DNA of 64,000 bases, taken from contig LCDG01000001.1 in assembly GCA_000998425.1 (NCBI GenBank), positions 10,558 to 74,557 on the forward strand. Reading direction: 5' to 3'. Positions 1-64,000 of this stretch are shown piece by piece. The DNA comes from Candidatus Nomurabacteria bacterium GW2011_GWC2_42_20 (GTDB lineage Bacteria; Patescibacteriota; Minisyncoccia; Phycocordibacterales; UBA1550). The number at the start of each line of letters is the position of its first letter. The first letter of the stretch is position 1. The position numbers were made by a program, and so were the translations under genes. The notes beneath the pieces were generated by a model that saw only the letters and a list, made by a program, of their open reading frames with translations, did no database searches and had not been told where the DNA came from.

Positions 1-2
1 CT

Positions 3-245
3 ATATATTGGGATACACATCAGGCTGCGGTTACGTCTGCTCCGTGTTTTGGATATACTGTTTCTGGATGGAATCCATCATTGAATATAACGACGACATT
101 TTCAATGAGCACACCTGTTTGTGTTACTGTTGAAATTACAAAAAATGTAGCATATCCATTTACAACAATTCGTTCACGCGGGTACAACACTTGCTCTACT
201 ACCGACCCGCGCCGTGTTGAAAGAGGACTTCGTATCGACTACTAG
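3..245 (+). CDS. 3' end (C-terminal ~80 aa) of an upstream gene running off the window start; product unknown
   Basis: Frame 3 is open from position 3 to TAG at 243-245 with no internal stop. There is no start codon inside the window, so it is absent from the ORF track. Confidence 0.3.
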   Translation: MYWDTHQAAVTSAPCFGYTVSGWNPSLNITTTFSMSTPVCVTVEITKNVAYPFTTIRSRGYNTCSTTDPRRVERGLRIDY

Positions 246-2276
<2,031 letters not shown>

Positions 2277-2284
2277 TTCAAAAT

Positions 2285-2761
2285 ATGAACAAAAGAAATA
2301 TTGTACTAGTAATCTTTAGTGTCATCTTTCTGATCGCAATCACTTTTGTTATGTATAAACAAAGTGTGAAAGATGTAGAACAACCTATAGCAGAACAGAC
2401 ACCAATAGCACAAGAAGAAGTACAAAAGACAGATTTTGGTTCAGAACTACCAAGCGATTTCCCAACCGACATCCCCACTGAAGAAGGTGTAGAAGTAGAG
2501 CAGAGTTACAGCTTAAATTATGAAGGACAAAAACAGCTTACTATCGTTTTTCCTTCCACAAAAACAGTCAAAGAAAACTACACTCTCTATGCTGATTTTC
2601 TTGAAAAACAAAATTGGATCGTTTCCAACAAATACGAGAGCGAAAAACTTTCCTCTATCTATGGCACAAAAGAAAGCAATGATATTAATGTGACTATTAG
2701 CCACGACTCCGATGGGGTTTCTGTGAAGTCGCAGGTGAGTATTAGTGTATTAAAGAAATGA
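2285..2761 (+). CDS. hypothetical membrane-anchored protein (N-terminal TM helix, acidic linker)
   Basis: 158-aa ORF with an N-terminal hydrophobic helix IVLVIFSVIFLIAITFVMY. It follows ligA tightly (gap 8 nt) and overlaps the next gene by 4 nt. Confidence 0.5.
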   Translation: MNKRNIVLVIFSVIFLIAITFVMYKQSVKDVEQPIAEQTPIAQEEVQKTDFGSELPSDFPTDIPTEEGVEVEQSYSLNYEGQKQLTIVFPSTKTVKENYTLYADFLEKQNWIVSNKYESEKLSSIYGTKESNDINVTISHDSDGVSVKSQVSISVLKK

Positions 2762-5298
2762 TTAAGAAAATAATTCTCACCACGATATTTGCATTTGCGG
2801 CATTACCTTCCATAGTATTGGCAGCAGTAGGAGATATGGTTACATATAATGTAACAAGCGTTGTCTATCCGTCCGACATTGTCTTTGATGGAACCAATAT
2901 GTGGGTGTCATCAAATGTTAATGGGTTTAGGGCTGCAAAAATCTCACCATCAGGTGTTGCAACATCATATCTATCAATGTCAAATGGCGGGCTTCCTGTT
3001 GGCATTGCTTTTGATGGGACCAATATGTGGGTAGTAGGTTACGTTGGTGATACTGTTACAAAGGTTTCTCCGTCAGGAGTTATGACCGATTATTTTGGTA
3101 CAGGAGCTGGTCCATGGGATATTGCGTTTGATGGTGTAAATATGTGGACAGTAAACGATGGATATACTGCAGGTGGCTACGATCCTTATACAGGTGAAGT
3201 TTATCCAGATACGTATGGTCCAACGAGTGTCACAAAAGTTTCTCCATCAGGCGCAATGACAACATATTATGGCACAGGCTCTTTAGCGGAAGGGATTGCA
3301 TTTGATGGTACAAACATGTGGGTAGCAAACTTTAGCAATAATAGTGTCACAAAAATTTCTCCCACAGGTGCCATGACAACATATACAGGAACTGGTGCTA
3401 ATCCATACCAACTTGCCTTCGATGGAACAAATATGTGGACGGCAAATTATGGCAATAATAGTGTCACAAAAATTTCTCCCACAGGTGCCATGACAACATA
3501 TACAGGAACAGGTGCTGGCCCTTGCGGTATTGCTTTCGACGGAACAAATATGTGGACAGGGAATTATAGCAATAATAGTGTCACAAAAATTTCTCCCACA
3601 GGTGCCATGACAACATATACAGGAACTGGTGCTAATCCATGTAATATTGCCTTTGATGGAACAAACATGTGGACCGCTAATCCGAGCGATAACACCGTTA
3701 CGAAGGTTGTCGCAGTATTACCAACTGGCACTGTCTCTGTCTACTCAAACATCTCATCCTCCTGGAGTATCACTGGCCCAGCAGCAATAACTGGCTCTGG
3801 CACCTCTCAAACATCAGTTTCACAGCCGACTGGGACGTATACTATTACCTGGGGCGCGATAGCTGGGTACACAACGCCAGCATCTCAGTCGTTCACCCTT
3901 ACCTCCGGCGGTACGATAAGTTTTAGTGGTACGTACTCGTTAAATTCCTACACCGTCTCCGCCACAGCAGGAGCAGGAGGTACCATCTCCCCAGCATCAC
4001 GTGTGGTCACATACGGCAACACCACCACCTTCACCGTAACTCCAAACGCTGGCTATACAGCCTCAGCTTCAGGTTGCGGTGGTTCACTCTCCGGCACCAC
4101 CTACACCACTGGAGCCATCACTGGAGCATGTACGGTTAGCGCTACTTACACGGCATCTATAGCTACGCCAACAGCATATATTTCTGCACCATCAACAGAC
4201 ACCTCTGTTTCTCAAAATACAGCAGTTGCTTTTTCTGGTAGTGGAACACCAATTCCTTCTACTTCAATACCAGCAACGCTAACATCTGTAAATGTTGGGT
4301 CAGTACAAAATTATGCCAACATGGCTGGACCATCTGTGATCCCGTCTCTCTGTCAATCTGGGGGATATTCAAGTGGGTATTTAGTAGCAATTCAATATAC
4401 TCCAGGTCAAATAGATTCACTTTTCCACTTTACTTATCAATGCACGAATGATACATACTCCTGCCCAGCCGATTACACGCTATCTGGAACAAATTGTATT
4501 TTTCAACCACTGATAATAAGCTACGAATGGCGTGAAGGTAACTGTACTACAGGAACCCTTCTATCATCTGCGTCAAGCTTTAATCTCTCAACTCCAACAC
4601 AAGGCACTCGTACTATATATCTTCGTGTAAAAGATTCTCAAGGCACCTGGTCAACAAATTGTCCGTCACGTGTTATTACTATTACATCATCCACCCCAAC
4701 CTCTCCCACAATCTCTGGACCCTCCACTTTAGTCACAGGACAGAGCGGAACATACTCTTTCGTATCAACAGACCCACAAGTGGAGCAAATCAGCTATGCG
4801 GTAGACTGGAATTCAGACGGAACAGATCTGTGGATGCCATACGGTTCAGTCCCACCACCTGGGAGTATGACATATGTAAACTCCGGAGTATCACAATCAG
4901 CATCTAAGTCTTGGGCAACACCCGGTACCTACACAGTCAGAGTCCTAGCTCAAGACACTTGGGGTAACAACTCAGCATGGACAACATACACTATCACTGT
5001 GTCAGACCCTCAACCATGTACAGCAGGAGTAGTAGACTCTTCTGGTTCATGGGCTCCAACATGCGCAACCTCTGCAACATGCCTCACTCCACCTGACCCA
5101 TCACAACTCACAAACCAGCCCGGTATTCAAATTGGCCTCTGTCCAACGCCAGAATACACCGGCACTGCCTACCGCGCCTGCTCCACAGCAACCATCACAT
5201 GTACTCCTGCCACCTCCTGTGGAGACAATACCTGCAACGGCTCAGAAACTATCCTTACTTGTCCAGCAGATTGCAAGGGGAGGTATCAGCAGTTCTAG
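2758..5298 (+). CDS. secreted multi-blade beta-propeller repeat protein (Vgb/streptogramin-lyase-like repeats), Thr/Ser-rich linker, Cys-rich C-terminal domain
   Basis: 846 aa; signal peptide MIKKIILTTIFAFAALPSIVLA. There are seven repeats of the pattern ...VTK(I/V)SP(S/T)G.MT.Y.GTGA.P..IAFDGTNMW..N... After them come a Thr/Ser/Gly-rich segment and a C-terminus with many Cys. Confidence 0.7.
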   Translation: MIKKIILTTIFAFAALPSIVLAAVGDMVTYNVTSVVYPSDIVFDGTNMWVSSNVNGFRAAKISPSGVATSYLSMSNGGLPVGIAFDGTNMWVVGYVGDTVTKVSPSGVMTDYFGTGAGPWDIAFDGVNMWTVNDGYTAGGYDPYTGEVYPDTYGPTSVTKVSPSGAMTTYYGTGSLAEGIAFDGTNMWVANFSNNSVTKISPTGAMTTYTGTGANPYQLAFDGTNMWTANYGNNSVTKISPTGAMTTYTGTGAGPCGIAFDGTNMWTGNYSNNSVTKISPTGAMTTYTGTGANPCNIAFDGTNMWTANPSDNTVTKVVAVLPTGTVSVYSNISSSWSITGPAAITGSGTSQTSVSQPTGTYTITWGAIAGYTTPASQSFTLTSGGTISFSGTYSLNSYTVSATAGAGGTISPASRVVTYGNTTTFTVTPNAGYTASASGCGGSLSGTTYTTGAITGACTVSATYTASIATPTAYISAPSTDTSVSQNTAVAFSGSGTPIPSTSIPATLTSVNVGSVQNYANMAGPSVIPSLCQSGGYSSGYLVAIQYTPGQIDSLFHFTYQCTNDTYSCPADYTLSGTNCIFQPLIISYEWREGNCTTGTLLSSASSFNLSTPTQGTRTIYLRVKDSQGTWSTNCPSRVITITSSTPTSPTISGPSTLVTGQSGTYSFVSTDPQVEQISYAVDWNSDGTDLWMPYGSVPPPGSMTYVNSGVSQSASKSWATPGTYTVRVLAQDTWGNNSAWTTYTITVSDPQPCTAGVVDSSGSWAPTCATSATCLTPPDPSQLTNQPGIQIGLCPTPEYTGTAYRACSTATITCTPATSCGDNTCNGSETILTCPADCKGRYQQF
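3290..3700 (+). repeat. three near-identical ~120-bp tandem DNA repeats inside the propeller gene (blade duplications)
   Basis: The unit agcaataatagtgtcacaaaaatttctcccacaggtgccatgacaacatatacaggaac... recurs at about 3334, 3454 and 3571, with a period of 117-120 bp. Confidence 0.6.
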
Positions 5299-5320
5299 GG
5301 GTGGGGACGAAAGTGACATA

Positions 5321-5358
5321 ACACGAGAACGCCTCTCGCACGAGAGGCGTTCTCGTGT
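5321..5358 (+). terminator. perfect 18-bp-stem palindromic hairpin downstream of the propeller gene (intrinsic terminator-like)
   Basis: acacgagaacgcctctcg-ca-cgagaggcgttctcgtgt; it lies 23 nt after the stop at 5298. Confidence 0.55.
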
Positions 5359-5371
5359 TAGAATATCAGGC

Positions 5372-5656
5372 ATGGCTATTGAACTAAAGGATATTGAGCA
5401 CCTTGCTGGGCTCGCTCGAATCGCAGTTTCAGATAATGAGAAAAAAACACTTCAGCATGATTTGGAGGATATTTTGGCCTATGTGTCGCAAATATCAAAC
5501 GAAGGGTACGATATTGGCATGCCAGAAGTTGGAGAACCTCGCAATGTAATGCGCGCAGATGATGAACCACATGAGTCAGGAATGTTTACTGAGGACATTC
5601 TTGCGCAAGCACCTGTTCGAGATGGTAATCGAGTATTCGTAAAGAAAATATTGTAA
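5372..5656 (+). CDS. gatC: Asp-tRNA(Asn)/Glu-tRNA(Gln) amidotransferase subunit C
   Basis: 94 aa MAIELKDIEHLAGLARIAVSDNEKKTLQHDLEDILAYVSQI..., matching the GatC family. It sits immediately upstream of gatA. The longer track ORF starting at 5132 crosses the terminator palindrome and is not coding. Confidence 0.85.
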   Translation: MAIELKDIEHLAGLARIAVSDNEKKTLQHDLEDILAYVSQISNEGYDIGMPEVGEPRNVMRADDEPHESGMFTEDILAQAPVRDGNRVFVKKIL

Positions 5657-5659
5657 GTT

Positions 5660-7147
5660 ATGGATGCTAAAAATCTTACTATCAAGCAAGCACACGAGCT
5701 ACTCATTAGTAAAAAAATGAGCGTGCTTGAACTTGTGGAAGCAGTACTCAAAGTAGCAGATGGAGCGCGCGACCTTAATGCGTATCTTGAAATTTTTGAT
5801 GATGTGCGAGAGCAGGTTGAAGTTGCACAGAAAATGATAGATGATGGACGCTCAACAATGATGACAGGCATTCCTATCGCCATGAAGGATAATATTTTGA
5901 TCAAGGGCAAAATAGCGAGTGCGTCTTCAAAAATGCTTGAGAATTACACAGCAACATATGATGCGTTCGTGACAAAAAAACTTCGTGATGCTGGAGCTGT
6001 ATTCATTGGCCGTACAAACATGGACGAGTTTGCAATGGGGGGCTCGACAGAGAATTCTGCTTTTGGTGTAACAAAAAACCCACATGACAAAACACGTGTG
6101 CCAGGTGGCTCATCAGGCGGTTCTGCAGCAGCGCTGGCTTCTGGTTCTGCGCTTGGGGCGCTTGGTACAGACACTGGAGGTTCTATTCGCCAACCAGCAG
6201 CTTTTTGTGGAGTGGTTGGACTCAAGCCAACATACGGCAGTGTGTCACGCTCTGGAATTATTGCAATGGCGAGCTCGCTGGACCAAGCCGGCCCATTTGC
6301 GAAAACAGTCGAAGATGCAGAAATTATTTTTGATTGCATAAAAGGGTATGATCCAATGGATAGCACATCTGAACCAGCAGGCGAATCACCAGATTTCGTG
6401 TCGTCGGACGAACGTCTTGGACGCAACCCTGACAATCTTGCTAAAAAAGAACCTAAGAAACCGAAGGTAATTGGTGTACCAACAGAGTTTGTGAATGCAA
6501 AAGGAGTTGATCCGCGTGTTTTGAAAAATTTTGAGGAGTCAATCGAGAAGATGAAAAAGTTAGGGTATGAAGTAAAGGAAATTAACCTAGCTTCCCTCAA
6601 GCAAGGTCTGTCTATTTACTATATTTTGATGCCTGCTGAAGTTTCTTCAAATCTCGCGCGCTTTGATGGTGTGCGTTATGGATACCATGCAAACGGCGCA
6701 AACTTACTTGATGATTATATGCGCTCTCGTGGCGAGGGGTTTGGTGGCGAAGTACGCCGTCGCATTCTCCTCGGCACCTACGTGCTTTCTTCTGGCTACT
6801 ACGACGCGTATTACAGCAAAGCTGTTGCTGCTCGAGAGGTCATCAAGAAAACACTGGAAGTGGCATTTCGAGATGTTGATATTATTGCAACACCTACCAC
6901 CCCCACACCAGCATTCAGAATCGGTGAAAAGTCGAGTGACCCATTACAGATGTACCTTGCAGATATTTTTACTGTACCAGTGAATATTGCTGGAGTCCCA
7001 GCTATTTCAATACCGTCTGGTTTTGTTGAAGAAGGGGATGCTCTACTCCCGCTAGGGATTCAATTCATTGCGCCACATTTTGGCGAGGATGCACTTTTTG
7101 CAACAGGGAAGGACTTTGAAAAAATGCTTGGAGATAATAATATTTAA
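5660..7147 (+). CDS. gatA: Glu-tRNA(Gln) amidotransferase subunit A (amidase family)
   Basis: 495 aa; amidase signature GGSSGGSAAALASG; 3 nt after gatC. Confidence 0.95.
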   Translation: MDAKNLTIKQAHELLISKKMSVLELVEAVLKVADGARDLNAYLEIFDDVREQVEVAQKMIDDGRSTMMTGIPIAMKDNILIKGKIASASSKMLENYTATYDAFVTKKLRDAGAVFIGRTNMDEFAMGGSTENSAFGVTKNPHDKTRVPGGSSGGSAAALASGSALGALGTDTGGSIRQPAAFCGVVGLKPTYGSVSRSGIIAMASSLDQAGPFAKTVEDAEIIFDCIKGYDPMDSTSEPAGESPDFVSSDERLGRNPDNLAKKEPKKPKVIGVPTEFVNAKGVDPRVLKNFEESIEKMKKLGYEVKEINLASLKQGLSIYYILMPAEVSSNLARFDGVRYGYHANGANLLDDYMRSRGEGFGGEVRRRILLGTYVLSSGYYDAYYSKAVAAREVIKKTLEVAFRDVDIIATPTTPTPAFRIGEKSSDPLQMYLADIFTVPVNIAGVPAISIPSGFVEEGDALLPLGIQFIAPHFGEDALFATGKDFEKMLGDNNI

Positions 7148-7150
7148 CGT

Positions 7151-7810
7151 ATGGCAGAACACGCACCAGCTCCAAAGGATACAATGTTTCGCGATGCAGC
7201 GATTGTTGTCACAGCGCTTGTTTTGATGTATGTGAGTACCAACATTACACCAGTCAGTCTCGAGACTGTAGTTTCAGGGGAAATGATGTCCAACGTGCTT
7301 TCATTTTTTGGTATTGATGCTAGGTTAACTACTGCTCAAAATATCGTGCTTTCTTTGCAAAATACATTTGCAGTGCTCGGTATAGTATTTCTAGCGGGTG
7401 CTTTTTGGGCGACATTAAAAATTCGTGAAGTCCACCATGCAGAGCATGAAAAATACGAACCTGTTCATCACGAAAAGACTGTCGAAAAACAGGCAATCGC
7501 CCAGTGGCAGGTGATATTGGACCACGTAAACTCAGAAAACCCTGCCGAATGGAAGCTGGCAATTCTAGAGGCAGATAACATTCTTAATGAGGTTCTTGAT
7601 GATCAAGGATATCTTGGAACGACAGTTGCCGACAAATTGAAAACAATGAGCTCTACCAGGATATCGTCATATAATGAGGTGTGGGATGCGCACAGACTTC
7701 GCAATCAGATCGCACACGGTGGCGCTATTGATATGGAGCTTACTCAAAAAATGGCACGAAACGCTGTGTCGCAGTTCGGAAACGCCTTTAAGGAGCTTGG
7801 ATATCTGTAG
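7151..7810 (+). CDS. hypothetical membrane protein
   Basis: 219-aa ORF with two predicted TM helices, starting 3 nt after gatA. Confidence 0.5.
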   Translation: MAEHAPAPKDTMFRDAAIVVTALVLMYVSTNITPVSLETVVSGEMMSNVLSFFGIDARLTTAQNIVLSLQNTFAVLGIVFLAGAFWATLKIREVHHAEHEKYEPVHHEKTVEKQAIAQWQVILDHVNSENPAEWKLAILEADNILNEVLDDQGYLGTTVADKLKTMSSTRISSYNEVWDAHRLRNQIAHGGAIDMELTQKMARNAVSQFGNAFKELGYL

Positions 7811-7914
7811 GGTAGAATATTGAAATGAGAATACAGAATGCAGAATGTTTAAACAGAAGTGGATACGGCGGCTATTGCAAAATTTAACATAAATGTTATT
7901 ATACAAATTCATAT

Positions 7915-7985
7915 AGCGGGGTAGAGAAGCGGTATCTCATCAGGCTCATAACCTGAAGACGCCCGTTCGATTCGGGCCCCCGCAA
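7915..7985 (+). tRNA. tRNA-Met (anticodon CAU; a 1:72 mismatch suggests the initiator type)
   Basis: Cloverleaf: D-stem gaga/tctc, anticodon stem tcagg/cctga with loop cTCATaa, T-arm gcccg-ttcgatt-cgggc. No CCA is encoded. Confidence 0.7.
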
Positions 7986-8026
7986 CACGAAAATTACAAA
8001 AATGCCGGCAGCTAGAATAAGATAAT

Positions 8027-8103
8027 GTCGGCGTAGCTCAGTTGGTTAGAGCATGGCACTCATAAAGCCAAGGTCGGTGGTTCGATCCCACCCGTCGACA
8101 CCA
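8027..8103 (+). tRNA. tRNA with CAU anticodon (elongator Met or lysidine-modified Ile2); CCA encoded
   Basis: Acceptor gtcggcg/cgtcgac, D-arm tagctcagttggttagagc, anticodon loop cTCATaa, T-arm ggtgg-ttcgatc-ccacc, followed by the 3' terminal sequence a-cca. Confidence 0.8.
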
Positions 8104-8136
8104 GAAAAACTCATTGATGAGTTTTTCTGGTGTCGA
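8095..8136 (+). terminator. perfect hairpin overlapping the 3' end of the tRNA (tRNA-processing/terminator structure)
   Basis: tcgacaccagaaaaactcat-tg-atgagtttttctggtgtcga. Confidence 0.45.
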
Positions 8137-8274
8137 AATTCAAATCAAATACATGATTTGTTCTGGTGGGATAAGTCCCTGTGTCCAAGACACGATTCAG
8201 CTGAATCGCCGTCGACACCCGCAGGTTTGTTTTGCGGACAGTTTCCTGTTAGAATGCGCATGTGAGAAAAATTT

Positions 8275-8348
8275 GCGGTCGTAGCTCAGCTGGTTAGAGC
8301 GCCCGCCTGTCACGCGGGAGGTCGTGGGTTCAAGTCCCATCGACCGCG
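8275..8348 (+). tRNA. tRNA-Asp (GUC)
   Basis: Perfect acceptor gcggtcg/cgaccgc, anticodon arm cccgc-ctGTCac-gcggg, T-arm gtggg-ttcaagt-cccat. Confidence 0.85.
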
Positions 8349-8349
8349 C

Positions 8350-8397
8350 AAATACAAAAATTACCTAACGCTGCTGCGCTGGGTAATTTTTGTATTT
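8350..8397 (+). terminator. 16-bp AT-rich perfect hairpin after tRNA-Asp
   Basis: aaatacaaaaattacc ... ggtaatttttgtattt. Confidence 0.4.
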
Positions 8398-8514
8398 AGG
8401 ATTGAAAAAATGGGCTAAATAGTGTATCGTGTCGAAGTGTCAGTGAGCCGATGTAGGTGTTTTGGTAGGTCTGCAAGAAGACAATAACTGTCTGTGATGT
8501 GCGAATAAAAATAA

Positions 8515-8590
8515 GCCGATGTAGCTCAGTTGGTAGAGTGCGTCCTTGGTAAGGACGAGGTCTCCGGTTCAATCCCGGACATCGGCTCCA
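8515..8590 (+). tRNA. tRNA-Thr (GGU); CCA encoded
   Basis: Acceptor gccgatg/catcggc, anticodon arm cgtcc-ttGGTaa-ggacg, T-arm ccggttcaatcccgg, 3' t-cca. Confidence 0.85.
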
Positions 8591-8663
8591 AATAAGATTT
8601 AGTTTAATTAACGACCACATTCTAGATTTGCTATTGGTCTGCGTGCTGTGTATAATTTAGCGT

Positions 8664-9116
8664 ATGTCTAATCTAAAAATGCCAAGGGGTGAGTGCCAGA
8701 ATTGTGGTGGGGAGCCCGCACGTGCAGGGTATAAATATTGTAGTAATGTTTGTCAGCTTGCGTACCAGCATAAATCGTATATTATAGACTGGAAGGCTGG
8801 AACGGTTAGCGGGTTATCTAGTCTTGGGACAGTGTCCACTCATATCAAACGCTACTTGCGAGAAAAGTATGGGAATAGATGTGTCATTTGTAGTTGGGCG
8901 CAGGTTAATGTTAAGACAGGTCAGGTTCCTCTTGTTGCAGATCATATTGATGGGAAATGGCGCAATAATACTGAAAGTAACCTGCGTCTAATATGTCCAA
9001 ATTGTGATGCAATTTCCCCAACGTATGCCGCATTAAATAAAGGTAATGGACGGATTAATCGCGTGCAGAGCCGAAGATCGCAGGAAGCTCGTTTGTTAGT
9101 AAAAAAGAAGGTGTAA
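8664..9116 (+). CDS. HNH-family endonuclease (Cys-rich Zn-finger plus HNH motif) embedded in the tRNA cluster
   Basis: 150 aa; two CxxC pairs at the N-terminus, then ...VADHIDGKWRNNTESNLRLICPNCDA... (H-N-H with a CxxC clamp). The stop lies 2 nt before the next tRNA. Confidence 0.7.
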   Translation: MSNLKMPRGECQNCGGEPARAGYKYCSNVCQLAYQHKSYIIDWKAGTVSGLSSLGTVSTHIKRYLREKYGNRCVICSWAQVNVKTGQVPLVADHIDGKWRNNTESNLRLICPNCDAISPTYAALNKGNGRINRVQSRRSQEARLLVKKKV

Positions 9117-9117
9117 G

Positions 9118-9191
9118 CCGACCTAGCTCAATTGGTAGAGCAACGGTATCGTAAACCGTAGGTTCCGGGTTCAATTCCCGGGGTTGGCTCA
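9118..9191 (+). tRNA. tRNA-Thr (CGU)
   Basis: Acceptor gccgacc/ggttggc (one G-U pair), anticodon arm acggt-atCGTaa-accgt, T-arm ccgggttcaattcccgg. Confidence 0.85.
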
Positions 9192-9195
9192 AAGA

Positions 9196-9234
9196 AAAAG
9201 AACGAGGCAAAGTTTGCCTCGTTCTTGTTTTGAT
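9196..9234. terminator. bidirectional intrinsic terminator between the tRNA cluster (+) and the NUDIX gene (-)
   Basis: agaacgaggca-aagtt-tgcctcgttct followed by tgttttg, with an A-run on the other side. Confidence 0.7.
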
Positions 9235-9707
9235 CACAATGAATGAATTTTTTTTAGTCCCTCTCTCAACATTATGAAATGAGGGTGAAGCATTATCTTC
9301 GGTGTTACTTCATCTATTGTGAATTCATGCGCAATTAAAACAGCATCACTGTCCTCCTCTTTGGTTGGTCCAGTATTCAAATTCGAAAAGTCGTCTACAA
9401 ACCCTCCAAAAACATGATAGTAGTGGGGGTTTTTGTTTCTCGATAATATCCTCATTAAGAAGACCACAGAATTTTGATCAAGCTGTATGCCAGTTTCCTC
9501 GCCAACTTCGCGCACGAATGCATTCATCGGCAGTTCGTTATTTTCGGTTTTTATAGTCCCCCCAGGAATCCTCCATTTCGGATCCTTATGCTGAATGTTT
9601 TTAACAAGAATGATTTTTCCTGTTTGTACACTCAACACAATTCCTAACGCTACACCATCGTTTTGATTGATTCCTTGGTTTTTATGGTTCAAAATAAACC
9701 TCCACAT
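9234..9707 (-). CDS. NUDIX hydrolase
   Basis: 157 aa; Nudix box PGGTIKTENNELPMNAFVREVGEETGIQL (GX5EX7REVXEEXGI). Confidence 0.8.
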   Translation of the reverse strand: MWRFILNHKNQGINQNDGVALGIVLSVQTGKIILVKNIQHKDPKWRIPGGTIKTENNELPMNAFVREVGEETGIQLDQNSVVFLMRILSRNKNPHYYHVFGGFVDDFSNLNTGPTKEEDSDAVLIAHEFTIDEVTPKIMLHPHFIMLREGLKKIHSL

Positions 9708-9834
9708 TCATTTTAAAAAACATTAATCAAATATTGCTGACTTAAAAGTAACTAATTCTAATTCTTAACTTTTTTAATTATAGCAATAATAATACTGTTT
9801 GTCAACAGTATTGCAGAATGATATACTCAGCTTA

Positions 9835-10725
9835 ATGATTTTAACAAAAGAAGAAATGCGTGCAAAAATAAATGATCTCGAGGCTAGTATGTCCGATGTT
9901 GATTTTTGGACGGACAAGACTAAGGCACAGGCTGTTATAAAGGAAATTGCAGAGCTTAAAGAAAAAATTGCCGGTGTCGGCAAATATGATCGCGGTAATG
10001 CAGTAATGACTATTTTCTCCGGCGCAGGCGGGGATGACTCGGAAGATTTTTCTGGAATGCTCCTTCGTATGTACTTGAAGTTTTTTGAAAAGCAAAATTT
10101 TGAAGCAAAGCTTCTTCACGAAAATAAGAACGACCATGGTGGATATCGCAATATCACACTCGAAATCCATGGGAAAAATGCATACGGAATGCTAAAAAAT
10201 GAATCAGGTGTCCACCGTCTTGTTCGTATTTCGCCATTCAACGCAAAGAAGCTTCGGCATACATCGTTTTCAATGGTTGAAGTTATTCCAGATTTCAGGG
10301 ATAGCGGAAGTGATGAGATGGTTATTCCTGCTGATGATATAAAGATTGAGTTTAGTCGTTCGTCTGGTCCTGGTGGGCAAAATGTAAACAAGCGCGAGAC
10401 TGCAGTGCGTGTGGTACACGTTCCCACAGGAATAGCCGTGCATGTCGAAACCGAGCGCTCTCAGGAGCAAAATCGTGAAAAGGCAATTCAGATACTAAAA
10501 GGAAAACTCTTTAAAAAACAGGACGATGAAAGAAAGGCAACTGAGAGTGGCATGTATATCAGTAAGACTACAGAAATAGAATGGGGGAATCAAATTCGCT
10601 CATATGTACTTCACCCGTACAAGATGGTGAAGGATCATCGTACTAATGTAGAGACATCAAACGTTGACGCAGTGTTAGAAGATGGCGAGATAATGCAATT
10701 CATTGAAGCAGAACGTGATTTATAA
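9835..10725 (+). CDS. prfB: peptide chain release factor 2 (single frame, no programmed frameshift; short domain 1)
   Basis: SPF tripeptide in RISPFNAKKLRHTSF, GGQ in SSGPGGQNVNKRETAVRV. The ATG at 9835 is in frame; an alternative TTG lies at 9799. No CUU-UGA slippery site was found upstream. Confidence 0.85.
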   Translation: MILTKEEMRAKINDLEASMSDVDFWTDKTKAQAVIKEIAELKEKIAGVGKYDRGNAVMTIFSGAGGDDSEDFSGMLLRMYLKFFEKQNFEAKLLHENKNDHGGYRNITLEIHGKNAYGMLKNESGVHRLVRISPFNAKKLRHTSFSMVEVIPDFRDSGSDEMVIPADDIKIEFSRSSGPGGQNVNKRETAVRVVHVPTGIAVHVETERSQEQNREKAIQILKGKLFKKQDDERKATESGMYISKTTEIEWGNQIRSYVLHPYKMVKDHRTNVETSNVDAVLEDGEIMQFIEAERDL

Positions 10726-10737
10726 TATACTTAACCG

Positions 10738-11418
10738 ATGATTTACTTCGACAATGTTTCAAAATCCTACCAAGATGGCACTGTAGCGCTAAATGGTGTA
10801 ACACTTTCAATAAAACAAGGAGAGTTTGTTTCAATTGTTGGGCATTCAGGTGCCGGCAAGACGACTCTCGTGAAGCTACTTTTGGGCGAAGACAATCCAA
10901 CGACTGGAAGTGTGTCCTTCGACTCTGTTAATATTAAAAAAATTAAGGCAAAAGATATGCCAGAGCTTCGTCGTCGTATAGGTGTTATTTTCCAAGATTT
11001 TCGCCTCCTTCCCAACAAGACCGCGTATGAAAACGTGGCATTTGCAATGGAGGTCGCAGGTAAAGCAGACGAGGAAATTGCATCAGATGTCCCTCATGTA
11101 CTAGAACTTGTTGATCTCACAAAAAAAATGTGGAACTTTCCTCGACAGCTTTCTGGAGGCGAGTTGCAACGTGTCGCTATTGCGCGCGCTATTGTGAATC
11201 AGCCAGACTTGATTATTGCCGATGAACCAACAGGGAACCTTGATCCAATCAACACTTACGAAATCGTACAAATTTTAAAGAAAATTAATGATATGGGGAC
11301 AACGGTTATCTTAACGACTCACAATAAGGGCGTAGTAGAGGCTCTTGGGAAACGCGTTATTACAATGGACCACGGTAGAATCATTCGTGACGATTCGACT
11401 GGCAAATATGCACTTTAG
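10738..11418 (+). CDS. ftsE: cell-division ABC transporter ATP-binding protein FtsE
   Basis: Walker A GHSGAGKTT, signature LSGGELQRVAIARA, Walker B LIIADEPTGNLD; followed directly by ftsX. Confidence 0.9.
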   Translation: MIYFDNVSKSYQDGTVALNGVTLSIKQGEFVSIVGHSGAGKTTLVKLLLGEDNPTTGSVSFDSVNIKKIKAKDMPELRRRIGVIFQDFRLLPNKTAYENVAFAMEVAGKADEEIASDVPHVLELVDLTKKMWNFPRQLSGGELQRVAIARAIVNQPDLIIADEPTGNLDPINTYEIVQILKKINDMGTTVILTTHNKGVVEALGKRVITMDHGRIIRDDSTGKYAL

Positions 11419-11443
11419 GAATTAGTGTGACACGTGATACAAT

Positions 11444-12388
11444 ATGTATAACATTATGTTTTGGACAACTATCAAACGAATTATAAAAGCAGGATTCATA
11501 AGTTTTTGGAGAAACGGCAGTGTCTCGCTTTCTGCTGTATTTGTAATGATAGTCGCGCTTTTTATGATTGCTTCTACGCTTTTAATCACGGCATTCCTCG
11601 GTACCGCACTCAAAGATCTTCAGGACAAGATCGATATTAATATTTATGTGGACGAAAAAGCCACAGAACCCGCAATTTTGAGTCTAAAGGAAAAAATTGA
11701 AATTCTTCCAGAGGTTAAATCAGTTTCATATATTTCACGAGAGCAAGCTCTAGAGAATTTTCGAATTCGTCACGAAAACGACCATCGCATCATCCAGGCA
11801 CTTGATGAAATAGGAGACAATCCATTGCCAGCAACACTTACGATAAAGGCAAAGGAGCCATCGCAATATGAAGGTATTTCAAATTTTCTTTCAAATAAAT
11901 CCGAGCTTTCAGCAGGGAGTACGCTTTCGATAGTAAGCAAAGTAAACTACAATGACAACAAAGTAGCTATTGACCGTCTTTCAAAAATTATTATCGGGGT
12001 GAAAAAGCTTGGCGGCATTATCACGGCTATGATGATTGGTATTTCTATACTAATTACATTTAACACTATTCGCCTTGCTATCTTTATTGCTCGTGATGAA
12101 ATAGGGGTGATGCGCCTTGTGGGTGGTAGTAATGAATACGTGCGCGGACCGTTTGTTGTTGAGGGAATCTTGTATGGACTCGTTGCTGCATTTTTGACAC
12201 TCATTTTATTTTATCCTGTCACTTACTGGCTCAAAAATACGACACAGGTATTTTATGGTGGTGTCGACCTGCTGCACTATTTTGTTGCAAACTTCGTGCA
12301 AATATTCGTTATTATAATTCTTTCTGGGATAGCGCTTGGCGCAGTTTCCAGCTATCTCGCGGTTCGAAAATATTTAACATCAAAATAA
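11444..12388 (+). CDS. ftsX: cell-division permease FtsX
   Basis: 314 aa; N-terminal TM, a large periplasmic loop, and three C-terminal TM helices. Both its position after ftsE and its topology match FtsX. Confidence 0.85.
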   Translation: MYNIMFWTTIKRIIKAGFISFWRNGSVSLSAVFVMIVALFMIASTLLITAFLGTALKDLQDKIDINIYVDEKATEPAILSLKEKIEILPEVKSVSYISREQALENFRIRHENDHRIIQALDEIGDNPLPATLTIKAKEPSQYEGISNFLSNKSELSAGSTLSIVSKVNYNDNKVAIDRLSKIIIGVKKLGGIITAMMIGISILITFNTIRLAIFIARDEIGVMRLVGGSNEYVRGPFVVEGILYGLVAAFLTLILFYPVTYWLKNTTQVFYGGVDLLHYFVANFVQIFVIIILSGIALGAVSSYLAVRKYLTSK

Positions 12389-12397
12389 CGTTCACTT

Positions 12398-14056
12398 ATG
12401 AAAAAGAAAACACGCAAGTATATTTTTGTGGTAGGTGGCGTGATTTCTGGAGTCGGCAAAGGGATAACAACTTCCTCTATTGGCAAGATATTGCAGTCTC
12501 ATGGGTATAGGGTAACGGCAATGAAGATTGACCCATATGTGAACGTGGACGCTGGCACGATGAACCCGACTGAGCACGGCGAAGTGTTTGTGCTCAAAGA
12601 CGGCGACGAGACGGATCAGGACATGGGTAATTATGAGCGCTTTCTTGAGACCTCTCTCTCGCGTGATAATTACATGACGACTGGGCGTGTGTACCTCTCG
12701 GTCATTGAAAAAGAGCGGGCACTCGCATACAAGGGTAAGTGCGTGCAGGTTGTGCCACATATTCCATACGAGGTGATTAACCGTATAAATAACGCGGTAG
12801 ACAAGGCAAATGCCGAGATTGTCGTTATTGAGGTCGGAGGTACTGTAGGCGAGTACGAGAATATTCTTTTTCTCGAAACGGCTCGAATGCTTAAAATCAA
12901 AAACCCAGATGATGTACTTTTCGCCATTGTGAGTTATTTGCCTACTCCTTCAAAGGTAGGGGAGATGAAAACAAAGCCTACACAGCATGCAGTACGTGCT
13001 CTCAATAGTGCCGGGATTCAACCAGATTTTATTATTGCGCGTAGCGATATTGCGCTAGATAATAAGCGCAAAGAAAAACTCGCGCTTTTTTGCAATGTAC
13101 TTCCTGAAAGCGTAATATCTGCTCCCGATGTAGATAGTATCTATGACGTTCCAGTGAACTTTGAAAAAGATAAGCTTGGTGAAAAAATTTTGAAGCGTCT
13201 AAATCTAAAATCACGCGGCACGACAGCTGTATGGAAAGAATGGGAAGCATTTGCGCGTAAGGCAAATAAAGTGAAAGATGAGGTGCGTATTGCTGTAGTT
13301 GGAAAATATTTTGATACTGGTGATTATGTTCTCTCAGACTCATATTTGTCGGTTATCGAAGCACTCAAATATTCAGCCATTCACCAAGGTAAAAAAGCAA
13401 AACTCGTATGGCTCAGTGCAGATACTTTTGAAGGAAAGAACCCACCACTTGCAGAGCTTATTGGGTTTGATGGCATACTTATTCCAGGAGGCTTTGGTTC
13501 GCGAGGTGTAGAAGGGAAGATTAATGTTATTCGTTTTGCACGAGAGCACAAGATTCCATACTTTGGTATTTGTTATGGTATGCAGCTAGCCGTCATTGAG
13601 TATGCGAGAAACGTACTTGGTTTCAATGACGCAACTTCACGCGAGATTGACCCAAAATCAAAACATATAGTCATTGATATTATGGAAGGACAAAAAGAAA
13701 ATATTAAAAGTGGTAATCTTGGTGGGAGCATGCGTCTAGGAGCATACGAAGCAGTGCTCAAAAAAGGAACAATAGCGCGCAACGTATATGGCGAAGACAG
13801 GATCGTTGAGCGACACAGGCATCGCTTTGAAGTGAACCCAGAATACATTGAAGCCCTTGAGTCAAAGGGGCTCGTATTCTCAGGCAGATCACCGGATGGT
13901 AGACTCATGGAAATTGCCGAGCTACCAGCAAGCGTACATCCCTTCTTCCTTGGCGCGCAGTTTCATCCAGAGTTTGAGGCGCGTCCTCTAGCAACACATA
14001 AACTTTTTTCCGCGTTTATAAAAGCGGCCATTGTTCGTAATAAAAAGGTTAAATAG
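12398..14056 (+). CDS. pyrG: CTP synthase
   Basis: 552 aa; N-terminal synthetase P-loop VVGGVISGVGKGI; C-terminal glutamine amidotransferase with FGICYGMQLAVIEYARNVLG and the HPEF motif. Confidence 0.95.
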   Translation: MKKKTRKYIFVVGGVISGVGKGITTSSIGKILQSHGYRVTAMKIDPYVNVDAGTMNPTEHGEVFVLKDGDETDQDMGNYERFLETSLSRDNYMTTGRVYLSVIEKERALAYKGKCVQVVPHIPYEVINRINNAVDKANAEIVVIEVGGTVGEYENILFLETARMLKIKNPDDVLFAIVSYLPTPSKVGEMKTKPTQHAVRALNSAGIQPDFIIARSDIALDNKRKEKLALFCNVLPESVISAPDVDSIYDVPVNFEKDKLGEKILKRLNLKSRGTTAVWKEWEAFARKANKVKDEVRIAVVGKYFDTGDYVLSDSYLSVIEALKYSAIHQGKKAKLVWLSADTFEGKNPPLAELIGFDGILIPGGFGSRGVEGKINVIRFAREHKIPYFGICYGMQLAVIEYARNVLGFNDATSREIDPKSKHIVIDIMEGQKENIKSGNLGGSMRLGAYEAVLKKGTIARNVYGEDRIVERHRHRFEVNPEYIEALESKGLVFSGRSPDGRLMEIAELPASVHPFFLGAQFHPEFEARPLATHKLFSAFIKAAIVRNKKVK

Positions 14057-14090
14057 TTTTCGTAGGGATGTTTAAGAAAAAATAGCGATC

Positions 14091-14633
14091 ATGAAAAAGA
14101 TACTTATTATAGTTGCCACAATAATTATAACCATCAATTTTATTGTATCATGGAGACTCGCTGGGAAGGAAAAATTGGTAGTAGTAACAAATTTTGCAGA
14201 GTGTTACGCAACAGGAAGCCTTATTATGGAAAGCTACCCGCGTCAGTGTCGGTATGACGGAAAAACATTTACCGAAAACATTGGCAACGAGTTGGAAAAA
14301 GCGAACATTATTCGTCTGGATAGCCCACGCCCAAACCAAATTATACAAAGTCCGTTACTTATTAAGGGGCAGGCGCGTGGAAACTGGTTCTTCGAAGCGA
14401 GTTTCCCAGTATTTCTTGTAAATTGGGACGGGCTCATTATTGCGCAAGGAATAGCACAGGCAAAAAGTGATTGGATGACTACAGATTTTGTGCCATTTGA
14501 AGCAACCATCGCATTCGTTGTAGATAAAGATGTGTATAGCACCAGAGGCTCGCTCATTCTTAAGAAGGACAATCCATCAGGACTTCCAGAGCATGATGAC
14601 GCAATGGAGATTCCTATAGTATTTCAAAAATAG
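14091..14633 (+). CDS. hypothetical membrane-anchored/secreted protein
   Basis: 180-aa ORF with an N-terminal TM helix; no recognisable motif. Confidence 0.45.
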   Translation: MKKILIIVATIIITINFIVSWRLAGKEKLVVVTNFAECYATGSLIMESYPRQCRYDGKTFTENIGNELEKANIIRLDSPRPNQIIQSPLLIKGQARGNWFFEASFPVFLVNWDGLIIAQGIAQAKSDWMTTDFVPFEATIAFVVDKDVYSTRGSLILKKDNPSGLPEHDDAMEIPIVFQK

Positions 14634-14638
14634 TAATT

Positions 14639-15529
14639 ATGCCTGATAAATATACAGCTGTGTGGGTGTCGCATTCGTCAATGGGGGACTTTATCAAGTG
14701 CCCTCGTTCATACTACCTGCACAATATGTACAAGGATCCGCGTACTGGGCATAAAGTTTCTATTGTGAGTCCGCATATGTCGCTCGGTATTGCAGTGCAT
14801 GAGGTTCTAGAAGGGCTAGCGGATTTTCCGGCAGACACGCGGATGGATAGAGACCTCCTCGCGCTTTATGAGGCAGAATGGAAAAAAGTTTCTGGAAAGA
14901 AAGGCGGCTTTTCTGGTGATGAGGAAGAAGCAGAATTTAAAATTCGCGGAAAAGTTATGCTTGAAAAAGTGACTTGCGATCCGCGTTTTCTCGTGAATAA
15001 ATGCATCAAGCTTCCACAGGACAAAATGCCATGCAACTTTTATTTGAGCGAAGAACACAATATTATTTTGAATGGGCTTGTTGACTGGATTGAGTATTTG
15101 CCACAGACTGATTCGCTCCATATTATAGATTTTAAAACAGGGAAGAATGAGGAGAAGGACGGCTCGCTCCAACTTCCAATCTATCTACTACTTTGCGACG
15201 CGCTTCACAAAAAACGCAAAGTGACAAAGGCGAGCTACTGGTATTTGGAAAGCGACAAACTTATTGAGAAGAAATTACCAGATATAGACATTGCTCGACA
15301 GGAAGTGCTTGACGTTGCCTTGAAGGTGAAGGATGCGCGCGATACCGCAAAGAGGGATGGTGTAGAAAAAGCTTTTGTTTGCCCACATGGAGCGTATGAT
15401 ATTACCACGAAGACTGGCGGGTGTAGTAGCTGTCGCCCATATGAATTTATTCTTGCTGGTGATTCAGCTGTAGAATTTGTCGGCGTCGGTGGCTTTAGTC
15501 AGGATATGTATGTGCTAAAAAGAGTGTAA
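14639..15529 (+). CDS. PD-(D/E)XK nuclease, Cas4/RecB-family-like with a 4-Cys (Fe-S) arrangement
   Basis: 296 aa. It carries the motif HIIDFKTGKNEE (the hhDxKTG type of RecB/Cas4/AddB) and a Q...Y motif (LQLPIYLLL). There is one N-terminal Cys (CPRSYYLH) plus a C-terminal CPHG...GGCSSC triad. Confidence 0.6.
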   Translation: MPDKYTAVWVSHSSMGDFIKCPRSYYLHNMYKDPRTGHKVSIVSPHMSLGIAVHEVLEGLADFPADTRMDRDLLALYEAEWKKVSGKKGGFSGDEEEAEFKIRGKVMLEKVTCDPRFLVNKCIKLPQDKMPCNFYLSEEHNIILNGLVDWIEYLPQTDSLHIIDFKTGKNEEKDGSLQLPIYLLLCDALHKKRKVTKASYWYLESDKLIEKKLPDIDIARQEVLDVALKVKDARDTAKRDGVEKAFVCPHGAYDITTKTGGCSSCRPYEFILAGDSAVEFVGVGGFSQDMYVLKRV

Positions 15530-15537
15530 GAAATTTT

Positions 15538-15858
15538 ATGGAAAAAATGCATATCAATGAAAGGGGATCTCACACGACGGTTATCGAAGGGTCCAAAGAT
15601 ATTTTAAAACTTCTAAAAAAAGCTGGAGTAGAGGTCTCCCCAGGTGTTATCGAGGGGAATGTTAAGGCAAAGGGGAAAAGCGTAAAATTGAAAAAGTTCA
15701 ATAACGAAACTTTTGAAATGGTCGTGGTAGTAAACAGCAGCAAGCAGACTTTCAAGGTGTACGGCAACAACCAAGATGGTATTAGTAGTGCTATACGAGG
15801 ACTGAAAGCTGACGGATGGAATGTTCTTGATACGATGGATTTATCTAGCGGAGCTTAA
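15538..15858 (+). CDS. hypothetical protein
   Basis: 106-aa ORF 8 nt after the nuclease gene; Lys-rich, no motif recognised. Confidence 0.4.
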   Translation: MEKMHINERGSHTTVIEGSKDILKLLKKAGVEVSPGVIEGNVKAKGKSVKLKKFNNETFEMVVVVNSSKQTFKVYGNNQDGISSAIRGLKADGWNVLDTMDLSSGA

Positions 15859-15977
15859 TTTAAGTATAAAAATAAATATGGAACGCCTATATATACGTAT
15901 GTAGAAGAGACCACTCATTTTTTACTGCTTGAAAAAACATGGATTTTGCGGTATGGTAGCAATATTCTGATGAATAT

Positions 15978-16048
15978 TGCGAGATCGTCTAATGGTAGGA
16001 CATCGCCCTCTGGAGGCGGTTATCTTGGTTCGAATCCAGGTCTCGCAG
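15978..16048 (+). tRNA. tRNA-Gln (CUG)
   Basis: U1:A72 acceptor tgcgaga/tctcgca with discriminator G, anticodon arm tcgcc-ctCTGga-ggcgg, T-arm cttgg-ttcgaat-ccagg. Confidence 0.8.
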
Positions 16049-16360
16049 CCGATTTTAAGTTTTTTGCGCGACCAGTAGGTCATTATGGTGAATGAGAAGC
16101 GTTCCTTTACAAAAAAGCTAAAAATCGCGTCGCAGTGTCGCGCATAGCGACACAAGACGTGAACTAATTAGCCCGCCATAGCAATGGAGACAATAAAAAA
16201 GTTGAGACAGGCTCAGTGACTAAAAATCCACAGTGAGTTATTTTTTTCTGAGGTCTTCGTCCAAGAGTCTGCGGTCAAGCGACTGCGTCCAGGACGTGAA
16301 CCTGCTGGTTCAAAATCTACTTATTCAAAAGCAAATAATTCGTCTACGTCGCTAATAACC

Positions 16361-16401
16361 GTGAAAAATTGTGTTTTTAGGCAGATTTTCACGGTTATGG
16401 T
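16361..16401 (+). repeat. hairpin repeat copy A (9-bp perfect inverted repeat ccgtgaaaa/ttttcacgg, followed by ttatg)
   Basis: ccgtgaaaaattgtgtttttaggcagattttcacggttatg; a homologous copy lies at 17104-17143. Confidence 0.5.
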
Positions 16402-16478
16402 TGCAAAAGAGTGAAAATTCCCGTAGGACGAATAAAGAATTGCAAGTTGATACTTATGTTATACTACCTCAAATAAAC

Positions 16479-16880
16479 ATGAAAAAAGATTATAAAGAGT
16501 GGCACTCGAAGAAATCAGAAATTAGTGAAATCAAAAAGAGCCCCTTCTTTCACGAGCGCGAAATTTGGTTTTGTTACCTTGGTTCGAATATAGGTTTTGA
16601 GCAAGACGGAGGGGAGGAATTTTTGAGACCTGTTGTTGTTTTTCGTAAGTTCAACAACGAAATCTTTTGGGCGATTCCACTTACAAAGTCAAAAAAGAAG
16701 CTAAACAAAAAGACGGAGTGTTATTATTACTCATTTTCATTCATACCTGAGGTTACGAGCCTCGCGATATTGTCACAAATTCGTTTAGTTGACGCAAAGA
16801 GACTAAGTCGTCACATTGGTACAATGCCCGAAGAAAGCTTTGATGAACTAAAGAAAAAACTCAAAGCATTAATACCTTGA
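16479..16880 (+). CDS. PemK/MazF-family endoribonuclease toxin-like protein with a ~25-aa N-terminal extension; no cognate antitoxin ORF detected
   Basis: The segment ...EIWFCYLGSNIGFEQDGGEEFLRPVVVFRKFNNEIFWAIPLTKSKKK... and the C-terminal ...LSQIRLVDAKRLSRHIGTMPEESFDELKKKL follow the Kid/PemK pattern (GEIW...G.EQ.G.RPvvV...P.T...R..D...R.....VPE...E.L..L). The track ORF from 16371 uses a GTG start; the first ATG is at 16479. Confidence 0.6.
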   Translation: MKKDYKEWHSKKSEISEIKKSPFFHEREIWFCYLGSNIGFEQDGGEEFLRPVVVFRKFNNEIFWAIPLTKSKKKLNKKTECYYYSFSFIPEVTSLAILSQIRLVDAKRLSRHIGTMPEESFDELKKKLKALIP

Positions 16881-17103
16881 GTTTCTCTTTTTCCTCTACC
16901 TTGCGGCAGAGTCGGGCCGAAGCCGTTTGTAAGTAAAATATACACTACTTACGAAAGAATTGCAAATTTTTCAAGCTGAGTTATCCACAGGCAAGGAAAT
17001 GAATGAGTATTTTTAGGCAACAAAAACCGCATTCTAAAATGCTACTTTTGTTAGAGGTGGTGGTCTCACGCAATAACTTATGAAGGCACTTTTGCATAAT
17101 AAC

Positions 17104-17143
17104 TATGAAAATTATGTTTCTAGGCACATTTTCATAGTTATGC
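17104..17143 (+). repeat. hairpin repeat copy B (10-bp perfect inverted repeat, followed by ttatg)
   Basis: ctatgaaaattatgtttctaggcacattttcatagttatg. Partial extra copies (ataacttatgaagg, catgaaaatttctaagca) lie nearby. Confidence 0.5.
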
Positions 17144-17319
17144 TAACGAAAACATGAAAATTTCTAAGCACCCCTTTTTTGAAGTTTTAAATACAAAAGG
17201 TGGTGGAAGAAATTCTTTTGCCAACAGCCTCACTTAATTTTCTTAGATTGATAGTGGACTTTTTGTAATAAAAATTTATTAGGGGTATACTTTGAGTTAC
17301 CAACACGGCTTATAATTTT

Positions 17320-17667
17320 ATGCAAAAAATCGAAGATTTAACCACCAGAATAACGGCTTTCAGGGATGCGAGAGACTGGAAGCAATTCCATAACCCAAAA
17401 GACTGTGCAATTTCGCTTGCGCTTGAAGCGGCAGAAGTACTAGAGCATTTTCAGTGGAAAAACAAGGAGGAAATGGAAGTTTATGCAAAAACAAACAAAG
17501 AAGAAATAAGCGAAGAGTTAGCTGATGTTTTGTATTGGGTTCTTTTGATGAGTAAGGATCTTGACATCGATGTATTAGAGGCTCTACATAAAAAAATGAA
17601 GAAGAATGAAGATAAGTATCCAGTTGAAAAAGCAAAGGGCAAACATACTAAGTATACTGAACTATAA
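17320..17667 (+). CDS. MazG-like nucleoside triphosphate pyrophosphohydrolase (all-alpha NTP-PPase)
   Basis: 115 aa ...DWKQFHNPKDCAISLALEAAEVLEHFQWK...ISEELADVLYWVLLMSKDLDIDVLEALHKKMKKNEDKYP, the MazG/YpjD pattern (E.EL.DVL..L.......I.L). A TATAAT box sits 12 nt upstream of the ATG. Confidence 0.8.
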   Translation: MQKIEDLTTRITAFRDARDWKQFHNPKDCAISLALEAAEVLEHFQWKNKEEMEVYAKTNKEEISEELADVLYWVLLMSKDLDIDVLEALHKKMKKNEDKYPVEKAKGKHTKYTEL

Positions 17668-17670
17668 AAT

Positions 17671-19692
17671 ATGTCAGAAATTAAAACTTTTCAATTTGAT
17701 AAAGATAAATTTGAACAAATAAGAAGTTACAAGTTTGGTAGAAACTGGCCTGTCGTGTATGTTATCGAAGACGGGAAGGAGCTCTATATTGGGGAGACCA
17801 CAAGTGTGTATTCGAGAAGTAAACAACACCATGAAAATCCAGATAGGGCAAAACTTAATAGAATTCATATCATTACAGATGATGAATATAATAAATCTGC
17901 AACATTAGATATTGAATCTCTGCTAATTCAATATATCTCTGCCGAAGGCACATTTAAAATTCAAAACGGTAATGATGGGCTAAGAAATCATAATTATTTT
18001 GATAAGGAAAAATATAGAGCAAAATTTGAATCTACGTGGGAGAAGCTGAAAGAGATGGCGCTTGTGAAGCAGGATTTGGTCCAGATAAAAAATAGCGACT
18101 TATTTAAGTATTCTCCATACAAGGCCCTGACCGAAGACCAACTGATGGTTGTAAAATGTATTTCTAAAAATTTGGAGGCAAACAAGGAAAAGACTTATAT
18201 AATCAATGGCAAGCCAGGGACTGGAAAAACAATCCTCGCTGTTTACCTAATTAAGTATTTGAAAGAAAATAAAAAAACGAAACACCTAAATGTTGCATTA
18301 GTTGTTCCAATGACGTCGCTAAGGAAAACCATTAGAAAAGTATTTTCCAAAGTTGCTGGATTGAAGTCTAGTATGGTTGTCGGACCTAATGAAGTAGTAA
18401 ATAAGAATTACGATATTCTGATAGTTGATGAGGCTCACAGGTTAAAACAGAGAAAGAATATCGCCAACTATAGGTCATTCGACATCACAAATAAAAAACT
18501 CGGTTTTGATAATTCAGGCACGGAACTAGACTGGATAATGAAATCCTCGAAACAACAGATTTTTTTCTATGATAAGAATCAAACAATAAGACCAACGGAC
18601 GTAAGGCCTGATAAATTTAACAAACTTGGTGCTATTCATTACGACTTAGTCAGTCAGCAAAGAATAAGCGCAGGGGAGGAATACATTAATTTTATTGATG
18701 ACCTATTTGATCTTAAGGACCTCAGAAAATATACTTTCCCAGATTATGATTTTCAAATTTATGATGATATTCATAAAATGGTTGAGGATATAAAGAACAA
18801 GGATGCAGAAATGAAACTTTGTAGAATGGTTGCTGGTTACGCTTGGCCGTGGAATTCAAAGAAAAATATAAATAATCACGATATAGAAATTGATGGATTG
18901 AAGATGTTTTGGAATAGTACGAACCAAGATTGGGTAAATTCAAAAAATGCTATAAATGAAGTTGGTTGCATCCATACTGTGCAGGGCTATGATCTAAATT
19001 ACATTGGTGTAATAATTGGGCCTGAAATCTCATATGATGAAGGGAATAGAAAATTGATAGTTAATCCTGATAACTATTTAGATGCAAATGGATGGAAAGG
19101 CATCAATGATCCTGATGAACTCGAAAGATACATTATAAATATTTACAAAACGCTCCTAACCCGAGGCATAAAAGGTGCTTATGTTTATATTGTGGATAAA
19201 AAGCTAGCCAAGTATTTCAGAGATAATATTAAATTAAATAGACAAATAAGTAACACCGCAGCAAAAGAAAAAATTGTTTCTCCATATGCCATAGAAATGA
19301 TCAGCGTGCCACTTCTCGGTATGGCTCCATGTGGCGCTCCGTTTAATGCAGAAGAAAACACTGATGAAATGATCCTTGTTCCAAAAAGTAAAATTCAGCG
19401 TGGCATAGAGTATTTCATTCTGCGTGCTACAGGAGACTCTATGAATAAAGTTGGAATAAATGATGGTGACCTAGTACTCTGTAAGCAAAAATTAACTGCA
19501 CATGAAAATGACAAAGTTGTTGCCTTAATTGGAGACAGAGTGACGATTAAGGAATTTCATCGAGATGGAGCACAGATTGTGCTTAGACCCAGATCTACAA
19601 ATCCGGAGCATCGAGATATTTATCCTGATGAAGATGTTCAAGTTCAAGGTATAGTATTGGAAGTAATAAACAGATTTGAGTATGAAGAATAA
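17671..19692 (+). CDS. tri-domain fusion: GIY-YIG nuclease + DUF2075 (Schlafen-like P-loop NTPase) + C-terminal LexA/UmuD-type S24 self-cleaving peptidase
   Basis: The GIY-YIG motif is WPVVYVIEDGKELYIGETTSVYSRSKQH. The ATPase has Walker A INGKPGTGKT, Walker B ILIVDEAHRL and a later IHTVQGYDLNYIGVIIG segment. The C-terminal ~130 aa read VPLLGMAPCGAPF...ILRATGDSM..GINDGDLVL...KVVALIGDRVTIKEFHRDG..IVLRPRS.NPEH, aligning with LexA/UmuD (Ser in GDSM, Lys in TIKEF, UmuD-like Cys-Gly cleavage site). Confidence 0.7.
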   Translation: MSEIKTFQFDKDKFEQIRSYKFGRNWPVVYVIEDGKELYIGETTSVYSRSKQHHENPDRAKLNRIHIITDDEYNKSATLDIESLLIQYISAEGTFKIQNGNDGLRNHNYFDKEKYRAKFESTWEKLKEMALVKQDLVQIKNSDLFKYSPYKALTEDQLMVVKCISKNLEANKEKTYIINGKPGTGKTILAVYLIKYLKENKKTKHLNVALVVPMTSLRKTIRKVFSKVAGLKSSMVVGPNEVVNKNYDILIVDEAHRLKQRKNIANYRSFDITNKKLGFDNSGTELDWIMKSSKQQIFFYDKNQTIRPTDVRPDKFNKLGAIHYDLVSQQRISAGEEYINFIDDLFDLKDLRKYTFPDYDFQIYDDIHKMVEDIKNKDAEMKLCRMVAGYAWPWNSKKNINNHDIEIDGLKMFWNSTNQDWVNSKNAINEVGCIHTVQGYDLNYIGVIIGPEISYDEGNRKLIVNPDNYLDANGWKGINDPDELERYIINIYKTLLTRGIKGAYVYIVDKKLAKYFRDNIKLNRQISNTAAKEKIVSPYAIEMISVPLLGMAPCGAPFNAEENTDEMILVPKSKIQRGIEYFILRATGDSMNKVGINDGDLVLCKQKLTAHENDKVVALIGDRVTIKEFHRDGAQIVLRPRSTNPEHRDIYPDEDVQVQGIVLEVINRFEYEE

Positions 19693-19717
19693 ATAATATT
19701 GAATCTAAAAAATAATT

Positions 19718-20497
19718 ATGGAAAAACTTTCTTATTCAAAAAAACTTTATTACAAGGCCGGCGTAAAACTCTTGATTTTTCCGATCCTAGCAATGATTTT
19801 AGGAATTAGTTTTTTTGTTTATGGTATTGATAACGCGATCGCACTTGGTGTTCCGTTGGCTGGACTTGTTGGTTTTGGTCTCGGGTTTATCCTCTTCCCA
19901 CTAAGTGAGCGAGTCCAAACAATATTTGATAAAAAAATTGACCACATCTATTCAAAATATGCAGACCCGATTATAGATGATAGAGATGCAGCAAAACGAG
20001 GAATAGACGGAGAAAGCATTGTCTTTGGCTGGCTTAATGAAATTCTTACTGATAAATCGTGGTCAATATATAAAAATGTAGAATTTACAGCAGGCGACAA
20101 AAATAAATTTGACATAGATGCCATAGTGGTCGGCCCGAAAGGAATTTTTGTATTTGAGATAAAGAATTTGTCATATGACTTTTTCTTTACTTCACATGAC
20201 TGTGATGTGGTGGTGGGTGAACAAATTCGACCATGCTCTCAAAAAGACCCGCGAATACAGATTGCTCAAAATGCAGAGATATTAGAAAAGAAACTGAAGG
20301 CAAGTGGCTTTAATGGAGTAAAAACGAAGCGCGCAGTTGTGTTTGCTCGACCAGAATCCATTCGGTTTCTCGGGAGCACTACAGTCTTTTTGATAGATAA
20401 TAAGGAAACTTTAAAGAGGTATATGCTCGAACAGTATGATGACCTGAGGTTTACGCCTGAGTTTTGTGAAAAAGTAAAAGAGGCAATTTTGTCATAA
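19718..20497 (+). CDS. membrane-anchored NERD (nuclease-related domain) protein
   Basis: 259 aa; two N-terminal TM helices, then GIDGESIVFGWLNEIL...KFDIDAIVVGPKGIFVFEIKNLSY...QIAQNAEILEKKLK, matching the NERD pattern (G..GE...L..L...DiD.vvv...GifviEvKn). Confidence 0.65.
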   Translation: MEKLSYSKKLYYKAGVKLLIFPILAMILGISFFVYGIDNAIALGVPLAGLVGFGLGFILFPLSERVQTIFDKKIDHIYSKYADPIIDDRDAAKRGIDGESIVFGWLNEILTDKSWSIYKNVEFTAGDKNKFDIDAIVVGPKGIFVFEIKNLSYDFFFTSHDCDVVVGEQIRPCSQKDPRIQIAQNAEILEKKLKASGFNGVKTKRAVVFARPESIRFLGSTTVFLIDNKETLKRYMLEQYDDLRFTPEFCEKVKEAILS

Positions 20498-20574
20498 TTT
20501 GACAATTAAAAGACTGACGCGTGGGAATCCTACAATGACAGCTAAATTTGCTGAGTTAGAAATTAATGAGGATT

Positions 20575-20610
20575 AAACAAAAGCATGATTTATCATGCTT
20601 TTGAAGTTTG
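20575..20610 (+). terminator. intrinsic terminator after the NERD gene
   Basis: aaagcatgat-ttatc-atgcttt followed by a T-rich run. Confidence 0.6.
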
Positions 20611-20798
20611 TAATTTTATCTAAAAAGGTTCCAGCTTTGTCCCAAACTCCCAGCCAAGAAATAGTATCGCATAGTGTTTATCGAGGCATGATACTGAGAC
20701 GCAAGACATTACCTAAACATAGGATTTGTATTCGTGGTCTTTGCTGCTCACTAATATCTAGAGTATAATTTGGTTGTTATCAGTTAATTACTAATTAT

Positions 20799-21266
20799 AT
20801 GGATACCAAAGTAAAAATTTCCGCAGTAGCACTTCGCTTGCTTTTGGGTTGGTTCATGTTTTTTGATGGACTTGGTATTCTTCTTAATCCAAATTTTACA
20901 GCTACTGGTTTTCTTACAAACGCAAAAACTTTTCAAGGTTTTTATTCATGGTTTGCGCTTCCGATGAATATTTGGTGGGTTGATTTTATTACTCCATTGG
21001 CAATTATTCTTATAGGTGTTTCTCTTTTGGTAGGGGTTGGCGTGCGACTAGCGTCGTGGGCAGGTGCCTTTCTTATGATTATCTATTATTTCCCACATTA
21101 TTATTTTCCAATTGTTACATACGGATACATTGTTGAAGAACATATCATTTACGCAGCAGTCTTTGTTCTAATAGCGCTTTGGACTCCTGCTCAGGAATTT
21201 GGTTTTAGCGGAGTTCTAAAGCGTTCTTTCTTGGGCCGCGTTTCATTTTTACGCTCGATTCTGTAG
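20799..21266 (+). CDS. DoxX-family membrane protein
   Basis: 155 aa with four TM helices; N-terminal ...ALRLLLGWFMFFDGLGIL..., typical of DoxX; TATAAT box at ~20762. Confidence 0.65.
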   Translation: MDTKVKISAVALRLLLGWFMFFDGLGILLNPNFTATGFLTNAKTFQGFYSWFALPMNIWWVDFITPLAIILIGVSLLVGVGVRLASWAGAFLMIIYYFPHYYFPIVTYGYIVEEHIIYAAVFVLIALWTPAQEFGFSGVLKRSFLGRVSFLRSIL

Positions 21267-21358
21267 CTATTAGTCGGTTTTGCAATTAAAAACACAAGCA
21301 CCAATCCGGCAATACCAGTTTGGTGCTTGTGTTTTTGTGGTACCATATTAATAATACG

Positions 21359-22207
21359 ATGAAAAAGATTATGCGCGTTATTTTGGTTGTCGCAGTTGTG
21401 GGGGTAGTTTTCCTTATGCTTTCCTACACAAGCAGTCACAATATGGGCGTGTTCAACCCGAAGGGAACAATTGCCCATGCGGAAATGAACCTTATTGTCA
21501 CGACAACGCTACTCATGCTTATTGTGGTTATCCCTGTATTCGTTATGCTCGCAATTTTTTCATGGAGATACAGGGCTGGTAATACGAAGGCAAAGTATTC
21601 TCCAGACTGGCATAAAAGTATCGCGTTGGAAGTGATTTGGTGGATAATACCAATAATAATTATTGCTATTATTGCAAGGATGACGTGGATTAGTAGTCAT
21701 GATCTTGATCCATATAAACCGATTGCTTCAAGTGTTGTTCCAATTACAATAGAGGTTGTTGCTCTTGAGTGGAAATGGCTGTTCATTTATCCGGATCAAA
21801 ACATCGCTACTTTGAATTTTGTACAATTGCCAATTGATACACCTATTAATTTTAGGATAACTGGCGACGCACCGATGAATTCATTTTGGATTCCCCAGCT
21901 TGCGGGACAAATATATGCAATGGAGAAAGGGGACTATGCAGGTGTTTCCGCAAACTACAGTGGATTTGGGTTTTCGGGAATGAAGTTTACAGCGAGGGCG
22001 AGCTCGCAAGACGAGTTTGAACAGTGGGTGCGAACAGTTCGTATGTCACCAAGCACACTTAGTATTGATGAATACACCAAGCTTGCAGAAAAAAGTAGGA
22101 ATAATGATGTCTCGTACTACTCATCTGTTCACAAAGGTTTGTATGATAAAATAATAATGAAATTCATGGTGCCAGCGAATGTAATAATGACGAAAATGAA
22201 TATGTAA
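21359..22207 (+). CDS. cyoA: cytochrome o/bo3-type ubiquinol oxidase subunit II (no CuA site)
   Basis: Two N-terminal TM helices plus a cupredoxin-like domain ...[25 protein letters not shown]... lacking the CuA Cys/His ligands, resembling quinol-oxidase subunit II. ATG at 21359; the track uses TTG at 21320. Confidence 0.8.
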
Positions 22208-22211
22208 TATT

Positions 22212-24164
22212 ATGTTTGGAAACCTCACACTCTCTGCGCTCCCACATGAACCAATCACCGTTGGAGCTGGTATTTTTATGGCTATCGCTGGCTCAAGCAT
22301 TATAGGACTTTTGTTTTATTTCAAGCGCTGGAGGTGGCTTTGGGCAGAATGGCTCACATCAGTAGATCATAAAAAGATCGGTGTGATGTACATCATTTTG
22401 GCTTTCGTGATGCTTCTCCGCGGCTTTTCTGATGCCGTAATGATGCGATTACAGCAAATATTGTCAGTCGGTGATTCTGTGGGGTATTTGCCACCAGAGC
22501 ATTACGACCAAATATTTACGGCACACGGAGTGATCATGATCTTTTTTGTTGCGATGCCGCTCATGTTTGGGTTAATCAACCTGGCGGTGCCACTTCAGAT
22601 CGGAGCGAGAGATGTTGCTTTTCCTTTTCTCAACTCGATGAGCCTTTGGCTCACTGTTTTTGGCGCGATGTTGGTAAACTTGTCGCTTGTAGTGGGGGAG
22701 TTTGCGGCGACTGGGTGGCTCGCATACCCGCCACTTTCGGGCATTGTGTATAGTCCTGGTGTAGGGGTGGACTATTATATTTGGGCGCTACAGATTGCAG
22801 GTGTCGGAAGCTTGATCTCTGGAATAAATTTCTTTGTAACTATACTTATGATGCGTTGCAAGGGGATGACACTCATGAGGATGCCAGTTTTTGTGTGGAC
22901 CGTCCTTGCTTCTATGACGCTCGTTATTATTTCTTTTCCAATTCTTACAGCCACGCTCGGAATGCTCTCATTGGATAGGCTTCTCGGAATGCATTTTTTT
23001 ACGTCGGACTTTGGCGGGAATGCAATGATGTATGTGAACCTTATTTGGGCGTGGGGGCATCCTGAGGTATATATTCTCGTATTACCAGCATTCGGTATTT
23101 TTTCTGAAGTTGTTTCAGTATTTTCACGCAAGAAACTTTTTGGATATACATCGATGATCTACGCGACAGTTGCTATTACGTTTTTGTCATTTGTGGTTTG
23201 GGTACACCACTTCTTTACGATGGGCGCTGGCGCAAATGTAAATGCTTTCTTTGGCATCATGACAATGATCATTGCCATACCAACTGGTGTGAAGGTTTTT
23301 AATTGGCTATTCACAATGTTTCGCGGACGCATCGTGTTTGCATCGCCAATGCTCTGGATGATTGGGTTTATTTTTACATTCACAATAGGTGGGATGACAG
23401 GAGTTTTGCTTTCCGTGCCAGCTGCTGATTTTCAGCTACACAACAGTTTATTTTTAGTCGCGCATTTTCACAATACGATTATCGGTGGTGTAGTATTCGG
23501 ATACTTTGCTGGGATCACATATTGGTTTTCAAAGATTTTTGGCTTCAAATTGAATGAACGACTCGGCAAGGCTGCCTTTTGGCACTGGATTGTAGGCTTT
23601 TTTGTAGCGTTTGTACCTCTTTATATTCTTGGTCTAATGGGAATGACGAGACGCATAAGCCATATAGATGAATCTACTGGATGGCAGACACTTTTGATCG
23701 TTGCTGGTATCGGTGTAGTAATTATCGGCATCGGTGTCCTGCTACAAATTTTGCAAATGATTGTAAGTATCCGCGACCGCAAGCACAACATGGATACGAC
23801 CGGAGATCCATGGGACGGTAGGACTTTGGAGTGGTCTACATCTTCACCTCCGCCTTTCTATAACTTTGCTATTATCCCAACAGTGCACGGTCGCCACCCT
23901 TTTTGGGATACGAAGTATGGCGAATCCGAACAGGTTGCTCCACACTATGAGGATATTGAAATGCCGAGTAATACGCCGATGGGTTTGTACATTGCATTTG
24001 CGAGCGTGGTATTTGGCTTTGCAATCGTGTGGCATATCGTATGGTTAGTGGTGTTAGCGTTTGCAGCTATTTTGGCGCTTCTTATTGCGCGTTCACTTGA
24101 TTACAATACTGAGTATGTTGTGAAGGCAGAGACGATCGCAAAAATTGAAGCTAAAAGAAAATAA
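22212..24164 (+). CDS. cyoB: heme-copper quinol oxidase subunit I
   Basis: 650 aa, ~14 TM helices; conserved [22 protein letters not shown] and HFHNTIIGG motifs (heme and CuB His ligands). Confidence 0.95.
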
Positions 24165-24165
24165 T

Positions 24166-24780
24166 ATGAAAGAAGAAACACTAAATCATAACAGTTTCCG
24201 ACCAGGGCGTGAGTCTGCTGACGGAGAAGCGAAGGCAATCTTCGGTTTCTGGGTATATATTATGAGTGACACACTTTTGTTTGCTGCTATCTTTGCTACA
24301 CATGCAGTGCTTCACAATAATACCTTCGATGGTCCGTCGGCAAAGGAGCTTGTTAATATGACATTTGTTTTGACTGAGACACTCGTTCTTCTCGCAAGTA
24401 GTTTTGCGTTTGGTATTGCTTCTACATATGCGCATCATCATAATAAGAAAAATATTGTACTTGTATGGATCAGTGTCACATTTCTTCTAGGCGCAGCATT
24501 TATTGGGATGGAGATGACGGAGTTTGCAAAGCTTTTTCAAGAAGGGAATAGTTGGCAGAGGAGCGGATTTTTATCAGGTTTCTTTACCCTTATTGGTACG
24601 CACGGGCTGCATGTGACTGCAGGTCTCATTTGGATGGTGAGTGTATTTGCTCAGGTATTGAAGTATGGGCTCACAGACAGAACAATAGGGAGAATATCAA
24701 CACTAGGACTATTTTGGCATTTCCTCTACATCGTGTGGATATTTATATTCACCCTTGTTTATCTTATGGGGGTAATATAA
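24166..24780 (+). CDS. cyoC: quinol oxidase subunit III
   Basis: ~200-aa 5-TM protein at the subunit-III position in the operon; ...LGLFWHFLYIVWIFIF... fits the subunit III C-terminus. Confidence 0.85.
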   Translation: MKEETLNHNSFRPGRESADGEAKAIFGFWVYIMSDTLLFAAIFATHAVLHNNTFDGPSAKELVNMTFVLTETLVLLASSFAFGIASTYAHHHNKKNIVLVWISVTFLLGAAFIGMEMTEFAKLFQEGNSWQRSGFLSGFFTLIGTHGLHVTAGLIWMVSVFAQVLKYGLTDRTIGRISTLGLFWHFLYIVWIFIFTLVYLMGVI

Positions 24781-24787
24781 AAATACT

Positions 24788-25171
24788 ATGACAAACAATT
24801 TTGAAGTCATTGATGAACGATATGAAGCAAGTCACCATGCATTTAAATCATATGCCATTGGGTTTGTGTTGTCTCTTTTGTTCACAATTGTTCCGTATTT
24901 TCTAGTTATCAAACGCCTGTTTGGTGACCAGAGCCTAATATTGGCGGTGGTTTTTTTCGCCGTCGCACAGTTTTTTGTACAGGTAGTATTCTTCCTTCAT
25001 CTTCATAAAAAATCGCGACCGCGTTGGAATATGATTGTTTTCATTTTTACGATTTTGATTGTCGCAATTTTGGTCGTAGGGTCTCTGTGGGTCATGCGTA
25101 ACCTAGATTACAACATGACGAAAGTGTTCGATCTGAACACAAATGAAGGGTATATGCTAGAAAAAAAATGA
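24788..25171 (+). CDS. cyoD: quinol oxidase subunit IV
   Basis: 127-aa 3-TM protein at the subunit-IV position. Confidence 0.7.
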   Translation: MTNNFEVIDERYEASHHAFKSYAIGFVLSLLFTIVPYFLVIKRLFGDQSLILAVVFFAVAQFFVQVVFFLHLHKKSRPRWNMIVFIFTILIVAILVVGSLWVMRNLDYNMTKVFDLNTNEGYMLEKK

Positions 25172-26031
25172 TCAAAGATTATTATTTCATAACAAAACCA
25201 GGAATTATAGGAGGCAACGCAATTACTGCTATTGCTGGTTTTTTACTTGCATCTAGAGGGGATATCAATTGGCTCATTCTCTTCGCGACACTTGCTGGGC
25301 TTTCTCTTGTTGTTGCATCAGGATGCGTTTTTAACAATTACATCGACCGCGACATTGATGCAATCATGGAGCGTACAAAAAACCGCACAATGGCACAAGG
25401 GCGGTCATCTCTTAGAAGCGCACTCGTGTATGCGTCGGTGCTTGGACTAACCGGTCTTGGTATTTTATATTTTTATACAAATTTTTTAGCGATGGCAGCC
25501 GCACTTATAGGGCTCTTTGTTTATGTAGTTGGATATAGTTTGTGGCTCAAGCGCACTTCTACCATTAGCGCCATTATTGGAAGTGTCTCTGGAGCTATGC
25601 CTCCAGTTGTGGGGTATCTTGCGGTGACTGGAAACATTGACCTAGGTGCTGTCATTATATTTTTTATTCTCGCGTTTTGGCAGATGCCCCATTCGTATGC
25701 AATTGCCATATATCGGCTCAGGGATTATACAAATGCGAGTATCCCCGTTTTACCAGCAGAAAAAGGAATTTATATGACAAAGGTGCATATGCTTATTTAT
25801 GTTGCCCTTTTTGTAATGGCAAGTTTGGCGCTGTCTGTATTTGGTTATGCAGGGCAGCTTTATTTTTGTGCAATGATATTGTTTGGATTCGCGTGGTTCC
25901 TCCTGTGTGTTAAGGGTTTCTTCATTAAAACAACTAATAATAAAAAATGGGCGCACAGCATGTATATTTTTTCAATCATTATTATTGCAATGTTTTTCCT
26001 AGTTGTTTTGGTTGAGGCGCTACAGATATAG
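25168..26031 (+). CDS. cyoE: protoheme IX farnesyltransferase (heme O synthase)
   Basis: 287 aa, UbiA-family; ...YIDRDIDAIMERTKNRTMAQG... (D-rich prenyl-diphosphate-binding motif). It overlaps cyoD by 4 nt. Confidence 0.9.
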   Translation: MIKDYYFITKPGIIGGNAITAIAGFLLASRGDINWLILFATLAGLSLVVASGCVFNNYIDRDIDAIMERTKNRTMAQGRSSLRSALVYASVLGLTGLGILYFYTNFLAMAAALIGLFVYVVGYSLWLKRTSTISAIIGSVSGAMPPVVGYLAVTGNIDLGAVIIFFILAFWQMPHSYAIAIYRLRDYTNASIPVLPAEKGIYMTKVHMLIYVALFVMASLALSVFGYAGQLYFCAMILFGFAWFLLCVKGFFIKTTNNKKWAHSMYIFSIIIIAMFFLVVLVEALQI

Positions 26032-26059
26032 TGTGAGAGTTGCGCTATTATGGTAAAAT

Positions 26060-26683
26060 GTGTATATGCCGCCTCTTGCTTTTGCAGACATCAGGATACT
26101 TTCTTGTTTAAATACTCCCAAAAAAATACAAGATTTTTTAGATTCACTTCCAATAAATCTTGAGAAAAGAGGAGAGACGTGTATGTCGCCAAGCCGTGTT
26201 CTAAGAGAAAAAAGAGCGCACTGCATAGAAGGCGCAATGCTTGCTGCGACCGCACTATGGTTACAAGGGGAGAAACCACTTATTATGAGTTTAAAAGTTT
26301 CGCGTGGCGACTATGACCATGTTGTTGCTCTATATAAAAAAAACGGTCACTGGGGGGCGATAAGTAAAACTAATCATTCGGTGCTTCGTTTTCGTGACCC
26401 AGTTTATCGTACATTGCGTGAGTTAGCCCTTTCATATTTTCATGAATATTTTCTTATTTCGAACGGTAAAAAAACCATGCGAGGATATTCGAGGCCAATC
26501 AATATGAAGCGATTTGGAAGGAATTGGGTAATGGCAGAAGATGATTTGTGGGATATAGGCAATGCGATTTTTAATTCACCGCATATTAAAGTTGTTCCTA
26601 AGAAAAACGAAAAGCATATTCGTACAGCACACCCGTTGGAACGAAGGGCCGCAAGCCTAAAGGAGTGGAGAGGAAACAAGTAG
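26060..26683 (+). CDS. hypothetical protein with a possible transglutaminase/papain-like Cys-His arrangement
   Basis: 207 aa; ...AHCIEGAMLAATALWL...DHVVALYKKNGHWGAIS... gives C, H, D spacing like transglutaminase-like cysteine proteases; weak. Confidence 0.35.
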   Translation: MYMPPLAFADIRILSCLNTPKKIQDFLDSLPINLEKRGETCMSPSRVLREKRAHCIEGAMLAATALWLQGEKPLIMSLKVSRGDYDHVVALYKKNGHWGAISKTNHSVLRFRDPVYRTLRELALSYFHEYFLISNGKKTMRGYSRPINMKRFGRNWVMAEDDLWDIGNAIFNSPHIKVVPKKNEKHIRTAHPLERRAASLKEWRGNK

Positions 26684-26695
26684 CACATAACACAG

Positions 26696-26992
26696 ATGAT
26701 AAAAAAATATATAGAATATTATAGAGATAATCCGGAGGAGCTTTGGTTCAAAAGAAAGCTTTTTGGTTGGGGGTGGGTGCCAGTTAGATGGCAGGGCTGG
26801 TTTACTCTCGCTGTTTACCTTGTTGTCATGACTCCATCTCTAATAAAAATAGATACATATTCCAATACAAACGACGAAGGAATAATTATGCCTGCTACTA
26901 TATTTATTATCGCAACGACAGCATTGATTTATGCTTGCTATAAAAAAGGAGAGAAACCAAAATGGCAATGGGGCCTCCCAAAGAAAAAATGA
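26696..26992 (+). CDS. small membrane protein
   Basis: 98-aa ORF with two TM helices. Confidence 0.4.
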   Translation: MIKKYIEYYRDNPEELWFKRKLFGWGWVPVRWQGWFTLAVYLVVMTPSLIKIDTYSNTNDEGIIMPATIFIIATTALIYACYKKGEKPKWQWGLPKKK

Positions 26993-27606
26993 AATATAAA
27001 ACATTGATTTTGGGTATTTTTTTGATAATGCTGTTTGTGTTTGGTGCTTATTATTTCTCTCGTACTGAGAATATTACCAACTACCCATCAAAAGGTACTG
27101 ATATTATTGCGTTCGGAGATAGTTTGGTCGTAGGTGTTGGTTCGACAAACGAAAATGATTTTGTGTCGCTACTCTCGCAAAAGATTGGTCTTCCGATTAT
27201 CAACTTGGGACACTCTGGTGACACCACAATTGACGGGATAGAGCGTATAAATGAGTTGGATGATTATAATCCCAAAGTAGTCATCCTGCTCCTTGGCGGT
27301 AATGATCATTTAAAAAAGATATCTGTCACCGACACACATAAAAATCTTGCAGTTCTTATTGAAAATATTCAATCACGCGGAGCAGTTGTGCTTTTGCTCG
27401 GAGTTAGGGGTGGACTTTTTAATGATCGATTTGATACTGAGTTTGAAAAATTGCGTAACACCTACAATACTGCGTTTGTCCCAGACGTACTAGACGGGCT
27501 TTTTGGTAATGCAAAATATATGTCAGACCCAATACATCCAAATGATATCGGATATAAAATAATAGCTGGACGCGTTTACCCTGTACTCACTGGAATTATT
27601 AAGTAG
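26989..27606 (+). CDS. SGNH/GDSL-family hydrolase (arylesterase/lysophospholipase-like)
   Basis: Signal/TM then block I FGDSLVVGVG, block III GGNDH, block V DPIHPN. Confidence 0.8.
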   Translation: MKYKTLILGIFLIMLFVFGAYYFSRTENITNYPSKGTDIIAFGDSLVVGVGSTNENDFVSLLSQKIGLPIINLGHSGDTTIDGIERINELDDYNPKVVILLLGGNDHLKKISVTDTHKNLAVLIENIQSRGAVVLLLGVRGGLFNDRFDTEFEKLRNTYNTAFVPDVLDGLFGNAKYMSDPIHPNDIGYKIIAGRVYPVLTGIIK

Positions 27607-27674
27607 CATGTAAGATTTTTTGCAACACGTCGTCTTCATTTGTGAGGGAATAACCCTTTAACACAACATTACAT

Positions 27675-28298
27675 ATGAAAAAACTTCTAGCAATAATTTT
27701 GTGCGCGTCTATTATTACACCATCTTTTGTTTTTGCAAGTGAGAAATCTGAGCAAAAAAGAGACAACGATTATCGGAAATCAGCTCAAATGGTTGATAAA
27801 AACGAAAAAAGAGAGAGTAGTAAGGAAAAAAGTGGAGAGGAAAAAGTAGAATTAAAGGATAAAAAATATGAAAAGAAAGCACAGAAGCAAGTAGAACTTG
27901 TTGTCAAGCGTATAGAATCTGCAATCGAGCGCGTACAGAAACTTTCTAATCGAGTATCTGAAAGATTGAACAAACTCGAAGCAGAGGGTTTTGATGTAAC
28001 TACATCACGCGCATATCTTACAGAGGCAACGAAGAAACTTGATGATGCGAGGGTAAAAGAGTCTACGTTAAAAATAGATACGGCAACATTTTTTGCGACT
28101 ACAACTCAAATATATAATTTGAAAAATATCCAAAGTTCTGTGAAGGACATTATAAAAGTTATTCAAGGAGCCCACAAGAATGTAGCGCAGGCTATATCGT
28201 CAGCAAAACCAGGACAGAGTAAATCTGTTAACGTTGCAACTTCAACTGCGGTAACACAAGAAGCTTTTACAGCGACAATTACTGATGCTGTAATCTAA
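27675..28298 (+). CDS. secreted Lys/Glu-rich coiled-coil protein
   Basis: 207 aa; signal peptide MKKLLAIILCASIITPSFVFA followed by a charged low-complexity region with heptad-like content. Confidence 0.45.
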   Translation: MKKLLAIILCASIITPSFVFASEKSEQKRDNDYRKSAQMVDKNEKRESSKEKSGEEKVELKDKKYEKKAQKQVELVVKRIESAIERVQKLSNRVSERLNKLEAEGFDVTTSRAYLTEATKKLDDARVKESTLKIDTATFFATTTQIYNLKNIQSSVKDIIKVIQGAHKNVAQAISSAKPGQSKSVNVATSTAVTQEAFTATITDAVI

Positions 28299-28562
28299 AT
28301 ATAATAAAATAATATTATTTTGTGTTGGGTAAGGCTCGTAATTCAAATCAGCGGGTTGGAATTGGTAGACAATGCTGATATACTTGATTAAAATTATAAT
28401 ACTGAATTGCTCATATAATTTTTATAATGGCGCGCGACACGTAAGCCAGCTCCACTGGCGAAACGGGTGATTCGTCTACTGAATTAGAAGCTAAATTTAT
28501 CAATTCTGCATTGTCTACGCGGTGGCATCCTGTATTATCAGCATCTAATTTGCACATACTTC

Positions 28563-29705
28563 ATGAAGGTTGCATTTATACACAACGAAAAAAAGATAGG
28601 GACTGGCGCGCATTATATTAATGACCTGATGTCTTCGAAGCTCAAGGGTATGGGTGTAGAGATAAAGAATTTTTATCCACGAACTTCTTTTGATGCGCCA
28701 ATGCACTTGAGTGGGCTAAAAAACATACTCTTTTTTCATTCTCTGATTGAGAAGAGAAACGAAATTCTTAAATTTGATCTGATACAAGGTACTACATATA
28801 CACCGCTCCCTTTTCTGGCATACCCAATCCCAGTTATTTCTCACTTTGGATCTACAACTAATGGCTTTTTGAATACTACCCCTTTGGCTAGCCAGCTCGA
28901 GGATGGTCCACGCGATGTATGGTATGGGCTTAAAAAAGCAAAAGTAATAAAGGAGTTGAACATAAGAACACGACGACCCCTTAGGGATATCGCGGAAATT
29001 GAAGAACTTGTAGCCATAAAAGCTGACGCAATCATTGCAACTTCAGTTAATGTTAAAAACGAACTTATCGCAATCGGTGTAGATGAAGAAAAAATACACA
29101 TGATTCATAATGCAATTGAGGATTATTGGTTTGATAACAGTAATACTAAAATTGTCGATGAGCCACAAATCGTTTTTCTTGGAAGGATTGGAAATGACGC
29201 ATTTAATTTAAAATTAAAAGGACTCGATAGACTTATTCATCTATATAACCAGTTCAAGGATGTTAAAAAAACCACGATATGTATGACTACAAACAAGGGT
29301 GTTGTTTCGTGGTTGATGGATAATATCCCTAATCATTCCCTGTTTGTAAATATGAAGAAGGACAGAATCCCGGAGACAGTAAAAAATCTTAGGGGTAGTA
29401 TTTTATTTCTTTCTTCTCGGTATGAAGGATTTTCACTAAGCCTTATCGAAGGCATGTCGCAAGGGTTGGTTCCTGTAGCGTACCCTGTCGGTGTTGCGCC
29501 AGAGATTATTCGCAATGGAGAAAATGGTTTTCTTGTCTCATCTCAATCTGAAGCAGTTGAAAAAATAAAAATACTTTTAGCTAATCCGGAGCTTAGAAAA
29601 AAGTGTGTAATAGAAGCAGAGAAGACAGCCAGAAATTTTTCAGGTTCTGAGATAACAAAAAAATTGATAAAACTTTATGAAAAGATTGGAAGGAAGAGAC
29701 AGTAG
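28563..29705 (+). CDS. GT-B glycosyltransferase (family 1 / GT4-like)
   Basis: 380 aa; C-terminal ...SRYEGFSLSLIEGMSQGLVPVAYPVGVAPEIIRNGENGFLV... is the EX7E-type motif of GT4 enzymes. Confidence 0.8.
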   Translation: MKVAFIHNEKKIGTGAHYINDLMSSKLKGMGVEIKNFYPRTSFDAPMHLSGLKNILFFHSLIEKRNEILKFDLIQGTTYTPLPFLAYPIPVISHFGSTTNGFLNTTPLASQLEDGPRDVWYGLKKAKVIKELNIRTRRPLRDIAEIEELVAIKADAIIATSVNVKNELIAIGVDEEKIHMIHNAIEDYWFDNSNTKIVDEPQIVFLGRIGNDAFNLKLKGLDRLIHLYNQFKDVKKTTICMTTNKGVVSWLMDNIPNHSLFVNMKKDRIPETVKNLRGSILFLSSRYEGFSLSLIEGMSQGLVPVAYPVGVAPEIIRNGENGFLVSSQSEAVEKIKILLANPELRKKCVIEAEKTARNFSGSEITKKLIKLYEKIGRKRQ

Positions 29706-29768
29706 GTTGCAACAAATTGGTAACCTATAGCAAAAGACGGTTGTTTATTTAAAAATACGGCGTACAAT

Positions 29769-30413
29769 ATGTTTATTATGACAAACATAAAGATTGCGAA
29801 GATTATGGCAATAATTGTCGCACTGGTTGGCTTATTGGTGGTATTTGGATGGGTCGTGGATATTCAGGTGATCAAGAGTATTTCGCCACAATGGATCCCA
29901 ATGAGATTTATTACAGCTGTAACCTTTATCTTTGGCGGAATATCTCTTTACTACATTGCAGAAACTATTAATAGGGATGAGGGTATCGCATCAGCCGCTG
30001 TTCCTTTAATGAGCATTATTATATTGGCAATTATGGGTGTTTTTCTTGTCGCTATCTTTAGTGGCTCTAAAACAGGTCTCGATGAATTTTTTATTAAAGA
30101 AACTCAAAGTGAAACAAATGCCTTTCCACCAGGATTCCCATCTACGGGTGTGATAGCCAGCTTTATTATCCTGGGCATCGCTGGTTTTGCTACAGCTTTT
30201 GGTATAAAAAACATAAAAAAATATTTGAGGATATCTGGTCAAATTATGACTGCTATCGGTGGGGTTGGACTAATTGGTTATGTTGTTGGTTCCGACGTGC
30301 TGACATACAATATACCTGGTTTTAGCGCTACAATCGCATTTCATGCTGCGGTTTTAATAATTCTTCTTGGTTACGGTCTTATACTTGTCGGTAAAGAGGC
30401 AAAGGAGATTTAG
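29769..30413 (+). CDS. hypothetical polytopic membrane protein
   Basis: 214 aa, ~6 TM helices. Confidence 0.45.
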   Translation: MFIMTNIKIAKIMAIIVALVGLLVVFGWVVDIQVIKSISPQWIPMRFITAVTFIFGGISLYYIAETINRDEGIASAAVPLMSIIILAIMGVFLVAIFSGSKTGLDEFFIKETQSETNAFPPGFPSTGVIASFIILGIAGFATAFGIKNIKKYLRISGQIMTAIGGVGLIGYVVGSDVLTYNIPGFSATIAFHAAVLIILLGYGLILVGKEAKEI

Positions 30414-30460
30414 TTCATAAAAAGATATCTTACTGTTTTTGTTGTATACTAGGACCTTAT

Positions 30461-32122
30461 ATGAACCAGGACGAAGCATTTGAAATACTAAAAACTGGGC
30501 GAAATGTCTTTGTGACTGGCCCAGCCGGAAGCGGGAAGACACATCTTGTCAACCGCTATATCGCTTACTTGCGTGAACACGACATCGATATAGGCATCAC
30601 TGCATCCACGGGGATTGCAGCCACGCATATGGGTGGAGTGACGATACACTCGTGGGCAGGTATCGGTGTCGCAGCACATTTATCACCGTACGACCTTGAG
30701 GCGATGCTTGAGAAAGGGTACTTGTACAAGAGGTTCGAAAAAGTGAAAGTATTGATTATTGATGAAGTTTCTATGCTTCACCATTTTCGTTTGGACTTAG
30801 TCAATCGCGTGCTTAAAACAATGAAGTGCGGGGATAAGCCATTTGGGGGAGTCCAAGTGATTTTGTGCGGAGATTTTTTTCAGTTGCCACCAGTTACGCG
30901 TATTGGCGAGCCGGAATCGCATTTTGTATATAAGAGTGACGCGTGGCAAGATGCAAATTTTACAATCTGTTATTTGTCGGAACAGTTTCGTCAACAAGAT
31001 GACGCGACAATCTCGATACTAAATGAAATTCGTTCCGGAGAAGTTTCTGAGAAGGCGAGAGAGCACCTGCGAGCACGCCATAATGTTCGCTCTGCAAAAT
31101 TTACGACATCAACAAAACTTTTTACACATAATGCTGACGTAGATACGTTAAATGATACCGAACTCGAAAATGTTGAAGGTGATGATATAACCACATATGT
31201 AATGGGAAGTCGTGGCAAGGAAGCTATCACTGCAACGCTTAAAAAATCCTGCCTTGCCCCAGAGACACTTCGCTTAAAACCAGGTGCTCGTGTGATGTGT
31301 GTAAAGAACAATTTTGAGGCTGGTTATGTGAATGGAACACTTGGTGTCGTCGTGTCGTGCAGTGAAAATGAAGACCCTGTAATTTGTACTGTTGATGGGA
31401 AAAAAATGACTATTCCACGCGCGTCATGGAAGATTGAGGAAGATGGAAAAGTAAAGGCAGAAATTTTGCAGTATCCACTTCGCCTTGCGTGGGCCATCAC
31501 TGTGCACAAGAGCCAGGGGATGAGCCTGGACGCAGTTGAAGTGGACCTTTCAAAATCGTTTGAACCTGGAATGGGATATGTAGCGCTTTCGCGAGTTCGT
31601 TCCCTCGAAGGGCTTACTATTTTAGGAATGAATGAGAATGCGCTTCGTGTACACGATGAAGTTCGCGAGCTTGATCATGAGTTTCAGGAAATATCAGCAC
31701 AAGCTCGTGATGAAATGAAAAGAATCGACTCAAAGGAGCTTGCGCGTCTACAAGAAGAATTTCTCGCGCGTTCACGTCCACCTCAAAAAGAAAAAAAGCT
31801 TGCGACCCACAAGGCAACAGAAGCATTGATTGCCGAGAAAAAAAGTTTGGCAGAAATCTCGGAGGCGCGCGAAATGACAGCTGAAACAATTGTCGCGCAT
31901 ATAGAGAAGCTAATGGAGGAAGAGTCTCGCGTGGATATGCGACACCTAAGGAATGAGATTTCTCATGCGCATTTTTTAAAAATAGAAAAAGCTATAACAG
32001 AACTTTTAAAGGACGGAAAGATAGCGCTACTTACACCAATTAAAAATAAGGTTGGACCTAATGTTTCTTTCTTGCACATACGTCTTGCACGAGCCCTGTT
32101 GGGGCATGCTCCGAAAAACTAG
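30461..32122 (+). CDS. PIF1/RecD-family 5'-3' DNA helicase
   Basis: Walker A VFVTGPAGSGKTHLV, motif II VLIIDEVSML, PIF1 signature VQVILCGDFFQLPPV. C-terminally it has an SH3-like region and an ~150-aa helical tail. Confidence 0.85.
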   Translation: MNQDEAFEILKTGRNVFVTGPAGSGKTHLVNRYIAYLREHDIDIGITASTGIAATHMGGVTIHSWAGIGVAAHLSPYDLEAMLEKGYLYKRFEKVKVLIIDEVSMLHHFRLDLVNRVLKTMKCGDKPFGGVQVILCGDFFQLPPVTRIGEPESHFVYKSDAWQDANFTICYLSEQFRQQDDATISILNEIRSGEVSEKAREHLRARHNVRSAKFTTSTKLFTHNADVDTLNDTELENVEGDDITTYVMGSRGKEAITATLKKSCLAPETLRLKPGARVMCVKNNFEAGYVNGTLGVVVSCSENEDPVICTVDGKKMTIPRASWKIEEDGKVKAEILQYPLRLAWAITVHKSQGMSLDAVEVDLSKSFEPGMGYVALSRVRSLEGLTILGMNENALRVHDEVRELDHEFQEISAQARDEMKRIDSKELARLQEEFLARSRPPQKEKKLATHKATEALIAEKKSLAEISEAREMTAETIVAHIEKLMEEESRVDMRHLRNEISHAHFLKIEKAITELLKDGKIALLTPIKNKVGPNVSFLHIRLARALLGHAPKN

Positions 32123-32215
32123 GAGAAGTAGTTTTTGTAATACTTTCTTGCATGTGGTAGTTTTGATTAGGCGAACCTTCTGGTTCTTTTTGAAATCATG
32201 GTTTAAGGAGAAATC

Positions 32216-32440
32216 ATGGCAGACAAACAGTACGACACTGAACATCATCGTTGCCCAAGATCACTAGGCGGAAAATCTGTGCAGAGAAATATCTCTGTTG
32301 TTCCAGGTAACAAGCATAGAGCGTGGCACCTACTCTTTAGGAACCATCCACCTGAAATAGTTGCAAGGATAATTAACAAGGTTTGGATTGACCCAGACTA
32401 CGAAATGATTGTAGTTCGAAAACGAAAATTTCAGAAATAA
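32216..32440 (+). CDS. small HNH-motif protein
   Basis: 74 aa ...EHHRCPRSLGGKSVQRNISVVPGNKHRAWHLLF... (HH..P.S.GG...N...H..H); it lies between the helicase and two terminators. Confidence 0.5.
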   Translation: MADKQYDTEHHRCPRSLGGKSVQRNISVVPGNKHRAWHLLFRNHPPEIVARIINKVWIDPDYEMIVVRKRKFQK

Positions 32441-32441
32441 T

Positions 32442-32470
32442 GATATACATAGGTTAAACCTATGTATATC
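32442..32470 (+). terminator. perfect hairpin immediately after the small HNH gene
   Basis: gatatacataggtt-aa-acctatgtatatc. Confidence 0.5.
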
Positions 32471-32483
32471 ACCTGATTAAATC

Positions 32484-32517
32484 AAACGCCCAGAGTGTAA
32501 GGTCTGGGCGTTTTTTA
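32484..32517 (+). terminator. canonical rho-independent terminator
   Basis: aacgcccaga-gtgtaagg-tctgggcgtt followed by ttttt. Confidence 0.8.
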
Positions 32518-32562
32518 ATTGTATTTGCTGTGCTGACGTTAGTTGCGGTACAATAGTCGTAT

Positions 32563-33417
32563 ATGAAATTCGAAAATCCTGAATTTGCAGCACAAAGATC
32601 CCTTAATAATCCAGAATACCTTCACCCCCTCATTGCAGAGGCTGCGATAAAGGCGCGCGAGATTAAAAAAGAAGAGGCTATAGACCCAGTTTTATTTGAG
32701 GGTGTGTATGGTTCCGATGCTGTAGCTCGAGACATTGAATATGTGCGTTCAATGAAGGCAAAGTTTGGCTCCGAAGATGAGGTGCACAAAAAATATGCCG
32801 ATGTTTTTGAAGCGATATTTTACGAGAATGCCGAAATGAGCAACTGGCTTGGTGAAAACACGCACACGGTTTTAACGTCAGAATTTGATGATATTAAAAA
32901 TGGTATGGACGTATTGGTGCGTTTGAACGATGCTTTACGGTCGTTTCCATATGTTGGTATGGGGATAGACGTTACTTTTGGACGCAATAGTGTTGAAAAG
33001 AAAATAGCTCGCGTTTTTGGTGAAATTGAAAAAGGTCAGCTTGGCACAGTACGTTATTTTATGGATCCAGATTATGCGCAATTTAAAGGAGAGCTTTCTA
33101 GTATGCCACACATAATTGTGGGGGTGGAGCGCAGGCATGTAATCGAGCTTGCTGGGCAATGGCTCCGTGGAGAGAAACGCAAGCTTGGAGAAAACCCAAT
33201 TCAACTCGTTGTTCTCCAGCAGATTATGACACAATTAAAGTCATTTCGTGATCACGCAGAGGGGATTGGGCGACAGGACCTTGTTGATATTTATAACGCG
33301 GATATTTCAGTATTTGCTCCAGTCCTCCGCGATAAACGCAATATGGACATCAGTGATTATGAAGATGACCCTGTAATAAAAGAGCTTTATCGCGCATTAG
33401 AAGCTAGGAAGAAATAA
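32563..33417 (+). CDS. hypothetical cytoplasmic protein
   Basis: 284-aa ORF, no recognisable motif. Confidence 0.45.
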   Translation: MKFENPEFAAQRSLNNPEYLHPLIAEAAIKAREIKKEEAIDPVLFEGVYGSDAVARDIEYVRSMKAKFGSEDEVHKKYADVFEAIFYENAEMSNWLGENTHTVLTSEFDDIKNGMDVLVRLNDALRSFPYVGMGIDVTFGRNSVEKKIARVFGEIEKGQLGTVRYFMDPDYAQFKGELSSMPHIIVGVERRHVIELAGQWLRGEKRKLGENPIQLVVLQQIMTQLKSFRDHAEGIGRQDLVDIYNADISVFAPVLRDKRNMDISDYEDDPVIKELYRALEARKK

Positions 33418-33488
33418 CTGTAGACAACAGAATGCTTTAGGGTAAAATTATAACAGGTCGAAGAATATATAATTAATTATTAAATATT

Positions 33489-33764
33489 ATGGAACTCAAA
33501 AAACATCAGTTTTCGTTGGCCGTTTCTGTTACGTTTGGGGTCGTGTATGTTATTTGCGCTGGTTTTACGGCTTTGTGGCCAGATTTTGCTATGAGGCTTT
33601 TAGGTTGGATGGCGCACATTGTAAATGTAGATAAGTTTGTCGGTGGTGTTGAGGTTACTCTTGCAGGAGTGACTATTGGTCTCCTTGAGATTGTAGTATA
33701 TGGATATGGCACGGCGTATCTGTTTGCATATTTCTATAATCGTTTTACTGCTCCGAGTGTTTAG
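33489..33764 (+). CDS. small membrane protein (2-3 TM)
   Basis: 91-aa hydrophobic ORF. Confidence 0.4.
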   Translation: MELKKHQFSLAVSVTFGVVYVICAGFTALWPDFAMRLLGWMAHIVNVDKFVGGVEVTLAGVTIGLLEIVVYGYGTAYLFAYFYNRFTAPSV

Positions 33765-33780
33765 GATTAAATTGATTACA

Positions 33781-33821
33781 GCTGAACCAAAAACTGCCGT
33801 GACGGCAGTTTTTGGTTCAGC
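33781..33821 (+). terminator. 19-bp perfect hairpin (terminator-like)
   Basis: gctgaaccaaaaactgccg-tga-cggcagtttttggttcagc. Confidence 0.6.
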
Positions 33822-33830
33822 GACAATTAT

Positions 33831-36026
33831 TTGTGTTATTATATTTGCATGAAAGAAACACTCTACACGTGTCCGATGCATTCGAACATTGTGCGCACAG
33901 AGCCTGGTATGTGTCCAGAGTGTGGGATGAGCCTCGTGCCAGCGCGAGCGTGGAAGGACGCGGATGATACGCGGACAGTCGCTGAAGGCAATCCGCATAG
34001 TCCTGATTCTATTCCGCATAAGCATGCGTCAAGTCCGCATAGTTCCGCATTTACTAAGCATGAGGGGCATCATACTGCAGAATTTTTGAAAAAGTTTTGG
34101 ATAGTGCTTGCGCTAACGATCCCAATTCTCGTTTACTCTGAAATTTTTGCGCGCGCATTCACGTGGACCCCACCTCAGTTTATTGGTGTGCAATACGCAA
34201 TACTCGCACTCGGTTCGACAGTGTTTTTTTACGGCGGTTTGGTTTTTTTGCTTGGTGCGTACCGTGAACTTCGCGCGGGTCTTCCAGGAATGATGACGCT
34301 CATCGCGCTTGCGATTACGGCGGCATATTCGTTCAGTATTTTTTCTGTTTTGACTGGTAGCGAACATACGCTTTTCTGGGAACTCTCTACGCTTATCGCC
34401 GTGATGCTTCTGGGTCACTGGATAGAGATGAAGGCGGTACAGGGAGCGCAGGGAGCGCTCAAGGAACTCGCAAAACTTTTACCAGATACAGCCGAGGTGT
34501 TGCGTGACGGCTCTACAGAAACTGTTTCCATTTCAGAACTCCGCGTAGGCGACCGAGTGCTCGTGCGCCCTGGCGCAAAAGTGCCAGCTGACGGTGTCGT
34601 TGTGGAGGGTCGCTCTGAGCTTGATGAATCCATTATCACTGGTGAATCAAAGCTTATCTCAAAAGAAATCGATTCCGAGGTAATCGCTGGATCCATCAAT
34701 GGTGACGGCAGCCTCACAATAGAAGTGAAGAAAATCGGCGAGGGAACATTTCTTGCTGGTGTGATGCGCTTGGTGGCGGATGCGCAAGCGAGCAAGTCAC
34801 GTCTGCAGATTCTTTCCGACCGTGCAGCGCTTTATTTGACTGTCATAGCTGTTGTGGCTGGCACGGCCACATTTATCGCATGGATTTTTGCGAATGCCGG
34901 AGTTGTATTTGCAACTGAACGCCTTGTCGCGGTCCTCGTGATTACTTGCCCGCATGCGTTAGGTCTCGCTGTACCGTTGGTCGCGTCAATATCCACCACT
35001 ATGGCCGCACGCAATGGGTTCCTTGTGCGACAGCGTATTGCTCTTGAGTCAGCGCGAGCTATAGATATTGTGCTTTTTGATAAAACGGGGACGCTTACGC
35101 AAGGAGCTTTTGGCGTACATGCAATTATTCCTACTGGTTCGTTTAATGATATTGATGTGCTTAAAAAAGGCGCTGAGCTTGACCAGGGGTCCGAACATCC
35201 TCTAGCAAAGGCAATAGTTGTGGAGGCGCGCAGGCGAGGAGTTGTGCTAGAATCGATGAATAATTTTGAGCGTGTTGCGGGCAAAGGTGCGCGTGGAGAT
35301 GTGGGCGGAGAGACAGTGCTCATAGGAAATGAGTCGTTTATGAACGAGGTGGCAATTGTTGTCGCAGAAGAGTTCCTGCTAAAGACTCGCGCGCTTGAAA
35401 GCGAAGGTAAAACTGTTATTTTTGTAGCATCGCAGGGGCACCTTGTTGGTGCCATCGCTCTCGCAGATATTATCCGACAGGAATCTCGTGAGGCAATACA
35501 ATCGCTCCGTAAGCTTGGCATTCGCACCGCTATGATCACCGGAGACTCGCCTGATACAGCAAAATGGGTTGCGCGCGAGCTCGGTATAGACGAATATTTT
35601 GCACGCGTGCTTCCAGGGGAAAAGTCCGAGAAGGTAAAAATACTACAAGCACAGGGGCATAAAGTTGCGATGGTGGGGGACGGGGTCAATGACGCGCCAG
35701 CGCTCACTCAGGCCGATCTCGGTATTGCCATTGGCGCTGGCACTAACGTCGCTATTGAGTCAGCTGGCATTATTTTAGTACGTAATGACCCTCGCGATAT
35801 TCCAAAAATCATTCGCCTCTCACAGCTCACTTACACAAAGATGATTCAGAATCTTTTCTGGGCGACAGGGTACAATCTCATCGCGCTCCCTCTGGCGGCA
35901 GGTGTACTCGCGTACAAGGGTGTTATTTTGCAACCTGCAGTCGCAGCAGTTTTTATGAGCGCGTCTACCGTCATTGTGGCGATAAACGCACTATTGCTCA
36001 GAAGGAATAATTTGAGTACCATATAA
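33831..36026 (+). CDS. copB: copper-transporting P1B-type ATPase, CopB-like (His-rich N-terminus, CPH motif)
   Basis: N-terminal Cys-rich metal-binding segment YTCPMHSNIVRTEPGMCPECGM and a His-rich stretch HSPDSIPHKHASSPHSSAFTKHEGHH. TM region carries CPH (ITCPHALGLAVP). DKTGTLT, GDGVNDAPAL and TGD motifs are present. Confidence 0.9.
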   Translation: MCYYICMKETLYTCPMHSNIVRTEPGMCPECGMSLVPARAWKDADDTRTVAEGNPHSPDSIPHKHASSPHSSAFTKHEGHHTAEFLKKFWIVLALTIPILVYSEIFARAFTWTPPQFIGVQYAILALGSTVFFYGGLVFLLGAYRELRAGLPGMMTLIALAITAAYSFSIFSVLTGSEHTLFWELSTLIAVMLLGHWIEMKAVQGAQGALKELAKLLPDTAEVLRDGSTETVSISELRVGDRVLVRPGAKVPADGVVVEGRSELDESIITGESKLISKEIDSEVIAGSINGDGSLTIEVKKIGEGTFLAGVMRLVADAQASKSRLQILSDRAALYLTVIAVVAGTATFIAWIFANAGVVFATERLVAVLVITCPHALGLAVPLVASISTTMAARNGFLVRQRIALESARAIDIVLFDKTGTLTQGAFGVHAIIPTGSFNDIDVLKKGAELDQGSEHPLAKAIVVEARRRGVVLESMNNFERVAGKGARGDVGGETVLIGNESFMNEVAIVVAEEFLLKTRALESEGKTVIFVASQGHLVGAIALADIIRQESREAIQSLRKLGIRTAMITGDSPDTAKWVARELGIDEYFARVLPGEKSEKVKILQAQGHKVAMVGDGVNDAPALTQADLGIAIGAGTNVAIESAGIILVRNDPRDIPKIIRLSQLTYTKMIQNLFWATGYNLIALPLAAGVLAYKGVILQPAVAAVFMSASTVIVAINALLLRRNNLSTI

Positions 36027-36031
36027 GGACT

Positions 36032-36415
36032 ATGGAATTTGATTACACAAAAATCACAACGAAAAGTTTTAACGATGCCGTTCAAGCTGTGCAGGATGAG
36101 ATTGCAAAAGCAGGTATGCGGGTTTTGTATGTTCATGATGTGCAACAATCACTCATTGAAAAGGGGTTCACGCGAGACTCATTCAAAATTGTTGAATTCT
36201 GCAACGCTAAATACGCGAATGATTTTTTGAATGCGGATATTAAAATAGGACTTTGTATGCCGTGCAAAATAAATGTGTACGTCAAAGATGGTCAAACGCA
36301 TATCTCTGGCATGCGACCAATCATTCTCTCACAATTTTTCACGAATGCGGACTTGGGTGACAAGCCAAAAGAAGTTGATCAAATTATTCAAAATATAATC
36401 AATAACACAAAGTGA
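36032..36415 (+). CDS. DUF302-family protein
   Basis: 127 aa; ...GFTRDSFKIVEFCNAKYANDFLNADIKIGLCMPCKINVYVKDGQTHISGMRP matches the DUF302 pattern (E.CNP..A........LPCR..VY..DG). Confidence 0.65.
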   Translation: MEFDYTKITTKSFNDAVQAVQDEIAKAGMRVLYVHDVQQSLIEKGFTRDSFKIVEFCNAKYANDFLNADIKIGLCMPCKINVYVKDGQTHISGMRPIILSQFFTNADLGDKPKEVDQIIQNIINNTK

Positions 36416-36477
36416 GGCTATTAAGGAATCCTGTTATTTGCCACTGGAACCAGTAGGGATATCGGGATACAAATAAC

Positions 36478-37185
36478 ATGAACTCAATACACGAACCGCA
36501 ACTCGCTTGGCTAATATGGAGCTTGATACTCGTTGCAGTTTGGTTTTTTGTTTACGTACTCTTAAAAAACAAAGATAGCAAGAGAAAGATGATCATTGTG
36601 AGTCTCTGGACATCGCTTTTTGGAATTACAGAACCGATTTTTGTTCCCGAATATTGGAACCCTCCATCACTTTTTGACTTGGCGCATCAGACTGGTTTTG
36701 ATATAGAGAGCTTTATATTCTCATTTGCTATCGGTGGCATCGTTGTTGTAATATACGAGCGCATTTTTCACAGACAGCACAAGCAAATGACGCCACATGA
36801 GCAACATCTTGCACGCCACCAATATCATCTAATATCGCTTCTGTCTGCGCCCGCGACATTCCTAATACTTCTTGTTGCTTCTCCGCTTAATCCAATCTAT
36901 TCTGCTATCATTGCAATGACTGTTGGTGGGTTTGCGACTTGGTATTGTCGACCTGACTTAAAAAAGAAGATGCTTATGAGCGCTACCTTGTTTTTAGGTA
37001 TATATTTTGTGTATTTTATTACGCTCATCGCTTTGTATCCTGGCTATGTAGAGCAAGTCTGGAATCTTTCAGCAATTTCTGGGATTCTAATATTAGGTGT
37101 TCCTGCGGAAGAGCTCCTTTTTGCGTTCAGCTTTGGTTTCATTTGGTCGAGCATATACGAGCATATCACATGGACTAAGGTATAA
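36478..37185 (+). CDS. hypothetical polytopic membrane protein
   Basis: 235 aa, ~6 TM helices. Confidence 0.45.
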   Translation: MNSIHEPQLAWLIWSLILVAVWFFVYVLLKNKDSKRKMIIVSLWTSLFGITEPIFVPEYWNPPSLFDLAHQTGFDIESFIFSFAIGGIVVVIYERIFHRQHKQMTPHEQHLARHQYHLISLLSAPATFLILLVASPLNPIYSAIIAMTVGGFATWYCRPDLKKKMLMSATLFLGIYFVYFITLIALYPGYVEQVWNLSAISGILILGVPAEELLFAFSFGFIWSSIYEHITWTKV

Positions 37186-37193
37186 TATAAGTT

Positions 37194-37835
37194 ATGTGTT
37201 TTTCAGTAACAGCAAGCTTTGTGGCAGGGACAGCATTATCAGCTGTAGGAGTTGTAACAATTAAGAAAGCGAAAGCTAAGAAGGAACTTTCGTTTGCTTC
37301 AATTCCGCTTTTGTTTGGAGTACAGCAGTTTGTTGAAGGAGCTGTGTGGCTTTCATTTCAATACAGCGCGCAAATTTTTAATCAGATTGCAACCTATGCG
37401 TACCTTGGTTTTGCGTACGTGCTGTGGCCAATATTTGTGCCACTATCCGTTGGTCTTTTGGAAACCGATTCTCGCCGCAAAAAAATATTGTACTCATTTC
37501 AATTTGTCGGACTCGCAGTGGGTTCGTATCTCTTCTACTTTATAGTTAGCAATCCAGTCGCTTCTCAAATAGTGAACAAGAGTATCGTTTACTCAATGCC
37601 AGGGAAATACGGTGTTCTTTTGGTTGGGATGTACTTGCTCGCAACTTGCGTCAGCTGCCTTTTTTCAAGCCACAGGATGATCAATATCCTTGGAGTTTTA
37701 ATTGCTGTATCTTTTGCAATTACATACCGTTTTTACACGGTTTCATACGTGTCTGTGTGGTGTTTTTTTGCGGCTGTTTTAAGTATTGCGGTGTACTTGT
37801 ATTTCAGGGAACGTGATGGTACCATTGCTGTATGA
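37194..37835 (+). CDS. hypothetical polytopic membrane protein
   Basis: 213 aa, ~6 TM helices; overlaps the next ORF by 4 nt. Confidence 0.45.
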   Translation: MCFSVTASFVAGTALSAVGVVTIKKAKAKKELSFASIPLLFGVQQFVEGAVWLSFQYSAQIFNQIATYAYLGFAYVLWPIFVPLSVGLLETDSRRKKILYSFQFVGLAVGSYLFYFIVSNPVASQIVNKSIVYSMPGKYGVLLVGMYLLATCVSCLFSSHRMINILGVLIAVSFAITYRFYTVSYVSVWCFFAAVLSIAVYLYFRERDGTIAV

Positions 37836-38239
37836 AAAGGTTTCTAGCATCAATAGTTATAACAGCCTTCGTTATTGGGGCTTTTTTCAGTATTTTTGCG
37901 ATGTACCATAATCAGGGCTTATTGATGAACAGCGATTGCCCAACGTCACCGCTACATGCCGAGGTTTGCCCAACAGGCGATTTGTCTGTTGCGTCTCACT
38001 ATATTTCGATGTATCAGGCTCTTACAAACAGTCTTGTTTCTTCTATGGTAACGCAAGTGTTAATAATCGCTCTACTTTTTGTCGCGGTGCCATACGTGTT
38101 CCGCAAATATATTGCATTGATACGTCGTCTGCTTGTCTCGCTATTTATTTTATCTCGTGATTTTATCGCGAAATTATACAGGCCACAGGCGCTTACTCGC
38201 TGGCTTTCGCTATTAGTAAACAGCCCATCAATAATCTAG
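37832..38239 (+). CDS. hypothetical membrane protein
   Basis: 135-aa ORF with 3 TM helices. Confidence 0.4.
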   Translation: MKRFLASIVITAFVIGAFFSIFAMYHNQGLLMNSDCPTSPLHAEVCPTGDLSVASHYISMYQALTNSLVSSMVTQVLIIALLFVAVPYVFRKYIALIRRLLVSLFILSRDFIAKLYRPQALTRWLSLLVNSPSII

Positions 38240-38267
38240 TTTTTTATCAGACTAAATTATTGAAAAA

Positions 38268-39827
38268 ATGAAAAATATAAAAATAGTTATCGCATTGGTT
38301 GCGATTGCAGGAATTGTAGCACTTATTTATTTTGGCAATCAAGGGAATGACAATATCGTTTCTGGAGACAGTAACAAGATTTATGTTGCCATTGAGGGTG
38401 CTGGGGAGATATCAGTGATAGACGCAAAAACGAACCAAGTTTTGAAAAGAATTGATTTGTCGGAAGACAAGAACGGGATGACTGTGGGCTATATGCCTCA
38501 CAATGTGCAAGTCGCTCCCGATAACAAAAGCGTATGGGTAACTGCCAATGCTGTTGAAAAAAAGGATATGAAAATGTCTTTTAGAATTATTCCAATTGCG
38601 TATGCGGACACGGGGCATGGAGATGAGGTTGCGATACCCAGCGAAATTATGGATGAAGTAATCGTTATTGACCCATTCTCAGATGTAATTGTAAAAAGAA
38701 TTGAGCTCGGGCAAGGTTTACACCTTTCGCATGTTTCTCTAACGCCGGATAGTGCGTATGCGGTCGTTGCTTCTCAGGAAAAGGGGATTGTGTACAAAAT
38801 AAATACTTCTTCATTTGAGGTAGAAAAGGAAGTAACCACAAAAAAAGGTGGAGAACCTCACGGGCTTCGTATTTCTCCTGATGGTAAAACAGCATACATT
38901 GCGATGCTTGGTGGGAAAAGTATGGGGGTCCTTGATATTGCAAGCTTCATAATGAAGTATATACCTCTTCGTGGTAGAGCCGTGCAGACTGGCGTAACAC
39001 CAGATGGTAAATACGCGCTTGCTTCCGTGTATGACGCAAAAACTTTGGCAGTCTATGATACAGCTTCCTCAGAATTGAGCTACATTGATTTGCCAAAAGA
39101 GGCGAAGGGTCCGGTGCAGATCTATCCAACACCCGATTCTCGTTTTGTGTATGTTGCCGACCAAGGTCTTTACTTTGATCAGCCAGTCAGTAACAATGTG
39201 TATAAAATTGACCTAATAGAAATGAAAGTAACAGAGACAATTCTTGCCGGTTCGGCTCCACATGGGGTTGTCGTTTCTAAGGACGGAAAGTTTGTGTATG
39301 TTGCTAACCTAAAGAGCGATGACGTATCGGTAATAGACACCACTGTAGAAAAGGAAATCGCAAAGATAAATGTAGGTAAGTCACCAAACGGAATTAGTAT
39401 ATGGTATGGCGATCCATCAATTGCTGGCAAGGGAAATTATAGCGAACTAGTGGCTACCGAAAAATTCTTTGATTTTGGTGTAATCTCGATGGCGAAAGGA
39501 AAGGTCAGCCACTCGTTTGTGGTGAAAAATACTGGAAGCACACCATTAAAAATTGGGAAAGTATACACTTCATGCATGTGTACAGAAGCGACTATTGTGA
39601 GTGGGTTGTCACGTAATGGGCCGTTTGGAATGCCAGGACATGGAGGAAAGTCTCTCGCTGTCGAGACTGTAAAAGCTGGTCAAGAAATAACCATTGAAGT
39701 ATCAGTAGACCCAGCAGCTCATGGTCCTCAGGGCACGGGTCCGGCAAAAAAGGTTGTCTATATAGAGACCAATTCTGCAATCAACCCAACATTAAAATTA
39801 GAGCTTGATATAAACGTAATCCCGTAA
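38268..39827 (+). CDS. YVTN-type beta-propeller repeat protein with a C-terminal DUF1573 domain
   Basis: N-terminal TM; repeats (YVAIEGAGEISVIDAKTNQVLKRIDL; YVANLKSDDVSVIDTTVEKEIAKINVGKSPNGI); C-terminal FDFGVISMAKGKVSHSFVVKNTGSTPLKIGKVYTSCMCT (DUF1573-like). Confidence 0.7.
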   Translation: MKNIKIVIALVAIAGIVALIYFGNQGNDNIVSGDSNKIYVAIEGAGEISVIDAKTNQVLKRIDLSEDKNGMTVGYMPHNVQVAPDNKSVWVTANAVEKKDMKMSFRIIPIAYADTGHGDEVAIPSEIMDEVIVIDPFSDVIVKRIELGQGLHLSHVSLTPDSAYAVVASQEKGIVYKINTSSFEVEKEVTTKKGGEPHGLRISPDGKTAYIAMLGGKSMGVLDIASFIMKYIPLRGRAVQTGVTPDGKYALASVYDAKTLAVYDTASSELSYIDLPKEAKGPVQIYPTPDSRFVYVADQGLYFDQPVSNNVYKIDLIEMKVTETILAGSAPHGVVVSKDGKFVYVANLKSDDVSVIDTTVEKEIAKINVGKSPNGISIWYGDPSIAGKGNYSELVATEKFFDFGVISMAKGKVSHSFVVKNTGSTPLKIGKVYTSCMCTEATIVSGLSRNGPFGMPGHGGKSLAVETVKAGQEITIEVSVDPAAHGPQGTGPAKKVVYIETNSAINPTLKLELDINVIP

Positions 39828-39834
39828 ATAAATT

Positions 39835-40779
39835 ATGGAAAATGAAACACAAAATAAAATAGCAGAAAATTCTTCTCAAACTAGACTTGGGAAAAAGTAT
39901 ACATCAATTGCTGCTTTTGCGATTGCTTCAGTAATTTTTGTGGGGGGGATGTATGCTGGTGGAATTGGAGATATAGCTAGCATTAATGAGGAGTCTGCCC
40001 CCATTGTAGCGGAATCACAAACGCAGGTTTCAGAAGAAACAGTGCTTCCGCATGGGGGAGTTGAGTTGCAAGTAGTGTGGGGCAATTTGGGTTCAAAACT
40101 TGTTGATGCCGGAGCGATAGACACTGACAAATTCAAAGCGATATACGAGCAGAGAGGGGTATTCACAGATGAATATGAAACTCTGCTTTTTGGGCAAAGC
40201 AATGGTAATCTTAAAATAACGAAAGACAACGCTGGATATCTCCTTAATCTATTTTGGGCGCTTGGTCTTGCAAGCAAGAATCCCATTTTAGATTCTGGTG
40301 AAATGGCGGATATTGCGTATGGTGGAGCTGGAAATTTTGCCTCAACGGGCGGATGGACGCTCTCAAAAGGGAACGCGATGGGGCACTACAGCAAGCATTC
40401 GTTCTTCGAGTTAACAACAGAGCAACAAGCGCTTGTAGACAAAGTGTCTAGAGGGATATACAGACCATGTTGTGGTAACTCTACGCACTTTCCTGATTGC
40501 AATCATGGCATGGCAATGCTCGGGCTACTGGAACTAATGGCTTCACAAGGGGCGAGCGAACAGGAGATGTGGAATACCGCATTGATAATCAATTCTTACT
40601 GGTTTCCCGATACGTACATCACCATCGCAACGTACATGAAAAGTAAAGGGATTGAATGGAAGCACGTGTCGCCACAGGAAGTGCTTGGTATCAACTATTC
40701 AAGCGCGTCTGGGTACGCGCAAGTTGCTTCAAAGGTCACAATGCCTAAACAGCAAAGCGGAGGGAGTTGCGGAGCTTGA
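39835..40779 (+). CDS. hypothetical secreted protein with a Cys-rich C-terminal region
   Basis: 314 aa, TM/signal anchor; ...CCGNSTHFPDCNHGMAML... Confidence 0.45.
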   Translation: MENETQNKIAENSSQTRLGKKYTSIAAFAIASVIFVGGMYAGGIGDIASINEESAPIVAESQTQVSEETVLPHGGVELQVVWGNLGSKLVDAGAIDTDKFKAIYEQRGVFTDEYETLLFGQSNGNLKITKDNAGYLLNLFWALGLASKNPILDSGEMADIAYGGAGNFASTGGWTLSKGNAMGHYSKHSFFELTTEQQALVDKVSRGIYRPCCGNSTHFPDCNHGMAMLGLLELMASQGASEQEMWNTALIINSYWFPDTYITIATYMKSKGIEWKHVSPQEVLGINYSSASGYAQVASKVTMPKQQSGGSCGA

Positions 40780-40794
40780 TGCAGTTTTATGAGC

Positions 40795-40830
40795 TAAAAA
40801 ATACCGCCATCCGTGCGGTATTTTTTTTTG
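40795..40830. terminator. bidirectional intrinsic terminator between convergent genes
   Basis: aaaaa-ataccgc-catccgt-gcggtat-ttttttttt. Confidence 0.7.
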
Positions 40831-40903
40831 CTGGGACGATTTTGACTAGGCAGTAATAAGCGACTGTGTGAACTATGCCAAATGACGTGTCGTCGTACGT
40901 ATC

Positions 40904-41332
40904 TTACAATGAGCCAAGAATATAGTATGCAAGCTCTGCCTGGACTCCTGCATTACTGTGTTTACGCTCTCTGTTGAAAGGTATCGTTGCGTCACCACCG
41001 CACCTATTAATTATTTCGCTTTGCCCACCTGGATGCATAGGGATGTACGAGGTAAGGTCATATACTTTTTCGTTAATGATTACCCAGCAATCACTTTCTG
41101 AGGAATGCTTCGCTACTTCTGTTGTTGTGAATTTTTTTTCAGAAACTGGTTTTGAAGGTTCTGTAACAATTTGTTGGCTTGGTTTCTCTGTAATCACAAC
41201 TGGTTCTGTGGCTATTGATTTTGTCGTGTAAATAACAGTTTTTTCATCTGTCGAGTCAAATATGTTTGTTGTGAAGGCGATTATGGTTGTCGTTATAACT
41301 GCAAACAAAGCAATCAAGGTAATTTTTTTCAT
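40904..41332 (-). CDS. membrane-anchored cytochrome b5-like heme-binding domain protein
   Basis: 142 aa; N-terminal TM; ...HSSESDCWVIINEKVYDLTSYIPMHPGGQSEII... (cyt b5 HPGG motif). Confidence 0.7.
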   Translation of the reverse strand: MKKITLIALFAVITTTIIAFTTNIFDSTDEKTVIYTTKSIATEPVVITEKPSQQIVTEPSKPVSEKKFTTTEVAKHSSESDCWVIINEKVYDLTSYIPMHPGGQSEIINRCGGDATIPFNRERKHSNAGVQAELAYYILGSL

Positions 41333-41444
41333 TTTTTGATTGTATCAATAATTTATGTTGGATTGCAAATTTTTCAATATTTTACATTTTTAAAATGGTG
41401 TATAATACAACTATTAGCAAATGGTTCTAAATTAATACAAAATT

Positions 41445-42206
41445 ATGTTCAATTTACAAGGAAAAGTAGCTCTTGTAACCGGTGCGAGACGAGGGATGGG
41501 ACGCACGCATGCGCTTTCGCTTGCGGGGCAGGGAGCAAAAGTTGTTATTACTGATATTGATTTAGCTCAATGCGAACTTGTCGCTGATGAGGTGCGCGCA
41601 AATGGTGGCGATGTGATTTGCTTCAAAATGGATGTTTCTAATAAGGCAGATGTGGAGAGCGTATTTGACCAAGTGATTGCGAAATACGGGAAACTAGATA
41701 TTTTTGTAAATAATGCCGGCATTTATCAGTCGAAGCCTTTTTTGGAAATGACAGAGGAAGACTGGGACAGAACTATTGATATAAATTTGAAAGGGTATTT
41801 CCATTGCGCTCAGCGTGCAGCAAAAGAAATGGCGAAAAATAATTGGGGAAGAATTGTAAATATTGCATCTATTGCCTCAGGAGGAGTAGGCGTAGGTATC
41901 GCGGGTGGAGCTCACTACACGGCTTCAAAGGGAGGCATTATTGGTTTGACTGAAACACTTGCTATTGAGCTAGCGCCTCTTGGCATAAATGTAAATGCAA
42001 TCGGGCCGGGAGCTATTGATACACCAATGGTGCAGGCGGCAAGTCTACCAAAGGAAATTATGGATGCAATGCTCGCTGGAGTGCCTCTCAAACGAATGGG
42101 TCGCCCAGAAGAAGTTTCTGCTGCAGTCGTATTCCTAGCATCTGAGGAAGCAAGCTATGTTACTGGCGCGACGCTCTATGTAGATGGTGGCTGGCTCGCA
42201 GCATAA
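41445..42206 (+). CDS. SDR-family oxidoreductase (FabG-like)
   Basis: Cofactor-binding motif GKVALVTGARRGMG, NNAG motif, catalytic YTASKGG. Confidence 0.9.
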   Translation: MFNLQGKVALVTGARRGMGRTHALSLAGQGAKVVITDIDLAQCELVADEVRANGGDVICFKMDVSNKADVESVFDQVIAKYGKLDIFVNNAGIYQSKPFLEMTEEDWDRTIDINLKGYFHCAQRAAKEMAKNNWGRIVNIASIASGGVGVGIAGGAHYTASKGGIIGLTETLAIELAPLGINVNAIGPGAIDTPMVQAASLPKEIMDAMLAGVPLKRMGRPEEVSAAVVFLASEEASYVTGATLYVDGGWLAA

Positions 42207-42320
42207 GCTACATAAATCTAATCTGTGTTGGGTTATAATAAGAAGACTCTTTTACTCTGGGCAAATGAATGTTTTTCTCTACTTTTTCATTTTGAAGTGC
42301 CGATGTGATATATTAATCTT

Positions 42321-43448
42321 ATGAATTCAGGAAACATTTTCTCAAGACTTTTTTGGAACTATATCTACTCTGGGAGAGAGTGGACTCCCGTGCAGAGTAG
42401 GCAAGTTTCGTTCATCAATGGGTTTTCTATTATAGGTATTTCAAGCGCTGTTGGGTTTGGGCTATATCGTATTTACGTTGGCGAATATGTTCCTGGAGCT
42501 ATTGAAACATCTTTAGGTGTTATTGGTATAGTCAACACATGGTACTTACGCAAAAGCTTTAATGCAAACAGGGCGAGTGCGGTGCTCCTCTCAATAATGG
42601 CCGTGATGATTTCATTCCTATTTTTCAATGGTGGGATTGGAGGGACTGGTTTATATTGGGCGTTTACGTTTCCTGTTCTTACTTTTTTTCTTTTTGATGA
42701 TGAGCTAGGTCTTCGGTGGAATGCTGGACTCCTAATAATTTTAGGCTTAATTTCAATTGCGAAGGCCTTCGGGCTTATAGTGACTCCGTATGACTGGGTC
42801 ACTATACGGCAGGCTTTTTTTAGCTTCTCTGCGGTTGTTGGCTTGCTCTATTTCTATACAAAATTTACTGGTATTAATGCTCGTATTCTTGATGAAAGGA
42901 CAAAGAAAATAGAAGAAGAGTTTAAAAACCAAAAAGAGCAAATTGAATTAGTGGCACAGAACGTACAGAGAGCGCTTAAGGAAAAGATTGATGTATTTTT
43001 TGAGATCTCAGAAGATTTAATGTGTCTTGCAAGTATTGAGGGATATTTCCTTGAAATTAACCCAGCTTTTACAAGGACGCTAGGCTACACCCAAGAGGAG
43101 CTTTTGCACTCTCCTTACATTGACCTCGTCCATACCGAGGATAAAGAAAAAACACTACGAGCGATGGCGAGTCTTGGTGAAGGTAAACCTGTTGAAAATT
43201 TTACAAATCGCTATAAGCGAAAAGATGGTTCGTATACACACCTTTTGTGGAACGCCACGCCTCATAATAGTGTTGTTTATGCAACAGCTCGTCCAATTGA
43301 TAGTATAATAGAAAGCCAAGAGAAACTTCAAATAAGACTTGCAGAATTTGAAAAGCTTAATCGCCTTATGGTGGACCGCGAGCTTGCTATGGTTGAAATG
43401 AAGAAGGAACTACTTGCGGTGAAGGCAGAAAATCAAACGAAATTGTAG
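42321..43448 (+). CDS. membrane-integrated PAS-domain sensor protein (no kinase/output domain in this ORF)
   Basis: ~6 N-terminal TM helices, PAS-like ...FEISEDLMCLASIEGYFLEINPAFTRTLGYTQEELLHSPYIDLVHTED..., C-terminal coiled coil. Confidence 0.65.
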   Translation: MNSGNIFSRLFWNYIYSGREWTPVQSRQVSFINGFSIIGISSAVGFGLYRIYVGEYVPGAIETSLGVIGIVNTWYLRKSFNANRASAVLLSIMAVMISFLFFNGGIGGTGLYWAFTFPVLTFFLFDDELGLRWNAGLLIILGLISIAKAFGLIVTPYDWVTIRQAFFSFSAVVGLLYFYTKFTGINARILDERTKKIEEEFKNQKEQIELVAQNVQRALKEKIDVFFEISEDLMCLASIEGYFLEINPAFTRTLGYTQEELLHSPYIDLVHTEDKEKTLRAMASLGEGKPVENFTNRYKRKDGSYTHLLWNATPHNSVVYATARPIDSIIESQEKLQIRLAEFEKLNRLMVDRELAMVEMKKELLAVKAENQTKL

Positions 43449-43499
43449 AAATACTTGGCGTTTCTGGCGAAATAGGGTATGGTGTGAGGGCTTAATACT

Positions 43500-44972
43500 A
43501 TGGCACAAGGAGAAGTTATCGTACGATTCGAAAATGTATCGTTTGAATACGGGCACAATAAACCCATCTTAGATGATGTGTCTTTTGCTGTGCGTCGCGG
43601 GGCAAAACTTACACTGATGGGACAAAACGGCGCCGGCAAGTCCTCGCTCTTCGCGCTTATCACCGGAGCAAATAAGCCTGAAGACGGAGATATCCATATA
43701 GGGAAAGGTGTATCAATTGCTATATCAAAGCAGGTTGTTCCTCGCGATCAGCTTGAGCTCACTGTGAGGGAGTTTTTTGAAAAATGTTTTCCTAAAAAAA
43801 TATACGACCTCGACCCTAAAATAGACGATGTGCTTGAAGTAGTGAACTTGAAAGGACACGAAAAAATGCATGACCGAATCATCAAATCTTTTTCTGGTGG
43901 TCAGCAGGCGCGACTACTTCTTGCTTCGGCTCTCATTCAGGACCCCGATGTACTTCTTCTTGATGAACCGACCAACAATCTCGATAAGGCAGGGATTGCG
44001 CACCTCACTGATTTTCTTAAAGAGTATAAAAAAACAGTTATTGTTATTTCTCACGATGCCGAGTTTTTGAACTCGTTCACCGAAGGTGTGCTCTATTTAA
44101 ATATTTATACACGCAAAATTGAAAATTATGTTGGTGACTATTTTGCAGTTGTAAAACAAATCACCGCGCAGATTGAAAAAGAAAACATGAAGAACGCGCA
44201 ACTTGCAAAAGAGATTCAAGCAAACAAGGACAAAGCAAACTTTTTCGCGATGAAGGGAGGTCAAATGCGCATGGTGGCAAAGCGCATGCGCGAGAAGGTG
44301 GAGGAAATGGAAGAGGCAAAAGTGGATATTCGCAAGGAAGACAAAACGATTCGCGCATTTACTATTCCATCACAGCCCGAACTTACTGGGGAGCTTTTGA
44401 ACATCTCATCATTTTCTGTATTAAAAAATCACAAGCCAGTTGAAAAGAAAATAAAACTCTCACTCAAGAAAAAGTTTCATCTATTGCTTGCAGGACCAAA
44501 CGGAATCGGTAAATCTACACTTCTGGAATCAATTGCGACAGGGAATGCAAAAGGCGCAAAGATTGCCGAGGGTGTGCGGGTGGGCTACTATCGTCAGGAT
44601 TTTTCTACACTGGACTTTAGCGACACAGTGTACCAGTCGCTTGCTCGCGCGGCGCAGGCTGTGGATGGCAAGCTAGATGAAGAACGTATGCGCGCCGTTG
44701 CCGCAAGTTTCCTGATTACGTCTGATGTGATTTATACAAAGATTGGTAGTCTTTCAGAGGGGCAGAAGGGGCTTGTGGCCTTTGCTCAGCTTGTGCTTGA
44801 GAAACCAGGTTTACTAATTTTAGACGAACCAACAAACCATATCAACTTTCGCCATTTGCCAGTTATTGCAAAGGCTTTAGATCAATACGAAGGTGCGATG
44901 ATCCTCGTTTCTCATGTTCCTGAATTTGTGCATCAGATTCGAATTGATGAGGTGCTGGATTTGGATAAGTAG
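43500..44972 (+). CDS. ABC-F family ATPase (tandem ABC domains, no TMD)
   Basis: Two Walker A motifs (GQNGAGKSS; GPNGIGKST), two signature/Walker B sets (FSGGQQARLLLA...LLLDEPTNNLD; LSEGQKGLVAF...LILDEPTNHIN), and an inter-domain linker. Confidence 0.9.
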   Translation: MAQGEVIVRFENVSFEYGHNKPILDDVSFAVRRGAKLTLMGQNGAGKSSLFALITGANKPEDGDIHIGKGVSIAISKQVVPRDQLELTVREFFEKCFPKKIYDLDPKIDDVLEVVNLKGHEKMHDRIIKSFSGGQQARLLLASALIQDPDVLLLDEPTNNLDKAGIAHLTDFLKEYKKTVIVISHDAEFLNSFTEGVLYLNIYTRKIENYVGDYFAVVKQITAQIEKENMKNAQLAKEIQANKDKANFFAMKGGQMRMVAKRMREKVEEMEEAKVDIRKEDKTIRAFTIPSQPELTGELLNISSFSVLKNHKPVEKKIKLSLKKKFHLLLAGPNGIGKSTLLESIATGNAKGAKIAEGVRVGYYRQDFSTLDFSDTVYQSLARAAQAVDGKLDEERMRAVAASFLITSDVIYTKIGSLSEGQKGLVAFAQLVLEKPGLLILDEPTNHINFRHLPVIAKALDQYEGAMILVSHVPEFVHQIRIDEVLDLDK

Positions 44973-45055
44973 AAAAGTCTTGAACTTTTTGAGCTTGCAA
45001 TTCTCTGTACATTTACATAGTATCAACGTAGATCATTCTTTAAAAGGAGAAAGTC

Positions 45056-45874
45056 ATGGAATTCTTTCCATTAGTAGGTGGTAAAAAGTTGCCAGAAGTC
45101 TATCATCTAGGCTTTAGTGGCACACATTTTCAGGTTTTTGTGACTCTTGAGTATTGGCTTAAATTTGTGAGTCTCACTGGAGCTGAAACGCACTATGCCT
45201 CACGTCATGGGCAGGAATACATATCACCGTCCATCTTTGGTGGCTCGTTTGGCTGGTATGGTTGCGCCAGAGTATCAAAGAGTCTCGATGATTTTGTATG
45301 TATCGAGGTTCCAGCGTTTGTTAATGAAAGCAATACTGTGGAGCCTGTTGCTCAAATGCGAGACCTTGGATCCACTCTTGCAAATATCTTCTTCATTTTG
45401 CAACATTTGATCTATGAGTATGATGAGCAAAACGTGGAAATGCAACAAGGATGCCATACGCAACTTTTTGTTGTAGAAACTTTTTTATCACGAGAACCAA
45501 CGCAGTTTCATGGTGCAGGGCTCGAGCTAGCTGTTTCTACACAGGCACGTAAGTATCTTGAAGGACTTGGTAGGCAGATTGAGCTTGAAAGAGCAATAGA
45601 AGCAATGAAGTCGCATTTTTTTATGCCTCATGTTGATGGGCAGCTTCAAGTCAGGTCTTGGCGTGGTGATTTTGTGGTACGGTTGCGTGATAATGGCGTA
45701 TTGCATATGAATACACGCGGTAATTGCGCATGTTTAGGGACTATGCCAAGAGATTTTGGCGACCGGGGCTGTCAACTTTCGAGTCATAATGTAGATACTG
45801 TCAAACAGCAATTCAACCTTCTTGTCGGGATTGCCTCAGTTTGGCAGATGGTTCGTGAGGGGTTGCATACATAA
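45056..45874 (+). CDS. hypothetical protein
   Basis: 272-aa ORF, no motif recognised; preceded by an AAGGAG SD. Confidence 0.4.
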   Translation: MEFFPLVGGKKLPEVYHLGFSGTHFQVFVTLEYWLKFVSLTGAETHYASRHGQEYISPSIFGGSFGWYGCARVSKSLDDFVCIEVPAFVNESNTVEPVAQMRDLGSTLANIFFILQHLIYEYDEQNVEMQQGCHTQLFVVETFLSREPTQFHGAGLELAVSTQARKYLEGLGRQIELERAIEAMKSHFFMPHVDGQLQVRSWRGDFVVRLRDNGVLHMNTRGNCACLGTMPRDFGDRGCQLSSHNVDTVKQQFNLLVGIASVWQMVREGLHT

Positions 45875-45896
45875 TCACCTTGTTTTTAGTAAATTT

Positions 45897-45935
45897 AACC
45901 ACAGGCAACTAGTTGTCTGTGGTTTTTGTTTTTTG
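45897..45935 (+). terminator. intrinsic terminator
   Basis: aaccacaggcaac-tag-ttgtctgtggtt followed by tttgttttttg. Confidence 0.65.
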
Positions 45936-45939
45936 ATGT

Positions 45940-46311
45940 ATGAGTTATACTGTTGAAATGGAAAAATTTCGTTTTGGGCATGCTAATAATAGTGACAGTC
46001 CCCAACACAATCTCCCCCTCGAAGAAACAAAGGTCCGATTAAGTGTGGATGAAATTAGGGGGCAACTTTCTATAACAAAACCAATCTTTGATACAGTTCT
46101 TAAAATGCTCAATGACGGTGACACAACTGACATAGAATATATTGCGACATATCAAAAGAACCTCATTAATTGGATGAATGCAATAAAAATAACAGAAGGC
46201 ACCATGAAAAGGGGGAATGAGGAAGTCTTTAATGAAGTAGAGAGGAGACTTTTTCTTATATCAGAAATAATCGAGAGGAATATACCAAATTTGACAAATA
46301 GTTCTAAATAG
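45940..46311 (+). CDS. hypothetical protein
   Basis: 123-aa ORF. Confidence 0.35.
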   Translation: MSYTVEMEKFRFGHANNSDSPQHNLPLEETKVRLSVDEIRGQLSITKPIFDTVLKMLNDGDTTDIEYIATYQKNLINWMNAIKITEGTMKRGNEEVFNEVERRLFLISEIIERNIPNLTNSSK

Positions 46312-46443
46312 TATATACTTGTTATAACTTCATCTCATAGAGTTTTTGTCTCGGGTTTTTCCCGAAAGGGGTTGTCCTAAAAGCACATTCTTCGCATCAC
46401 ACAGAGGCTTCAGAGAAATTAATGAAGAATTAATTATAGGTCT

Positions 46444-47850
46444 GTGAAAGCAGGTCTTTTAGAACAATACAATATGGAACAAAGAAAATCATTTAGTAGA
46501 AGCACAAGCTCTAGTGGTCTCCGTCCAAGACGCGAATCTTCTAATTCGTCACGTTCGAGTTCGTCATCAAGACCTCGCACTGGCGGTGCTTCAAGTGGAA
46601 CGTCGCGTTCGTACTCAAGCTCACGCCAAAAAACAGACGCAACATCAGCGCCTCGCGCATTTTCCTCACGCCCACCACTCGGTCGTACTTTTAATGCATC
46701 ACGCGGAGGCTCTAGTAGGGGCAGTGGTAAGCGTGGACCGCGAAAGGGTCAGCACATCGACATTTCAAGATTCATCAATAAAACTGTTATAACAGAAGAG
46801 GCAGTGGTTTTTACCCCTGAGCACTTGTTCAAGGATTTTATAATCGATGAGCGTTTGAAGGCAAACATTTTAACAAAGGGATACAATGAGCCGACACCGA
46901 TTCAGGACCGCGTTATTCCGCACATTTTGCATGGACACGACCTTGTTGGTATTGCAAATACTGGAACTGGTAAAACAGCCGCGTTTCTTATTCCGCTTAT
47001 CAACAAAGTCCTCGCAAATCCAAAGGAGAAAGTGATTGTGATGGCTCCAACACGCGAGCTTGCTCAGCAAATCGAAATGGAACTCAAGGGTTTTGTAAAA
47101 GGTTTCAAGATTTTCTCGGTGTGCTGTGTTGGCGGCGCAGCTATTGGTCGTCAGATTTCTGATCTCCGCTATCAGCATAATTTTATTATTGGCACACCAG
47201 GACGTATCAAGGATCTGATAGAACGCAAGTGTATCAACCTTGCTGATTTTAAATCAGTCGTCCTCGACGAGGCAGACAGAATGTTGGACATGGGTTTCAT
47301 TCATGACATGCGTTATATGCTTGCGCTCATGCCAAAGGAGCGCCACACACTATTTTTCTCTGCGACGCTTTCGCCTGAGATTGGGGCGCTTATCAAGGAC
47401 TTTTTAAAGGAGCCAGTGATGGTTTCTGTAAAGACTCAAGACACATCAAAGAATGTTGAGCAGGATGTCGTGAAGATAAAGTCAGGGGAGGATAAATTGG
47501 AAGTGCTCCACGACCTTTTGATTCAGCCAGAATTCAAAAAAGTTCTCATCTTCGGAAGAACGAAGCACGGCGTAGAAAAACTTGCAGTAGCACTAGGTAA
47601 AAAGGGTTTCAAGGCGCAGTCTATTCACGGTGATAAGAACCAGGGTCAGCGTCAGCGCGCGCTTGATACTTTCAAAAAAGGTATGGCACAGATTCTCGTG
47701 GCAACAGACGTTGCCGCACGCGGTCTCGACATTGCCGGTGTGTCGCATGTTATAAATTTCGACATTCCTGAAACCTATGATGATTACGTACACCGCATTG
47801 GTCGTACTGGTCGCGCAGGACAGAAGGGTAAAGCACTTACATTTATCTAA
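46444..47850 (+). CDS. DEAD-box ATP-dependent RNA helicase with a ~100-aa Arg/Ser-rich N-terminal extension
   Basis: Q-motif region, motif I NTGTGKTAAF, motif II VLDEADRMLDMGF, SAT, motif VI HRIGRTGRAG. The N-terminus has RS/SR-rich low complexity (...SRSTSSSGLRPRRESSNSSRSSSSSRPRTGG...). Confidence 0.9.
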   Translation: MKAGLLEQYNMEQRKSFSRSTSSSGLRPRRESSNSSRSSSSSRPRTGGASSGTSRSYSSSRQKTDATSAPRAFSSRPPLGRTFNASRGGSSRGSGKRGPRKGQHIDISRFINKTVITEEAVVFTPEHLFKDFIIDERLKANILTKGYNEPTPIQDRVIPHILHGHDLVGIANTGTGKTAAFLIPLINKVLANPKEKVIVMAPTRELAQQIEMELKGFVKGFKIFSVCCVGGAAIGRQISDLRYQHNFIIGTPGRIKDLIERKCINLADFKSVVLDEADRMLDMGFIHDMRYMLALMPKERHTLFFSATLSPEIGALIKDFLKEPVMVSVKTQDTSKNVEQDVVKIKSGEDKLEVLHDLLIQPEFKKVLIFGRTKHGVEKLAVALGKKGFKAQSIHGDKNQGQRQRALDTFKKGMAQILVATDVAARGLDIAGVSHVINFDIPETYDDYVHRIGRTGRAGQKGKALTFI

Positions 47851-47852
47851 AA

Positions 47853-47900
47853 ATAAAAACCAAAAACGCCCAGCAAATGCTGGGCGTTTTTGGTTTTTAT
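47853..47900. terminator. 22-bp-stem perfect palindrome, bidirectional terminator between the DEAD-box gene (+) and the antiporter (-)
   Basis: ataaaaaccaaaaacgcccagc-aaat-gctgggcgtttttggtttttat. Confidence 0.8.
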
Positions 47901-49114
47901 TGTCTTGGGGAATATACTGAGCCCTCTTGGTATTCCTCGAGCGGTTTTTTAGAGGTGAGAAGTCCGAGAATCATCAGGAGACTAGATGCAATAATAACAA
48001 AATATACGATGCCTTCGCTAAAAGCATCGAGTCTAAGCTGAATCGGGATACTGTAGAAAAGAATAATAGTTACAAGACCTCGCGGAGCAATAAAAAGTTC
48101 TGAAATAACATTTGTCTTGAGGATAAATCGTAGAAAGACATAACGTATGATGAGGATTGATACAACAATAAGCGAGCCTATTGTTGCTACGCCTTCATCC
48201 ACGATAAGCGCGAGATTTAGTGTGTAACCAAAAATAAGAAAAAAGAACGTTCGGACAAGGAATGCAGTTTCTGCGGTAATGAGTTTTAGGTCAGCAGAAA
48301 ATAGGCCGGCTTTCTGCCATGCTACCTGCCCAAAAGGAATACTCCTTAGGAGTTGCGTGTTGTTTATGATAAGACCAAAAACCATAATGAGAATAAGCGA
48401 TGGCAGGTGGAGGAGTTTCCCCACAGAGAAGAGAATGATTAGTAAGGAGAAAACTAAGAAGAACTTAACCTGTGCGTTTATGGACTGAATAAAGTATGTC
48501 AATATCAATGAAACGACGATAGAAACAATGATGCTCAATATAATGTCTGAAAAGAATCCGCCTACTGCAGCCCAGTCGACAACCGCTGTAGCAACAATAA
48601 AGTTAAAAAGGAGAATACCAAGGATGTCAGAAAAAGTAGATTCGTAAATAATAAATTCTTTTTTTTCTTCGGTAAAATCTATTACGCTTGGAATAGCGAT
48701 AGCACTACTGATGATCCCAAGTGGGATAGCGTAGACGATTGCGTTGCGAATAGGGATGTCGAGGAGTAGTATAAATATGAGAGAGATGACTCCAGCGGTC
48801 GTGAAAAAGATAACGATAGCAGAAATAAATGACTGACCAATGAGAGAGGCCTTGTCTTTGGTTATCTTGAGGTCAAGCACCCCCTCGAGAACGATTAAGA
48901 TAAGTCCTACTATGCCAAAAAACTGCAGCAGAGTCGTTGCTTGAATAAACGAATAGCCGACAGAGTCCCCAAAGTACCTCAGTCCAACTCCTGTACCAAG
49001 GAGGAGTAGAACAGAAGGAAACTTCAGTTTATTAGAGATGATATTGAATACATACGAAACAACCACCAGAAGTGCCAACACAATCAAGATTGAATATGGG
49101 TCGATTTCTAGCAT
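47897..49114 (-). CDS. cation:proton antiporter (CPA1/CPA2-like Na+/H+ exchanger)
   Basis: 405 aa, ~12 TM helices, typical antiporter hydrophobic organisation. Confidence 0.75.
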   Translation of the reverse strand: MLEIDPYSILIVLALLVVVSYVFNIISNKLKFPSVLLLLGTGVGLRYFGDSVGYSFIQATTLLQFFGIVGLILIVLEGVLDLKITKDKASLIGQSFISAIVIFFTTAGVISLIFILLLDIPIRNAIVYAIPLGIISSAIAIPSVIDFTEEKKEFIIYESTFSDILGILLFNFIVATAVVDWAAVGGFFSDIILSIIVSIVVSLILTYFIQSINAQVKFFLVFSLLIILFSVGKLLHLPSLILIMVFGLIINNTQLLRSIPFGQVAWQKAGLFSADLKLITAETAFLVRTFFFLIFGYTLNLALIVDEGVATIGSLIVVSILIIRYVFLRFILKTNVISELFIAPRGLVTIILFYSIPIQLRLDAFSEGIVYFVIIASSLLMILGLLTSKKPLEEYQEGSVYSPRQ

Positions 49115-49247
49115 TATGCAGATAATTATAGCATTGATTATCTAATTTTAGGCATATTTAGAATCCTAACAGTACTAGATTTTAGCTCCAAAAATGCTAA
49201 AGTGTCTGTAAGAATGGCACATTAAGGCCGTCTTCACTGTTGTAGGC

Positions 49248-49766
49248 ATGAATCCAAATGCGCTTGAACAAGAATTCAATAAAATATATGAACAGTTTGC
49301 CGATGCGATATTTCGGCACTGCGTTTTTCGTGTGTCAGACCGTGAGAAGGCAAAAGATCTGACACAATTAGCGTTTGTACGCCTCTGGGATTACATGTCA
49401 CAAGATAAGGAAATAGACAATACTAGAGCATTTCTTTACCGTATTGCAAACAACCTTATTATTGATGAATATCGAAAAAAGAAGGAAATATCCCTTGATC
49501 AGATGCGTGACGAAGAAGGGTTTGACATTGGGTTTGACACAATGCACAGCATAGAGTCTCGTGACGAGTATGAGCATGCGCAAGCTCTTTTGGAGCAACT
49601 TCCAGACAAATATCGTGAAGCTCTCGTAATGCGGCACATTGATGGGCTCTCTGTAAAAGATATGGCAAGCATTCTTCATGAATCAGAAAATGTAATATCT
49701 GTACGTATTCATAGGGCAATAGAGAAACTCAAGACACTCTCACAAAATAATGGAAAACATAATTAA
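49248..49766 (+). CDS. ECF-type RNA polymerase sigma factor (sigma-70 regions 2 and 4)
   Basis: Region 2 ...KDLTQLAFVRLWDYM...; region 4 ...REALVMRHIDGLSVKDMASILHESENVISVRIHRAIEKLK. Confidence 0.85.
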   Translation: MNPNALEQEFNKIYEQFADAIFRHCVFRVSDREKAKDLTQLAFVRLWDYMSQDKEIDNTRAFLYRIANNLIIDEYRKKKEISLDQMRDEEGFDIGFDTMHSIESRDEYEHAQALLEQLPDKYREALVMRHIDGLSVKDMASILHESENVISVRIHRAIEKLKTLSQNNGKHN

Positions 49767-50865
49767 ACAACTAAAGAATGGATCGAAACACGCACGACTT
49801 TCTGCTTCAGAAAAAGCAGAGATAAAAAGCGCGCTTTTTCGCCATGTGAAAGCAAACCCAGTAAGTATTCCTCGCGCTATTCCATCACCTTTTAATATTA
49901 AATCACATTTCATCTTCGCTCGGACGTCGCGTGAAAGTGGTCTCTCCCGCACGCTCCTCGCTAGCCGAAATAAAAAGAGTATCTCAGTTTTGGTCCTTGG
50001 AGGACTTTTGATGGGGAGCTCGGTCTCTTTTGCGGCAGAGAACACTGTCCCAGGAGATACCCTGTTCCCAATAAAGATACATGTAAACGAGACGGTACGC
50101 GGAGCGGTAGCAGTAACTCAAAAAGAAAAGGCAGAATGGGAAATTCGACTTGTAGAGCGACGCCTCGAGGAATTTGAAAAGCTTGCTGTTACACAAAATG
50201 TGCCAGTAGAAGTACGGCAGATCGCAGAGCAGAATCTTGAGCACTATGCAGAGCGTGTGAAAAATCGTATAGCAAAATTTGAGAATGATGAAGACAGTGA
50301 GGATGCGCTAGGAACAGCCTCGTCATTTTCAGATGTACTCAATGATCACGAAAGATCTATTTCTGAATTGGAGGATAAAGATGGGGACGACGATTCAATT
50401 GGCGTAATATCAACAAGTACTCATCGCATAACAACTTTAGCTGACGACACTTCTCGTGTTGATAATAAGTCAATCAGGGACGCTGTTGAAAAAATTCGCG
50501 AGGTGCGTGGCGATGCAGAGAGAAAGCACAAAGATCTAAAAAAGAAGTATCATAGAGAAGATGTTAAGGAAAATGGCGCTGCTAGTGGTGATGAAGATTT
50601 TAATGATACTGTGCCAAGGTATATTCCACAAGATAAATCCATCAATCACTCGTCAACAATAACTAAAACAAGTGATGATGAAGTGGGAATAGAAGTAAGA
50701 GAAAAAACACGGAATGATGAAAATCGTATTGAGGAGGTCAGAAGTGTTCCTGTGCCTCCGTATAGTCCTACACATGATATTCCTACAGAAATCGAGTCAA
50801 TAAAATCTGCCATTAATTCTGGGAACGACGACGATGAAAGCCCAAATGAAGAAGAGCTCGATTAG
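49750..50865 (+). CDS. putative anti-sigma factor (single-pass membrane protein with an acidic extracytoplasmic domain), translationally coupled to the ECF sigma gene
   Basis: Overlaps the sigma gene by 17 nt; cytoplasmic N-terminus, one TM helix (ISVLVLGGLLMGSSVSFA), long Asp/Glu-rich C-terminus. Confidence 0.5.
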   Translation: MENIIKQLKNGSKHARLSASEKAEIKSALFRHVKANPVSIPRAIPSPFNIKSHFIFARTSRESGLSRTLLASRNKKSISVLVLGGLLMGSSVSFAAENTVPGDTLFPIKIHVNETVRGAVAVTQKEKAEWEIRLVERRLEEFEKLAVTQNVPVEVRQIAEQNLEHYAERVKNRIAKFENDEDSEDALGTASSFSDVLNDHERSISELEDKDGDDDSIGVISTSTHRITTLADDTSRVDNKSIRDAVEKIREVRGDAERKHKDLKKKYHREDVKENGAASGDEDFNDTVPRYIPQDKSINHSSTITKTSDDEVGIEVREKTRNDENRIEEVRSVPVPPYSPTHDIPTEIESIKSAINSGNDDDESPNEEELD

Positions 50866-50968
50866 GTCTATTGTTCTGAAAAAGTTATGCACACCTTTGC
50901 TTTTATTGGCGAAACATAGGTGTATACTATATTGTAAAGGTCGAGTAAAATATAAAACATTTTTCACC

Positions 50969-51190
50969 ATGAAAGCATTACATGTAATTTCGTTTATGCT
51001 CGTTATAGTAGGTGGTATAAACTGGGGGCTTGTTGGTATTAATCCAAGTTATAATCTTGTAACCATGTTACTTGGTAATTGGCCAGTAGTTGAACAGATT
51101 GTATATATTCTTGTTGGACTTTCGGCAATTTACATCGCCGTAACACATAAGGGGGATTGCAAGACATGTGAGGTTGGGGCAACAGCGTAG
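50969..51190 (+). CDS. DUF378-family small membrane protein
   Basis: MKALHVISFMLVIVGGINWGLVGI...VVEQIVYILVGLSAIYIA matches the DUF378 pattern. ATG at 50969; the track ORF from 50834 overlaps the upstream gene. Confidence 0.6.
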   Translation: MKALHVISFMLVIVGGINWGLVGINPSYNLVTMLLGNWPVVEQIVYILVGLSAIYIAVTHKGDCKTCEVGATA

Positions 51191-51204
51191 TTGCCAGTAA
51201 TGAG

Positions 51205-51242
51205 AAATGCACGTTGAGTGATCTCGTGCATTTTTCTTTTTT
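51205..51242 (+). terminator. intrinsic terminator
   Basis: aaatgcacg-ttgagtgatct-cgtgcattt followed by ttcttttttt. Confidence 0.7.
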
Positions 51243-51361
51243 ACCCACCTAACTTTTCTGTTTACGGTTGGATAGCTCCCATTGGATTTTTTTAAGTATG
51301 GCAAATTGAAGCAATGAAACATTGTTATGAAAAGTTGGGCGGGTGAAAAATATCCTATATA

Positions 51362-52378
51362 ATGAATTGTATGAGAGCGCTCTTGTTAATCATTTTTATA
51401 TTTTTTTCGTTTCCTGTATATGCAGCTTCGCAGCCACTAAAAAATGTTGGGTTTGTTCCTGCAAATATTTGGTTTTCAAAAGACCCATTTTTTGACGGAG
51501 AAAAAATCAGAATATACACGATTGTCTTCAATGGTAGTTCCTATGCCCTGGAAGGCACGGTTGAATTTTTGGACAATGGTGTGTTTATTGGAAAAACAAA
51601 TTTTTCTTTGTCATCTGGTGGTCGTGTGCGTGATATGTGGATCGATTGGGAGGCAACAAAGGGGAAGCATGCAATAACTGCGCGTATAGTTGGGGCAACA
51701 GCATCATCGTCTGGTGGTGCAAAAAGCTCAGTCATGCTCGATAATACAGAGACAGGGAAGAGTGTGCGCGATGTCGATATGGACAGCGATGGTGACGATA
51801 TCGGGGATAGAGACGATCTGGATGACGATGGTGACGGAATATCTGACGTTGATGAACTCAGAAATGGAACAGACCCTCTTAAAAAAGATACTGACGGTGA
51901 CGGAATATCTGATGATAAGGAGCTTGAGATTTTGCTAAAAGATAAGGCAGAAGCAGAGTTGATTTTAGATAGTGCGTCAACGTCAGTTGGCACTATTTTA
52001 CATACATTAAGGAAAATAGATGAAACTATTCCTGAACCAATAAAAACAGCTGCAATAACCAGTACAAATATTGTGGAGCGTTTTCGAGTCGAAGAAGGGT
52101 ACAAATTCGCTCTTGCAAAGGATAAAAAACTTCAAGAAATAAAGTTAACCAGCGAGAATAAGCAAAAAATACTTGCGCAGGAGAATAGCAAGAATAATGA
52201 AAATGATGTTATTGGCAACGTGTCAAATGCTACAAAAAAACCATTTGCATATGCAATGCTCGCGAGTCTTGCCGTACTTGAGTATACTTTTAAATGGAAG
52301 GTTGTATTTTATGGAATCCTACTTTATACAGCGTATCGTATGATTATGTGGCTTGTGCGTCGTGTGCGTGACAGGTAG
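51362..52378 (+). CDS. secreted protein with thrombospondin type-3-like Ca-binding Asp-rich repeats and a C-terminal TM anchor
   Basis: Signal peptide; ...DVDMDSDGDDIGDRDDLDDDGDGISDVDELRNGTDPLKKDTDGDGISDDKE... (DxDxDG repeats); C-terminal hydrophobic helices. Confidence 0.6.
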   Translation: MNCMRALLLIIFIFFSFPVYAASQPLKNVGFVPANIWFSKDPFFDGEKIRIYTIVFNGSSYALEGTVEFLDNGVFIGKTNFSLSSGGRVRDMWIDWEATKGKHAITARIVGATASSSGGAKSSVMLDNTETGKSVRDVDMDSDGDDIGDRDDLDDDGDGISDVDELRNGTDPLKKDTDGDGISDDKELEILLKDKAEAELILDSASTSVGTILHTLRKIDETIPEPIKTAAITSTNIVERFRVEEGYKFALAKDKKLQEIKLTSENKQKILAQENSKNNENDVIGNVSNATKKPFAYAMLASLAVLEYTFKWKVVFYGILLYTAYRMIMWLVRRVRDR

Positions 52379-52443
52379 AGAAGCAGAAAATAAAAAGGTT
52401 CGCCAACGAGCTCGTTGGCGAACCTTTTTATTTTCTGCTTCTC
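52378..52443. terminator. 66-bp perfect palindrome (33-bp arms), bidirectional terminator between convergent genes
   Basis: gagaagcagaaaataaaaaggttcgccaacgag|ctcgttggcgaacctttttattttctgcttctc; I verified the arm sequences are exact reverse complements. Confidence 0.8.
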
Positions 52444-52450
52444 TTGTAAA

Positions 52451-53545
52451 CTACTTTTTCTCTGTGTATGAAAGAGTCATTTTCTGATCCTTTGCATCAA
52501 AGAGAGTAATGGTGAATGGGTATGTTCGGCCCAACTCGAGCTTCTTCTTAAGCTCCTCTTCTGTGCCAAACTCAGACACATGCACGAGTCCAGCAATCCC
52601 TTCTTCGAGAGATACAAGTGCGCCATAATTATTGAACTTGATAACAATACCGGTGACAGTATCTCCTTTCTTGTAGCGCTTCTCGGCGTCTTTCCAAGGG
52701 TTCTCCTTGAGGGCCTTGATAGAAAGAGAGATTTTGCCATCCTTGATCTCGATGACCTTTACACGGACCTTCTCGCCGATTTTGAACATTTTGCGTGGAT
52801 CATCAACGAGACCCCAGCCGATCTCTGAGATATGGACAAGACCCTCTACTCCATCTTCGAGTTTTACGAATACACCAAAGTCTACAATTCCGGAGATCGA
52901 ACCATCTAGTTCATCACCGTTTGAATATTTTCCTGAAATCTCTCGCTTCTCCTTCACTCCCTGCTCTTTTTCCGAGAAGATGAGCTTTCCTTCTTTTGGT
53001 GATGCGCCAATGATGGTCACAGCAATACGCTTGCCAATAAGCTTCTTGAGTTCAACAAGAATCTTATCCTTGTCGCCATCGTCTACACGAGGGTAGTTCT
53101 CGCTCTTTAGCTGTGAAGCAGGAAGGAAACCTTGAATCCCTTGCCACTCAATAATAAGCCCACCTTTATTTGCCTCCTTTACAGGTAGTTCGAGAGCCTT
53201 TTTTGATTTGATAGCTTCCTCGGCTTCGCTCCAAATAATAGCTTGTCGAGCTTCTTTTAGGGAAAGCTCAATATAACCGTCTTCGTTGTTTGTGTCGACT
53301 ACCTTTGCAGTAATTGTGTCGCCTATGTTCAACTTCTTGATAACATCGCGCGCGTTGATAAACTCACGTCCATAAATGATACCTGTGCCGATAGCACCAA
53401 GGTTCACATACACACATGATTTTGCAACACTAATGACTGGACCCTCCACGAGAGAATCATTCTCAGGGAGTGCCTTTACGTCAGCCATAAGTGTTGCCAT
53501 AAATGACAACGGAGTCTCTACTGTTTCCTCAATATCTTTTTTCAT
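52451..53545 (-). CDS. rpsA: 30S ribosomal protein S1 (four S1 domains)
   Basis: 364 aa; repeated S1 OB-fold motifs (GDTITAKVVD; GKRIAVTIIG; GEKVRVKVIEIKDGKISLS; GDTVTGIVIKFNNYGALVSL...HVSE). Confidence 0.9.
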   Translation of the reverse strand: MKKDIEETVETPLSFMATLMADVKALPENDSLVEGPVISVAKSCVYVNLGAIGTGIIYGREFINARDVIKKLNIGDTITAKVVDTNNEDGYIELSLKEARQAIIWSEAEEAIKSKKALELPVKEANKGGLIIEWQGIQGFLPASQLKSENYPRVDDGDKDKILVELKKLIGKRIAVTIIGASPKEGKLIFSEKEQGVKEKREISGKYSNGDELDGSISGIVDFGVFVKLEDGVEGLVHISEIGWGLVDDPRKMFKIGEKVRVKVIEIKDGKISLSIKALKENPWKDAEKRYKKGDTVTGIVIKFNNYGALVSLEEGIAGLVHVSEFGTEEELKKKLELGRTYPFTITLFDAKDQKMTLSYTEKK

Positions 53546-53742
53546 GAATTAAAAAATCCCATCAAACTTACGATATGTAAGACAAGCGGGATGTGTGAAC
53601 CTTGGTTTTCCCCCGAACGGGTATATCGGGATGGGGGAGGGTTAGCCTTGGAACTGCTTGTTATTAACTTGTTTAATATACAAGAAACTCTACATAAAAG
53701 CAAATTTATATTGGTTAAACCTATGGGGGGAATATTAATAAA

Positions 53743-53766
53743 AAAGGGGGCTTTTGGACCCCCTTT
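53743..53766 (-). terminator. GC-clamp hairpin with a T-run on the minus strand
   Basis: aaaggggg-cttttgga-cccccttt; on the - strand it is followed by ttttttattaatatt. Confidence 0.45.
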
Positions 53767-54079
53767 GTGTCATGTGATATTGGGATTATCCATCCCAGCC
53801 TTCCTCTTTCCAGCCGTCGTTGTTGATTTCTTCCCAACCTTCGCCAAATGTGATAGAGGCGTCCCCGTCCATGATGCTCTCCTTAAAAAAGTACCGCGTA
53901 TTGAAAAAGTATTTTGAATAGCTGAGTCACTTTCCTTTCTCGTTGTTGAAACTGCTTTAAGTGTAGCACTATCTGAAAAAAAGAAAACCCCGAAGCGCGA
54001 TGCTTCGGGGGACTGCACTGTTTATTTAGCGCTGTGCGTCAGTTGCGCTTCAAGGCAGGCGTGCGACCGCATGGACTGT

Positions 54080-54184
54080 TTAGTCGCTGCTGCCACCGCC
54101 GACCAGGCCGGCGCCGGTTGAGATCTCCAAAAAGTTTGCTTCCGATGCGGGACCGGCATGTGCTTGGGCGGTCATTTTTTTCAT
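54080..54184 (-). CDS. candidate small ORF (34 aa, Gly-rich C-terminus) in a GC-rich island; an alternative reading is that the island is a structured ncRNA
   Basis: atgaaaaaaatgaccgcccaagca... encodes MKKMTAQAHAGPASEANFLEISTGAGLVGGGSSD*. An SD gtgAGGAAatcgccATG sits upstream. Further upstream on the - strand are TTGACA-16nt-TATGCT, and a downstream hairpin ccccgaagc/gcttcgggg followed by ttttctttttt. Confidence 0.25.
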   Translation of the reverse strand: MKKMTAQAHAGPASEANFLEISTGAGLVGGGSSD

Positions 54185-54289
54185 GGCGATTTCCTCACTG
54201 TACGTTGATAACAACCACATGGTCGTCACCACCCCAAATCTTCAAGGGTGCAACAAGCATAGCAGATACATAGGATTTGTCAAGTACCA

Positions 54290-54943
54290 TTGCTGTCTGC
54301 TACAATGTTCTTCATGATTGTCACATATTATGGAAAGCAGTTTTTCAAGGTTCAGCTCGGGGAGCGAACTATTGCCTATAACCCAATTGGTAAAGACTCA
54401 AAAGAAAAGGGTTCACGTTTTGGAGCGGATATTGTGCTCTCGTCTCTCCGCCACCCAGATTTCAATGGCGCCGACCAGTGTGCGTACGGTGATCGTCAGC
54501 CTTTTGTTATTTCGGGACCAGGAGAATATGAAGTTGGCGGGATTTTTATAAAAGGTTTTGGTACAGAAACAAAGTATAGTAATGAAAAAAAGATCAACAC
54601 TGTTTTTTCTGTAATGTTCGAAGGAATCAACCTGTGCTTCCTTGGCTCGCTTGCGTCTCCTGACTCGCTTTCACGCGAAGTCAAAGAGGGTCTCGGAGAG
54701 ATTGATGTACTCTTTGCTCCTATTGGGAGCGGTGAGGAACTCTCAGCAGCAGATGCATACAAACTCACGCTTGCGCTAGAGGCAAAAGTTGTCATTCCAA
54801 TGGACTATGAACAGACAAAGGGAAGTCTTGAGGCATTTATAAAAGAGAGCGGTGAGAATGCCGAGACAATGGAAAAATTTACCTTTAAAAGAAAAGATCT
54901 TGAAGGGAAGGAGGGTGGCGTTGTTGTGCTAAAATCAGCCTAA
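54290..54943 (+). CDS. MBL-fold-like protein with a degenerate metal-binding motif
   Basis: 217 aa. ...TYYGKQFFKVQLGERTIAYNPIGKD...GADIVLSSLRHPDFNGAD... is positionally equivalent to the HxHxDH block of UPF0173/UlaG-like MBL hydrolases, but only one His is retained. Confidence 0.45.
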   Translation: MLSATMFFMIVTYYGKQFFKVQLGERTIAYNPIGKDSKEKGSRFGADIVLSSLRHPDFNGADQCAYGDRQPFVISGPGEYEVGGIFIKGFGTETKYSNEKKINTVFSVMFEGINLCFLGSLASPDSLSREVKEGLGEIDVLFAPIGSGEELSAADAYKLTLALEAKVVIPMDYEQTKGSLEAFIKESGENAETMEKFTFKRKDLEGKEGGVVVLKSA

Positions 54944-55047
54944 TTCACATGCCCAAACATTTAGAAACAACTTATTCTAGAAAGACACTGATGTAAGTAT
55001 AAGAAAAGTTACAGATTAATTTAATCACCTATCAGATTAAAAGTTAG

Positions 55048-55422
55048 GTGGGTAAAAGTCCTATGTTAGAAAAATTACGAGCTAAACCAAATCATATTAA
55101 ACGGAGTATCTCTCTCGCTGTTACAATTGTAATTTTTTCTTGTATTTTGTTTGTATGGTTTTCGTCGCGTGATGCTAGGTCGCGAGAGCTTGAAGTTCGC
55201 GGAATGACTGTTTCACCAGTCGATGGAGTTGGCGCTATGTTTGATGGATTTGTGTCTGGGTTTAAGGAGCGGTTGTCTTCTCAGACATCATCTGTGGATA
55301 TAGAAAAACAGGACGAGGAAATAATTATACCAACAGATGATTTCGATATTTCTGGTGTTGTTGTTCTTGATTTGTCAGCAACCACAACAAGTAGCGCAGC
55401 ATCCACATCCTCAGGTCTTTAA
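55048..55422 (+). CDS. hypothetical small membrane protein
   Basis: 124-aa ORF with one TM helix. Confidence 0.35.
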   Translation: MGKSPMLEKLRAKPNHIKRSISLAVTIVIFSCILFVWFSSRDARSRELEVRGMTVSPVDGVGAMFDGFVSGFKERLSSQTSSVDIEKQDEEIIIPTDDFDISGVVVLDLSATTTSSAASTSSGL

Positions 55423-55454
55423 TAGTCTGTAAATTTATGCTAAACTAGCCCGAT

Positions 55455-57923
55455 ATGGCGCGTAAAAAAGAAGAAAAAGACGAATCAGCAGTCGTTCCAC
55501 CAGAGCGAGTAAACGTTGTTCCTCAGGACATTTCTAGCGAAATGCGCGCGAGTTTTATCGATTATGCTATGTCAGTTATTACTGACCGCGCTCTTCCTGA
55601 TGTTCGTGATGGCTTAAAGCCGGTACATCGTCGAATACTTTTTTCAATGTATGAAAAAGGCTTGACTGCGTCTGCAAAGTTTAGGAAGTCTGCAACGGTA
55701 GTCGGAGATGTGCTCGGTAGTTACCACCCTCATGGCGATTCGTCTGTGTACGAGGCTATGGTAAAGATGGCGCAGGAATTTTCATTCCGCTATCCGCTTG
55801 TAATAGGACAGGGTAACTTCGGTTCTATTGACGGTGATGCAGCAGCAGCATATCGCTACACAGAGGCAAAAATGTCACGCATTTCTGGTGAACTTTTGAA
55901 CGATATTGATCGCGAGACGGTGGATTTCAAGCCAAACTATGACGGCACAAAAAAAGAACCAACTGTTCTACCTTCGTCTCTCCCAAACCTCCTCTTAAAC
56001 GGTACGCTCGGTATCGCGGTTGGTATGGCTACCAACTTTCCTCCTCACAACTTGGGCGAGCTTGTGGATGCTACAAACCATCTTATTGACGAACCTGACG
56101 CAACATCTGACGACCTTGTTAAGTTTGTAAAAGGACCAGACTTCCCTATAGGTGGTATCGTGTTCGGTGAAAAAGATATCAAGCATGCGTATTCATCGGG
56201 GCGTGGCGGAGTGGTTTGTCGTGGTGAAGCAGAGATTATTGAGGACAAAAACCTTAACCAGATTATTATCACATCTCTTCCTTTTCGTGTTAACAAAGCA
56301 AATCTTATTGTGAAGATTGCTGACCTTGTGCGCGAGAAAAAGCTTGAGGGGATTCGCGGACTCCGCGATGAATCAACAAAGGATATTCGCGTTGTTATCG
56401 ATCTCAAAAACGGCGCATATCCGCAGGTTGTTTTGAATTATTTATACAAACATACCGAGCTTGAGTCTACATTCCACTACAATATGGTTGCGCTTGTCGA
56501 TGGAGTTCCACAAACACTCTCATTAAAAGGTGTGCTATCAAATTTTATCGGACATCGTCAGGTTGTAGTAAAGCGTCGCACAGAATATGATCTTAGAAAA
56601 GCTGAGGAACGCGAGCATATTTTGCTAGGTCTCAAAAAAGCGCTTGATCATATTGACCGTGTAATCACCATCATTCGCGCATCAAAAGATACTGCAACTG
56701 CGCATGCAAACCTCATAAAGGAATTCAAGTTCTCTGATTTGCAAGCAACGGCAATTTTGGAAATGAAACTTCAGAAGCTCGCAGGTTTGGAGCGCAAGAA
56801 TGTGGAACTTGAACTCAAAGAAAAGCAGGATTTTATAAAAGAGTGTAAAGATCTTCTCGCAAGTCCAAAGAAAATTTTGGCTGTAGTAAAAAAGGAGCTT
56901 GGTGAAATGAAAGAAAAGTACGGTGATGCGCGTAGAACTAAGGTTGTGAAGCACGCCGCTGGGTCTATTTCTCTTGAAGATATGATTCCCGATGAAGAGT
57001 CTATGCTCGTGTATACAAAGGGTGGCTATATAAAGCGCACAAACCCAGGCGAGTATCGTCAGCAAAACCGTGGTGGTGTTGGTGTTGTTGATTTGGATAC
57101 AAAAGAAGAGGATTTTATCACGCTATTTATGTCGGCTACGACACACAGCGACATGCTCTTTTTCTCAGACAAAGGCAAGGCGTACCAGATAAAAATGTAC
57201 GATATCCCTGAAGGCAAGCGCGCGACACGTGGTAAGTCGATTATGAACTTCATCGCGCTTTCGGGAGAGGAAAAAGTAACATCGATTCTCTCGATGCCAA
57301 AGTCACTCAAGGATTCAAATCTTTCGCTCTTTATGGTGACCAAGCATGGCACTATTAAAAAATGTGGAGCCGAGAGTTTTAAGGATGTCCGCAGAAATGG
57401 AATTATTTCTATAAAGCTTGATGCGGGGGACGAGCTTATTGCAGCTCTCTTTACAGAAAAGGGCGATGATATTATTTTGACTACAGCAAAAGGTCAGGCT
57501 ATTCGATTCAAGGAGTCTGACGCACGAGAGATGGGTCGCGCAGCGGCTGGCGTGCGTGGTATGAAGCTCGGTAAGGGCGACTTCATTATCGGCGCAGACG
57601 TTATACAAAAGGGTGCAGAGAAGCCAGAGCTCCTGGTGATGAGTGAAAATGGTTATGGCAAGAAAACTGCGATCAAGGAGTACAAGGTGCAGAAGCGCGG
57701 AGGTTCTGGAATAAAGACTGCAAAGGTGACAGCTAAGATAGGGCAACTCATGGTGGCAAAGGTTGTAACACCAGCGTTTAGCGAGCTTGTCGCTATTTCA
57801 AAAAATAGCCAAGTTATTCGTATTACAATGAAAGACGTTCCAACGCTTGGTCGCGACACGCAGGGCGTTCGTATCATGAAGCTCCGAGAAGGGGACAGTA
57901 TCGCGTCACTTAGTTGCTTGTAG
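55455..57923 (+). CDS. gyrA: DNA gyrase subunit A
   Basis: 822 aa; active-site region ...[13 protein letters not shown]...; N-terminal breakage-reunion domain followed by a C-terminal beta-pinwheel repeat domain. Confidence 0.95.
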
Positions 57924-57933
57924 TTATAATATC

Positions 57934-60900
57934 ATGAATAAAATTTCACAAAATAAACTGAGTCCCATTATGGCAGTATTACTCAGTCTCTTTGTCGTGC
58001 TATTTTGGGGTACGCAGACCGTTTACGCGTTAAATATTCTTGACTCTGATTTGAACAGCAACGGAATAATAGACAGCACTGAAACAGAAGTTGTTGTCAC
58101 CTCCAATAAATCTCTCCAATCTGGTGAATATAATTTTGGTAATCTAACAATAACGAATAATGCAGTACTTACGTTGGTTGGAGATCCGCTTTCACCAGAT
58201 CAATTTAAAGGAGTAAAGATAAATGCAACAAATATTTCTGTTTCTTTCGGCTCTCGTATCTCTGCTGATGGACAGGGGTATATTTCTGGTCCTGGAACGT
58301 CCTTAGTGCCTGGCATTAGTGTTGGCGCAAGTTACGGTGGATCAGGTGGTGGTAATTCTGCAACATCAACATATGGCTCAGCAATGACACCAATGGATTT
58401 AGGAAGTGGAACAAGTGGCTCAAAAGGTGGGGGTTCTATTAGACTTGTCGTGTCTAACACACTTTTAAATAATGGGGATATTTCCGCAAATGGACAATCG
58501 TATCGCACGAGTGGCGGAAGCATACATGTGACCACTAATATATTAGTTGGTACAGGTGTGTTTAATGCAAATGGCGCTCGTACTTATTGGCCGAATCAGT
58601 TTGCCGGCGGTGGCGGAAGGATAGCGGTACACTATCAGCAATCGTCATTCACTGGAAGCGCTAAAGCAAATGCGGGTGTCTTTTGTCTTTATGGCTGCAA
58701 CCCGGCAGGTGGCGCTGGAACAGTAGTCTTTTTTGATACTGTGAATAATGATTTGTACACAGGTACTTCTTGGCGCTTTCAAAAAAATGATGAACCTATT
58801 CGCTTAAACCGTATCGTTGTCTCGAATGGCTCTTCGGTAACGATGGACGAGGGGGTTGCTATCACAGCAAACGAGCTTATTATCAGTGGCGCAACCTCAC
58901 TCCCTCTGTCAAAAGGAAGTTTGCTCACAATACACAAAATTACTGTCGATGGAGCAACTATTGTCTCATCTGGAGAAGAGACAATAGTTGCCGATATTCT
59001 CAAGCTCATAAATTCAGCAGTAGTCACTGTTGTTCCGATGCAGACACTTACGCTTTCAGTTCCCAATGTGACTATCGATACAAGCTCACGTATCTCGGCC
59101 GACGCAAAAGGGGATACTGCTGGCTCTGGTTTCCCAAGCAGTATATACGCTGGCGGAAGTCATGGAGGTGTCGGGCTCAACAACACGGCGACATCAACAT
59201 ACGGCTCTGCGAAACAGCCGACAACTCTAGGTAGTGCTGGAGGTGCGCCACATGCTATTGGCGGAGGAGCTATCCGCCTTGTTGTTTCGGGGTCACTTGT
59301 GAACAACGGCGTAATATCAGCCGATGGCAACACATCATCATCGGGTGGAAGTATCTATGCGACTGTAGCCGACATGTCTGGGTCTGGAACGTTTCATGCA
59401 AATGGCGGAGCTCTTGGCAGTGGAGGATATTTCTCTGGGCCTGGTGGTGGCGGACGTGTCGCTGTTTATTATCAAACATCATCATTTAGTGGCGCAATAG
59501 AAGCATTGGGTGGATGCGGGAGCTACGACGGATGGAGCCGTGTCTGTGCTGGGTACGGCACTGTTGTGATACAACAGTCGGATGTTCCATGTACCATCAA
59601 CTGCTATTCAAACATTATGTTCCTACCTGGGGTTATGGGGTCGAGATTGTATGATGAGAATGGTCAAGAATTGTGGGTTTCGAGTGACGATTCTTTGCAA
59701 TCAACTCTTGCAATGAACGCAAGTGGAAAAAGTATAAATTCAATATATACTAATGATGACACCCATAGGAATCATGGAGAAATCGATGAAAGTGGTCTCG
59801 TGGATGATGTGTACGGTTCAAATATTTATGAGTCATTTGTTAACGACCTACGTGTATGGAAGGGAGATAATGACAATGGAATAATTCATGATTACGCATT
59901 CATACCATATGACTGGCGATTGTCGCTTGAGGATATTGTAAATAATGGCGCAACATCAACGCCAGATAAATTGTCATATGCTGATTCTCCTGCTTCAGGT
60001 CAATATATTCTGAAACAACTCGAAGCACTCCAAAAGTCTTCTCGCACAGGCAAGGTGACTATTGTTGCGCACTCAAACGGCGGGCTTGTCACAAAAGCTC
60101 TTATTGAAAAACTCAAGCTAGACAATAATCCATTATATAATCAAATAGATAAAGTGATTTTCGTTGCGGTGCCTCAAGTTGGGACACCAGATGCGGTTGC
60201 CACGCTACTCCATGGGAATAGTCTTGGGCATGGTGCTGTTATGACCACCGCTCGCTCTCGTGAATTGGCAAAAAATATACCGACGATATATAACCTCCTT
60301 CCTTCAGCTCAATACTTCAATACAGTTGAACCTGGTTTTGCGGTTGATAAAGTTGTTTCGTTTGAAAATAAACCTTCCTTTAGTTCGCAATTATCGCAAT
60401 ATGGAGTTTATGTTTCAAATGAAAATGAACTCAAAGGGTATGTTTTGAATGATGATAGTCGCTCTGCCCCTGTCTATGCAGACACAAACAGTCCTGCAGT
60501 TGGCAATCGGACTCTTTATGACGATGCACAAAGAGTGCATACTGTCTTGGATAATTGGCAACCAGCATCAACCACAAAAGTGATTCAAGTGGCAGGATGG
60601 GGAGCGGAAACACTTGCGGGTATAGACAATGTTGAAGCAGTGTCTGTTCCTGCTTTGGGTATTTTCACACACACAATCAATCTTCGCCACGTTGTGGATG
60701 GCGATGGAACCGTTGTTGTCCCAAGTGCGCTGTGGATGGCGACATCGACACCTGGGGTTGAGAGGTGGTGGGTAAACCTGATTAGAAATAATGCAGGTCC
60801 TACTATCGATCGTGACCACCGTGATATCTTGGAAGTTGATAATTTGAGAAATTTTATTAAATCAGAAATAAAAGGTTCTTTATTTAGTGATTCTAGTAAT

Positions 60901-62745
60901 ATTGTGGTTAATGCAACCTCAACGCTAATTTCAGAAGGTGAGCGTCTCCACTTCACACTCCATTCGCCCCTCACTCTCGGCATCACTGACACTCAGGGTC
61001 GCTATACAGGTCTTGACCCTGTAACAGGGGAAATCAAGGAAGAAATCCCTAGCACCACCTACAAGCAGTACGGAGAAGTACAGTTCCTCTCTGTTCCTGT
61101 GGGGCTTCAATACACCTTGAAACTCAAAGGGTACGAGACAGGCACTTTTGCTCTTGATGTGGAAAAGCAAATCGGCAATACGGTTACAGAATCAACATCA
61201 TTCCAAGCAATTCCAACTGCGACAAGCACTGCGGTAATGATGGACATTTCCTCAGTCTTTGAGGTTGCAAGTTCCACTCTGGTTATTGACCAGAATGCTG
61301 ACGGAGTCATTGATGCATCCCTTGAGGCAGCTCCAAGCGGTGTAACAATTTACGACCTTACGGCACCAGTAACTACGGCAACCCCTACAGGTACTCTTGG
61401 CTTAAATCAATACTACACTTCCTCTGTTACGATAACACTGATTAGTGAAGACACCGCTCCTCTCGGAGAAGTGTCTTCTGGTGTAGTAATTACTAAGTAC
61501 TCACTCGATAGCGGAACTACGTGGAATACTTACAGTACCTCAACTCCACTCACTATTGTCACCGAAGGCACCACCGCGCTTCAGTACTACTCAGTAGACA
61601 ATAATGGCAATACTGAGACACCAAAGACGCTTACGCTCAATATTGATACGGTTGCCCCAACCATTTTCGCCTCAGACACTTCCGCAGAGCAACTTACTAT
61701 TGAAGGAACCACTCTTACTGTTCCCGCCACAACAGAAGACACGATAGACCCAAGTCCAACCCTCACCACAAATGTTCCACTCACACAGACGTTTGTTCTG
61801 GGAGTAACGAGTATATTGCTAACCGCACAGGATCTGGCAGGAAACATCGCAACTTCGAGTATCGCAGTCACTATCTACTCAAGCCCTACCGCAGACCCTG
61901 ACGGTGATGGTGTACCAAATCAAGACGATGTGAAGCCGTTTGACGCTACCGTCTTTGCAAACCTCACCATTCCAGCAGAATATGCATTCTGGGAAAAAGA
62001 GTCATTTGATCTACCTTTCTCAGTGGCAGGGAAAGGGAATGTTACACTCTCACTCTCTAATACTTACTACAAAGTCGAAACATCTCCAATTAAGGACAGT
62101 GTTGTGGCTATTGTCCCCGCAACAGTTTTGACAGTTGATGGTGTTGTCACTGTTTCTTTCTCTCAAGATACTAAGGAACTCAAGACGTATACACTCACTC
62201 TTACAACCACCAAAGGAAATACAAAGGAACGTAAGTCTCTTAAAGAAAAGCGAGACCATGAATCAGATGAAGGGCGAAGGCATGATCTCGAAAAGGAACT
62301 CGATTTTGCAGATGCTCCTATCACGCTTAGTATTACAAATACAACGGCAAACAAAACAACGTCACAGATAAGCGTGATAAATATCTATGATAAACAGCAG
62401 ACTGCCCAACTTCAGTACAAATACAAAGATACTGACTACAGCACCACGCTTCTTCTTAAATCTGATGACGTGCTGAAAACAAAGAAGGGACAGCCACTTG
62501 AGCTTACGGTAAAGGTGACTGGAATCAAGAAAGATGTTCCTTTCACTACAAATATATCTGGTAACTTCACAATCCTCAGTGTAGTACAGGAGGAAGAGCA
62601 CAAAGACGATGATGATCGTAAGCAGACGAAATTCTCCCTCTTCTATCCGCTCTCAACACAGTCAACTCAAGAAAATATCACCATTACCACAACTGTCAAC
62701 GGCATAACATCGACTGATGTGGTGGGGGTGAAGTTTGAGGAGTAG
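57934..62745 (+). CDS. giant secreted multidomain protein (1603 aa): signal peptide, two homologous Gly-rich beta-helix-like modules, lipase-like alpha/beta-hydrolase domain, Ig-like/Thr-rich segments, DPDGDG Ca-binding motif, C-terminal ~180-aa module
   Basis: Internal duplication (GGSGGGNSATSTYGSAMTPMDLGSGTSGSKGGGSIRLVVS... vs GGSHGGVGLNNTATSTYGSAKQPTTLGSAGGAPHAIGGGAIRLVVS...). The hydrolase domain reads FLPGVMGSRL...GKVTIVAHSNGGLVTKALIEKL (GHSxGG nucleophile elbow). The C-terminal module is homologous to ORF 63196..63777. Confidence 0.8.
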   Translation: MNKISQNKLSPIMAVLLSLFVVLFWGTQTVYALNILDSDLNSNGIIDSTETEVVVTSNKSLQSGEYNFGNLTITNNAVLTLVGDPLSPDQFKGVKINATNISVSFGSRISADGQGYISGPGTSLVPGISVGASYGGSGGGNSATSTYGSAMTPMDLGSGTSGSKGGGSIRLVVSNTLLNNGDISANGQSYRTSGGSIHVTTNILVGTGVFNANGARTYWPNQFAGGGGRIAVHYQQSSFTGSAKANAGVFCLYGCNPAGGAGTVVFFDTVNNDLYTGTSWRFQKNDEPIRLNRIVVSNGSSVTMDEGVAITANELIISGATSLPLSKGSLLTIHKITVDGATIVSSGEETIVADILKLINSAVVTVVPMQTLTLSVPNVTIDTSSRISADAKGDTAGSGFPSSIYAGGSHGGVGLNNTATSTYGSAKQPTTLGSAGGAPHAIGGGAIRLVVSGSLVNNGVISADGNTSSSGGSIYATVADMSGSGTFHANGGALGSGGYFSGPGGGGRVAVYYQTSSFSGAIEALGGCGSYDGWSRVCAGYGTVVIQQSDVPCTINCYSNIMFLPGVMGSRLYDENGQELWVSSDDSLQSTLAMNASGKSINSIYTNDDTHRNHGEIDESGLVDDVYGSNIYESFVNDLRVWKGDNDNGIIHDYAFIPYDWRLSLEDIVNNGATSTPDKLSYADSPASGQYILKQLEALQKSSRTGKVTIVAHSNGGLVTKALIEKLKLDNNPLYNQIDKVIFVAVPQVGTPDAVATLLHGNSLGHGAVMTTARSRELAKNIPTIYNLLPSAQYFNTVEPGFAVDKVVSFENKPSFSSQLSQYGVYVSNENELKGYVLNDDSRSAPVYADTNSPAVGNRTLYDDAQRVHTVLDNWQPASTTKVIQVAGWGAETLAGIDNVEAVSVPALGIFTHTINLRHVVDGDGTVVVPSALWMATSTPGVERWWVNLIRNNAGPTIDRDHRDILEVDNLRNFIKSEIKGSLFSDSSNIVVNATSTLISEGERLHFTLHSPLTLGITDTQGRYTGLDPVTGEIKEEIPSTTYKQYGEVQFLSVPVGLQYTLKLKGYETGTFALDVEKQIGNTVTESTSFQAIPTATSTAVMMDISSVFEVASSTLVIDQNADGVIDASLEAAPSGVTIYDLTAPVTTATPTGTLGLNQYYTSSVTITLISEDTAPLGEVSSGVVITKYSLDSGTTWNTYSTSTPLTIVTEGTTALQYYSVDNNGNTETPKTLTLNIDTVAPTIFASDTSAEQLTIEGTTLTVPATTEDTIDPSPTLTTNVPLTQTFVLGVTSILLTAQDLAGNIATSSIAVTIYSSPTADPDGDGVPNQDDVKPFDATVFANLTIPAEYAFWEKESFDLPFSVAGKGNVTLSLSNTYYKVETSPIKDSVVAIVPATVLTVDGVVTVSFSQDTKELKTYTLTLTTTKGNTKERKSLKEKRDHESDEGRRHDLEKELDFADAPITLSITNTTANKTTSQISVINIYDKQQTAQLQYKYKDTDYSTTLLLKSDDVLKTKKGQPLELTVKVTGIKKDVPFTTNISGNFTILSVVQEEEHKDDDDRKQTKFSLFYPLSTQSTQENITITTTVNGITSTDVVGVKFEE

Positions 62746-62781
62746 AGTTATTTGATGTGCTTATTGAAAATTAATTAAATT

Positions 62782-63192
62782 ATGAAAAAGATACTCAATT
62801 GGTTTACCAGGGGGAAAACAATGATCTTCGGGTTTGTCGGCAGCCTTATTTTTATTGGTGCTGTTTACTATATTGATGCCTATTGCAAAAAAGGAATGTA
62901 TGTTTGCAATAATTCCCATGAGATTATCTGGATGCTGTCAATGGTTTTTGTGTCTGTATTTATTTGGAGTATTTTAACTTATAAAATGAAGGAAGAAATT
63001 TTTATAAGTTGGAGAAACTTCAGTGTTGTGTTTGTTTTATTCTCATTTTTAACAATATTGATTTTACCATTTAAGTGCGATCCATATTTGCGGATTTGCA
63101 AAGAGTCTTTTTCCTGGCTTTTTGTGTTCGCCCATCTCTCTCTCTCTCTCCTTATAATTATATATAAATCTTTCAAAAAAGAACCACGCTAA
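62782..63192 (+). CDS. 4-TM small membrane protein immediately downstream of the giant gene (immunity-like or accessory); contains a (TC)9 tract
   Basis: 136 aa MKKILNWFTRGKTMIFGFVGSLIFIGAVYY...; the dinucleotide run tctctctctctctctctc lies at 63135-63152 inside the ORF. Confidence 0.5.
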   Translation: MKKILNWFTRGKTMIFGFVGSLIFIGAVYYIDAYCKKGMYVCNNSHEIIWMLSMVFVSVFIWSILTYKMKEEIFISWRNFSVVFVLFSFLTILILPFKCDPYLRICKESFSWLFVFAHLSLSLLIIIYKSFKKEPR

Positions 63193-63195
63193 ATT

Positions 63196-63777
63196 GTGAT
63201 CACCCTTGCGTTAACAATTAGATCCGCTTTTCTTGTCACCATCAAGAAAGGAAATACAAAGGAAAAGGAATCCATAAAAAAGAAGAAGGAACATGAATCA
63301 GAAGAAGGGCGAAGGCACGATCTTGAAAAAGAGTTAGACTTTGCTTCTGCACCCATTATGCTCTCGCTCCAAAGTCTAAGTTGCCCAAACACCACTTCTC
63401 AAACAGCTACCGTAAACATTTACGACAAGGAGCAAAATATGCAAGTCCACTTCAAGTACAAAGATACAGGAACTCTCGATTTTGTTATGAAGTCGGATGA
63501 TGTCATAAAAATAAAAAAAGGTCAGCCACTCGTGCTAACTATTAAAGTCAGCGGACCAAAGAGGGAAGTATTCTTTGATGCATCTTTGGTGGGGAGCTTC
63601 ACTTCCCTTGCCGTGTCTCAGGAAGAACAACACCACGATGGTGACGACAGAAAACAAAAGACATTCACATTATTCTATCCACTCTCAACGCAAACGACAC
63701 AAGAAAATATTGTGGTTAATTTGAGGGTGGGCGGGGGAACAAAGAGTGAAATATTAAGTGTGCGATTTGAAGACTGA
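63196..63777 (+). CDS. start-less orphan copy (~60% aa identity) of the giant protein's C-terminal module
   Basis: ...KKGNTKEKESIKKKKEHESEEGRRHDLEKELDFASAPIMLS...IYDKEQNMQVHFKYKDTG...LFYPLSTQTTQENI... aligns with 62190-62745 (...TKGNTKERKSLKEKRDHESDEGRRHDLEKELDFADAPITLS...). There is no ATG at the frame start; only GTG at 63196. Confidence 0.5.
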   Translation: MITLALTIRSAFLVTIKKGNTKEKESIKKKKEHESEEGRRHDLEKELDFASAPIMLSLQSLSCPNTTSQTATVNIYDKEQNMQVHFKYKDTGTLDFVMKSDDVIKIKKGQPLVLTIKVSGPKREVFFDASLVGSFTSLAVSQEEQHHDGDDRKQKTFTLFYPLSTQTTQENIVVNLRVGGGTKSEILSVRFED

Positions 63778-63835
63778 AACCAGTAGTTGCCAATAGGGGA
63801 GTTGGGGGTGTTATTAATATTAATATATTTAAATT

Positions 63836-64000
63836 ATGGAAAAAATATTGAATTTGGTGACAAAAAAACCATTTTTATTGGAAGCTTGATTGGTATTGGA
63901 GTGGCGTTTGGAATTGAGTCGTTACATAGGCAAGCCTTGATTTCAAGGAATATATACAAAATTACTGCAGAACCGTTATTTCATGTTTCCATTGCGTTAA
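63836..64000 (+). pseudogene. paralog of membrane protein 62782..63192, frameshifted at an A7 homopolymer (continues beyond the window)
   Basis: ATG at 63836 gives MEKILNLVTKK then shifts out of frame at aaaaaaa (63862-63868). The -1 frame continues TIFIGSLIGIGVAFGIESL..., homologous to MKKILNWFTRGKTMIFGFVGSLIFIGAVYY. Confidence 0.4.

Follow-up and report, generated by a model that had tools for sequence, protein, structure and literature searches.

A conserved pair of genes for a MazG-like pyrophosphatase and a GIY-YIG/DUF2075 helicase protein with a LexA/UmuD-type S24 domain: a candidate RecA-gated defence module

In this study, a gene encoding a GIY-YIG nuclease, a DUF2075 helicase and an S24 autopeptidase domain in one polypeptide was analyzed in the window (the whole 64-kb stretch of DNA under study) and found to be the second gene of a conserved two-gene operon, of which a MazG-like pyrophosphatase is the obligate partner. 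In our view the chances are about even that the pair constitutes a widespread defence-type module, in which RecA*-stimulated self-cleavage of the fusion protein would release a nuclease-helicase equivalent to natural enzymes devoid of the S24 domain. The features of the window relevant for this analysis are:

17320..17667, + strand: MazG-like (DCTPP1/RS21-C6-like) all-alpha NTP pyrophosphohydrolase, 115 aa (Pfam PF12643, E=6.5e-19)
17671..19692, + strand: GIY-YIG/DUF2075/S24 fusion protein, 673 aa, ATG start (based on the ORF, Pfam, homologues and an AF2 model)
17746..17973, + strand: GIY-YIG nuclease core, aa 26-101 (Y30, Y39, G41, R49, E82, N99)
18190..19197, + strand: DUF2075 / Schlafen group III SF1 helicase domain, aa 174-509
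18208-18231, + strand: Walker A motif GKPGTGKT, aa 180-187
18427-18438, + strand: Walker B motif DEAH, aa 253-256
19198..19299, + strand: variable linker between the helicase and S24, aa 510-543
19300..19674, + strand: LexA/UmuD-type S24 serine autopeptidase domain, aa 544-668 (Ser590 at 19438-19440, Lys627 at 19549-19551)
19330..19335, + strand: predicted scissile bond Cys554-Gly555 (by alignment to LexA Ala84-Gly85 and UmuD Cys24-Gly25)
19718-20497: NERD protein (PF08378)

The MazG-like partner

The initial annotation mentioned a MazG-like gene directly upstream of the fusion gene. This gene is indeed present, with a spacer of 3 nt, and it is more than a neighbour, as 86 of 87 loci have it adjacent to the helicase gene, with an intergenic gap of ≤5 nt in 72 of 79. 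The pairing persists where the gene order is inverted (loci L094 and L095), in a divergent lineage with a helicase protein of ~730 aa (L088) and on Bacillus megaplasmids.

Searches against the PDB matched the MazG-like protein to 4qgp (E=1.6e-22) and, over the whole protein, to mouse RS21-C6 / human DCTPP1 (E=8e-18), with which it shares the invariant ExxE...ExxD metal-binding signature. In contrast to these, the window partner is a stand-alone bacterial protein of 115 aa, translationally coupled to a nuclease-helicase. The acidic residues E36, E39, E42, E66 and D69 are the same in all 79 MazG-like sequences compared, which argues that enzymatic activity, and not mere binding, is under selection.

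Domain architecture of the fusion protein

The ORF, its strand and its length of 673 aa were found as originally described, every quoted motif was located and all three proposed modules (GIY-YIG, DUF2075 and S24) held up, their catalytic residues being conserved across homologues. The AF2 model of the fusion protein reached a pLDDT of 83 and a pTM of 0.68.

A mis-join of a DUF2075 gene to a lexA/umuD gene near 19250-19300, raised in the initial annotation as a possible assembly artefact, would agree with the existence of S24-less relatives ending near the candidate join; nothing else speaks for it. Against it, at least 120 independent protein clusters of ≥59% identity share this continuous architecture of ~670 aa; it was seen again at 46 additional loci fetched from different assemblies, and divergent lineages with different S24 subtypes have the continuous ORF as well. 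This explanation, to which we attach practically no probability, is thus refuted by recurrence across independent assemblies, and a chimera is excluded.

The nuclease head carries the motif VVY (aa 28-30)-x8-YIG (aa 39-41) followed by R49. The residues Y30, Y39, G41, R49, E82 and N99 are invariant in alignments of 31 and of 51 homologues; by analogy with UvrC and I-TevI, R49, E82 and N99 would be the catalytic Arg, the metal-binding Glu and the conserved Asn, respectively. Against PF01541 the window protein reaches 17.3-21.2 bits, versus a gathering score of 22.6, while its relatives score 23-36 bits and 47 of 51 family members match the profile at E≤0.01 (best 5.8e-8). The head has the GIY-YIG alpha/beta fold, with the UvrC N-terminal domain as the nearest fold. 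As had been anticipated, the central part matched the PF09848 (DUF2075 / Schlafen group III) profile in full length, including the Walker A motif and a Walker B motif of the DExH type. The linker that follows varies in sequence among aligned homologues, has a pLDDT <50 at aa 523-539 and is the region (aa 510-543) in which the natural S24-less homologues terminate.

The S24 domain

The C-terminal region models as a LexA fold, with structural matches to 1jhc, 2ho0 and 3bdn, which agrees with the S24 assignment made at the outset. The motif LLGMAPCGAPF corresponds to aa 548-558 (with C554-G555), GDSM to aa 588-591 (S590) and TIKEF to aa 625-629 (K627). The residues of LexA that correspond to S590 and K627 are S119 and K156, and this dyad is retained in all 44 non-redundant S24-bearing members. 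The proposed UmuD-type scissile bond is likewise well founded, since C554-G555 aligns to LexA A84-G85 and UmuD C24-G25 and Cys-Gly is present in 47/47 S24-bearing members; in some of them the site reads PLFESVGCG, closely resembling PLFSDLVQCG of UmuD. The loop around it (aa 552-556) has low pLDDT in the AF2 model, which fits a mobile cleavage-site region.

In LexA, a pocket formed by F111, L113 and V153 receives F203 of the RecA L2 loop (PMC9926225). The equivalent positions are F582 (44/44), L584 (L or V) and V624 (V, A or I), so the hydrophobic pocket by which LexA docks onto RecA filaments is conserved in S24-bearing members. The acidic patch by which LexA contacts RecA (D150/D151/E152) is kept only in part, its three positions being occupied by G, by D or E, and mostly by N or D, respectively, which counts against a RecA-docking model.

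The protein is neither LexA nor UmuD. LexA identity was rejected given the nuclease-helicase on the N-terminal side, the lack of a winged-helix DNA-binding domain and a sub-cut-off score for TIGR00498 (87.5 bits versus 110.95, the match spanning LexA positions 79-201 only). Identity with UmuD, a small protein of ~140 aa whose gene accompanies umuC, was rejected because NF007621 scored 67 bits (cut-off 110) and there is no umuC; a UmuC or Y-family polymerase was absent from every genomic context examined. Whereas LexA, UmuD and lambda CI carry an HTH/winged-helix domain or, in UmuD, a short arm, the N-terminal cargo of the window protein is a nuclease-helicase of ~540 aa.

Distribution of the family and modularity of S24

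Relatives of the fusion protein were found in at least 577 GTDB species, for the most part Patescibacteria, and sequence conservation is high (50-77% identity across CPR classes). The architecture had been proposed as uncharacterized. Searches of the literature for such fusions with S24, or for a defence system that pairs MazG with a helicase, yielded nothing relevant, and no publication on the architecture was found, but it is not rare: the family that has it is large and already carries the automatic annotation 'DUF2075 family protein/SOS-response transcriptional repressor LexA'. A phage-borne origin was rejected, as relatives occur in no more than 5 of 2.9 million IMG/VR contigs and in one GenBank 'Bacteriophage sp.' fragment.

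About half of the sampled members of gene 2 bear a C-terminal LexA/UmuD-type S24 domain, and in a tree of the helicase core the forms with and without S24 are interleaved. At least three S24 subtypes were distinguished, all bearing the (A/C)-G site, Ser and Lys, and in one member (P0260) a C-terminal HTH stands in place of S24. At locus L007, a genuine full-length S24-less gene, whose product shares 77% identity with the window protein, keeps the MazG-like partner; the ORF downstream of it was considered as a split-off S24 domain and rejected, because its translation is unrelated (DUF559/Vsr-like in look). The tree and the alignments show S24 to be an optional C-terminal module, repeatedly gained or lost. 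The initial annotation had placed the S24 switch at the core of the system's logic; this view was not borne out, since relatives of such high identity keep the partner without S24, which makes the domain a regulatory add-on.

Genomic neighbourhood

The expectation of a defence-island setting was confirmed by flanking genes of restriction, toxin and Abi types, which encode mostly NYN, Fic, NucS_C/Mrr/YhcG nucleases, MrcB_N, AbiEii, PemK, NERD, DpnI and methylases. Of 294 flanking ORFs, 215 are singletons, and no third gene is conserved. This applies also to the NERD gene downstream of the operon: its presence in the window, pointed out earlier, is real (PF08378, E=1.3e-15), but it was rejected as a third component, because it follows the operon in the window only, plus one weak case (L049), and among 149 scanned flanking ORFs just 2 have NERD. 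The window copy lies within a low-GC block adjoining a tRNA-Gln gene, and copies on Bacillus plasmids adjoin HNH and zeta toxin genes. Locus L006 has synteny in common with the window, the module being located downstream of pyrG, and the neighbours of some loci are RecG, MsrA/B and MgsA.

Several candidate regulatory or mobility elements were also considered. SOS (LexA-box) control received no support: across 84 loci no shared operator was found upstream of the operon, only extended -10-like words; this lack of a LexA-box-like operator counts against a RecA-gated model. A motif scan revealed neither recA nor lexA within the 64-kb window, the only region that it covered, and this likewise weighs against that model, for which a RecA trigger in this genome is assumed. 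A 47-nt palindrome upstream of the operon was dismissed as a conserved regulator, being private to this genome (0/90 loci). A duplication of the tRNA-Gln att site that would mark the limits of an island was rejected too, its sole match (16573-16595) lying inside a PemK-like ORF and probably being coincidental. An Rfam search of 15500-21500 returned the tRNA and nothing else.

Comparison with known systems

PADLOC has no model for the MazG-like/DUF2075 pair and gave only partial matches to the helicase core (Nhi, 3e-16; AbiO, 5e-14), limited to aa 139-378. A parallel may also be drawn with human SLFN11 and other group III Schlafens. The nuclease of SLFN11, however, is a tRNA endoribonuclease of the Schlafen/AlbA type at the N-terminus, and SLFN11 is recruited via RPA and not via a self-cleaving RecA-responsive domain; the parallel is one of analogy.

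Closer in design are two nuclease-helicases with experimentally demonstrated anti-phage activity: (i) Nhi (Staphylococcus epidermidis SERP2475), composed of a nuclease and a DUF2075 helicase (Bari et al., bioRxiv 10.1101/776245), and (ii) 'Nhi-like' (Bacillus cereus SG141) (Millman et al. 2022). Like the window protein, both combine an N-terminal nuclease and a DUF2075 SF1B-type helicase in one polypeptide; unlike it, they have a PD-(D/E)XK head in place of GIY-YIG, and they lack both a MazG-like partner and S24. Identity with the verified 'Nhi-like' protein was rejected, because sequence similarity is not meaningful beyond the P-loop, and membership of Nhi was rejected in view of the GIY-YIG head, the partial PADLOC match and the obligate MazG-like partner. 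By analogy, the design logic of gene 2 is that of the Nhi and 'Nhi-like' nuclease-helicases with another nuclease head, and the fusion protein plausibly works in Nhi style though it is no Nhi member.

A MazG-like+DUF2075 pair has been listed as the defence candidate 'Pyrophosphatase' (SG192/SG193), of which SG192 was marked 'x' (no protection against the phage panel) and the cloning of SG193 failed (Millman et al. 2022, supplementary file 11). As in the window operon, the two genes are adjacent; their MazG-like protein is 50% identical to that of the window (E=4e-32), and homology extends to the helicase cores (26% identity, E=4e-11). In that candidate the DUF2075 protein lacks S24 and carries a head of the PD-(D/E)XK type, whereas the window protein has GIY-YIG and S24. 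The negative result for SG192, obtained with such a head and without S24, counts against a defence reading.

Proposed mode of action and alternative explanations

For this module we infer self-cleavage, a RecA* trigger, activation (not inactivation) as the outcome, DNA as the target, a dNTP-type substrate of the pyrophosphatase and an anti-phage role. The full-length fusion protein would be latent, or dimerised, via its S24 domain. Upon phage replication, prophage induction or DNA damage, RecA-ssDNA filaments would accumulate (assuming that RecA is encoded in the host genome) and S24 would dock into the filament groove in the manner of LexA and UmuD, whereupon the Ser590/Lys627 dyad would cleave Cys554-Gly555. 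A nuclease-helicase of ~554 aa, equivalent to the natural S24-less enzymes, would thereby be set free and would translocate along target DNA, nicking or degrading it. In parallel, the pyrophosphatase may act on the dNTP pool, using up or cleaning out nucleotides that are modified or of the dCTP type, or it may restrain the nuclease-helicase. Given that the S24-less forms are conserved and presumably work as enzymes, the fragment on the N-terminal side of the cut should work as well, and this favours activation by release.

The direction of the switch could be the opposite, or S24 could be a scaffold. LexA and lambda CI are inactivated by self-cleavage, and the C-terminal domain of LexA is a dimerisation module. 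Cleavage might by the same chemistry remove a dimerisation domain and expose degrons, silencing the enzyme during SOS and sparing RecA-coated repair intermediates of the host, or S24 might serve only dimerisation or tethering to RecA filaments. That two of the three classic S24 precedents are switched off by cleavage counts against activation; the structural matches to 1jhc, 2ho0 and 3bdn, the dimerisation precedent of LexA and the flexibility of the linker and the Cys-Gly loop in the AF2 model agree with such roles, and the HTH of P0260 indicates that the S24 slot can carry non-catalytic modules. We nevertheless consider this reading unlikely, as nearly identical natural S24-less enzymes persist under selection, so that removal of S24 alone is not destructive, and as a purely structural role is at odds with how strictly Ser, Lys and Cys-Gly are kept and with the occurrence of Ser, Lys and an (A/C)-G site in each of the three subtypes. 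Less probable still, indeed very improbable, is a selfish toxin-antitoxin-like addiction pair without a dedicated anti-phage role, in which the nuclease-helicase would be the toxin and the MazG-like protein its antidote or regulator. A small gene tightly coupled in translation to a large one, the frequency of the TA toxins PemK, Fic, AbiEii and zeta nearby and a possible toxicity behind the failed cloning of SG193 would suit it. The fully conserved catalytic acidic residues of the MazG-like protein, however, indicate selection for enzyme activity; moreover, the border between TA and abortive infection is blurred, and this alternative overlaps with the RecA-gated defence model.

The module might also belong to DNA-damage tolerance or repair, with the MazG-like enzyme clearing non-canonical dNTPs, the GIY-YIG helicase treating damaged DNA or stalled forks (with a nuclease action like that of UvrC-N or SLX1) and S24 providing a link to RecA filaments in the style of UmuD-Pol V coupling, as a compact SOS effector for reduced CPR genomes. 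DCTPP1-type enzymes are house-cleaning enzymes, the GIY-YIG fold is nearest to the UvrC N-terminal domain, and the S24 domain is LexA/UmuD-like with a UmuD-like cleavage site. The high conservation across CPR classes, together with the shared location downstream of pyrG in L006, would also fit a housekeeping repair role, as would RecG, MsrA/B and MgsA beside some loci. Yet the distribution is patchy, the neighbours are hypervariable and mostly of restriction, toxin and Abi types, the window copy resides in a low-GC islet by a tRNA gene and the Bacillus megaplasmid copies lie beside HNH and zeta toxin genes. The repeated loss and gain of S24 is not what would be expected of a core repair factor, and none of the contexts held a UmuC/Y-family partner. 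We regard a repair function as improbable on balance.

Significance

To our knowledge, S24 self-cleavage is a textbook switch known almost only in repressors (LexA, CI and SetR-type) and UmuD. The family described here would show this switch wired straight to a DNA-degrading motor enzyme. It would mean that bacteria, notably the tiny-genome CPR/Patescibacteria, read RecA filaments post-translationally and pass the signal to an effector without a transcriptional step. Tentatively, and with rather less than an even chance of being right, we propose that S24 was captured repeatedly (as at least three subtypes) as a RecA-filament sensor that licenses an immune nuclease-helicase, accompanied by a DCTPP1-like attack on invader dNTPs, which may be modified. 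If true, S24 autoproteolysis, elsewhere a means to inactivate a repressor or to mature UmuD, would here for the first time be seen to turn on an enzyme effector, and the system would be a bacterial counterpart to the action of SLFN11 triggered by ssDNA stress.

The analysis also defines a clean two-gene module, composed of a DCTPP1-like pyrophosphatase and a nuclease-DUF2075 helicase, that extends over these hundreds of species and Bacillus megaplasmids and is of a type shortlisted for defence in 2022 and dropped after a single negative test. Its natural variants with S24, without S24 and with an HTH provide ready controls for the regulation of Schlafen-type helicases, which is relevant to human SLFN11.

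Domain composition of the fusion protein

All of the motifs quoted in the initial annotation were found where it had placed them, within the following ORF:

17671-19692, + strand: fusion ORF, 673 aa

These are the GIY-YIG motif VVY30-x8-Y39IG with R49, the helicase motifs GKPGTGKT180-187 and DEAH253-256, and the S24 motifs LLGMAPC554-G555APF, GDS590M and TIK627EF. Pfam searches, expected to recover three modules, strongly supported PF09848 (DUF2075, currently named 'Schlafen group 3 helicase'; E=4e-68) and Peptidase_S24 (E=3.8e-22), whereas the GIY-YIG match of the window protein remained under the gathering score (17.3 vs 22.6 bits). Among the family N-termini, PF01541 was matched by 47 of 51 (best E=5.8e-8), the curated GIY-YIG threshold was passed by divergent relatives, and Y30, Y39, G41, R49, E82 and N99 were invariant in the sets of 31 and 51 homologues; the N-terminal profile gave weak PDB matches to I-TevI, T4 EndoII and UvrC-N. 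The C-terminus aligns to LexA positions 79-201 (87.5 bits) and to UmuD (67 bits), in both cases under the NCBIfam equivalog cut-off, and LexA C-terminal domains are the top PDB sequence matches of the protein (E~1e-12).

A family encoded in two-gene operons

In a word-indexed search, PF09848 and PF00717 occurred together in proteins of ~670 aa from at least 120 clusters (59–94% identity), several of which are named Candidatus Nomurabacteria or Pacebacteria, and some auto-annotated by JGI as 'DUF2075 family protein/SOS-response transcriptional repressor LexA'. When 1.84 billion representatives were searched exhaustively, 516 clusters matched at E<=1e-30, and among the GTDB species representatives at least 577 species encode a relative (among the matches listed, overwhelmingly Patescibacteria, with a few Clostridium and Bacteroidota). 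This recurrence across clusters and species excludes the mis-join at 19250-19300 considered in the initial annotation and refutes an assembly artefact; the architecture is that of a family, neither a chimera nor a one-off. Phage collections contain next to no copies of the module.

The fusion gene is preceded by:

17320-17667, + strand: MazG-like gene, DCTPP1-like pyrophosphatase

In each of the four homologue contexts inspected first, a PF12643 MazG-like gene (112–115 aa) lay directly upstream, while the downstream gene varied. The same position was found in 86 of 87 loci, the sole exception (L064) being on a contig that extends only 48 nt upstream, with an intergenic gap of <=5 nt in 72/79. 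The pairing is kept in a divergent ~730-aa lineage (L088) and on Bacillus cereus-group megaplasmids, where RefSeq names the pair 'nucleotide pyrophosphohydrolase' and 'DUF2075 domain-containing protein' and the pyrophosphatases are 54% identical. Two IMG/VR contigs have the inverted order, the MazG-like gene being downstream of the helicase gene yet adjacent:

L094, 3188-5031: inverted gene pair
L095, 3520-5363: inverted gene pair

The MazG-like and fusion genes together constitute the actual unit, an operon of two genes. The closest solved structures to the MazG-like partner are 4qgp (E=1.6e-22) and the DCTPP1/RS21-C6 dCTP pyrophosphatases (E=8e-18), and E36, E39, E42, E66 and D69 are kept in 79/79 sequences. 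Given what is established for DCTPP1, the similarity to it suggests dCTP or 5-modified dCTP as putative substrates.

On plasmid p1 of Bacillus sp. PGP15 (L089) the module genes are in tandem:

1042-5668: pyrophosphohydrolase, 686-aa 'GIY-YIG nuclease family protein', MazG-like fragment (3662-3835), DUF2075 protein

This arrangement suggests that the module has undergone duplication and decay on the megaplasmid.

There is no third conserved gene, 215 of the 294 flanking ORFs being singletons. The downstream NERD gene was considered as a third component and rejected, because only in the window, and in one weak case (L049), does it come after the operon:

19718-20497: NERD-domain protein (PF08378, E=1.3e-15)

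Its product has two hydrophobic segments at the N-terminus and weakly matches PglW and MAD6 in their NERD regions. The gene is probably of defence type and independent of the operon.

The S24 domain as an optional module

Among 86 extracted family proteins, S24 was present in 47 and absent from 39, the latter stopping genuinely at ~520–530 aa. One S24-less protein (P0063 of locus L007) shares 77% identity with the window protein, and the ORF that follows its gene is unrelated. In a neighbour-joining tree built on the helicase core, admittedly crude, S24+ and S24- proteins are intermixed, with the S24-less L007 as sister of the window protein; this implies multiple losses or gains of S24. The C-terminal S24 module is optional and has been exchanged repeatedly, and wherever it occurs it appears competent for catalysis. 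The Cys-Gly bond, GDSM and T[IL]K are kept in 47/47 S24+ members, in agreement with the expected conservation of the catalytic Ser and Lys. The cleavage site has two flavours, the LexA-like PLVGSAPCG and PLFESVGCG, the latter strikingly similar to UmuD PLFSDLVQCG. Divergent relatives (40–47% identity) carry another S24 subtype (VAAG/AACG site, GESM/GRSM/GNSM, YT[VLI]K) and P0121 a third (VSAG, GNSM, SIKEF); an (A/C)-G site, Ser and Lys are present in each. In P0260 the S24 slot is occupied by an XRE-type HTH (HTH_3, E=4.7e-11), P0170 has an extra N-terminal HSDR_N domain, and a stand-alone gene for an XRE-type HTH (5299-5661) precedes the MazG-like gene in L088.

RecA loop L2 is received by LexA F111, L113 and V153 (Gao et al., PMC9926225). 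Mapping onto E. coli LexA (numbering checked at A84, G85, S119 and K156) places these residues at F582 (F in 44/44 members), L584 (L32/V12, n=44) and V624 (V29/A14/I1, n=44). Of the acidic patch D150/D151/E152 only part is retained: the corresponding positions hold G621, D/E622 (42/44) and, at 623, mostly N or D.

Genomic context

The context is that of a defence island. Among 149 immediate neighbours, the Pfam assignments were led by defence- and toxin-type families (NYN, Fic, NucS_C, MrcB_N, YhcG PD-(D/E)XK, DUF2075 paralogues, Mrr_cat, AbiEii, PemK, NA-iREase1, NERD, DNA methylases and DpnI), with ordinary genes (TspO, HAD, glyoxalase) interspersed. L088 adjoins a methyltransferase and a ResIII helicase, and the Bacillus copies adjoin HNH and zeta toxin genes.

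The window operon is part of a 33–36% GC block (16100-20700; flanks ~42%) that also includes the PemK-like and NERD genes and begins right after a tRNA gene:

15978-16050: tRNA-Gln(CTG)
16371-16880: PemK/MazF-like toxin ORF (PF02452, E=1.9e-10)

The block looks like a small acquired islet, and no convincing att duplication was found for it in the window. Upstream synteny (RF1-FtsE-FtsX-PyrG) is common to L006 (1-5600) and the window (10000-17300), but the stretch separating pyrG from the MazG-like gene holds other variable genes (Fic-like) in L006. In this lineage the site that follows pyrG may be a hotspot of variation. The PemK-like ORF has no obvious antitoxin gene and, given that its homologues are ~130 aa long, probably starts at an ATG near 16479; homologues occur near the operon in four other loci (L014, L046, L059 and L068).

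Further features observed in the window are:

16353-16399 and 17097-17143: palindromic element, ~47 nt, exactly two copies
14639-15529: Cas4-like PD-(D/E)XK nuclease between pyrG and the tRNA (PF12705, E=6.8e-20; weak Cas4 matches)
20799-21266: DoxX gene, preceding the cyo operon
21320-26031: complete cyoABCDE-type quinol oxidase operon (COX_ARM, COX1 E=6e-146, COX3, COX4_pro, UbiA/CyoE)

The palindromes lie upstream of the PemK-like and MazG-like genes. Their arms (ACCGTGAAAA...TTTTCACGGT vs ACTATGAAAA...TTTTCATAGT) differ by symmetric, compensatory changes, with RNA-fold z-scores of -5.6 and -4.8; the element, absent from 90/90 related loci, could be a shared operator or hairpin. For a genome most closely related to Patescibacteria/CPR, a quinol oxidase operon is unusual.

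Known systems and proposed mode of action

Among characterised proteins, Nhi and 'Nhi-like' come closest. These anti-phage enzymes share the nuclease-DUF2075 layout, but with PD-(D/E)XK heads, and, unlike the window operon, have neither a partner gene nor an S24 domain. The shortlist of Millman et al. 2022 includes a 'Pyrophosphatase' candidate, a MazG-like protein with a PD-(D/E)XK-DUF2075 protein, of which SG192 (Bacillus firmus) received an 'x' when tested and SG193 failed at cloning. Between the window and SG192, the pyrophosphatases are 50% identical and homology is also seen in the helicase cores. The MazG-like + DUF2075 pair is not among the models of PADLOC v2. In the literature searched, which is not exhaustive, no description was found of S24 fused to a helicase or nuclease, in line with the initial annotation, nor of a MazG+helicase defence system.

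We propose that the core would be an Nhi-style nuclease-helicase acting with a dNTP pyrophosphatase, which might starve the invader or restrain the nuclease-helicase. Most plausibly, the S24 domain would hold the enzyme latent or dimeric until docking on RecA-ssDNA filaments, whereupon the Ser590/Lys627 dyad would cut Cys554-Gly555. The N-terminal product would correspond, within ~30 linker residues, to a natural S24-less enzyme; since such enzymes are conserved and hence presumably active, this is the main argument for activation over inactivation. Taken as a whole, we infer this mechanism to be the most likely.

S24 might instead be an off-switch or scaffold, for which LexA and CI are precedents; against this speak the persistence of S24-less enzymes and the strictly retained dyad and scissile bond. 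An SOS repair module, supported by the UvrC-like and UmuD-like features, the strong conservation and the repair-gene neighbours in some loci, is disfavoured by the patchy distribution, the hypervariable, defence-type neighbourhoods and the carriage on plasmids. A toxin-antitoxin-like addiction pair is a further rival.

The initial observation therefore holds, and its interpretation stands in part, corrected for a two-gene operon that does not include NERD and in which S24 is optional. By its sequence, the fusion protein is predicted to be a nuclease-DUF2075 defence-type enzyme with an unprecedented regulatory add-on.

Follow-up and report, generated by a model that had tools for sequence, protein, structure and literature searches.

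A cytochrome bo3-type quinol oxidase long resident in an ultra-small Parcubacteria genome, next to a DoxX-family gene that is probably a separate transcription unit

Introduction

What does a terminal oxidase do in a reduced CPR genome, and where do its electrons come from? The question is raised by a 64-kb stretch of DNA (the window), for which a preliminary description claimed a complete bo3-type oxidase operon, doxX-cyoABCD-cyoE, in a CPR-like gene context. The cyo genes are not new: they were deposited in 2015 and are already annotated as ubiquinol oxidase in GW2011_GWC2_42_20. The novelty implied for an oxidase without quinone synthesis has likewise been overtaken by publication (Nelson & Stegen 2015, Castelle 2017, Beam 2020); the literature already covers the oxidase itself, the lack of a quinone pathway, a quinone drawn from the host, O2 scavenging and horizontal transfer (PMC4508563, PMC5220378, PMC7507113, PMC9938205). 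In the Parcubacteria C7867-007 and C7867-008, cyo lies mid-contig with host-like coverage and composition, and cyo-bearing Parcubacteria lack both quinone biosynthesis and NAD(P)H dehydrogenase; O2 scavenging and a host-derived quinone were proposed (Nelson & Stegen 2015, PMC4508563). O2 scavenging or detoxification is also favoured for such oxidases elsewhere (Castelle 2017, PMC5220378; PMC9938205). Castelle 2017 (PMC5220378) cites Brown 2015 for a bo3 oxidase in Rifle Parcubacteria, and the window belongs to the same Rifle dataset. Another CPR lineage, the Saccharibacteria (TM7), carries a complete cyoABCDE in the same gene order (Kantor 2013, Starr 2018 and Lemos 2019, as cited in PMC13293708 and PMC9530719). 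According to the same sources, that oxidase is read as serving O2 scavenging or occasional respiration and is reported together with an NADH dehydrogenase-like protein. The DoxX neighbour, the intergenic hairpin and the cyoA deletion described below are mentioned neither in PMC4508563, where 'DoxX' has 0 matches, nor in PMC5220378.

Results

The locus and its host genome

All six plus-strand open reading frames claimed for positions 20799-26031 are present (Table 1). The junctions are tight: the start of cyoE overlaps the stop of cyoD by 4 nt, and an alternative TTG start of cyoC at 24145 would overlap the end of cyoB, with gene callers choosing either start. The start of cyoA is probably the ATG at 21359, because the alternative TTG at 21320 falls inside the hairpin upstream. 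An extended -10-like box behind cyoE likely marks the downstream boundary of the cyo unit.

Table 1. Features of the DoxX-cyo region in window coordinates
Feature	Position	Strand	Basis or remark
DoxX-family membrane protein, 155 aa, ~4 TM segments (hydropathy)	20799..21266	+	Pfam PF07681
Terminator-like hairpin in the DoxX-cyoA spacer	21288..21336	+	22-nt arms, 91% complementary, A5 before, U5 after
TG-extended -10-like element TGGTACCAT	21338..21346	+	ends 12 nt before the cyoA ATG
cyoA, quinol oxidase subunit II, no CuA site, COX_ARM C-terminus	21359..22207	+	Pfam COX_ARM, COX2_TM
cyoB, subunit I: heme b, heme o3-CuB, D and K channels, QH site	22212..24164	+	TIGR02843
cyoC, subunit III	24166..24780	+	TIGR02842
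cyoD, subunit IV	24788..25171	+	TIGR02847; Pfam COX4_pro
cyoE, heme O synthase (protoheme IX farnesyltransferase)	25168..26031	+	NF003348, TIGR01473, Pfam UbiA
Extended -10-like box TGGTAAAAT, 1 nt before the next gene (hyp207)	26051..26059	+	motif scan

The suspicion that the genome is a reduced Patescibacteria-type genome was borne out. CyoB, GyrA, PyrG and DoxX are residue-for-residue equal to proteins of deposited Parcubacteria-group MAGs (Parcubacteria GW2011_GWC1_42_11, Ca. Nomurabacteria GW2011_GWC2_42_20 and a Ca. Campbellbacteria UBA MAG), and the lineage of taxid 1618756 is the Parcubacteria group. By these matches, the host is an ultra-small Parcubacteria (CPR) bacterium of the Rifle aquifer. 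The window also carries LigA, GatA, PyrG, FtsEX, GyrA and tRNAs, all on the same strand. The exact CyoB is found on at least 24 independently assembled contigs of 97-316 kb, mid-contig and with CPR housekeeping genes on both sides.

Two further genes had been mentioned in connection with heme and copper. The P-type ATPase encoded at 33831-36026 combines a CPH motif with a His-rich N-terminus, in agreement with the assignment as a CopB-type Cu exporter. The cytochrome b5-like membrane protein at 40904-41332 on the minus strand does have a Cyt-b5 domain; the HPGG motif is present, and a TM segment lies at the N-terminus.

The cyo genes encode a bo3-type quinol oxidase

Three subunits exceed the cutoffs of their NCBIfam equivalog models: CyoB (TIGR02843, 1101.8 bits, cutoff 1020.35), CyoC (TIGR02842, 236.1 bits, cutoff 223.75) and CyoD (TIGR02847, 108.1 bits, cutoff 81.45). 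The claim that a heme O synthase is co-encoded holds, as CyoE scores 358.2 against a cutoff of 285 for NF003348 and 277.9 against 210.3 for TIGR01473. CyoB matches the E. coli bo3 subunit I structures with E = 1e-292 and aligns with E. coli CyoB end to end (residues 1-647, ~65% identity). All 20 E. coli CyoB catalytic, proton-channel and quinol-site residues are kept in the window CyoB, and 19 of them are invariant in 71 sequences (the window and 70 homologs); the sole varying position is D407, which is N in 3 of the 70 homologs. In E. coli numbering, the 71 sequences keep the heme and CuB ligands H106, H421, H419, H284, H333 and H334 together with Y288, and the D-channel residues D135, N124, N142 and E286 and the K-channel residues T359 and K362 are invariant (71/71). 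The same is true of the QH-site residues R71, D75, H98 and Q101 (R70, D74, H97 and Q100 in the window).

CyoA contains no cysteine in the whole protein, so a CuA centre is impossible. Together with the conserved QH-site residues of CyoB, this agrees with the earlier reading as a quinol oxidase rather than a cytochrome c oxidase. Cytochrome c oxidase (aa3, CoxABC) was rejected on the cysteine-free CyoA and on scores below the cutoffs for CoxB (TIGR02866, 92.5 against 147.7) and CtaD (578.8 against 670.75). The aa3-600 menaquinol oxidase QoxABCD of B. subtilis (PDB 6KOB) is likewise a quinol-oxidising A-type heme-copper oxidase of four subunits without CuA, but the window proteins fit the Cyo models and fall well below all Qox cutoffs (QoxB 806 against 1015, QoxA 158 against 241, QoxC 177 against 240, QoxD 37 against 86); for all four subunits, the Qox score is below the Cyo score. 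Our data indicate that, as judged from models and conserved residues, the region is a genuine cytochrome bo3-type quinol oxidase cluster, cyoABCDE.

The closest known system is E. coli bo3 CyoABCDE (PDB 1FFT, 6WTI, 7CUB, 8F68), which shares the five genes, their order and their tight or overlapping junctions, and has a CyoA that also lacks CuA ligands and carries the COX_ARM C-terminal motif. On the other hand, the window CyoA lacks the lipobox cysteine (E. coli C25 aligns with H) and 12 cupredoxin residues, the region upstream consists of a terminator-like hairpin followed by a promoter-like element with a short leader, and the genes belong to an ultra-small CPR bacterium, in whose window no quinone gene and no other respiratory gene occurs among the Pfam-scanned ORFs of at least 110 aa.

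Origin of the operon

The phylogeny and the composition check suggested in the preliminary description were both carried out. The CyoB tree (neighbour-joining, midpoint-rooted, no outgroup) contains a Parcubacteria clade with 95% bootstrap; monophyly of CPR-only CyoB has 0% support. CyoB of C7867-007, 66% identical to that of the window, lies outside the window's clade, so there is more than one CPR cyo lineage. Saccharibacterial CyoB groups separately with Chlamydiae sequences (96% bootstrap), apart from the window clade. The window CyoB is 65% identical to enterobacterial CyoB and 68-71% identical to that of Gammaproteobacteria MAGs, and CPR oxidases have been reported to nest among Proteobacteria (Beam 2020, PMC7507113). 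The suggested horizontal acquisition, probably from a Proteobacteria-like donor, fits both the finding of Beam 2020 and our tree, in which, with midpoint rooting and no outgroup, donor and direction of transfer are tentative.

GC, GC3 and codon usage of the operon are host-like. Pooled, cyoA-E lie at a synonymous-codon distance of 0.037 from the remainder of the window, where all 5-gene blocks span 0.031-0.068; the compositional anomaly of the window is a defence-like islet at 16.4-20.5 kb, not the cyo operon. The flanking order FtsX-PyrG-PDDEXK ... GDSL-PIF1-CopB-DUF6629 is common to the window and a relative (L085) with 86% CyoB identity, and the GDSL-PIF1 pair is also common to two further loci (L086, L131); relatives with housekeeping synteny have CyoB identities of 74-86%. 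Divergence from L085 is equal for CyoB (86% identity), PyrG (88%) and PIF1 (87%). The dN/dS values of 0.04-0.15 indicate strong purifying selection. Because of the host-like codon usage, the synteny, the selection and the well-supported clade, we conclude from these comparative data that the operon was acquired long ago and has since been inherited with the genome, and is neither a recent transfer nor contamination.

The DoxX neighbour and the cyoA upstream region

The DoxX reading frame is a marginal pass for PF07681 (25.8 bits against a gathering score of 23.6). Its homologs form a family of proteins of ~155 aa, most with a precomputed PF07681 match, and every named member comes from Patescibacteria/Paceibacterota. 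A TATAAT-like box lies ~35 nt upstream of DoxX. The hairpin in the spacer behind it is strong: the 101-nt fold has -36 kcal/mol (z = -5.04), and none of 200 shuffles folds as well. No strain SNPs were found inside it, and analogous hairpins lie upstream of cyoA in four other loci (L086, L088, L131, L132). At the site of TGGTACCAT, relatives have TGGTAAAAT, TGGTAATAT or TGCTAAAAT. The corresponding motif, TGNTANWAT, is enriched in non-coding DNA of the window and ends 1-20 nt before several gene or tRNA starts. From this we infer that the TGGTACCAT element is a candidate promoter of cyoABCDE.

DoxX adjoins cyo upstream in the window species, L085 and L131, and downstream in L088. Of the 42 DoxX-family loci, 2 carry cyo, both from the same organism, and three DoxX loci on long contigs (L134-L136) have no cyo and unrelated neighbours. 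Conversely, cyo occurs without DoxX in 11 CPR loci, which are most of the CPR cyo loci, and in ~65 non-CPR loci, mostly proteobacterial. Of the claimed doxX-cyoABCD-cyoE operon, the position of DoxX immediately upstream therefore stands, but the terminator-like hairpin and the 2/42 linkage speak against one unit. DoxX is probably a separate transcription unit from cyoABCDE and not an oxidase subunit. DoxX and cyo are neighbours in this Parcubacteria subclade and, independently, in a single Saccharimonadales contig (L017), where a distant DoxX follows cyoE downstream. Thiosulfate:quinone oxidoreductase (DoxDA) was considered for DoxX and rejected: window ORFs of at least 110 aa scanned with Pfam contain no DoxA partner (PF07680). 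No DoxA was found in the neighbourhoods L134-L136 either.

A 36-bp deletion in cyoA

The window cyoA carries a 36-bp in-frame deletion at 21923/21924 compared with every other copy in the species; the allele is that of KKS48342.1 and identifies the window as DNA of Ca. Nomurabacteria GW2011_GWC2_42_20. The deletion takes out AGMDTTLHIVAS, the homologue of E. coli AGMQTRLHLIAN in an alignment to E. coli CyoA (1FFT_B), and thereby 12 universally conserved cupredoxin residues; the Pfam COX_ARM motif is present. None of 92 CyoA loci has a gap at this segment, and the (A/P)GMxTxLH motif there is nearly universal. The window CyoA scores 263.6-264.7 bits (two starts) against TIGR01433, below the cutoff of 266.2, compared with 308.8 for the intact allele of the species. 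The operon is thus complete in that all five cyo genes are present, but its CyoA is short of conserved residues and scores under the equivalog cutoff. Subunit II is probably impaired if the deletion is real.

Discussion

We hold with good confidence that an anciently acquired CyoABCD with CyoE is resident in Parcubacteria and most likely uses scavenged quinone and serves to consume O2, with DoxX as a separate gene. If the enzyme works as its E. coli homologue does, quinol would bind at the QH site of CyoB (R70, D74, H97, Q100), and electrons would pass via the low-spin heme b (H105/H420) to the heme o3-CuB centre (H418; H283, H332, H333; Y287), where O2 would be reduced to water. The D channel (D134, N123, N141, E285) and the K channel (T358, K361) would serve both proton uptake and proton pumping, and CyoE would farnesylate heme B to heme O. 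An ancestor of the Parcubacteria lineage presumably took the operon from a Proteobacteria-like donor, with later vertical descent under purifying selection. Quinone, and probably heme too, would most likely be drawn from the host or community, because published relatives lack quinone biosynthesis and NADH dehydrogenase. The enzyme would serve chiefly to remove O2 and to turn quinol back into quinone, for aerotolerance and redox balance; proton-motive force would be a by-product.

Other readings differ in plausibility. That the operon arrived recently by horizontal transfer, or is a piece of proteobacterial DNA brought in by contamination or mis-binning, is hardly credible: identity of 65-71% to gammaproteobacterial CyoB is unusually high for a CPR protein and CPR oxidases nest among Proteobacteria, but the genes lie mid-contig between CPR housekeeping genes in at least 24 independent assemblies, have the GC, GC3 and codon usage of the host, run parallel to the flanking genes in synteny and divergence, and belong to a coherent Parcubacteria clade. 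Less probable than the preferred reading, though not far-fetched, is that the oxidase is non-functional or decaying in this strain, the deletion being a real population variant that disrupts the cupredoxin domain of subunit II. The 44-bit loss that takes CyoA below its cutoff and the ungapped, nearly universal motif at this segment argue for it, as does the deletion itself, which is in frame, without the flanking repeats typical of simple mis-assembly and with a junction microhomology of 1 nt. The deletion allele is, however, on a single contig, compared with at least 20 contigs for the intact allele, and its 22 kb of flanking sequence match a contig with the intact allele at 100% identity; the deletion may equally well be a rare variant or an artefact of assembly or consensus. 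The remainder of the operon is without lesions, and quinol binding and catalysis sit in subunit I, so some activity might survive.

Somewhat less probable again is that the oxidase ends a short aerobic chain, from NDH-2 or another flavoprotein via quinone to bo3, with proton-motive force driving F1Fo, and that respiration is its main role. The invariant D- and K-channel residues indicate that the proton-pumping machinery is kept, and the strong purifying selection favours this reading. In one relative (L131), a Pyr_redox_2 flavoprotein, possibly NDH-2-like, lies a few kb upstream of cyo; a chain from NADH dehydrogenase via ubiquinone to cyo was proposed for Saccharimonadia (Lemos 2019, as cited in PMC13293708 and PMC9530719), so that genuine energy-conserving respiration is conceivable. 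Moreover, cyo-bearing Parcubacteria have complete F1Fo clusters (Nelson & Stegen 2015, PMC4508563). Against this, the Pfam-scanned ORFs of at least 110 aa in the 64-kb window contain no match to dehydrogenase, ATP synthase or quinone-biosynthesis families or to other respiratory complexes, and no neighbours of cyo recur across CPR loci. A last proposal, which we regard as improbable, is that DoxX is a dedicated electron-input partner, a quinone-reducing membrane protein forming a functional module with Cyo. DoxD/DoxX-type proteins are tied to quinones in Acidianus TQO, M. tuberculosis DoxX-SseA-SodA and B. subtilis MhqP/CatD. The JGI label on members of the family is 'thiosulfate dehydrogenase [quinone] large subunit', and DoxX-family genes do lie beside cyo in the window species, L085, L131 and L088, with the distant one in L017. 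Between DoxX and cyoA, however, lie the strong terminator-like hairpin and the candidate promoter, the two families mostly occur apart, and the scanned ORFs contain no DoxA. The linked cases have common flanking synteny, which points to common descent and not to repeated association.

For the biology of these organisms, it is a remote possibility that the deletion in CyoA is real and reflects a continuing loss of the oxidase among part of the population, in groundwater that is anoxic and acetate-amended. DoxX as the missing quinone-reducing entry, in a two-component chain from DoxX via scavenged quinone to bo3, is a long shot; if true, such a chain would couple an extracytoplasmic or thiol-type reductant to O2 reduction in CPR cells.

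Identity of the oxidase genes

The six genes that the preliminary description had named, a DoxX-family gene and cyoABCDE, were all found on the forward strand at their reported positions. With the Qox (aa3-600) and cytochrome c oxidase models, every score for the window proteins fell under its cutoff. CyoA does not contain a single cysteine, so that a binuclear CuA centre cannot form. The assignment as a quinol oxidase rather than a cytochrome c oxidase was thereby borne out from sequence, and the co-encoded heme O synthase was recognized by its own model. Structures of E. coli bo3 subunit I align end to end with the window CyoB (E = 1e-292). Programmatic mapping of functional residues covered the heme b ligands H106 and H421, the heme o3 ligand H419, the CuB ligands H284, H333 and H334, Y288, the D-channel residues D135, N124, N142 and E286, the K-channel residues T359 and K362, R481 and R482, and the quinol-site residues R71, D75, H98 and Q101. 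All 20 residues checked are conserved in the window CyoB, and 19 of them are invariant in the window protein and 70 homologs at ≥72% identity; the sole exception, D407, is N in three homologs. The gene junctions (cyoA-cyoB, 4 nt; cyoB-cyoC, overlap or 1 nt; cyoC-cyoD, 7 nt; cyoD-cyoE, 4-nt overlap) are tight and therefore fit one cyoABCDE transcription unit. At the sequence level, the locus is shown to encode heme O synthase and a quinol oxidase of the bo3 type in which every catalytic, pumping and quinol-binding determinant is present.

Features of the window and of related loci (coordinates of the window unless another locus is named; scores in bits)
Feature	Position	Strand	Details
DoxX	20799-21266	+	PF07681 25.8 vs gathering score 23.6 (marginal pass)
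CyoA	21320/21359-22207	+	COX_ARM and COX2_TM; TIGR01433 263.6-264.7 vs cutoff 266.2 (narrowly under)
CyoB	22212-24164	+	TIGR02843 1101.8 vs 1020.35
CyoC	24145/24166-24780	+	TIGR02842 236.1 vs 223.75
CyoD	24788-25171	+	TIGR02847 108.1 vs 81.45
CyoE	25168-26031	+	heme o synthase NF003348 358.2 vs 285
Spacer inverted repeat	21288-21336		22-nt arms; A5 before, U5 after
-10-like box	21338-21346		TGGTACCAT
TGNTANWAT examples	7894, 8247, 11435, 26051, 33834, 41347(-), 49133(-)
cyoA deletion	21923/21924		36 bp missing relative to LCGC01000001.1
SNP tracts	12688-12862, 20790-21071, 21388-21727		PyrG, DoxX, 5′ half of cyoA
GT1 gene	28563-29705		~91 bp at 29092-29184 missing in DNLU01000003.1
Release factor	9799-10725		308 aa
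Low-GC block	16371-20497		PemK/MazF, MazG-like, Schlafen-type helicase fused to S24 peptidase, NERD nuclease
Membrane/metal cluster	33831-38239		CopB-type Cu-ATPase (CPH), DUF302, PF18916 lycopene-cyclase-domain membrane protein, DUF6629, small TM protein
Cyt-b5 domain protein	40904-41332	-	N-terminally anchored, HPGG
Large protein	57934-62745		1603 aa
L086, upstream of cyo	5996-8066		MsrA/MsrB and cytochrome b561-like (Ni_hydr_CYTB) protein
L131, upstream of cyo	1-2039		MsrB, YgaP-like TM protein, 428-aa Pyr_redox_2 flavoprotein; large PAS sensor also at locus
L132 (Parcubacteria GWA1_47_8-type contig)	3024-9956		981-aa and 362-aa genes without Pfam match, between cyoA and cyoB
L132, VKOR-DsbA pair	~5.5 kb downstream		quinone-dependent disulfide system
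L133, cyo neighbour			FAD protein
L130, cyo neighbours			cell-envelope genes only
L134, glyoxalase-DoxX pair	4555-5468		one Paceibacteria genome

Host and genomic context

The preliminary description had guessed a CPR-type genome, and this proved correct. CyoB, GyrA, PyrG and DoxX of the window are deposited under 'Parcubacteria group bacterium GW2011_GWC1_42_11', 'Candidatus Nomurabacteria bacterium GW2011_GWC2_42_20' and a 'Ca. Campbellbacteria' UBA MAG, with CyoB named 'Ubiquinol oxidase subunit 1' in those entries; taxid 1618756 belongs to the Parcubacteria group within the Patescibacteria group. The rest of the window is consistent with this: it encodes LigA, GatA, six tRNAs, a release factor, FtsEX, PyrG, PIF1 and DEAD helicases and GyrA, is rich in small proteins without Pfam match, and has nearly all genes on the same strand. 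By exact-sequence look-up, the window CyoB was found on at least 24 contigs of up to 316 kb, including GCA_000999475.1 and GCA_003489565.1. The number and length of these independent contigs exclude contamination or mis-binning.

The CopB-type copper exporter and the cytochrome b5-like protein noted previously were likewise recovered; the P-type ATPase carries a CPH motif, and its N-terminus is rich in His. The downstream cluster that contains it is conserved, and the CopB-DUF6629 adjacency is also seen in L085, the locus of a relative with 86% CyoB identity. The carotenoid-cyclase-like PF18916 domain is odd, as no carotenoid pathway is visible in the genome. In the short release factor, the PCRF match is limited to the C-terminal half of that domain (profile 95-194 of 194), and the sole recognisable domain of the 1603-aa protein is an LCAT-like lipase/acyltransferase region (residues ~654-817).

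Probable separation of DoxX from the cyo operon

The best cyoA start, ATG 21359 ('MKKIMRV'), is the start used in two NCBI assemblies and leaves a 92-nt spacer after the DoxX stop. A promoter/terminator scan gave nothing useful in this spacer because its loop limit was 8 nt; direct folding and a repeat search revealed a strong, terminator-like hairpin. The spacer region folds with -36 kcal/mol (z = -5.0), and none of 200 shuffles folded as well. The alternative cyoA start TTG 21320 falls within the hairpin. Similar hairpins with U-runs lie immediately upstream of cyoA in four other CPR cyo loci (L086, L088, L131 and L132). Such hairpins precede cyoA in relatives whatever gene is upstream, which in L088 is a tRNA. 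In these relatives a TG-extended -10-like box (TGGTAAAAT, TGGTAATAT or TGCTAAAAT) comes after the hairpin, 10-25 nt before the ATG, and the window has a counterpart. The motif TGNTANWAT is over-represented in non-coding DNA (12 of 43 matches in ~10% of the window) and ends 1-20 nt ahead of the start of several tRNA and protein genes. It is therefore plausible that a candidate promoter lies close to cyoA and gives a very short leader, and the motif's distribution suggests that very short-leader or leaderless transcripts are common in this Parcubacterium.

DoxX was examined from both sides, as an operon member or electron donor, and was rejected as part of a conserved module. The DoxX family is well-defined (~155 aa), and its named members are all Patescibacteria/Paceibacterota. 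Retrieval by the family alignment gave 42 metagenomic loci, of which only two have cyo; both are from the same organism, with DoxX ~1.5 kb downstream of cyoE. Three DoxX loci on long contigs had no cyo and showed unrelated neighbours (glyoxalase and MFS; an AhpC-thioredoxin fusion; VIT1). When cyo loci were searched with the family HMM, the window species, L085, L131 and L088 were the only ones with DoxX next to cyo, besides one Saccharimonadales contig with a distant DoxX; eleven other CPR cyo loci and ~65 from outside CPR, mostly proteobacterial, had none. Flanking synteny is common to the linked cases, which indicates shared descent. The previously proposed doxX-cyoABCDE operon is disfavoured by the spacer hairpin and by the rarity of the pairing in both directions; judged by these features, DoxX is best described as a neighbour of the cyo operon, not a subunit or first cistron.

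At L134, a DoxX homolog immediately follows a glyoxalase-family gene, an arrangement that resembles the mhqO-mhqP and catD-catE pairing of B. subtilis. By analogy, this is a weak hint that this DoxX family may handle quinone or catechol-type compounds; a limited literature search on DoxX, quinone and MhqP gave no directly citable functional paper.

A 36-bp deletion in cyoA

The window and LCGC01000001.1 are 100% identical over 22 kb save for 36 bp missing in the window's cyoA. The deletion is in frame and removes AGMDTTLHIVAS from the cupredoxin domain (AGMQTRLHLIAN in the E. coli CyoA homolog). The segment is present in all four retrieved contigs of the species. Publicly, the deleted allele is found only as KKS48342.1 (GW2011_GWC2_42_20; one contig of 110,415 bp), which marks that genome as the source of the window, and the intact allele on at least 20 contigs. 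With TIGR01433, the intact allele scores 308.8 bits vs 264.7, below the cutoff, for the window allele. Across 92 CyoA-bearing loci this segment is never gapped, an (A/P)GMxTxLH motif there is nearly universal, and the junction shows only 1 nt of microhomology. From these comparisons, the deletion would be an assembly artefact or else a real but rare variant, probably with damage to subunit II. Users of KKS48342.1 should know that this reference CyoA carries a probably damaging in-frame deletion.

Other differences were seen between assemblies of the species. A gap in the UBA contig DNLU01000003.1 splits the GT1 gene into two ORFs and is a second indel difference. Compared with two other strains (L083 and L084), the window shows 57-60 SNPs in 22 kb, clustered in three tracts, with cyoB-E essentially identical; this pattern suggests recombination tracts.

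Origin of the operon

In a contig scan with CyoB, the matches listed were mostly Proteobacteria and did not include the closest CPR genomes, the back-translated motifs being universal in CyoB; close relatives were recovered by exact-protein look-ups. The named CyoB sequences closest to the window (70-95% identity) are all Parcubacteria-type (Yonathbacteria, Nomurabacteria, Kaiserbacteria, Paceibacterota), and among the matches listed the best from outside CPR reach 68-71% (MAGs of uncultured Gammaproteobacteria) and 65% (enterobacteria). In a neighbour-joining tree built from 69 CyoB sequences, the window falls in a Parcubacteria clade (bootstrap 95%). Saccharibacteria and Chlamydiae sequences group together (96%), and this group joins the Parcubacteria clade, bacterium WB4 and Parcubacteria C7867-007 at 88%; a CPR-only clade received 0%. 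Being midpoint-rooted without outgroup, the tree is silent on the donor and the direction of transfer. It agrees with the work of Beam et al. 2020, in which type-A oxidases of Patescibacteria fell inside a mostly proteobacterial clade and horizontal transfer was inferred (PMC7507113).

Horizontal acquisition, as suggested previously, fits the proteobacterial affinity of CyoB; a recent event is rejected. The GC content (0.38-0.44) and GC3 (0.36-0.46) of the operon are inside the housekeeping-gene range, and the pooled synonymous-codon distance between cyoA-E and the rest of the window (0.037) is at the low end of that for all five-gene blocks (0.031-0.068). The neighbourhood (FtsX-PyrG-PDDEXK ... 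DoxX ... cyoABCD(E) ... GDSL-PIF1-CopB-DUF6629) is the same in L085, and cyoABCDE ... GDSL ... PIF1 is kept in L086 (79% CyoB identity) and L131 (74%). Divergence from L085 is comparable for CyoB (86% amino acid identity), PyrG (88%), PIF1 (87%) and CopB (88%), and the cyo genes show dN/dS of 0.04-0.15 in this comparison, in which dS is near saturation. Host-like composition, shared synteny, parallel divergence and low dN/dS together indicate that the operon is an ameliorated, vertically inherited and functionally constrained part of the lineage, and that the transfer was not recent. A compositional anomaly of the operon was rejected, the anomaly being an adjacent defence-like islet. This low-GC block (0.34-0.37 vs ~0.42) directly upstream of DoxX has the most deviant codon usage of the window; the equivalent slot in L085 holds NYN, HD_4 and Fic genes instead, and the block looks like a variable defence or toxin islet.

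Proposed function and significance

By analogy with the E. coli enzyme, quinol would be oxidised at the QH site of CyoB, electrons would pass from heme b to heme o3-CuB, where O2 would be reduced to water, and the oxidase would pump protons. No quinone-biosynthesis, NADH dehydrogenase, bc1, SDH or ATP synthase families were found among the Pfam-scanned window ORFs of at least 110 aa, and no recurrent neighbour able to donate electrons is conserved across the CPR cyo loci examined. MsrA/B, the cytochrome b561-like protein, Pyr_redox_2, VKOR-DsbA and the FAD protein are candidate redox partners, each being found in one or two lineages only. The L131 flavoprotein is possibly NDH-2-like, and the genes near cyo in CPR loci are faintly suggestive of an oxidative-stress or thiol-redox setting. 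Genome surveys published for relatives suggest that an endogenous quinone and dehydrogenase would be lacking, so that quinone, and probably heme too, would be supplied by a host or by the surrounding community. The oxidase may accordingly serve mainly to consume O2 and re-oxidise quinol for aerotolerance, any PMF being a possible extra gain (PMC4508563, PMC5220378, PMC9938205). The main rival is a genuinely energy-conserving short chain; we consider it rather unlikely, and favour O2 consumption.

Much of this has precedent. Nelson & Stegen 2015 proposed quinone transfer from a host (PMC4508563). Castelle et al. 2017, citing the Rifle study and Nelson & Stegen, reported that several Parcubacteria genomes encode cytochrome o ubiquinol oxidase, for which an O2-scavenging role was inferred (PMC5220378). 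Later surveys and a 2026 review make the point again, and GenBank has labelled the window's own genes as ubiquinol oxidase since 2015. The finding is real, its outline reading is correct, and it was already known. What the locus itself adds is minor: DoxX probably lies outside the operon, a terminator-like hairpin and a candidate short-leader promoter precede cyoA, amelioration is ancient, and cyoA carries a deletion. That presumed obligate fermenters lacking quinone, heme and dehydrogenase genes should encode a proton-pumping O2 reductase is a genuine puzzle of physiology. It dates from 2015, when it was posed for these same genomes, and it has often been discussed since, so the window poses no new question; the puzzle bears on the oxygen tolerance of CPR bacteria and on what they take from their hosts.

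Follow-up and report, generated by a model that had tools for sequence, protein, structure and literature searches.

Introduction

Most characterized bacterial small proteins are hydrophobic membrane peptides or regulators of the product of a neighboring gene. The genomes of Candidate Phyla Radiation (CPR) bacteria are tiny and experimental genetics is almost lacking for them, and hardly any of their unannotated small genes and regulatory RNAs have been explored. In the current study, we characterized the spacer between an MBL-fold gene and rpsA in a 64,000-nt window (the whole stretch of DNA that was analyzed) from a Candidatus Nomurabacteria genome, with two small ORFs, ORF A and ORF B, on the rpsA strand. 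Like other bacterial small-ORF genes (≤50 aa), these are predicted to be monocistronic, are led by a strong Shine-Dalgarno sequence (SD), have no detectable domain in their 28-34 aa and are lineage-restricted. They also resemble such genes in being missed or over-extended by gene callers, as in the 46-aa overcall P0001. In contrast to the characterized cases, A (Gly/Ala/Thr-rich) and B (acidic, Trp-rich) are hydrophilic, belong to no described family and occur as interchangeable cassettes clustered in one spacer. We take the A peptides to be similar to the peptide-pheromone precursors ComS/XIP, SHP and Phr, whose maturation proceeds from the C-terminus, in that they are tiny and unmodified, carry pherotype-like C-terminal blocks and evolve rapidly. 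Unlike in those systems, there is no adjacent Rgg/RRNPP-type receptor, no nearby exporter or Opp genes and no hydrophobic mature region.

A second comparison is with SecM and the RAPP-like arrest peptides (SecM, RAGP; ApdA/ApdP, RAPP; ApcA, RAPG). ORF A shares with them a core ending in A-G-P, which is (I)RAGP in some members of its family, a variable remainder, and a place in front of an essential translation-related gene of the same orientation. In contrast, the window copy (HAGP) and most other members are without the essential Arg, the motif is N-proximal instead of C-terminal, ORF A has no N-terminal signal or transmembrane sensor domain, and the downstream rpsA has its own promoter. The targets of known RAPP-like and SecM peptides are Sec/YidC, Cu or TonB genes and do not include rpsA (PMC12992588, PMC10987492).

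The third comparison concerns the E. coli rpsA leader and the Cyano-S1 motif. As in these, the 5′ UTR directly upstream of rpsA is structured and covarying, and the ribosome-binding region is predicted to be paired, with a weak or atypical SD. In contrast, the leader resembles the gammaproteobacterial and cyanobacterial S1 leaders neither in sequence nor in structure (no Rfam match), and S1 binding is only putative here. The gammaproteobacterial and cyanobacterial leaders have been described as narrowly distributed (PMC3616713).

Organization of the spacer

The MBL-fold gene (plus strand) and rpsA (minus strand) are separated by window positions 53546-54313, a spacer of 768 nt without a long ORF, which bears out the ~750 bp given in an earlier sequence-only reading of this DNA. 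The GC-rich island placed at 54020-54280 by that reading is real (53.3% GC, the 98th percentile among 261-nt windows), and the richest 261-nt stretch of the whole 64 kb is 53988-54248, with 57.1% GC relative to a mean of 41.7%. ORF A alone has 58% GC, and the richness of the island is due to GCN, GGN and CCN codons together with GC-rich hairpins. The features of the spacer are as follows:

54314, plus strand: ATG of the MBL-fold gene (MIVTYYGK), set by tblastn and kept in relatives
54277-54306, plus strand: promoter of the MBL-fold gene, TTGTCA, 18 nt, TGcTACAAT (10/12 match, TG present)
54256-54283, minus strand: unit A promoter, TTGACA (54283-54278), 16 nt, extended -10 TGcTATGCT (54264-54256; TG at 54264-54263)
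54207-54250, minus strand: unit A 5′ UTR hairpins, H1 (54250-54230, CACCC..GGGTG) and H2 (54230-54207, GGTGACGACC/GGTTGTTATC)
54191-54196, minus strand: SD of ORF A, GAGGAA, 6 nt upstream of the ATG
54184 to 54080, minus strand: ORF A, 34 aa, MKKMTAQAHAGPASEANFLEISTGAGLVGGGSSD, with A-x-A-G-P at residues 8-12
54034-54273, plus strand: 79-aa ORF antisense to ORF A
54029-54048, minus strand: unit A 3′ UTR hairpin, GCGC-AACUGACGCACA-GCGC
53976-54010, minus strand: intrinsic terminator T1 of unit A, CCCCGAAGC-AUCGC-GCUUCGGGG, then UUUUCUUUUUUU
53960-53968, minus strand: extended -10 box of unit B, TGCTACACT, no good -35
53873-53952, minus strand: unit B 5′ UTR, short form, GUUUCAAC..GAGAAAGGAAAGUGACUCAGC .. 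UACUUUUUUAAGGAGAG, SD at 53884-53878
53872 to 53786, minus strand: ORF B, 28 aa, MDGDASITFGEGWEEINNDGWKEEGWDG, acidic, three Gly-Trp motifs, SD-led
53740-53766, minus strand: intrinsic terminator T2 of unit B, AAAGGGGGU-CCAAAA-GCCCCCUUU, then UUU
53675-53703, minus strand: rpsA promoter, TTGCTT (53703-53698), 17 nt, TATATT (53680-53675)
53546-53668, minus strand: rpsA 5′ leader, 123 nt, RNAalifold structure of P1-P4 plus pairing of an SD-like box
53661-53656 with 53587-53582, minus strand: leader P1, ACAAGC/GCUUGU
Within the rpsA leader, minus strand: leader P2, GUUCC/GGUUC, which in this genome contains two U-U mismatches
53638-53633 with 53614-53609, minus strand: leader P3, UCCCCC/GGGGGA
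53581-53567, minus strand: leader P4 hairpin (RNAalifold)
53591-53587 with 53561-53557, minus strand: UCCCG, predicted to pair with UGGGA, which holds the SD-like box (GGGA), 11 nt before the ATG

The minus strand is organized as three independent units, namely unit A, unit B and rpsA. Unit A (54283-53976) consists of an extended -10 promoter, two leader hairpins, an SD, the 34-codon ORF A, the 3′ UTR hairpin and T1, and unit B (53968-53740) of an extended -10 box, a leader, an SD, the 28-codon ORF B and T2. By count alone, neither the promoters (5 found vs. 1.9 ± 1.6 expected) nor the terminators (3 vs. 1.4 ± 1.1) exceed chance; the significance of these signals lies in the layout of promoter, SD, ATG and terminator, which many relatives repeat in this spacer. 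It is rather probable that the spacer carries two autonomous monocistronic small-protein genes on the rpsA strand, followed by the promoter and structured leader of rpsA itself.

On the opposite strand, a TGCTACAAT-like box beside the start of the MBL-fold gene is kept in all relatives in the alignment. Since this -10 box ends 7 nt short of the ATG, the mRNA of the MBL-fold gene is probably leaderless. The -35 elements of this promoter and of unit A are formed by identical base pairs on opposite strands.

ORF A and its peptide family

The SD and 34-codon ORF described in the sequence-only reading are exact (54184 to 54080; SD at 54196-54191), and the small Gly-rich peptide proposed there also stands: the ORF is Gly/Ala-rich and has the marks of a coding sequence in its codon-periodic conservation, in-frame length variation and conserved SD and ATG. 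Both the coding signature and the unit layout recur in relatives, in the spacers of the Yonathbacteria clade. The family comprises at least 18 distinct peptides of 14-46 aa, all encoded in the MBL/rpsA spacer of genomes of this clade. An N-proximal A-x-A-G/D-P is the only element common to all members; it is located within residues 3-12 and followed by 8-35 codons, and the whole-family alignment is weak outside it (30% mean column identity). When the pattern ^M.{0,9}[AS].A[GD]P was run on 53,179 small ORFs (160 loci plus the window), it matched 33, and the matches with an SD were, in 20 of 20 cases, in this spacer and on the rpsA strand.

Conservation of the motif has the form expected of codons. 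In the codon of the first Ala, position 1 varies only between G and T (Ala/Ser); codon positions 1 and 2 are invariant for the second Ala (motif residue 3) and for Pro, the Gly/Asp codon varies at position 2 only, and third positions are free (A/G/T; C/A/T; C/T; A/C/T/G). The distance from the ATG to the motif is 6, 9, 15, 18 or 21 nt, always a multiple of three. Invariant or nearly invariant first and second positions, free third positions and this spacing show, as read from sequence evolution, that the ORF A family is translated. As for the 79-aa plus-strand ORF, which had been called an artefact, the variable positions of the motif are the third codon positions of the sense strand and favor the sense frame.

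Indels in ORF A are in frame and the NSI(S) and LAGTKGD blocks are kept. An SD precedes every family member, and conservation among the starts is limited to the SD-proximal ATG and does not extend to the in-frame starts upstream. ORF A is recorded solely as the overcall P0001 (46 aa, five JGI contigs), its exact 34-aa form not being on record; three P0001 contigs that were fetched show 100% identity across the spacer and are uninformative. The motif is kept at the protein level even though rpsA proteins fall to ~77-83% identity between genomes. C-terminal Gly-rich tails are alike inside subgroups and unlike between them (LAGTKGD, MAGIKGS, IGAGG, LVGGGSSD), and the window copy is a divergent member, with HAGP and with GGGSSD in place of LAGTKGD. 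Values of dN/dS are 0.37-0.7 in closer pairs (0.37-0.5 in the closest) and ~0.7-1.0 in distant pairs, over 21-36 codons. This fast evolution, with dN/dS near 1 in distant pairs, may mean that much of the peptide is unconstrained, in which case a cis-acting leader fits as well as a trans-acting peptide.

Promoter, leader and 3′ UTR of unit A

The sigma70-like TTGACA-16-TATGCT noticed earlier exists, but it had been placed ~20 nt off (true position, 54283-54256). About two-thirds of the clade spacers carry it almost unchanged (cTTGACAAAT..GTATCTGCTATACT), in most cases at spacer position 31. Its consensus is also found on one phage contig, upstream of an unrelated 198-aa gene, which indicates a lineage consensus promoter and not a unit-specific element or cassette marker. 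A phage origin of the cassette was considered and rejected, because the phage-contig promoter drives an unrelated gene and the unit A 3′ UTR hairpin was absent from the viral contigs searched.

H1 and H2 are both predicted by RNAalifold from four orthologous units, with one-sided and compensatory changes, and the single-sequence fold of unit A is modestly better than that of shuffles (z = -1.9). No covarying structure across ORF A was found in the alignment fold of orthologous units. Downstream of the ORF, the ~70-nt 3′ UTR, loops included, has 85-91% identity to that of L005, L008 and L021, loci for which rpsA dS is 1.4-1.8 (synonymous sites saturated). Its hairpin occurs once in the window and, among fetched loci, only in A units of this subgroup; the conserved 3′ UTR is limited to the window, L005, L008 and L021, and other A units have unrelated terminators. 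A scan recovered both minus-strand terminators of the earlier reading (54010 to 53988 and 53766 to 53743). The T1 hairpin (54010 to 53988) has 9 bp, 7 of them GC, a T-run extending to 53976 and, when compared with L005, L008 and L021, a compensatory change at one pair (C-G to G-C); an antiterminator alternative to T1 was sought in the alignment fold and none is conserved. The sequence-level constraint on the 3′ UTR probably reflects an extra RNA role, as a stability element or a 3′ UTR-derived sRNA, and recent recombination between strains, instead of selection, could also be the source of the high identity.

Unit B

ORF B, a Trp/Gly/Asp peptide overlooked in the earlier reading, has orthologues in L001 (2 aa changes), L081/P0014 and P0013, and a wider B family exists. 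Between the window and L081, dN is 0.11 and dS 1.14 (dN/dS ~0.10), with 3, 3 and 9 differences at codon positions 1, 2 and 3, a pattern that clearly points to strong purifying selection. The -10 box (TGCTAcACT/TGCTAtACT) heads B-type units in L003, L081/82, L083, L002, L089, L009 and L010; the leader pattern, seen in the aligned B leaders, occurs once in the window and is restricted to B units among the loci. Equivalents of T2 (GGGGCUCC-aaaa-GAGCCCC) lie downstream of B ORFs in relatives. The second terminator of the earlier reading (53766 to 53743) is present but ends a separate, more strongly conserved gene, that of ORF B, and not unit A.

The rpsA promoter and leader

In all clade loci the rpsA promoter keeps a constant spacing to the leader, and this also applies to L016, L097 and L012, which carry no small-ORF unit. 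Because this promoter and the leader are kept where both units are absent, and because T1 and T2 are strong, both units are considered independent of rpsA. In the leader, 89.7% of cells are paired across 21 sequences (25-47% in slid controls), and 11 pairs show compensatory change, with 52 compensatory cells compared to 18.4 ± 3.6 after shuffling (0/500). The pairing of UCCCG with UGGGA is nearly invariant and 97% maintained, the only changes being from G-U to G-C, a pattern that does not amount to covariation proof of this pairing. Nested inverted repeats had been noted in this leader; acaagc/gcttgt and CCCCC/GGGGG are real and conserved, but the inner cccgaacggg finds no support from relatives. 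The compatibility with S1 autoregulation that was proposed along with them is upheld to the extent that the leader is a conserved structured RNA supported by covariation, S1 control being a candidate function. The structure probably sequesters the GGGA box and would repress translation, plausibly as S1 feedback. Neither the gathering score nor a permissive scan gave an Rfam match for it, and the leader is a candidate for a new, previously undescribed S1 leader.

Database searches and distribution

With Rfam 15 (cmscan, whole window, gathering score), only six tRNAs were found, all outside the spacer, and a permissive scan (E ≤ 10) of 53400-54450 gave only sub-threshold chance matches, at T2 or in the MBL coding sequence. 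On either strand of the spacer, no known RNA (6S, SRP, RNase P, tmRNA, riboswitches, r-protein leaders) was found by Infernal/Rfam. For 12 related loci, Rfam found nothing in the spacer except weak tRNA-like matches, and ARAGORN detected no tRNA or tmRNA in six. A tRNA was considered for the enlarged spacers of L009, L010 and L089, where Rfam matches are weak and ARAGORN gave none; these were left as tRNA-like elements.

Searches of ten A and B peptides against Pfam and NCBIfam (E ≤ 10) gave no match, and the single match of the two families in the PDB, ubiquitin (E = 4.1), is noise. Database-wide searches (1.8-5.8 billion proteins), in which the A family profile had a 46-aa member as first sequence, returned only Yonathbacteria-type peptides for both families. 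No other copies were found within the 64-kb window by tblastn with 11 family peptides, a promoter regular expression or motif searches. In all sequence examined, the A and B families are confined to Yonathbacteria-like genomes, a narrow set of ultra-small bacteria, and to this single spacer, always co-oriented with rpsA, and close relatives differ by presence or absence, duplication and reshuffling of units. Conservation of the rpsA leader is likewise limited to this set. A Pfam scan of 16 flanking genes (42.3 to 63.8 kb), which include S1, the MBL-fold protein, GyrA, an ECF sigma factor, a DEAD helicase, an ABC-F ATPase and a PAS protein, revealed no maturase, C39 transporter, other modifying enzyme or receptor. 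Inspection of the peptides by eye led us to reject a Sec signal peptide (no hydrophobic core), a prepilin leader, a lipobox, a lasso or lanthipeptide core and a microcin C-type C-terminal Asn.

Discussion

The best reading of these data is that A and B are orphan genes for small proteins, autonomous and fast-evolving, at a hot-spot of insertion next to rpsA. The peptides, produced in large amounts, would be the functional products and would act in trans. For the A family, recognition or processing would depend on the N-proximal motif as a handle, and specificity on the C-terminal Gly-rich tail. A conserved handle with a variable tail is typical of peptides in cell-cell or host interaction. A separate and rather improbable reading takes the C-terminal heptapeptides of the subgroups (LAGTKGD, IGAGG and others) to be diffusible pherotype signals of these episymbiotic bacteria. 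The strict co-orientation with rpsA, and a promoter and 3′ UTR more conserved than ORF A, are unexplained by a simple peptide-product model.

These two features would fit ORF A as a cis-acting leader peptide with early, SecM-like pausing at A-G-P, a possibility that we consider unlikely. Pausing would alter mRNA folding or the efficiency of T1 and, in turn, how much transcription continues into unit B and rpsA, or else what becomes of the conserved 3′ UTR, and S1 production would thereby be coupled to translational status. Such a role agrees with A-x-A-G/D-P as the sole shared element and with drift in the remainder and length of the peptide. RAGP is the arrest core of SecM, RAPP-like cores tolerate varied upstream sequence (PMC12992588), and exactly RAGP or IRAGP is present in five members (L004, L006, L096, L099 and the second ORF of L089). 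However, Arg is essential in characterized RAPP-like peptides, AAPP being arrest-defective (PMC12992588), and x is R in only these 5 of ~18 members and T, H or Q elsewhere (H in the window), with G sometimes D or S. The motif is also far from the C-terminus and is followed in the window by 22 codons, a 70-nt 3′ UTR and the strong T1; no conserved antiterminator was seen in the alignment fold, and T2 is strong as well. Subgroup C-terminal blocks (NSIS, LAGTKGD, IGAGG) would be superfluous in a pure arrest leader, and a conserved promoter and leader belong to rpsA itself, which occurs unit-free in sister genomes. It is decidedly unlikely that the A-x-A-G-P peptides constitute a new class of very short, N-proximal RAGP-type ribosome-pausing leader ORFs, in which a stall within a few codons of initiation, combined with the terminator and the conserved 3′ UTR, would set the level of read-through into rpsA.

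The product of unit A could instead be RNA, with the transcript or a 3′ UTR fragment (GCGC hairpin plus terminator) acting as an sRNA and the ORF incidental or secondary, dual-function at most. The sequence-only reading had likewise seen an ncRNA hallmark in the GC-rich island. That unit A holds the most GC-rich segment of the window, folds with z = -1.9, has covarying 5′ UTR hairpins and retains a ~70-nt 3′ UTR of 85-91% identity despite saturated synonymous sites, with a hairpin unique in the window, is consistent with this proposal. We find it unlikely given the clear protein-level signature and in-frame indels of ORF A and the lack of an Rfam family on either strand, whether at gathering score or at E ≤ 10, or of covarying structure across the ORF. 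Complementarity to targets was not found, and a 3′ UTR conserved in one subgroup only (window, L005, L008, L021) cannot be the common function of the family.

Small, fast-diversifying and presumably highly expressed genes with a conserved N-terminal part and subgroup-specific C-terminal blocks also suggest precursors of modified or exported peptides (RiPP, double-glycine bacteriocin or C-terminal pheromone) for ORF A and/or ORF B, and a bacteriocin or RiPP precursor had been proposed before. An internal GG with a tail of 7-12 residues after it is seen in many A peptides, and B peptides contain DGW and DGDG motifs, in which we assume a resemblance to streptide-type KGDGW precursors and Ca-binding TSP3 repeats. 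Yet the 16 neighbors include no radical-SAM, YcaO, LanB/C, C39-peptidase ABC transporter or other maturase, no precursor family of NCBIfam or Pfam was matched, Cys is almost absent, there is no signal peptide or hydrophobic segment, and the hydrophobic positions of double-glycine leaders fail to align, all of which makes such precursors very improbable. Least credible, and in our view hardly to be expected, is that the ORFs arose as young or non-functional by-products of strong transcription and frequent recombination in the spacer, without any product under selection: units are gained, lost, duplicated and reshuffled among close relatives, the peptides are orphans in databases of 1.8-5.8 billion proteins and distant ORF A pairs have dN/dS near 1, but the motif is kept in protein across genomes whose rpsA identity is ~77-83%, ORF B has a dN/dS of ~0.1, and near-consensus promoters, SDs and terminators are maintained.

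With A and B read as small-protein genes, the spacer provides two orphan families whose translation is supported by comparative evidence of unusual clarity, one family having a SecM-like A-G-P, and represents a hot-spot of cassette gain, loss, duplication and shuffling beside an essential gene. The rpsA leader would extend S1 autoregulation beyond Gammaproteobacteria and Cyanobacteria, and a class of pausing leaders, if true, would give a minimal CPR cell a translation-status sensor for S1. Should the peptides be signals or competition factors, they would bear on the interaction of these episymbionts with their hosts and kin; otherwise, the annotation is still usefully corrected, since two genes had been missed, one was over-called and one is probably leaderless.

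Organization of the MBL-rpsA spacer

The gene facing away from rpsA encodes an MBL-fold protein (Lactamase_B_3) whose true start is the ATG at 54314, with a conserved N-terminus, MIVTYYGK; the spacer between the two genes therefore covers 53546-54313 (768 nt). The best public matches of the S1 protein were to Candidatus Yonathbacteria and other Paceibacteria/Patescibacteria MAGs (98% to ~78% identity among the top matches). The divergent MBL-rpsA order is maintained far outside the close clade, and the spacer measures 114 nt to >3 kb overall and 210-2069 nt inside the close clade. All elements named in the sequence-only reading of this region are present, and a complete second unit, which that reading had overlooked, lies between its two terminators. 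Position, strand and nature of the features are as follows.

52451-53545, minus: rpsA, four S1 domains
53703-53675, minus: rpsA promoter (TTGCTT, 17 nt, TATATT), downstream of T2
53766→53743, minus: terminator T2, belonging to the ORF B gene
53872→53786, minus: ORF B, 28 codons, peptide MDGDASITFGEGWEEINNDGWKEEGWDG, with SD AAGGAGAG and a leader of ~80 nt
53968-53960, minus: extended -10 of unit B, TGCTACACT
54010→53988, minus: terminator T1 of unit A
54184→54080, minus: ORF A, 34 codons, SD GAGGAA, peptide MKKMTAQAHAGPASEANFLEISTGAGLVGGGSSD
54283-54256, minus: unit A promoter, TTGACA-16-TATGCT, with a TG extension
54277-54282, plus: -35 (TTGTCA) of the MBL-fold gene, followed by an extended -10 box, TGcTACAAT, that all relatives retain
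54314, plus: start codon of the MBL-fold gene

The SD and ORF A match their original description, and a consensus scan recovered both terminators as well as the unit A promoter, the latter ~20 nt upstream of where it had first been placed. Scan counts by themselves carry no significance; the promoters and terminators are credible because they are conserved in relatives. The GC-rich island was also borne out: 54020-54280 has 53.3% GC, and the overlapping stretch 53988-54248 is the top 261-nt window for GC in the 64 kb (57.1 vs. 41.7%). The MBL-fold gene is without an SD and its -10 ends 7 nt before the ATG, so that its mRNA appears to be leaderless. Its -35 and that of unit A occupy the same base pairs on opposite strands, an arrangement that may set the two divergent promoters in competition for RNA polymerase.

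The 16 flanking genes scanned encode S1, the MBL-fold hydrolase, GyrA, an ECF-type sigma factor with a DUF5667 protein, a TSP3-repeat protein, a DEAD-box helicase, an ABC-F ATPase, a PAS protein, a large LCAT-domain protein and hypotheticals; a peptide maturase or dedicated exporter was not among them. Elsewhere in the window there is a cluster of five tRNA genes at 7915-9189 and one further at 15978-16048 (+). These six were the only Rfam matches in the window, and the idea that the region holds a known ncRNA found no backing, since no family was returned for unit A, unit B or the rpsA leader.

ORF A and its family

When the spacers of 31 close-clade loci were compared, SD-led small ORFs were found to recur on the rpsA strand, having in common an N-proximal motif, A-x-A-G/D-P (ARAGP, ATAGP, AQAGP, AHAGP, ATADP, or IRAGP). 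A blind scan covering both strands of 160 loci and the window (53,179 small ORFs in all) gave 33 motif matches; 20 have an SD, and every one of these falls within this spacer, on the strand of rpsA. In the motif-aligned codons, the first two positions show little or no variation and the third varies freely (GCA/GCG/GCT/GCC; GGT/GGC; CCC/CCG/CCA/CCT), while the distance from ATG to motif takes the values 6, 9, 15, 18, or 21 nt and no others. Indels in the subgroup to which the window belongs preserve the frame, and the blocks N-[FL]-L-[DN]-N-S-I and L-A-G-T-K-G-D are kept there. The upstream in-frame starts chosen by gene callers (46-aa database protein P0001) are without conservation. Values of dN/dS (NG86) were 0.37-0.5 in the closest pairs, drifting toward 1 in distant ones, and the peptides share 30-44% identity where the S1 proteins are 92-96% identical. 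From these patterns we conclude that ORF A is most likely translated, that at least the motif and the subgroup-specific blocks are under amino-acid-level selection, and that the peptide as a whole evolves very fast.

Ten peptides of both families showed no similarity to entries in Pfam, NCBIfam, or PDB, and when 1.84 billion representatives were searched exhaustively with phmmer, nothing beyond ORF A itself was returned. Profile searches of 5.8 billion clusters yielded 10 proteins of A type and 5 of B type, with no other kind of peptide among them. Two have a source name, and these come from MAGs of Paceibacterota and Yonathbacteria; another seven have exactly the sequence of ORFs in the related loci.

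At the RNA level, the unit A transcript has a modest excess of folding stability over shuffled sequences (z = -1.9). Folding an alignment of four orthologous units supported two 5′UTR hairpins, the 3′UTR hairpin and the terminator, with no covarying structure across ORF A. The promoter and the ~70-nt 3′UTR (GCGC-AACUGACxCxCA-GCGC, then UAAAUAAACAGUG, then the terminator and loop) are 85-91% identical among the window and the related loci L005, L008, and L021, where synonymous sites of rpsA are saturated (dS 1.4-1.8, third-position identity ~55%). Such identity points to one of two causes, selection acting on the RNA or recent cassette exchange. The 3′UTR element is unique; since other A subgroups are without it and have different terminators, it is not a common function of the family. 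Some A-type units have 140-200-nt 5′UTRs (spacer positions 154-314 in L003, 148-300 in L089, 225-400 in L009, 145-283 and 610-750 in L010) with a long-range closing stem, GUUCUGG ... CCAGAAC/CCAGGAC, and conserved inner hairpins; absent from the window's unit A, this element resembles a structured leader or a domain of riboswitch type.

Unit B

ORF B is, on substitution pattern, coding, and more clearly so than ORF A. Between the window and L081 it differs at 3, 3, and 9 sites by codon positions 1, 2, and 3 (dN 0.11, dS 1.14); in L001 two residues are changed, and the database variant P0013 has an altered N-terminus and retains the core FNEAWEEITHDGWKEDGWDGITKM. Distant B-type units retain the promoter, leader and SD context, with Asp/Gly/Trp-rich ORFs of 9-44 aa and motifs such as WPDGDGI and GWED.

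The B leader has a short form without hairpin (window, L081, L083) and a long form (in the spacer, rpsA strand; ~3520-3650 in L002, ~3545-3665 in L003, ~3475-3600 in L009; also L007, L087, L089, and L090). The long-form hairpin has compensatory changes (UCAAG/CUUGA, UCAGG/CCUGA, UUAAA/UUUAA, UCGAG/CUUGA) and a conserved loop, CCGyCGnGAGGUGAC; ahead of the hairpin stands GAAAGGA(n)GGUGAUCC, a near-complement of the 16S rRNA 3′ end. The long form has no Rfam match and may be an uncharacterized cis-regulatory RNA. The L007 spacer (749-811) encodes a hybrid peptide, MNNARDGPHFFSFNSKGWDG, with an A-like N-terminus (A-R-x-G-P) and a B-like C-terminus (GWDG), which hints that the two families swap modules or have a common origin.

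The rpsA leader and its relation to ORF A

A conserved 123-nt leader follows the rpsA promoter at constant spacing, and both are kept in sister genomes without any small ORF in the spacer (L016, L097, L012/L091). Folding of 21 distinct leaders with RNAalifold gave a P3 stem with compensatory changes in 5 of 6 pairs (CCCCC/GGGGG, CUCUUGG/CCAAGAG, CUGCGCG/CGCGCAG, CUCGG/CCGAG) and paired UCCCG with a U/CGGGA box directly upstream of the start codon. A fuller model adds P2 (GAGCC/GGCUC) and P1 (ACAAGC/GCUUGU). The latter is the outer repeat already noticed in the sequence-only reading, whose inner hairpin, cccgaacggg, is not conserved in relatives. In this model 89.7% of cells are paired (25-47% in slid registers), with 52 compensatory cells vs. 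18.4 ± 3.6 in shuffles (0/500). The E. coli S1 leader has a narrow distribution, and the sole proposal from elsewhere is a cyanobacterial motif (PMC3616713). The present leader matches neither and makes a good new candidate for an S1 leader.

In the window, P2 (53650-53646 with 53597-53593) has two U-U mismatches (GUUCC vs. GGUUC); it is fully complementary in L087 (GUUCC/GGAAC) and GAGCC/GGCUC in others. The window's leader has the look of a recombinant between two leader types, in keeping with frequent recombination in the spacer. Directly upstream of the rpsA -35, the relatives L003, L016, L021, and L090 have an inverted repeat, CCCATAGG-N(3-40)-CCTATGGG, of which the window retains a single half, CCCCATAGG, at 53720-53728; such a repeat could serve as an operator or as an insulator hairpin.

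The shared orientation of all units with rpsA invites an attenuator model, in which ORF A would regulate rpsA in cis by ribosome arrest, and the A-G-P motif recalls the RAGP arrest core of SecM. RAGP/RAPP/RGPP cores arrest ribosomes and tolerate varied upstream sequence, and Arg is essential (PMC12992588), whereas the window has HAGP and Arg occurs in just 5 of ~18 members. Moreover, the motif is N-proximal, with 8-35 codons after it, C-terminal blocks are kept within subgroups, and strong terminators and an independent rpsA promoter stand between ORF A and rpsA. For these reasons we hold arrest-based regulation as a minority rival, and a distinctly improbable one; it would also be the most interesting reading. 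The comparisons show that A, B and rpsA are three independent co-oriented units and that both small ORFs are coding.

Cassette turnover in the spacer

The A promoter occurs in 17 of ~26 distinct spacers; several spacers have two A or two B units and some have none. Between the A and B units of L009 (spacer 953-1186) and L089 (811-1044) is a 77-aa Cys/His-rich ORF (MSLELLPADPDSPRRFHVRQNYCRCHTETCSHKDW...) with its own -10 box, TGCTAGACT, a further cassette in the same hot-spot. Enlarged spacers also contain tRNA-like elements (L010 2959-3031, L009 3007-3077, L089 1514-1584, and L090 spacer ~45-135) that score 35-46 bits with the Rfam tRNA model and received no ARAGORN call. Visual inspection shows a canonical T-arm, GUUCGAUUC, together with an extended acceptor stem and anticodon loops that are not alike (GCA in L090; UGA with C33 in L089); the elements may be unusual tRNAs or what is left of integration sites. 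The unit A promoter consensus, cTTGACAAATaatgtGTATCTGCTATACT, is also found in L164 (7067-7737; IMGVR_UViG_3300035148_000392), a phage contig with terminase and portal genes. Under its control there is a 198-aa protein, and the match suggests that the phage has Yonathbacteria-like hosts; it also shows the promoter sequence to be a lineage consensus.

Proposed roles

We consider it highly probable that the spacer holds two real small-protein genes and a structured rpsA leader. Both peptide families are, across the sequences compared, orphan, clade-restricted and locus-restricted, with cassettes turning over in the spacer. Confidence in any specific function for the peptides is low. The A and B peptides would be abundant, trans-acting products; in the A family, the conserved N-motif may serve as a handle and the tails particular to each subgroup would confer specificity. 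The 3′UTR of unit A may have an added RNA role, and the rpsA leader would mediate feedback by S1.
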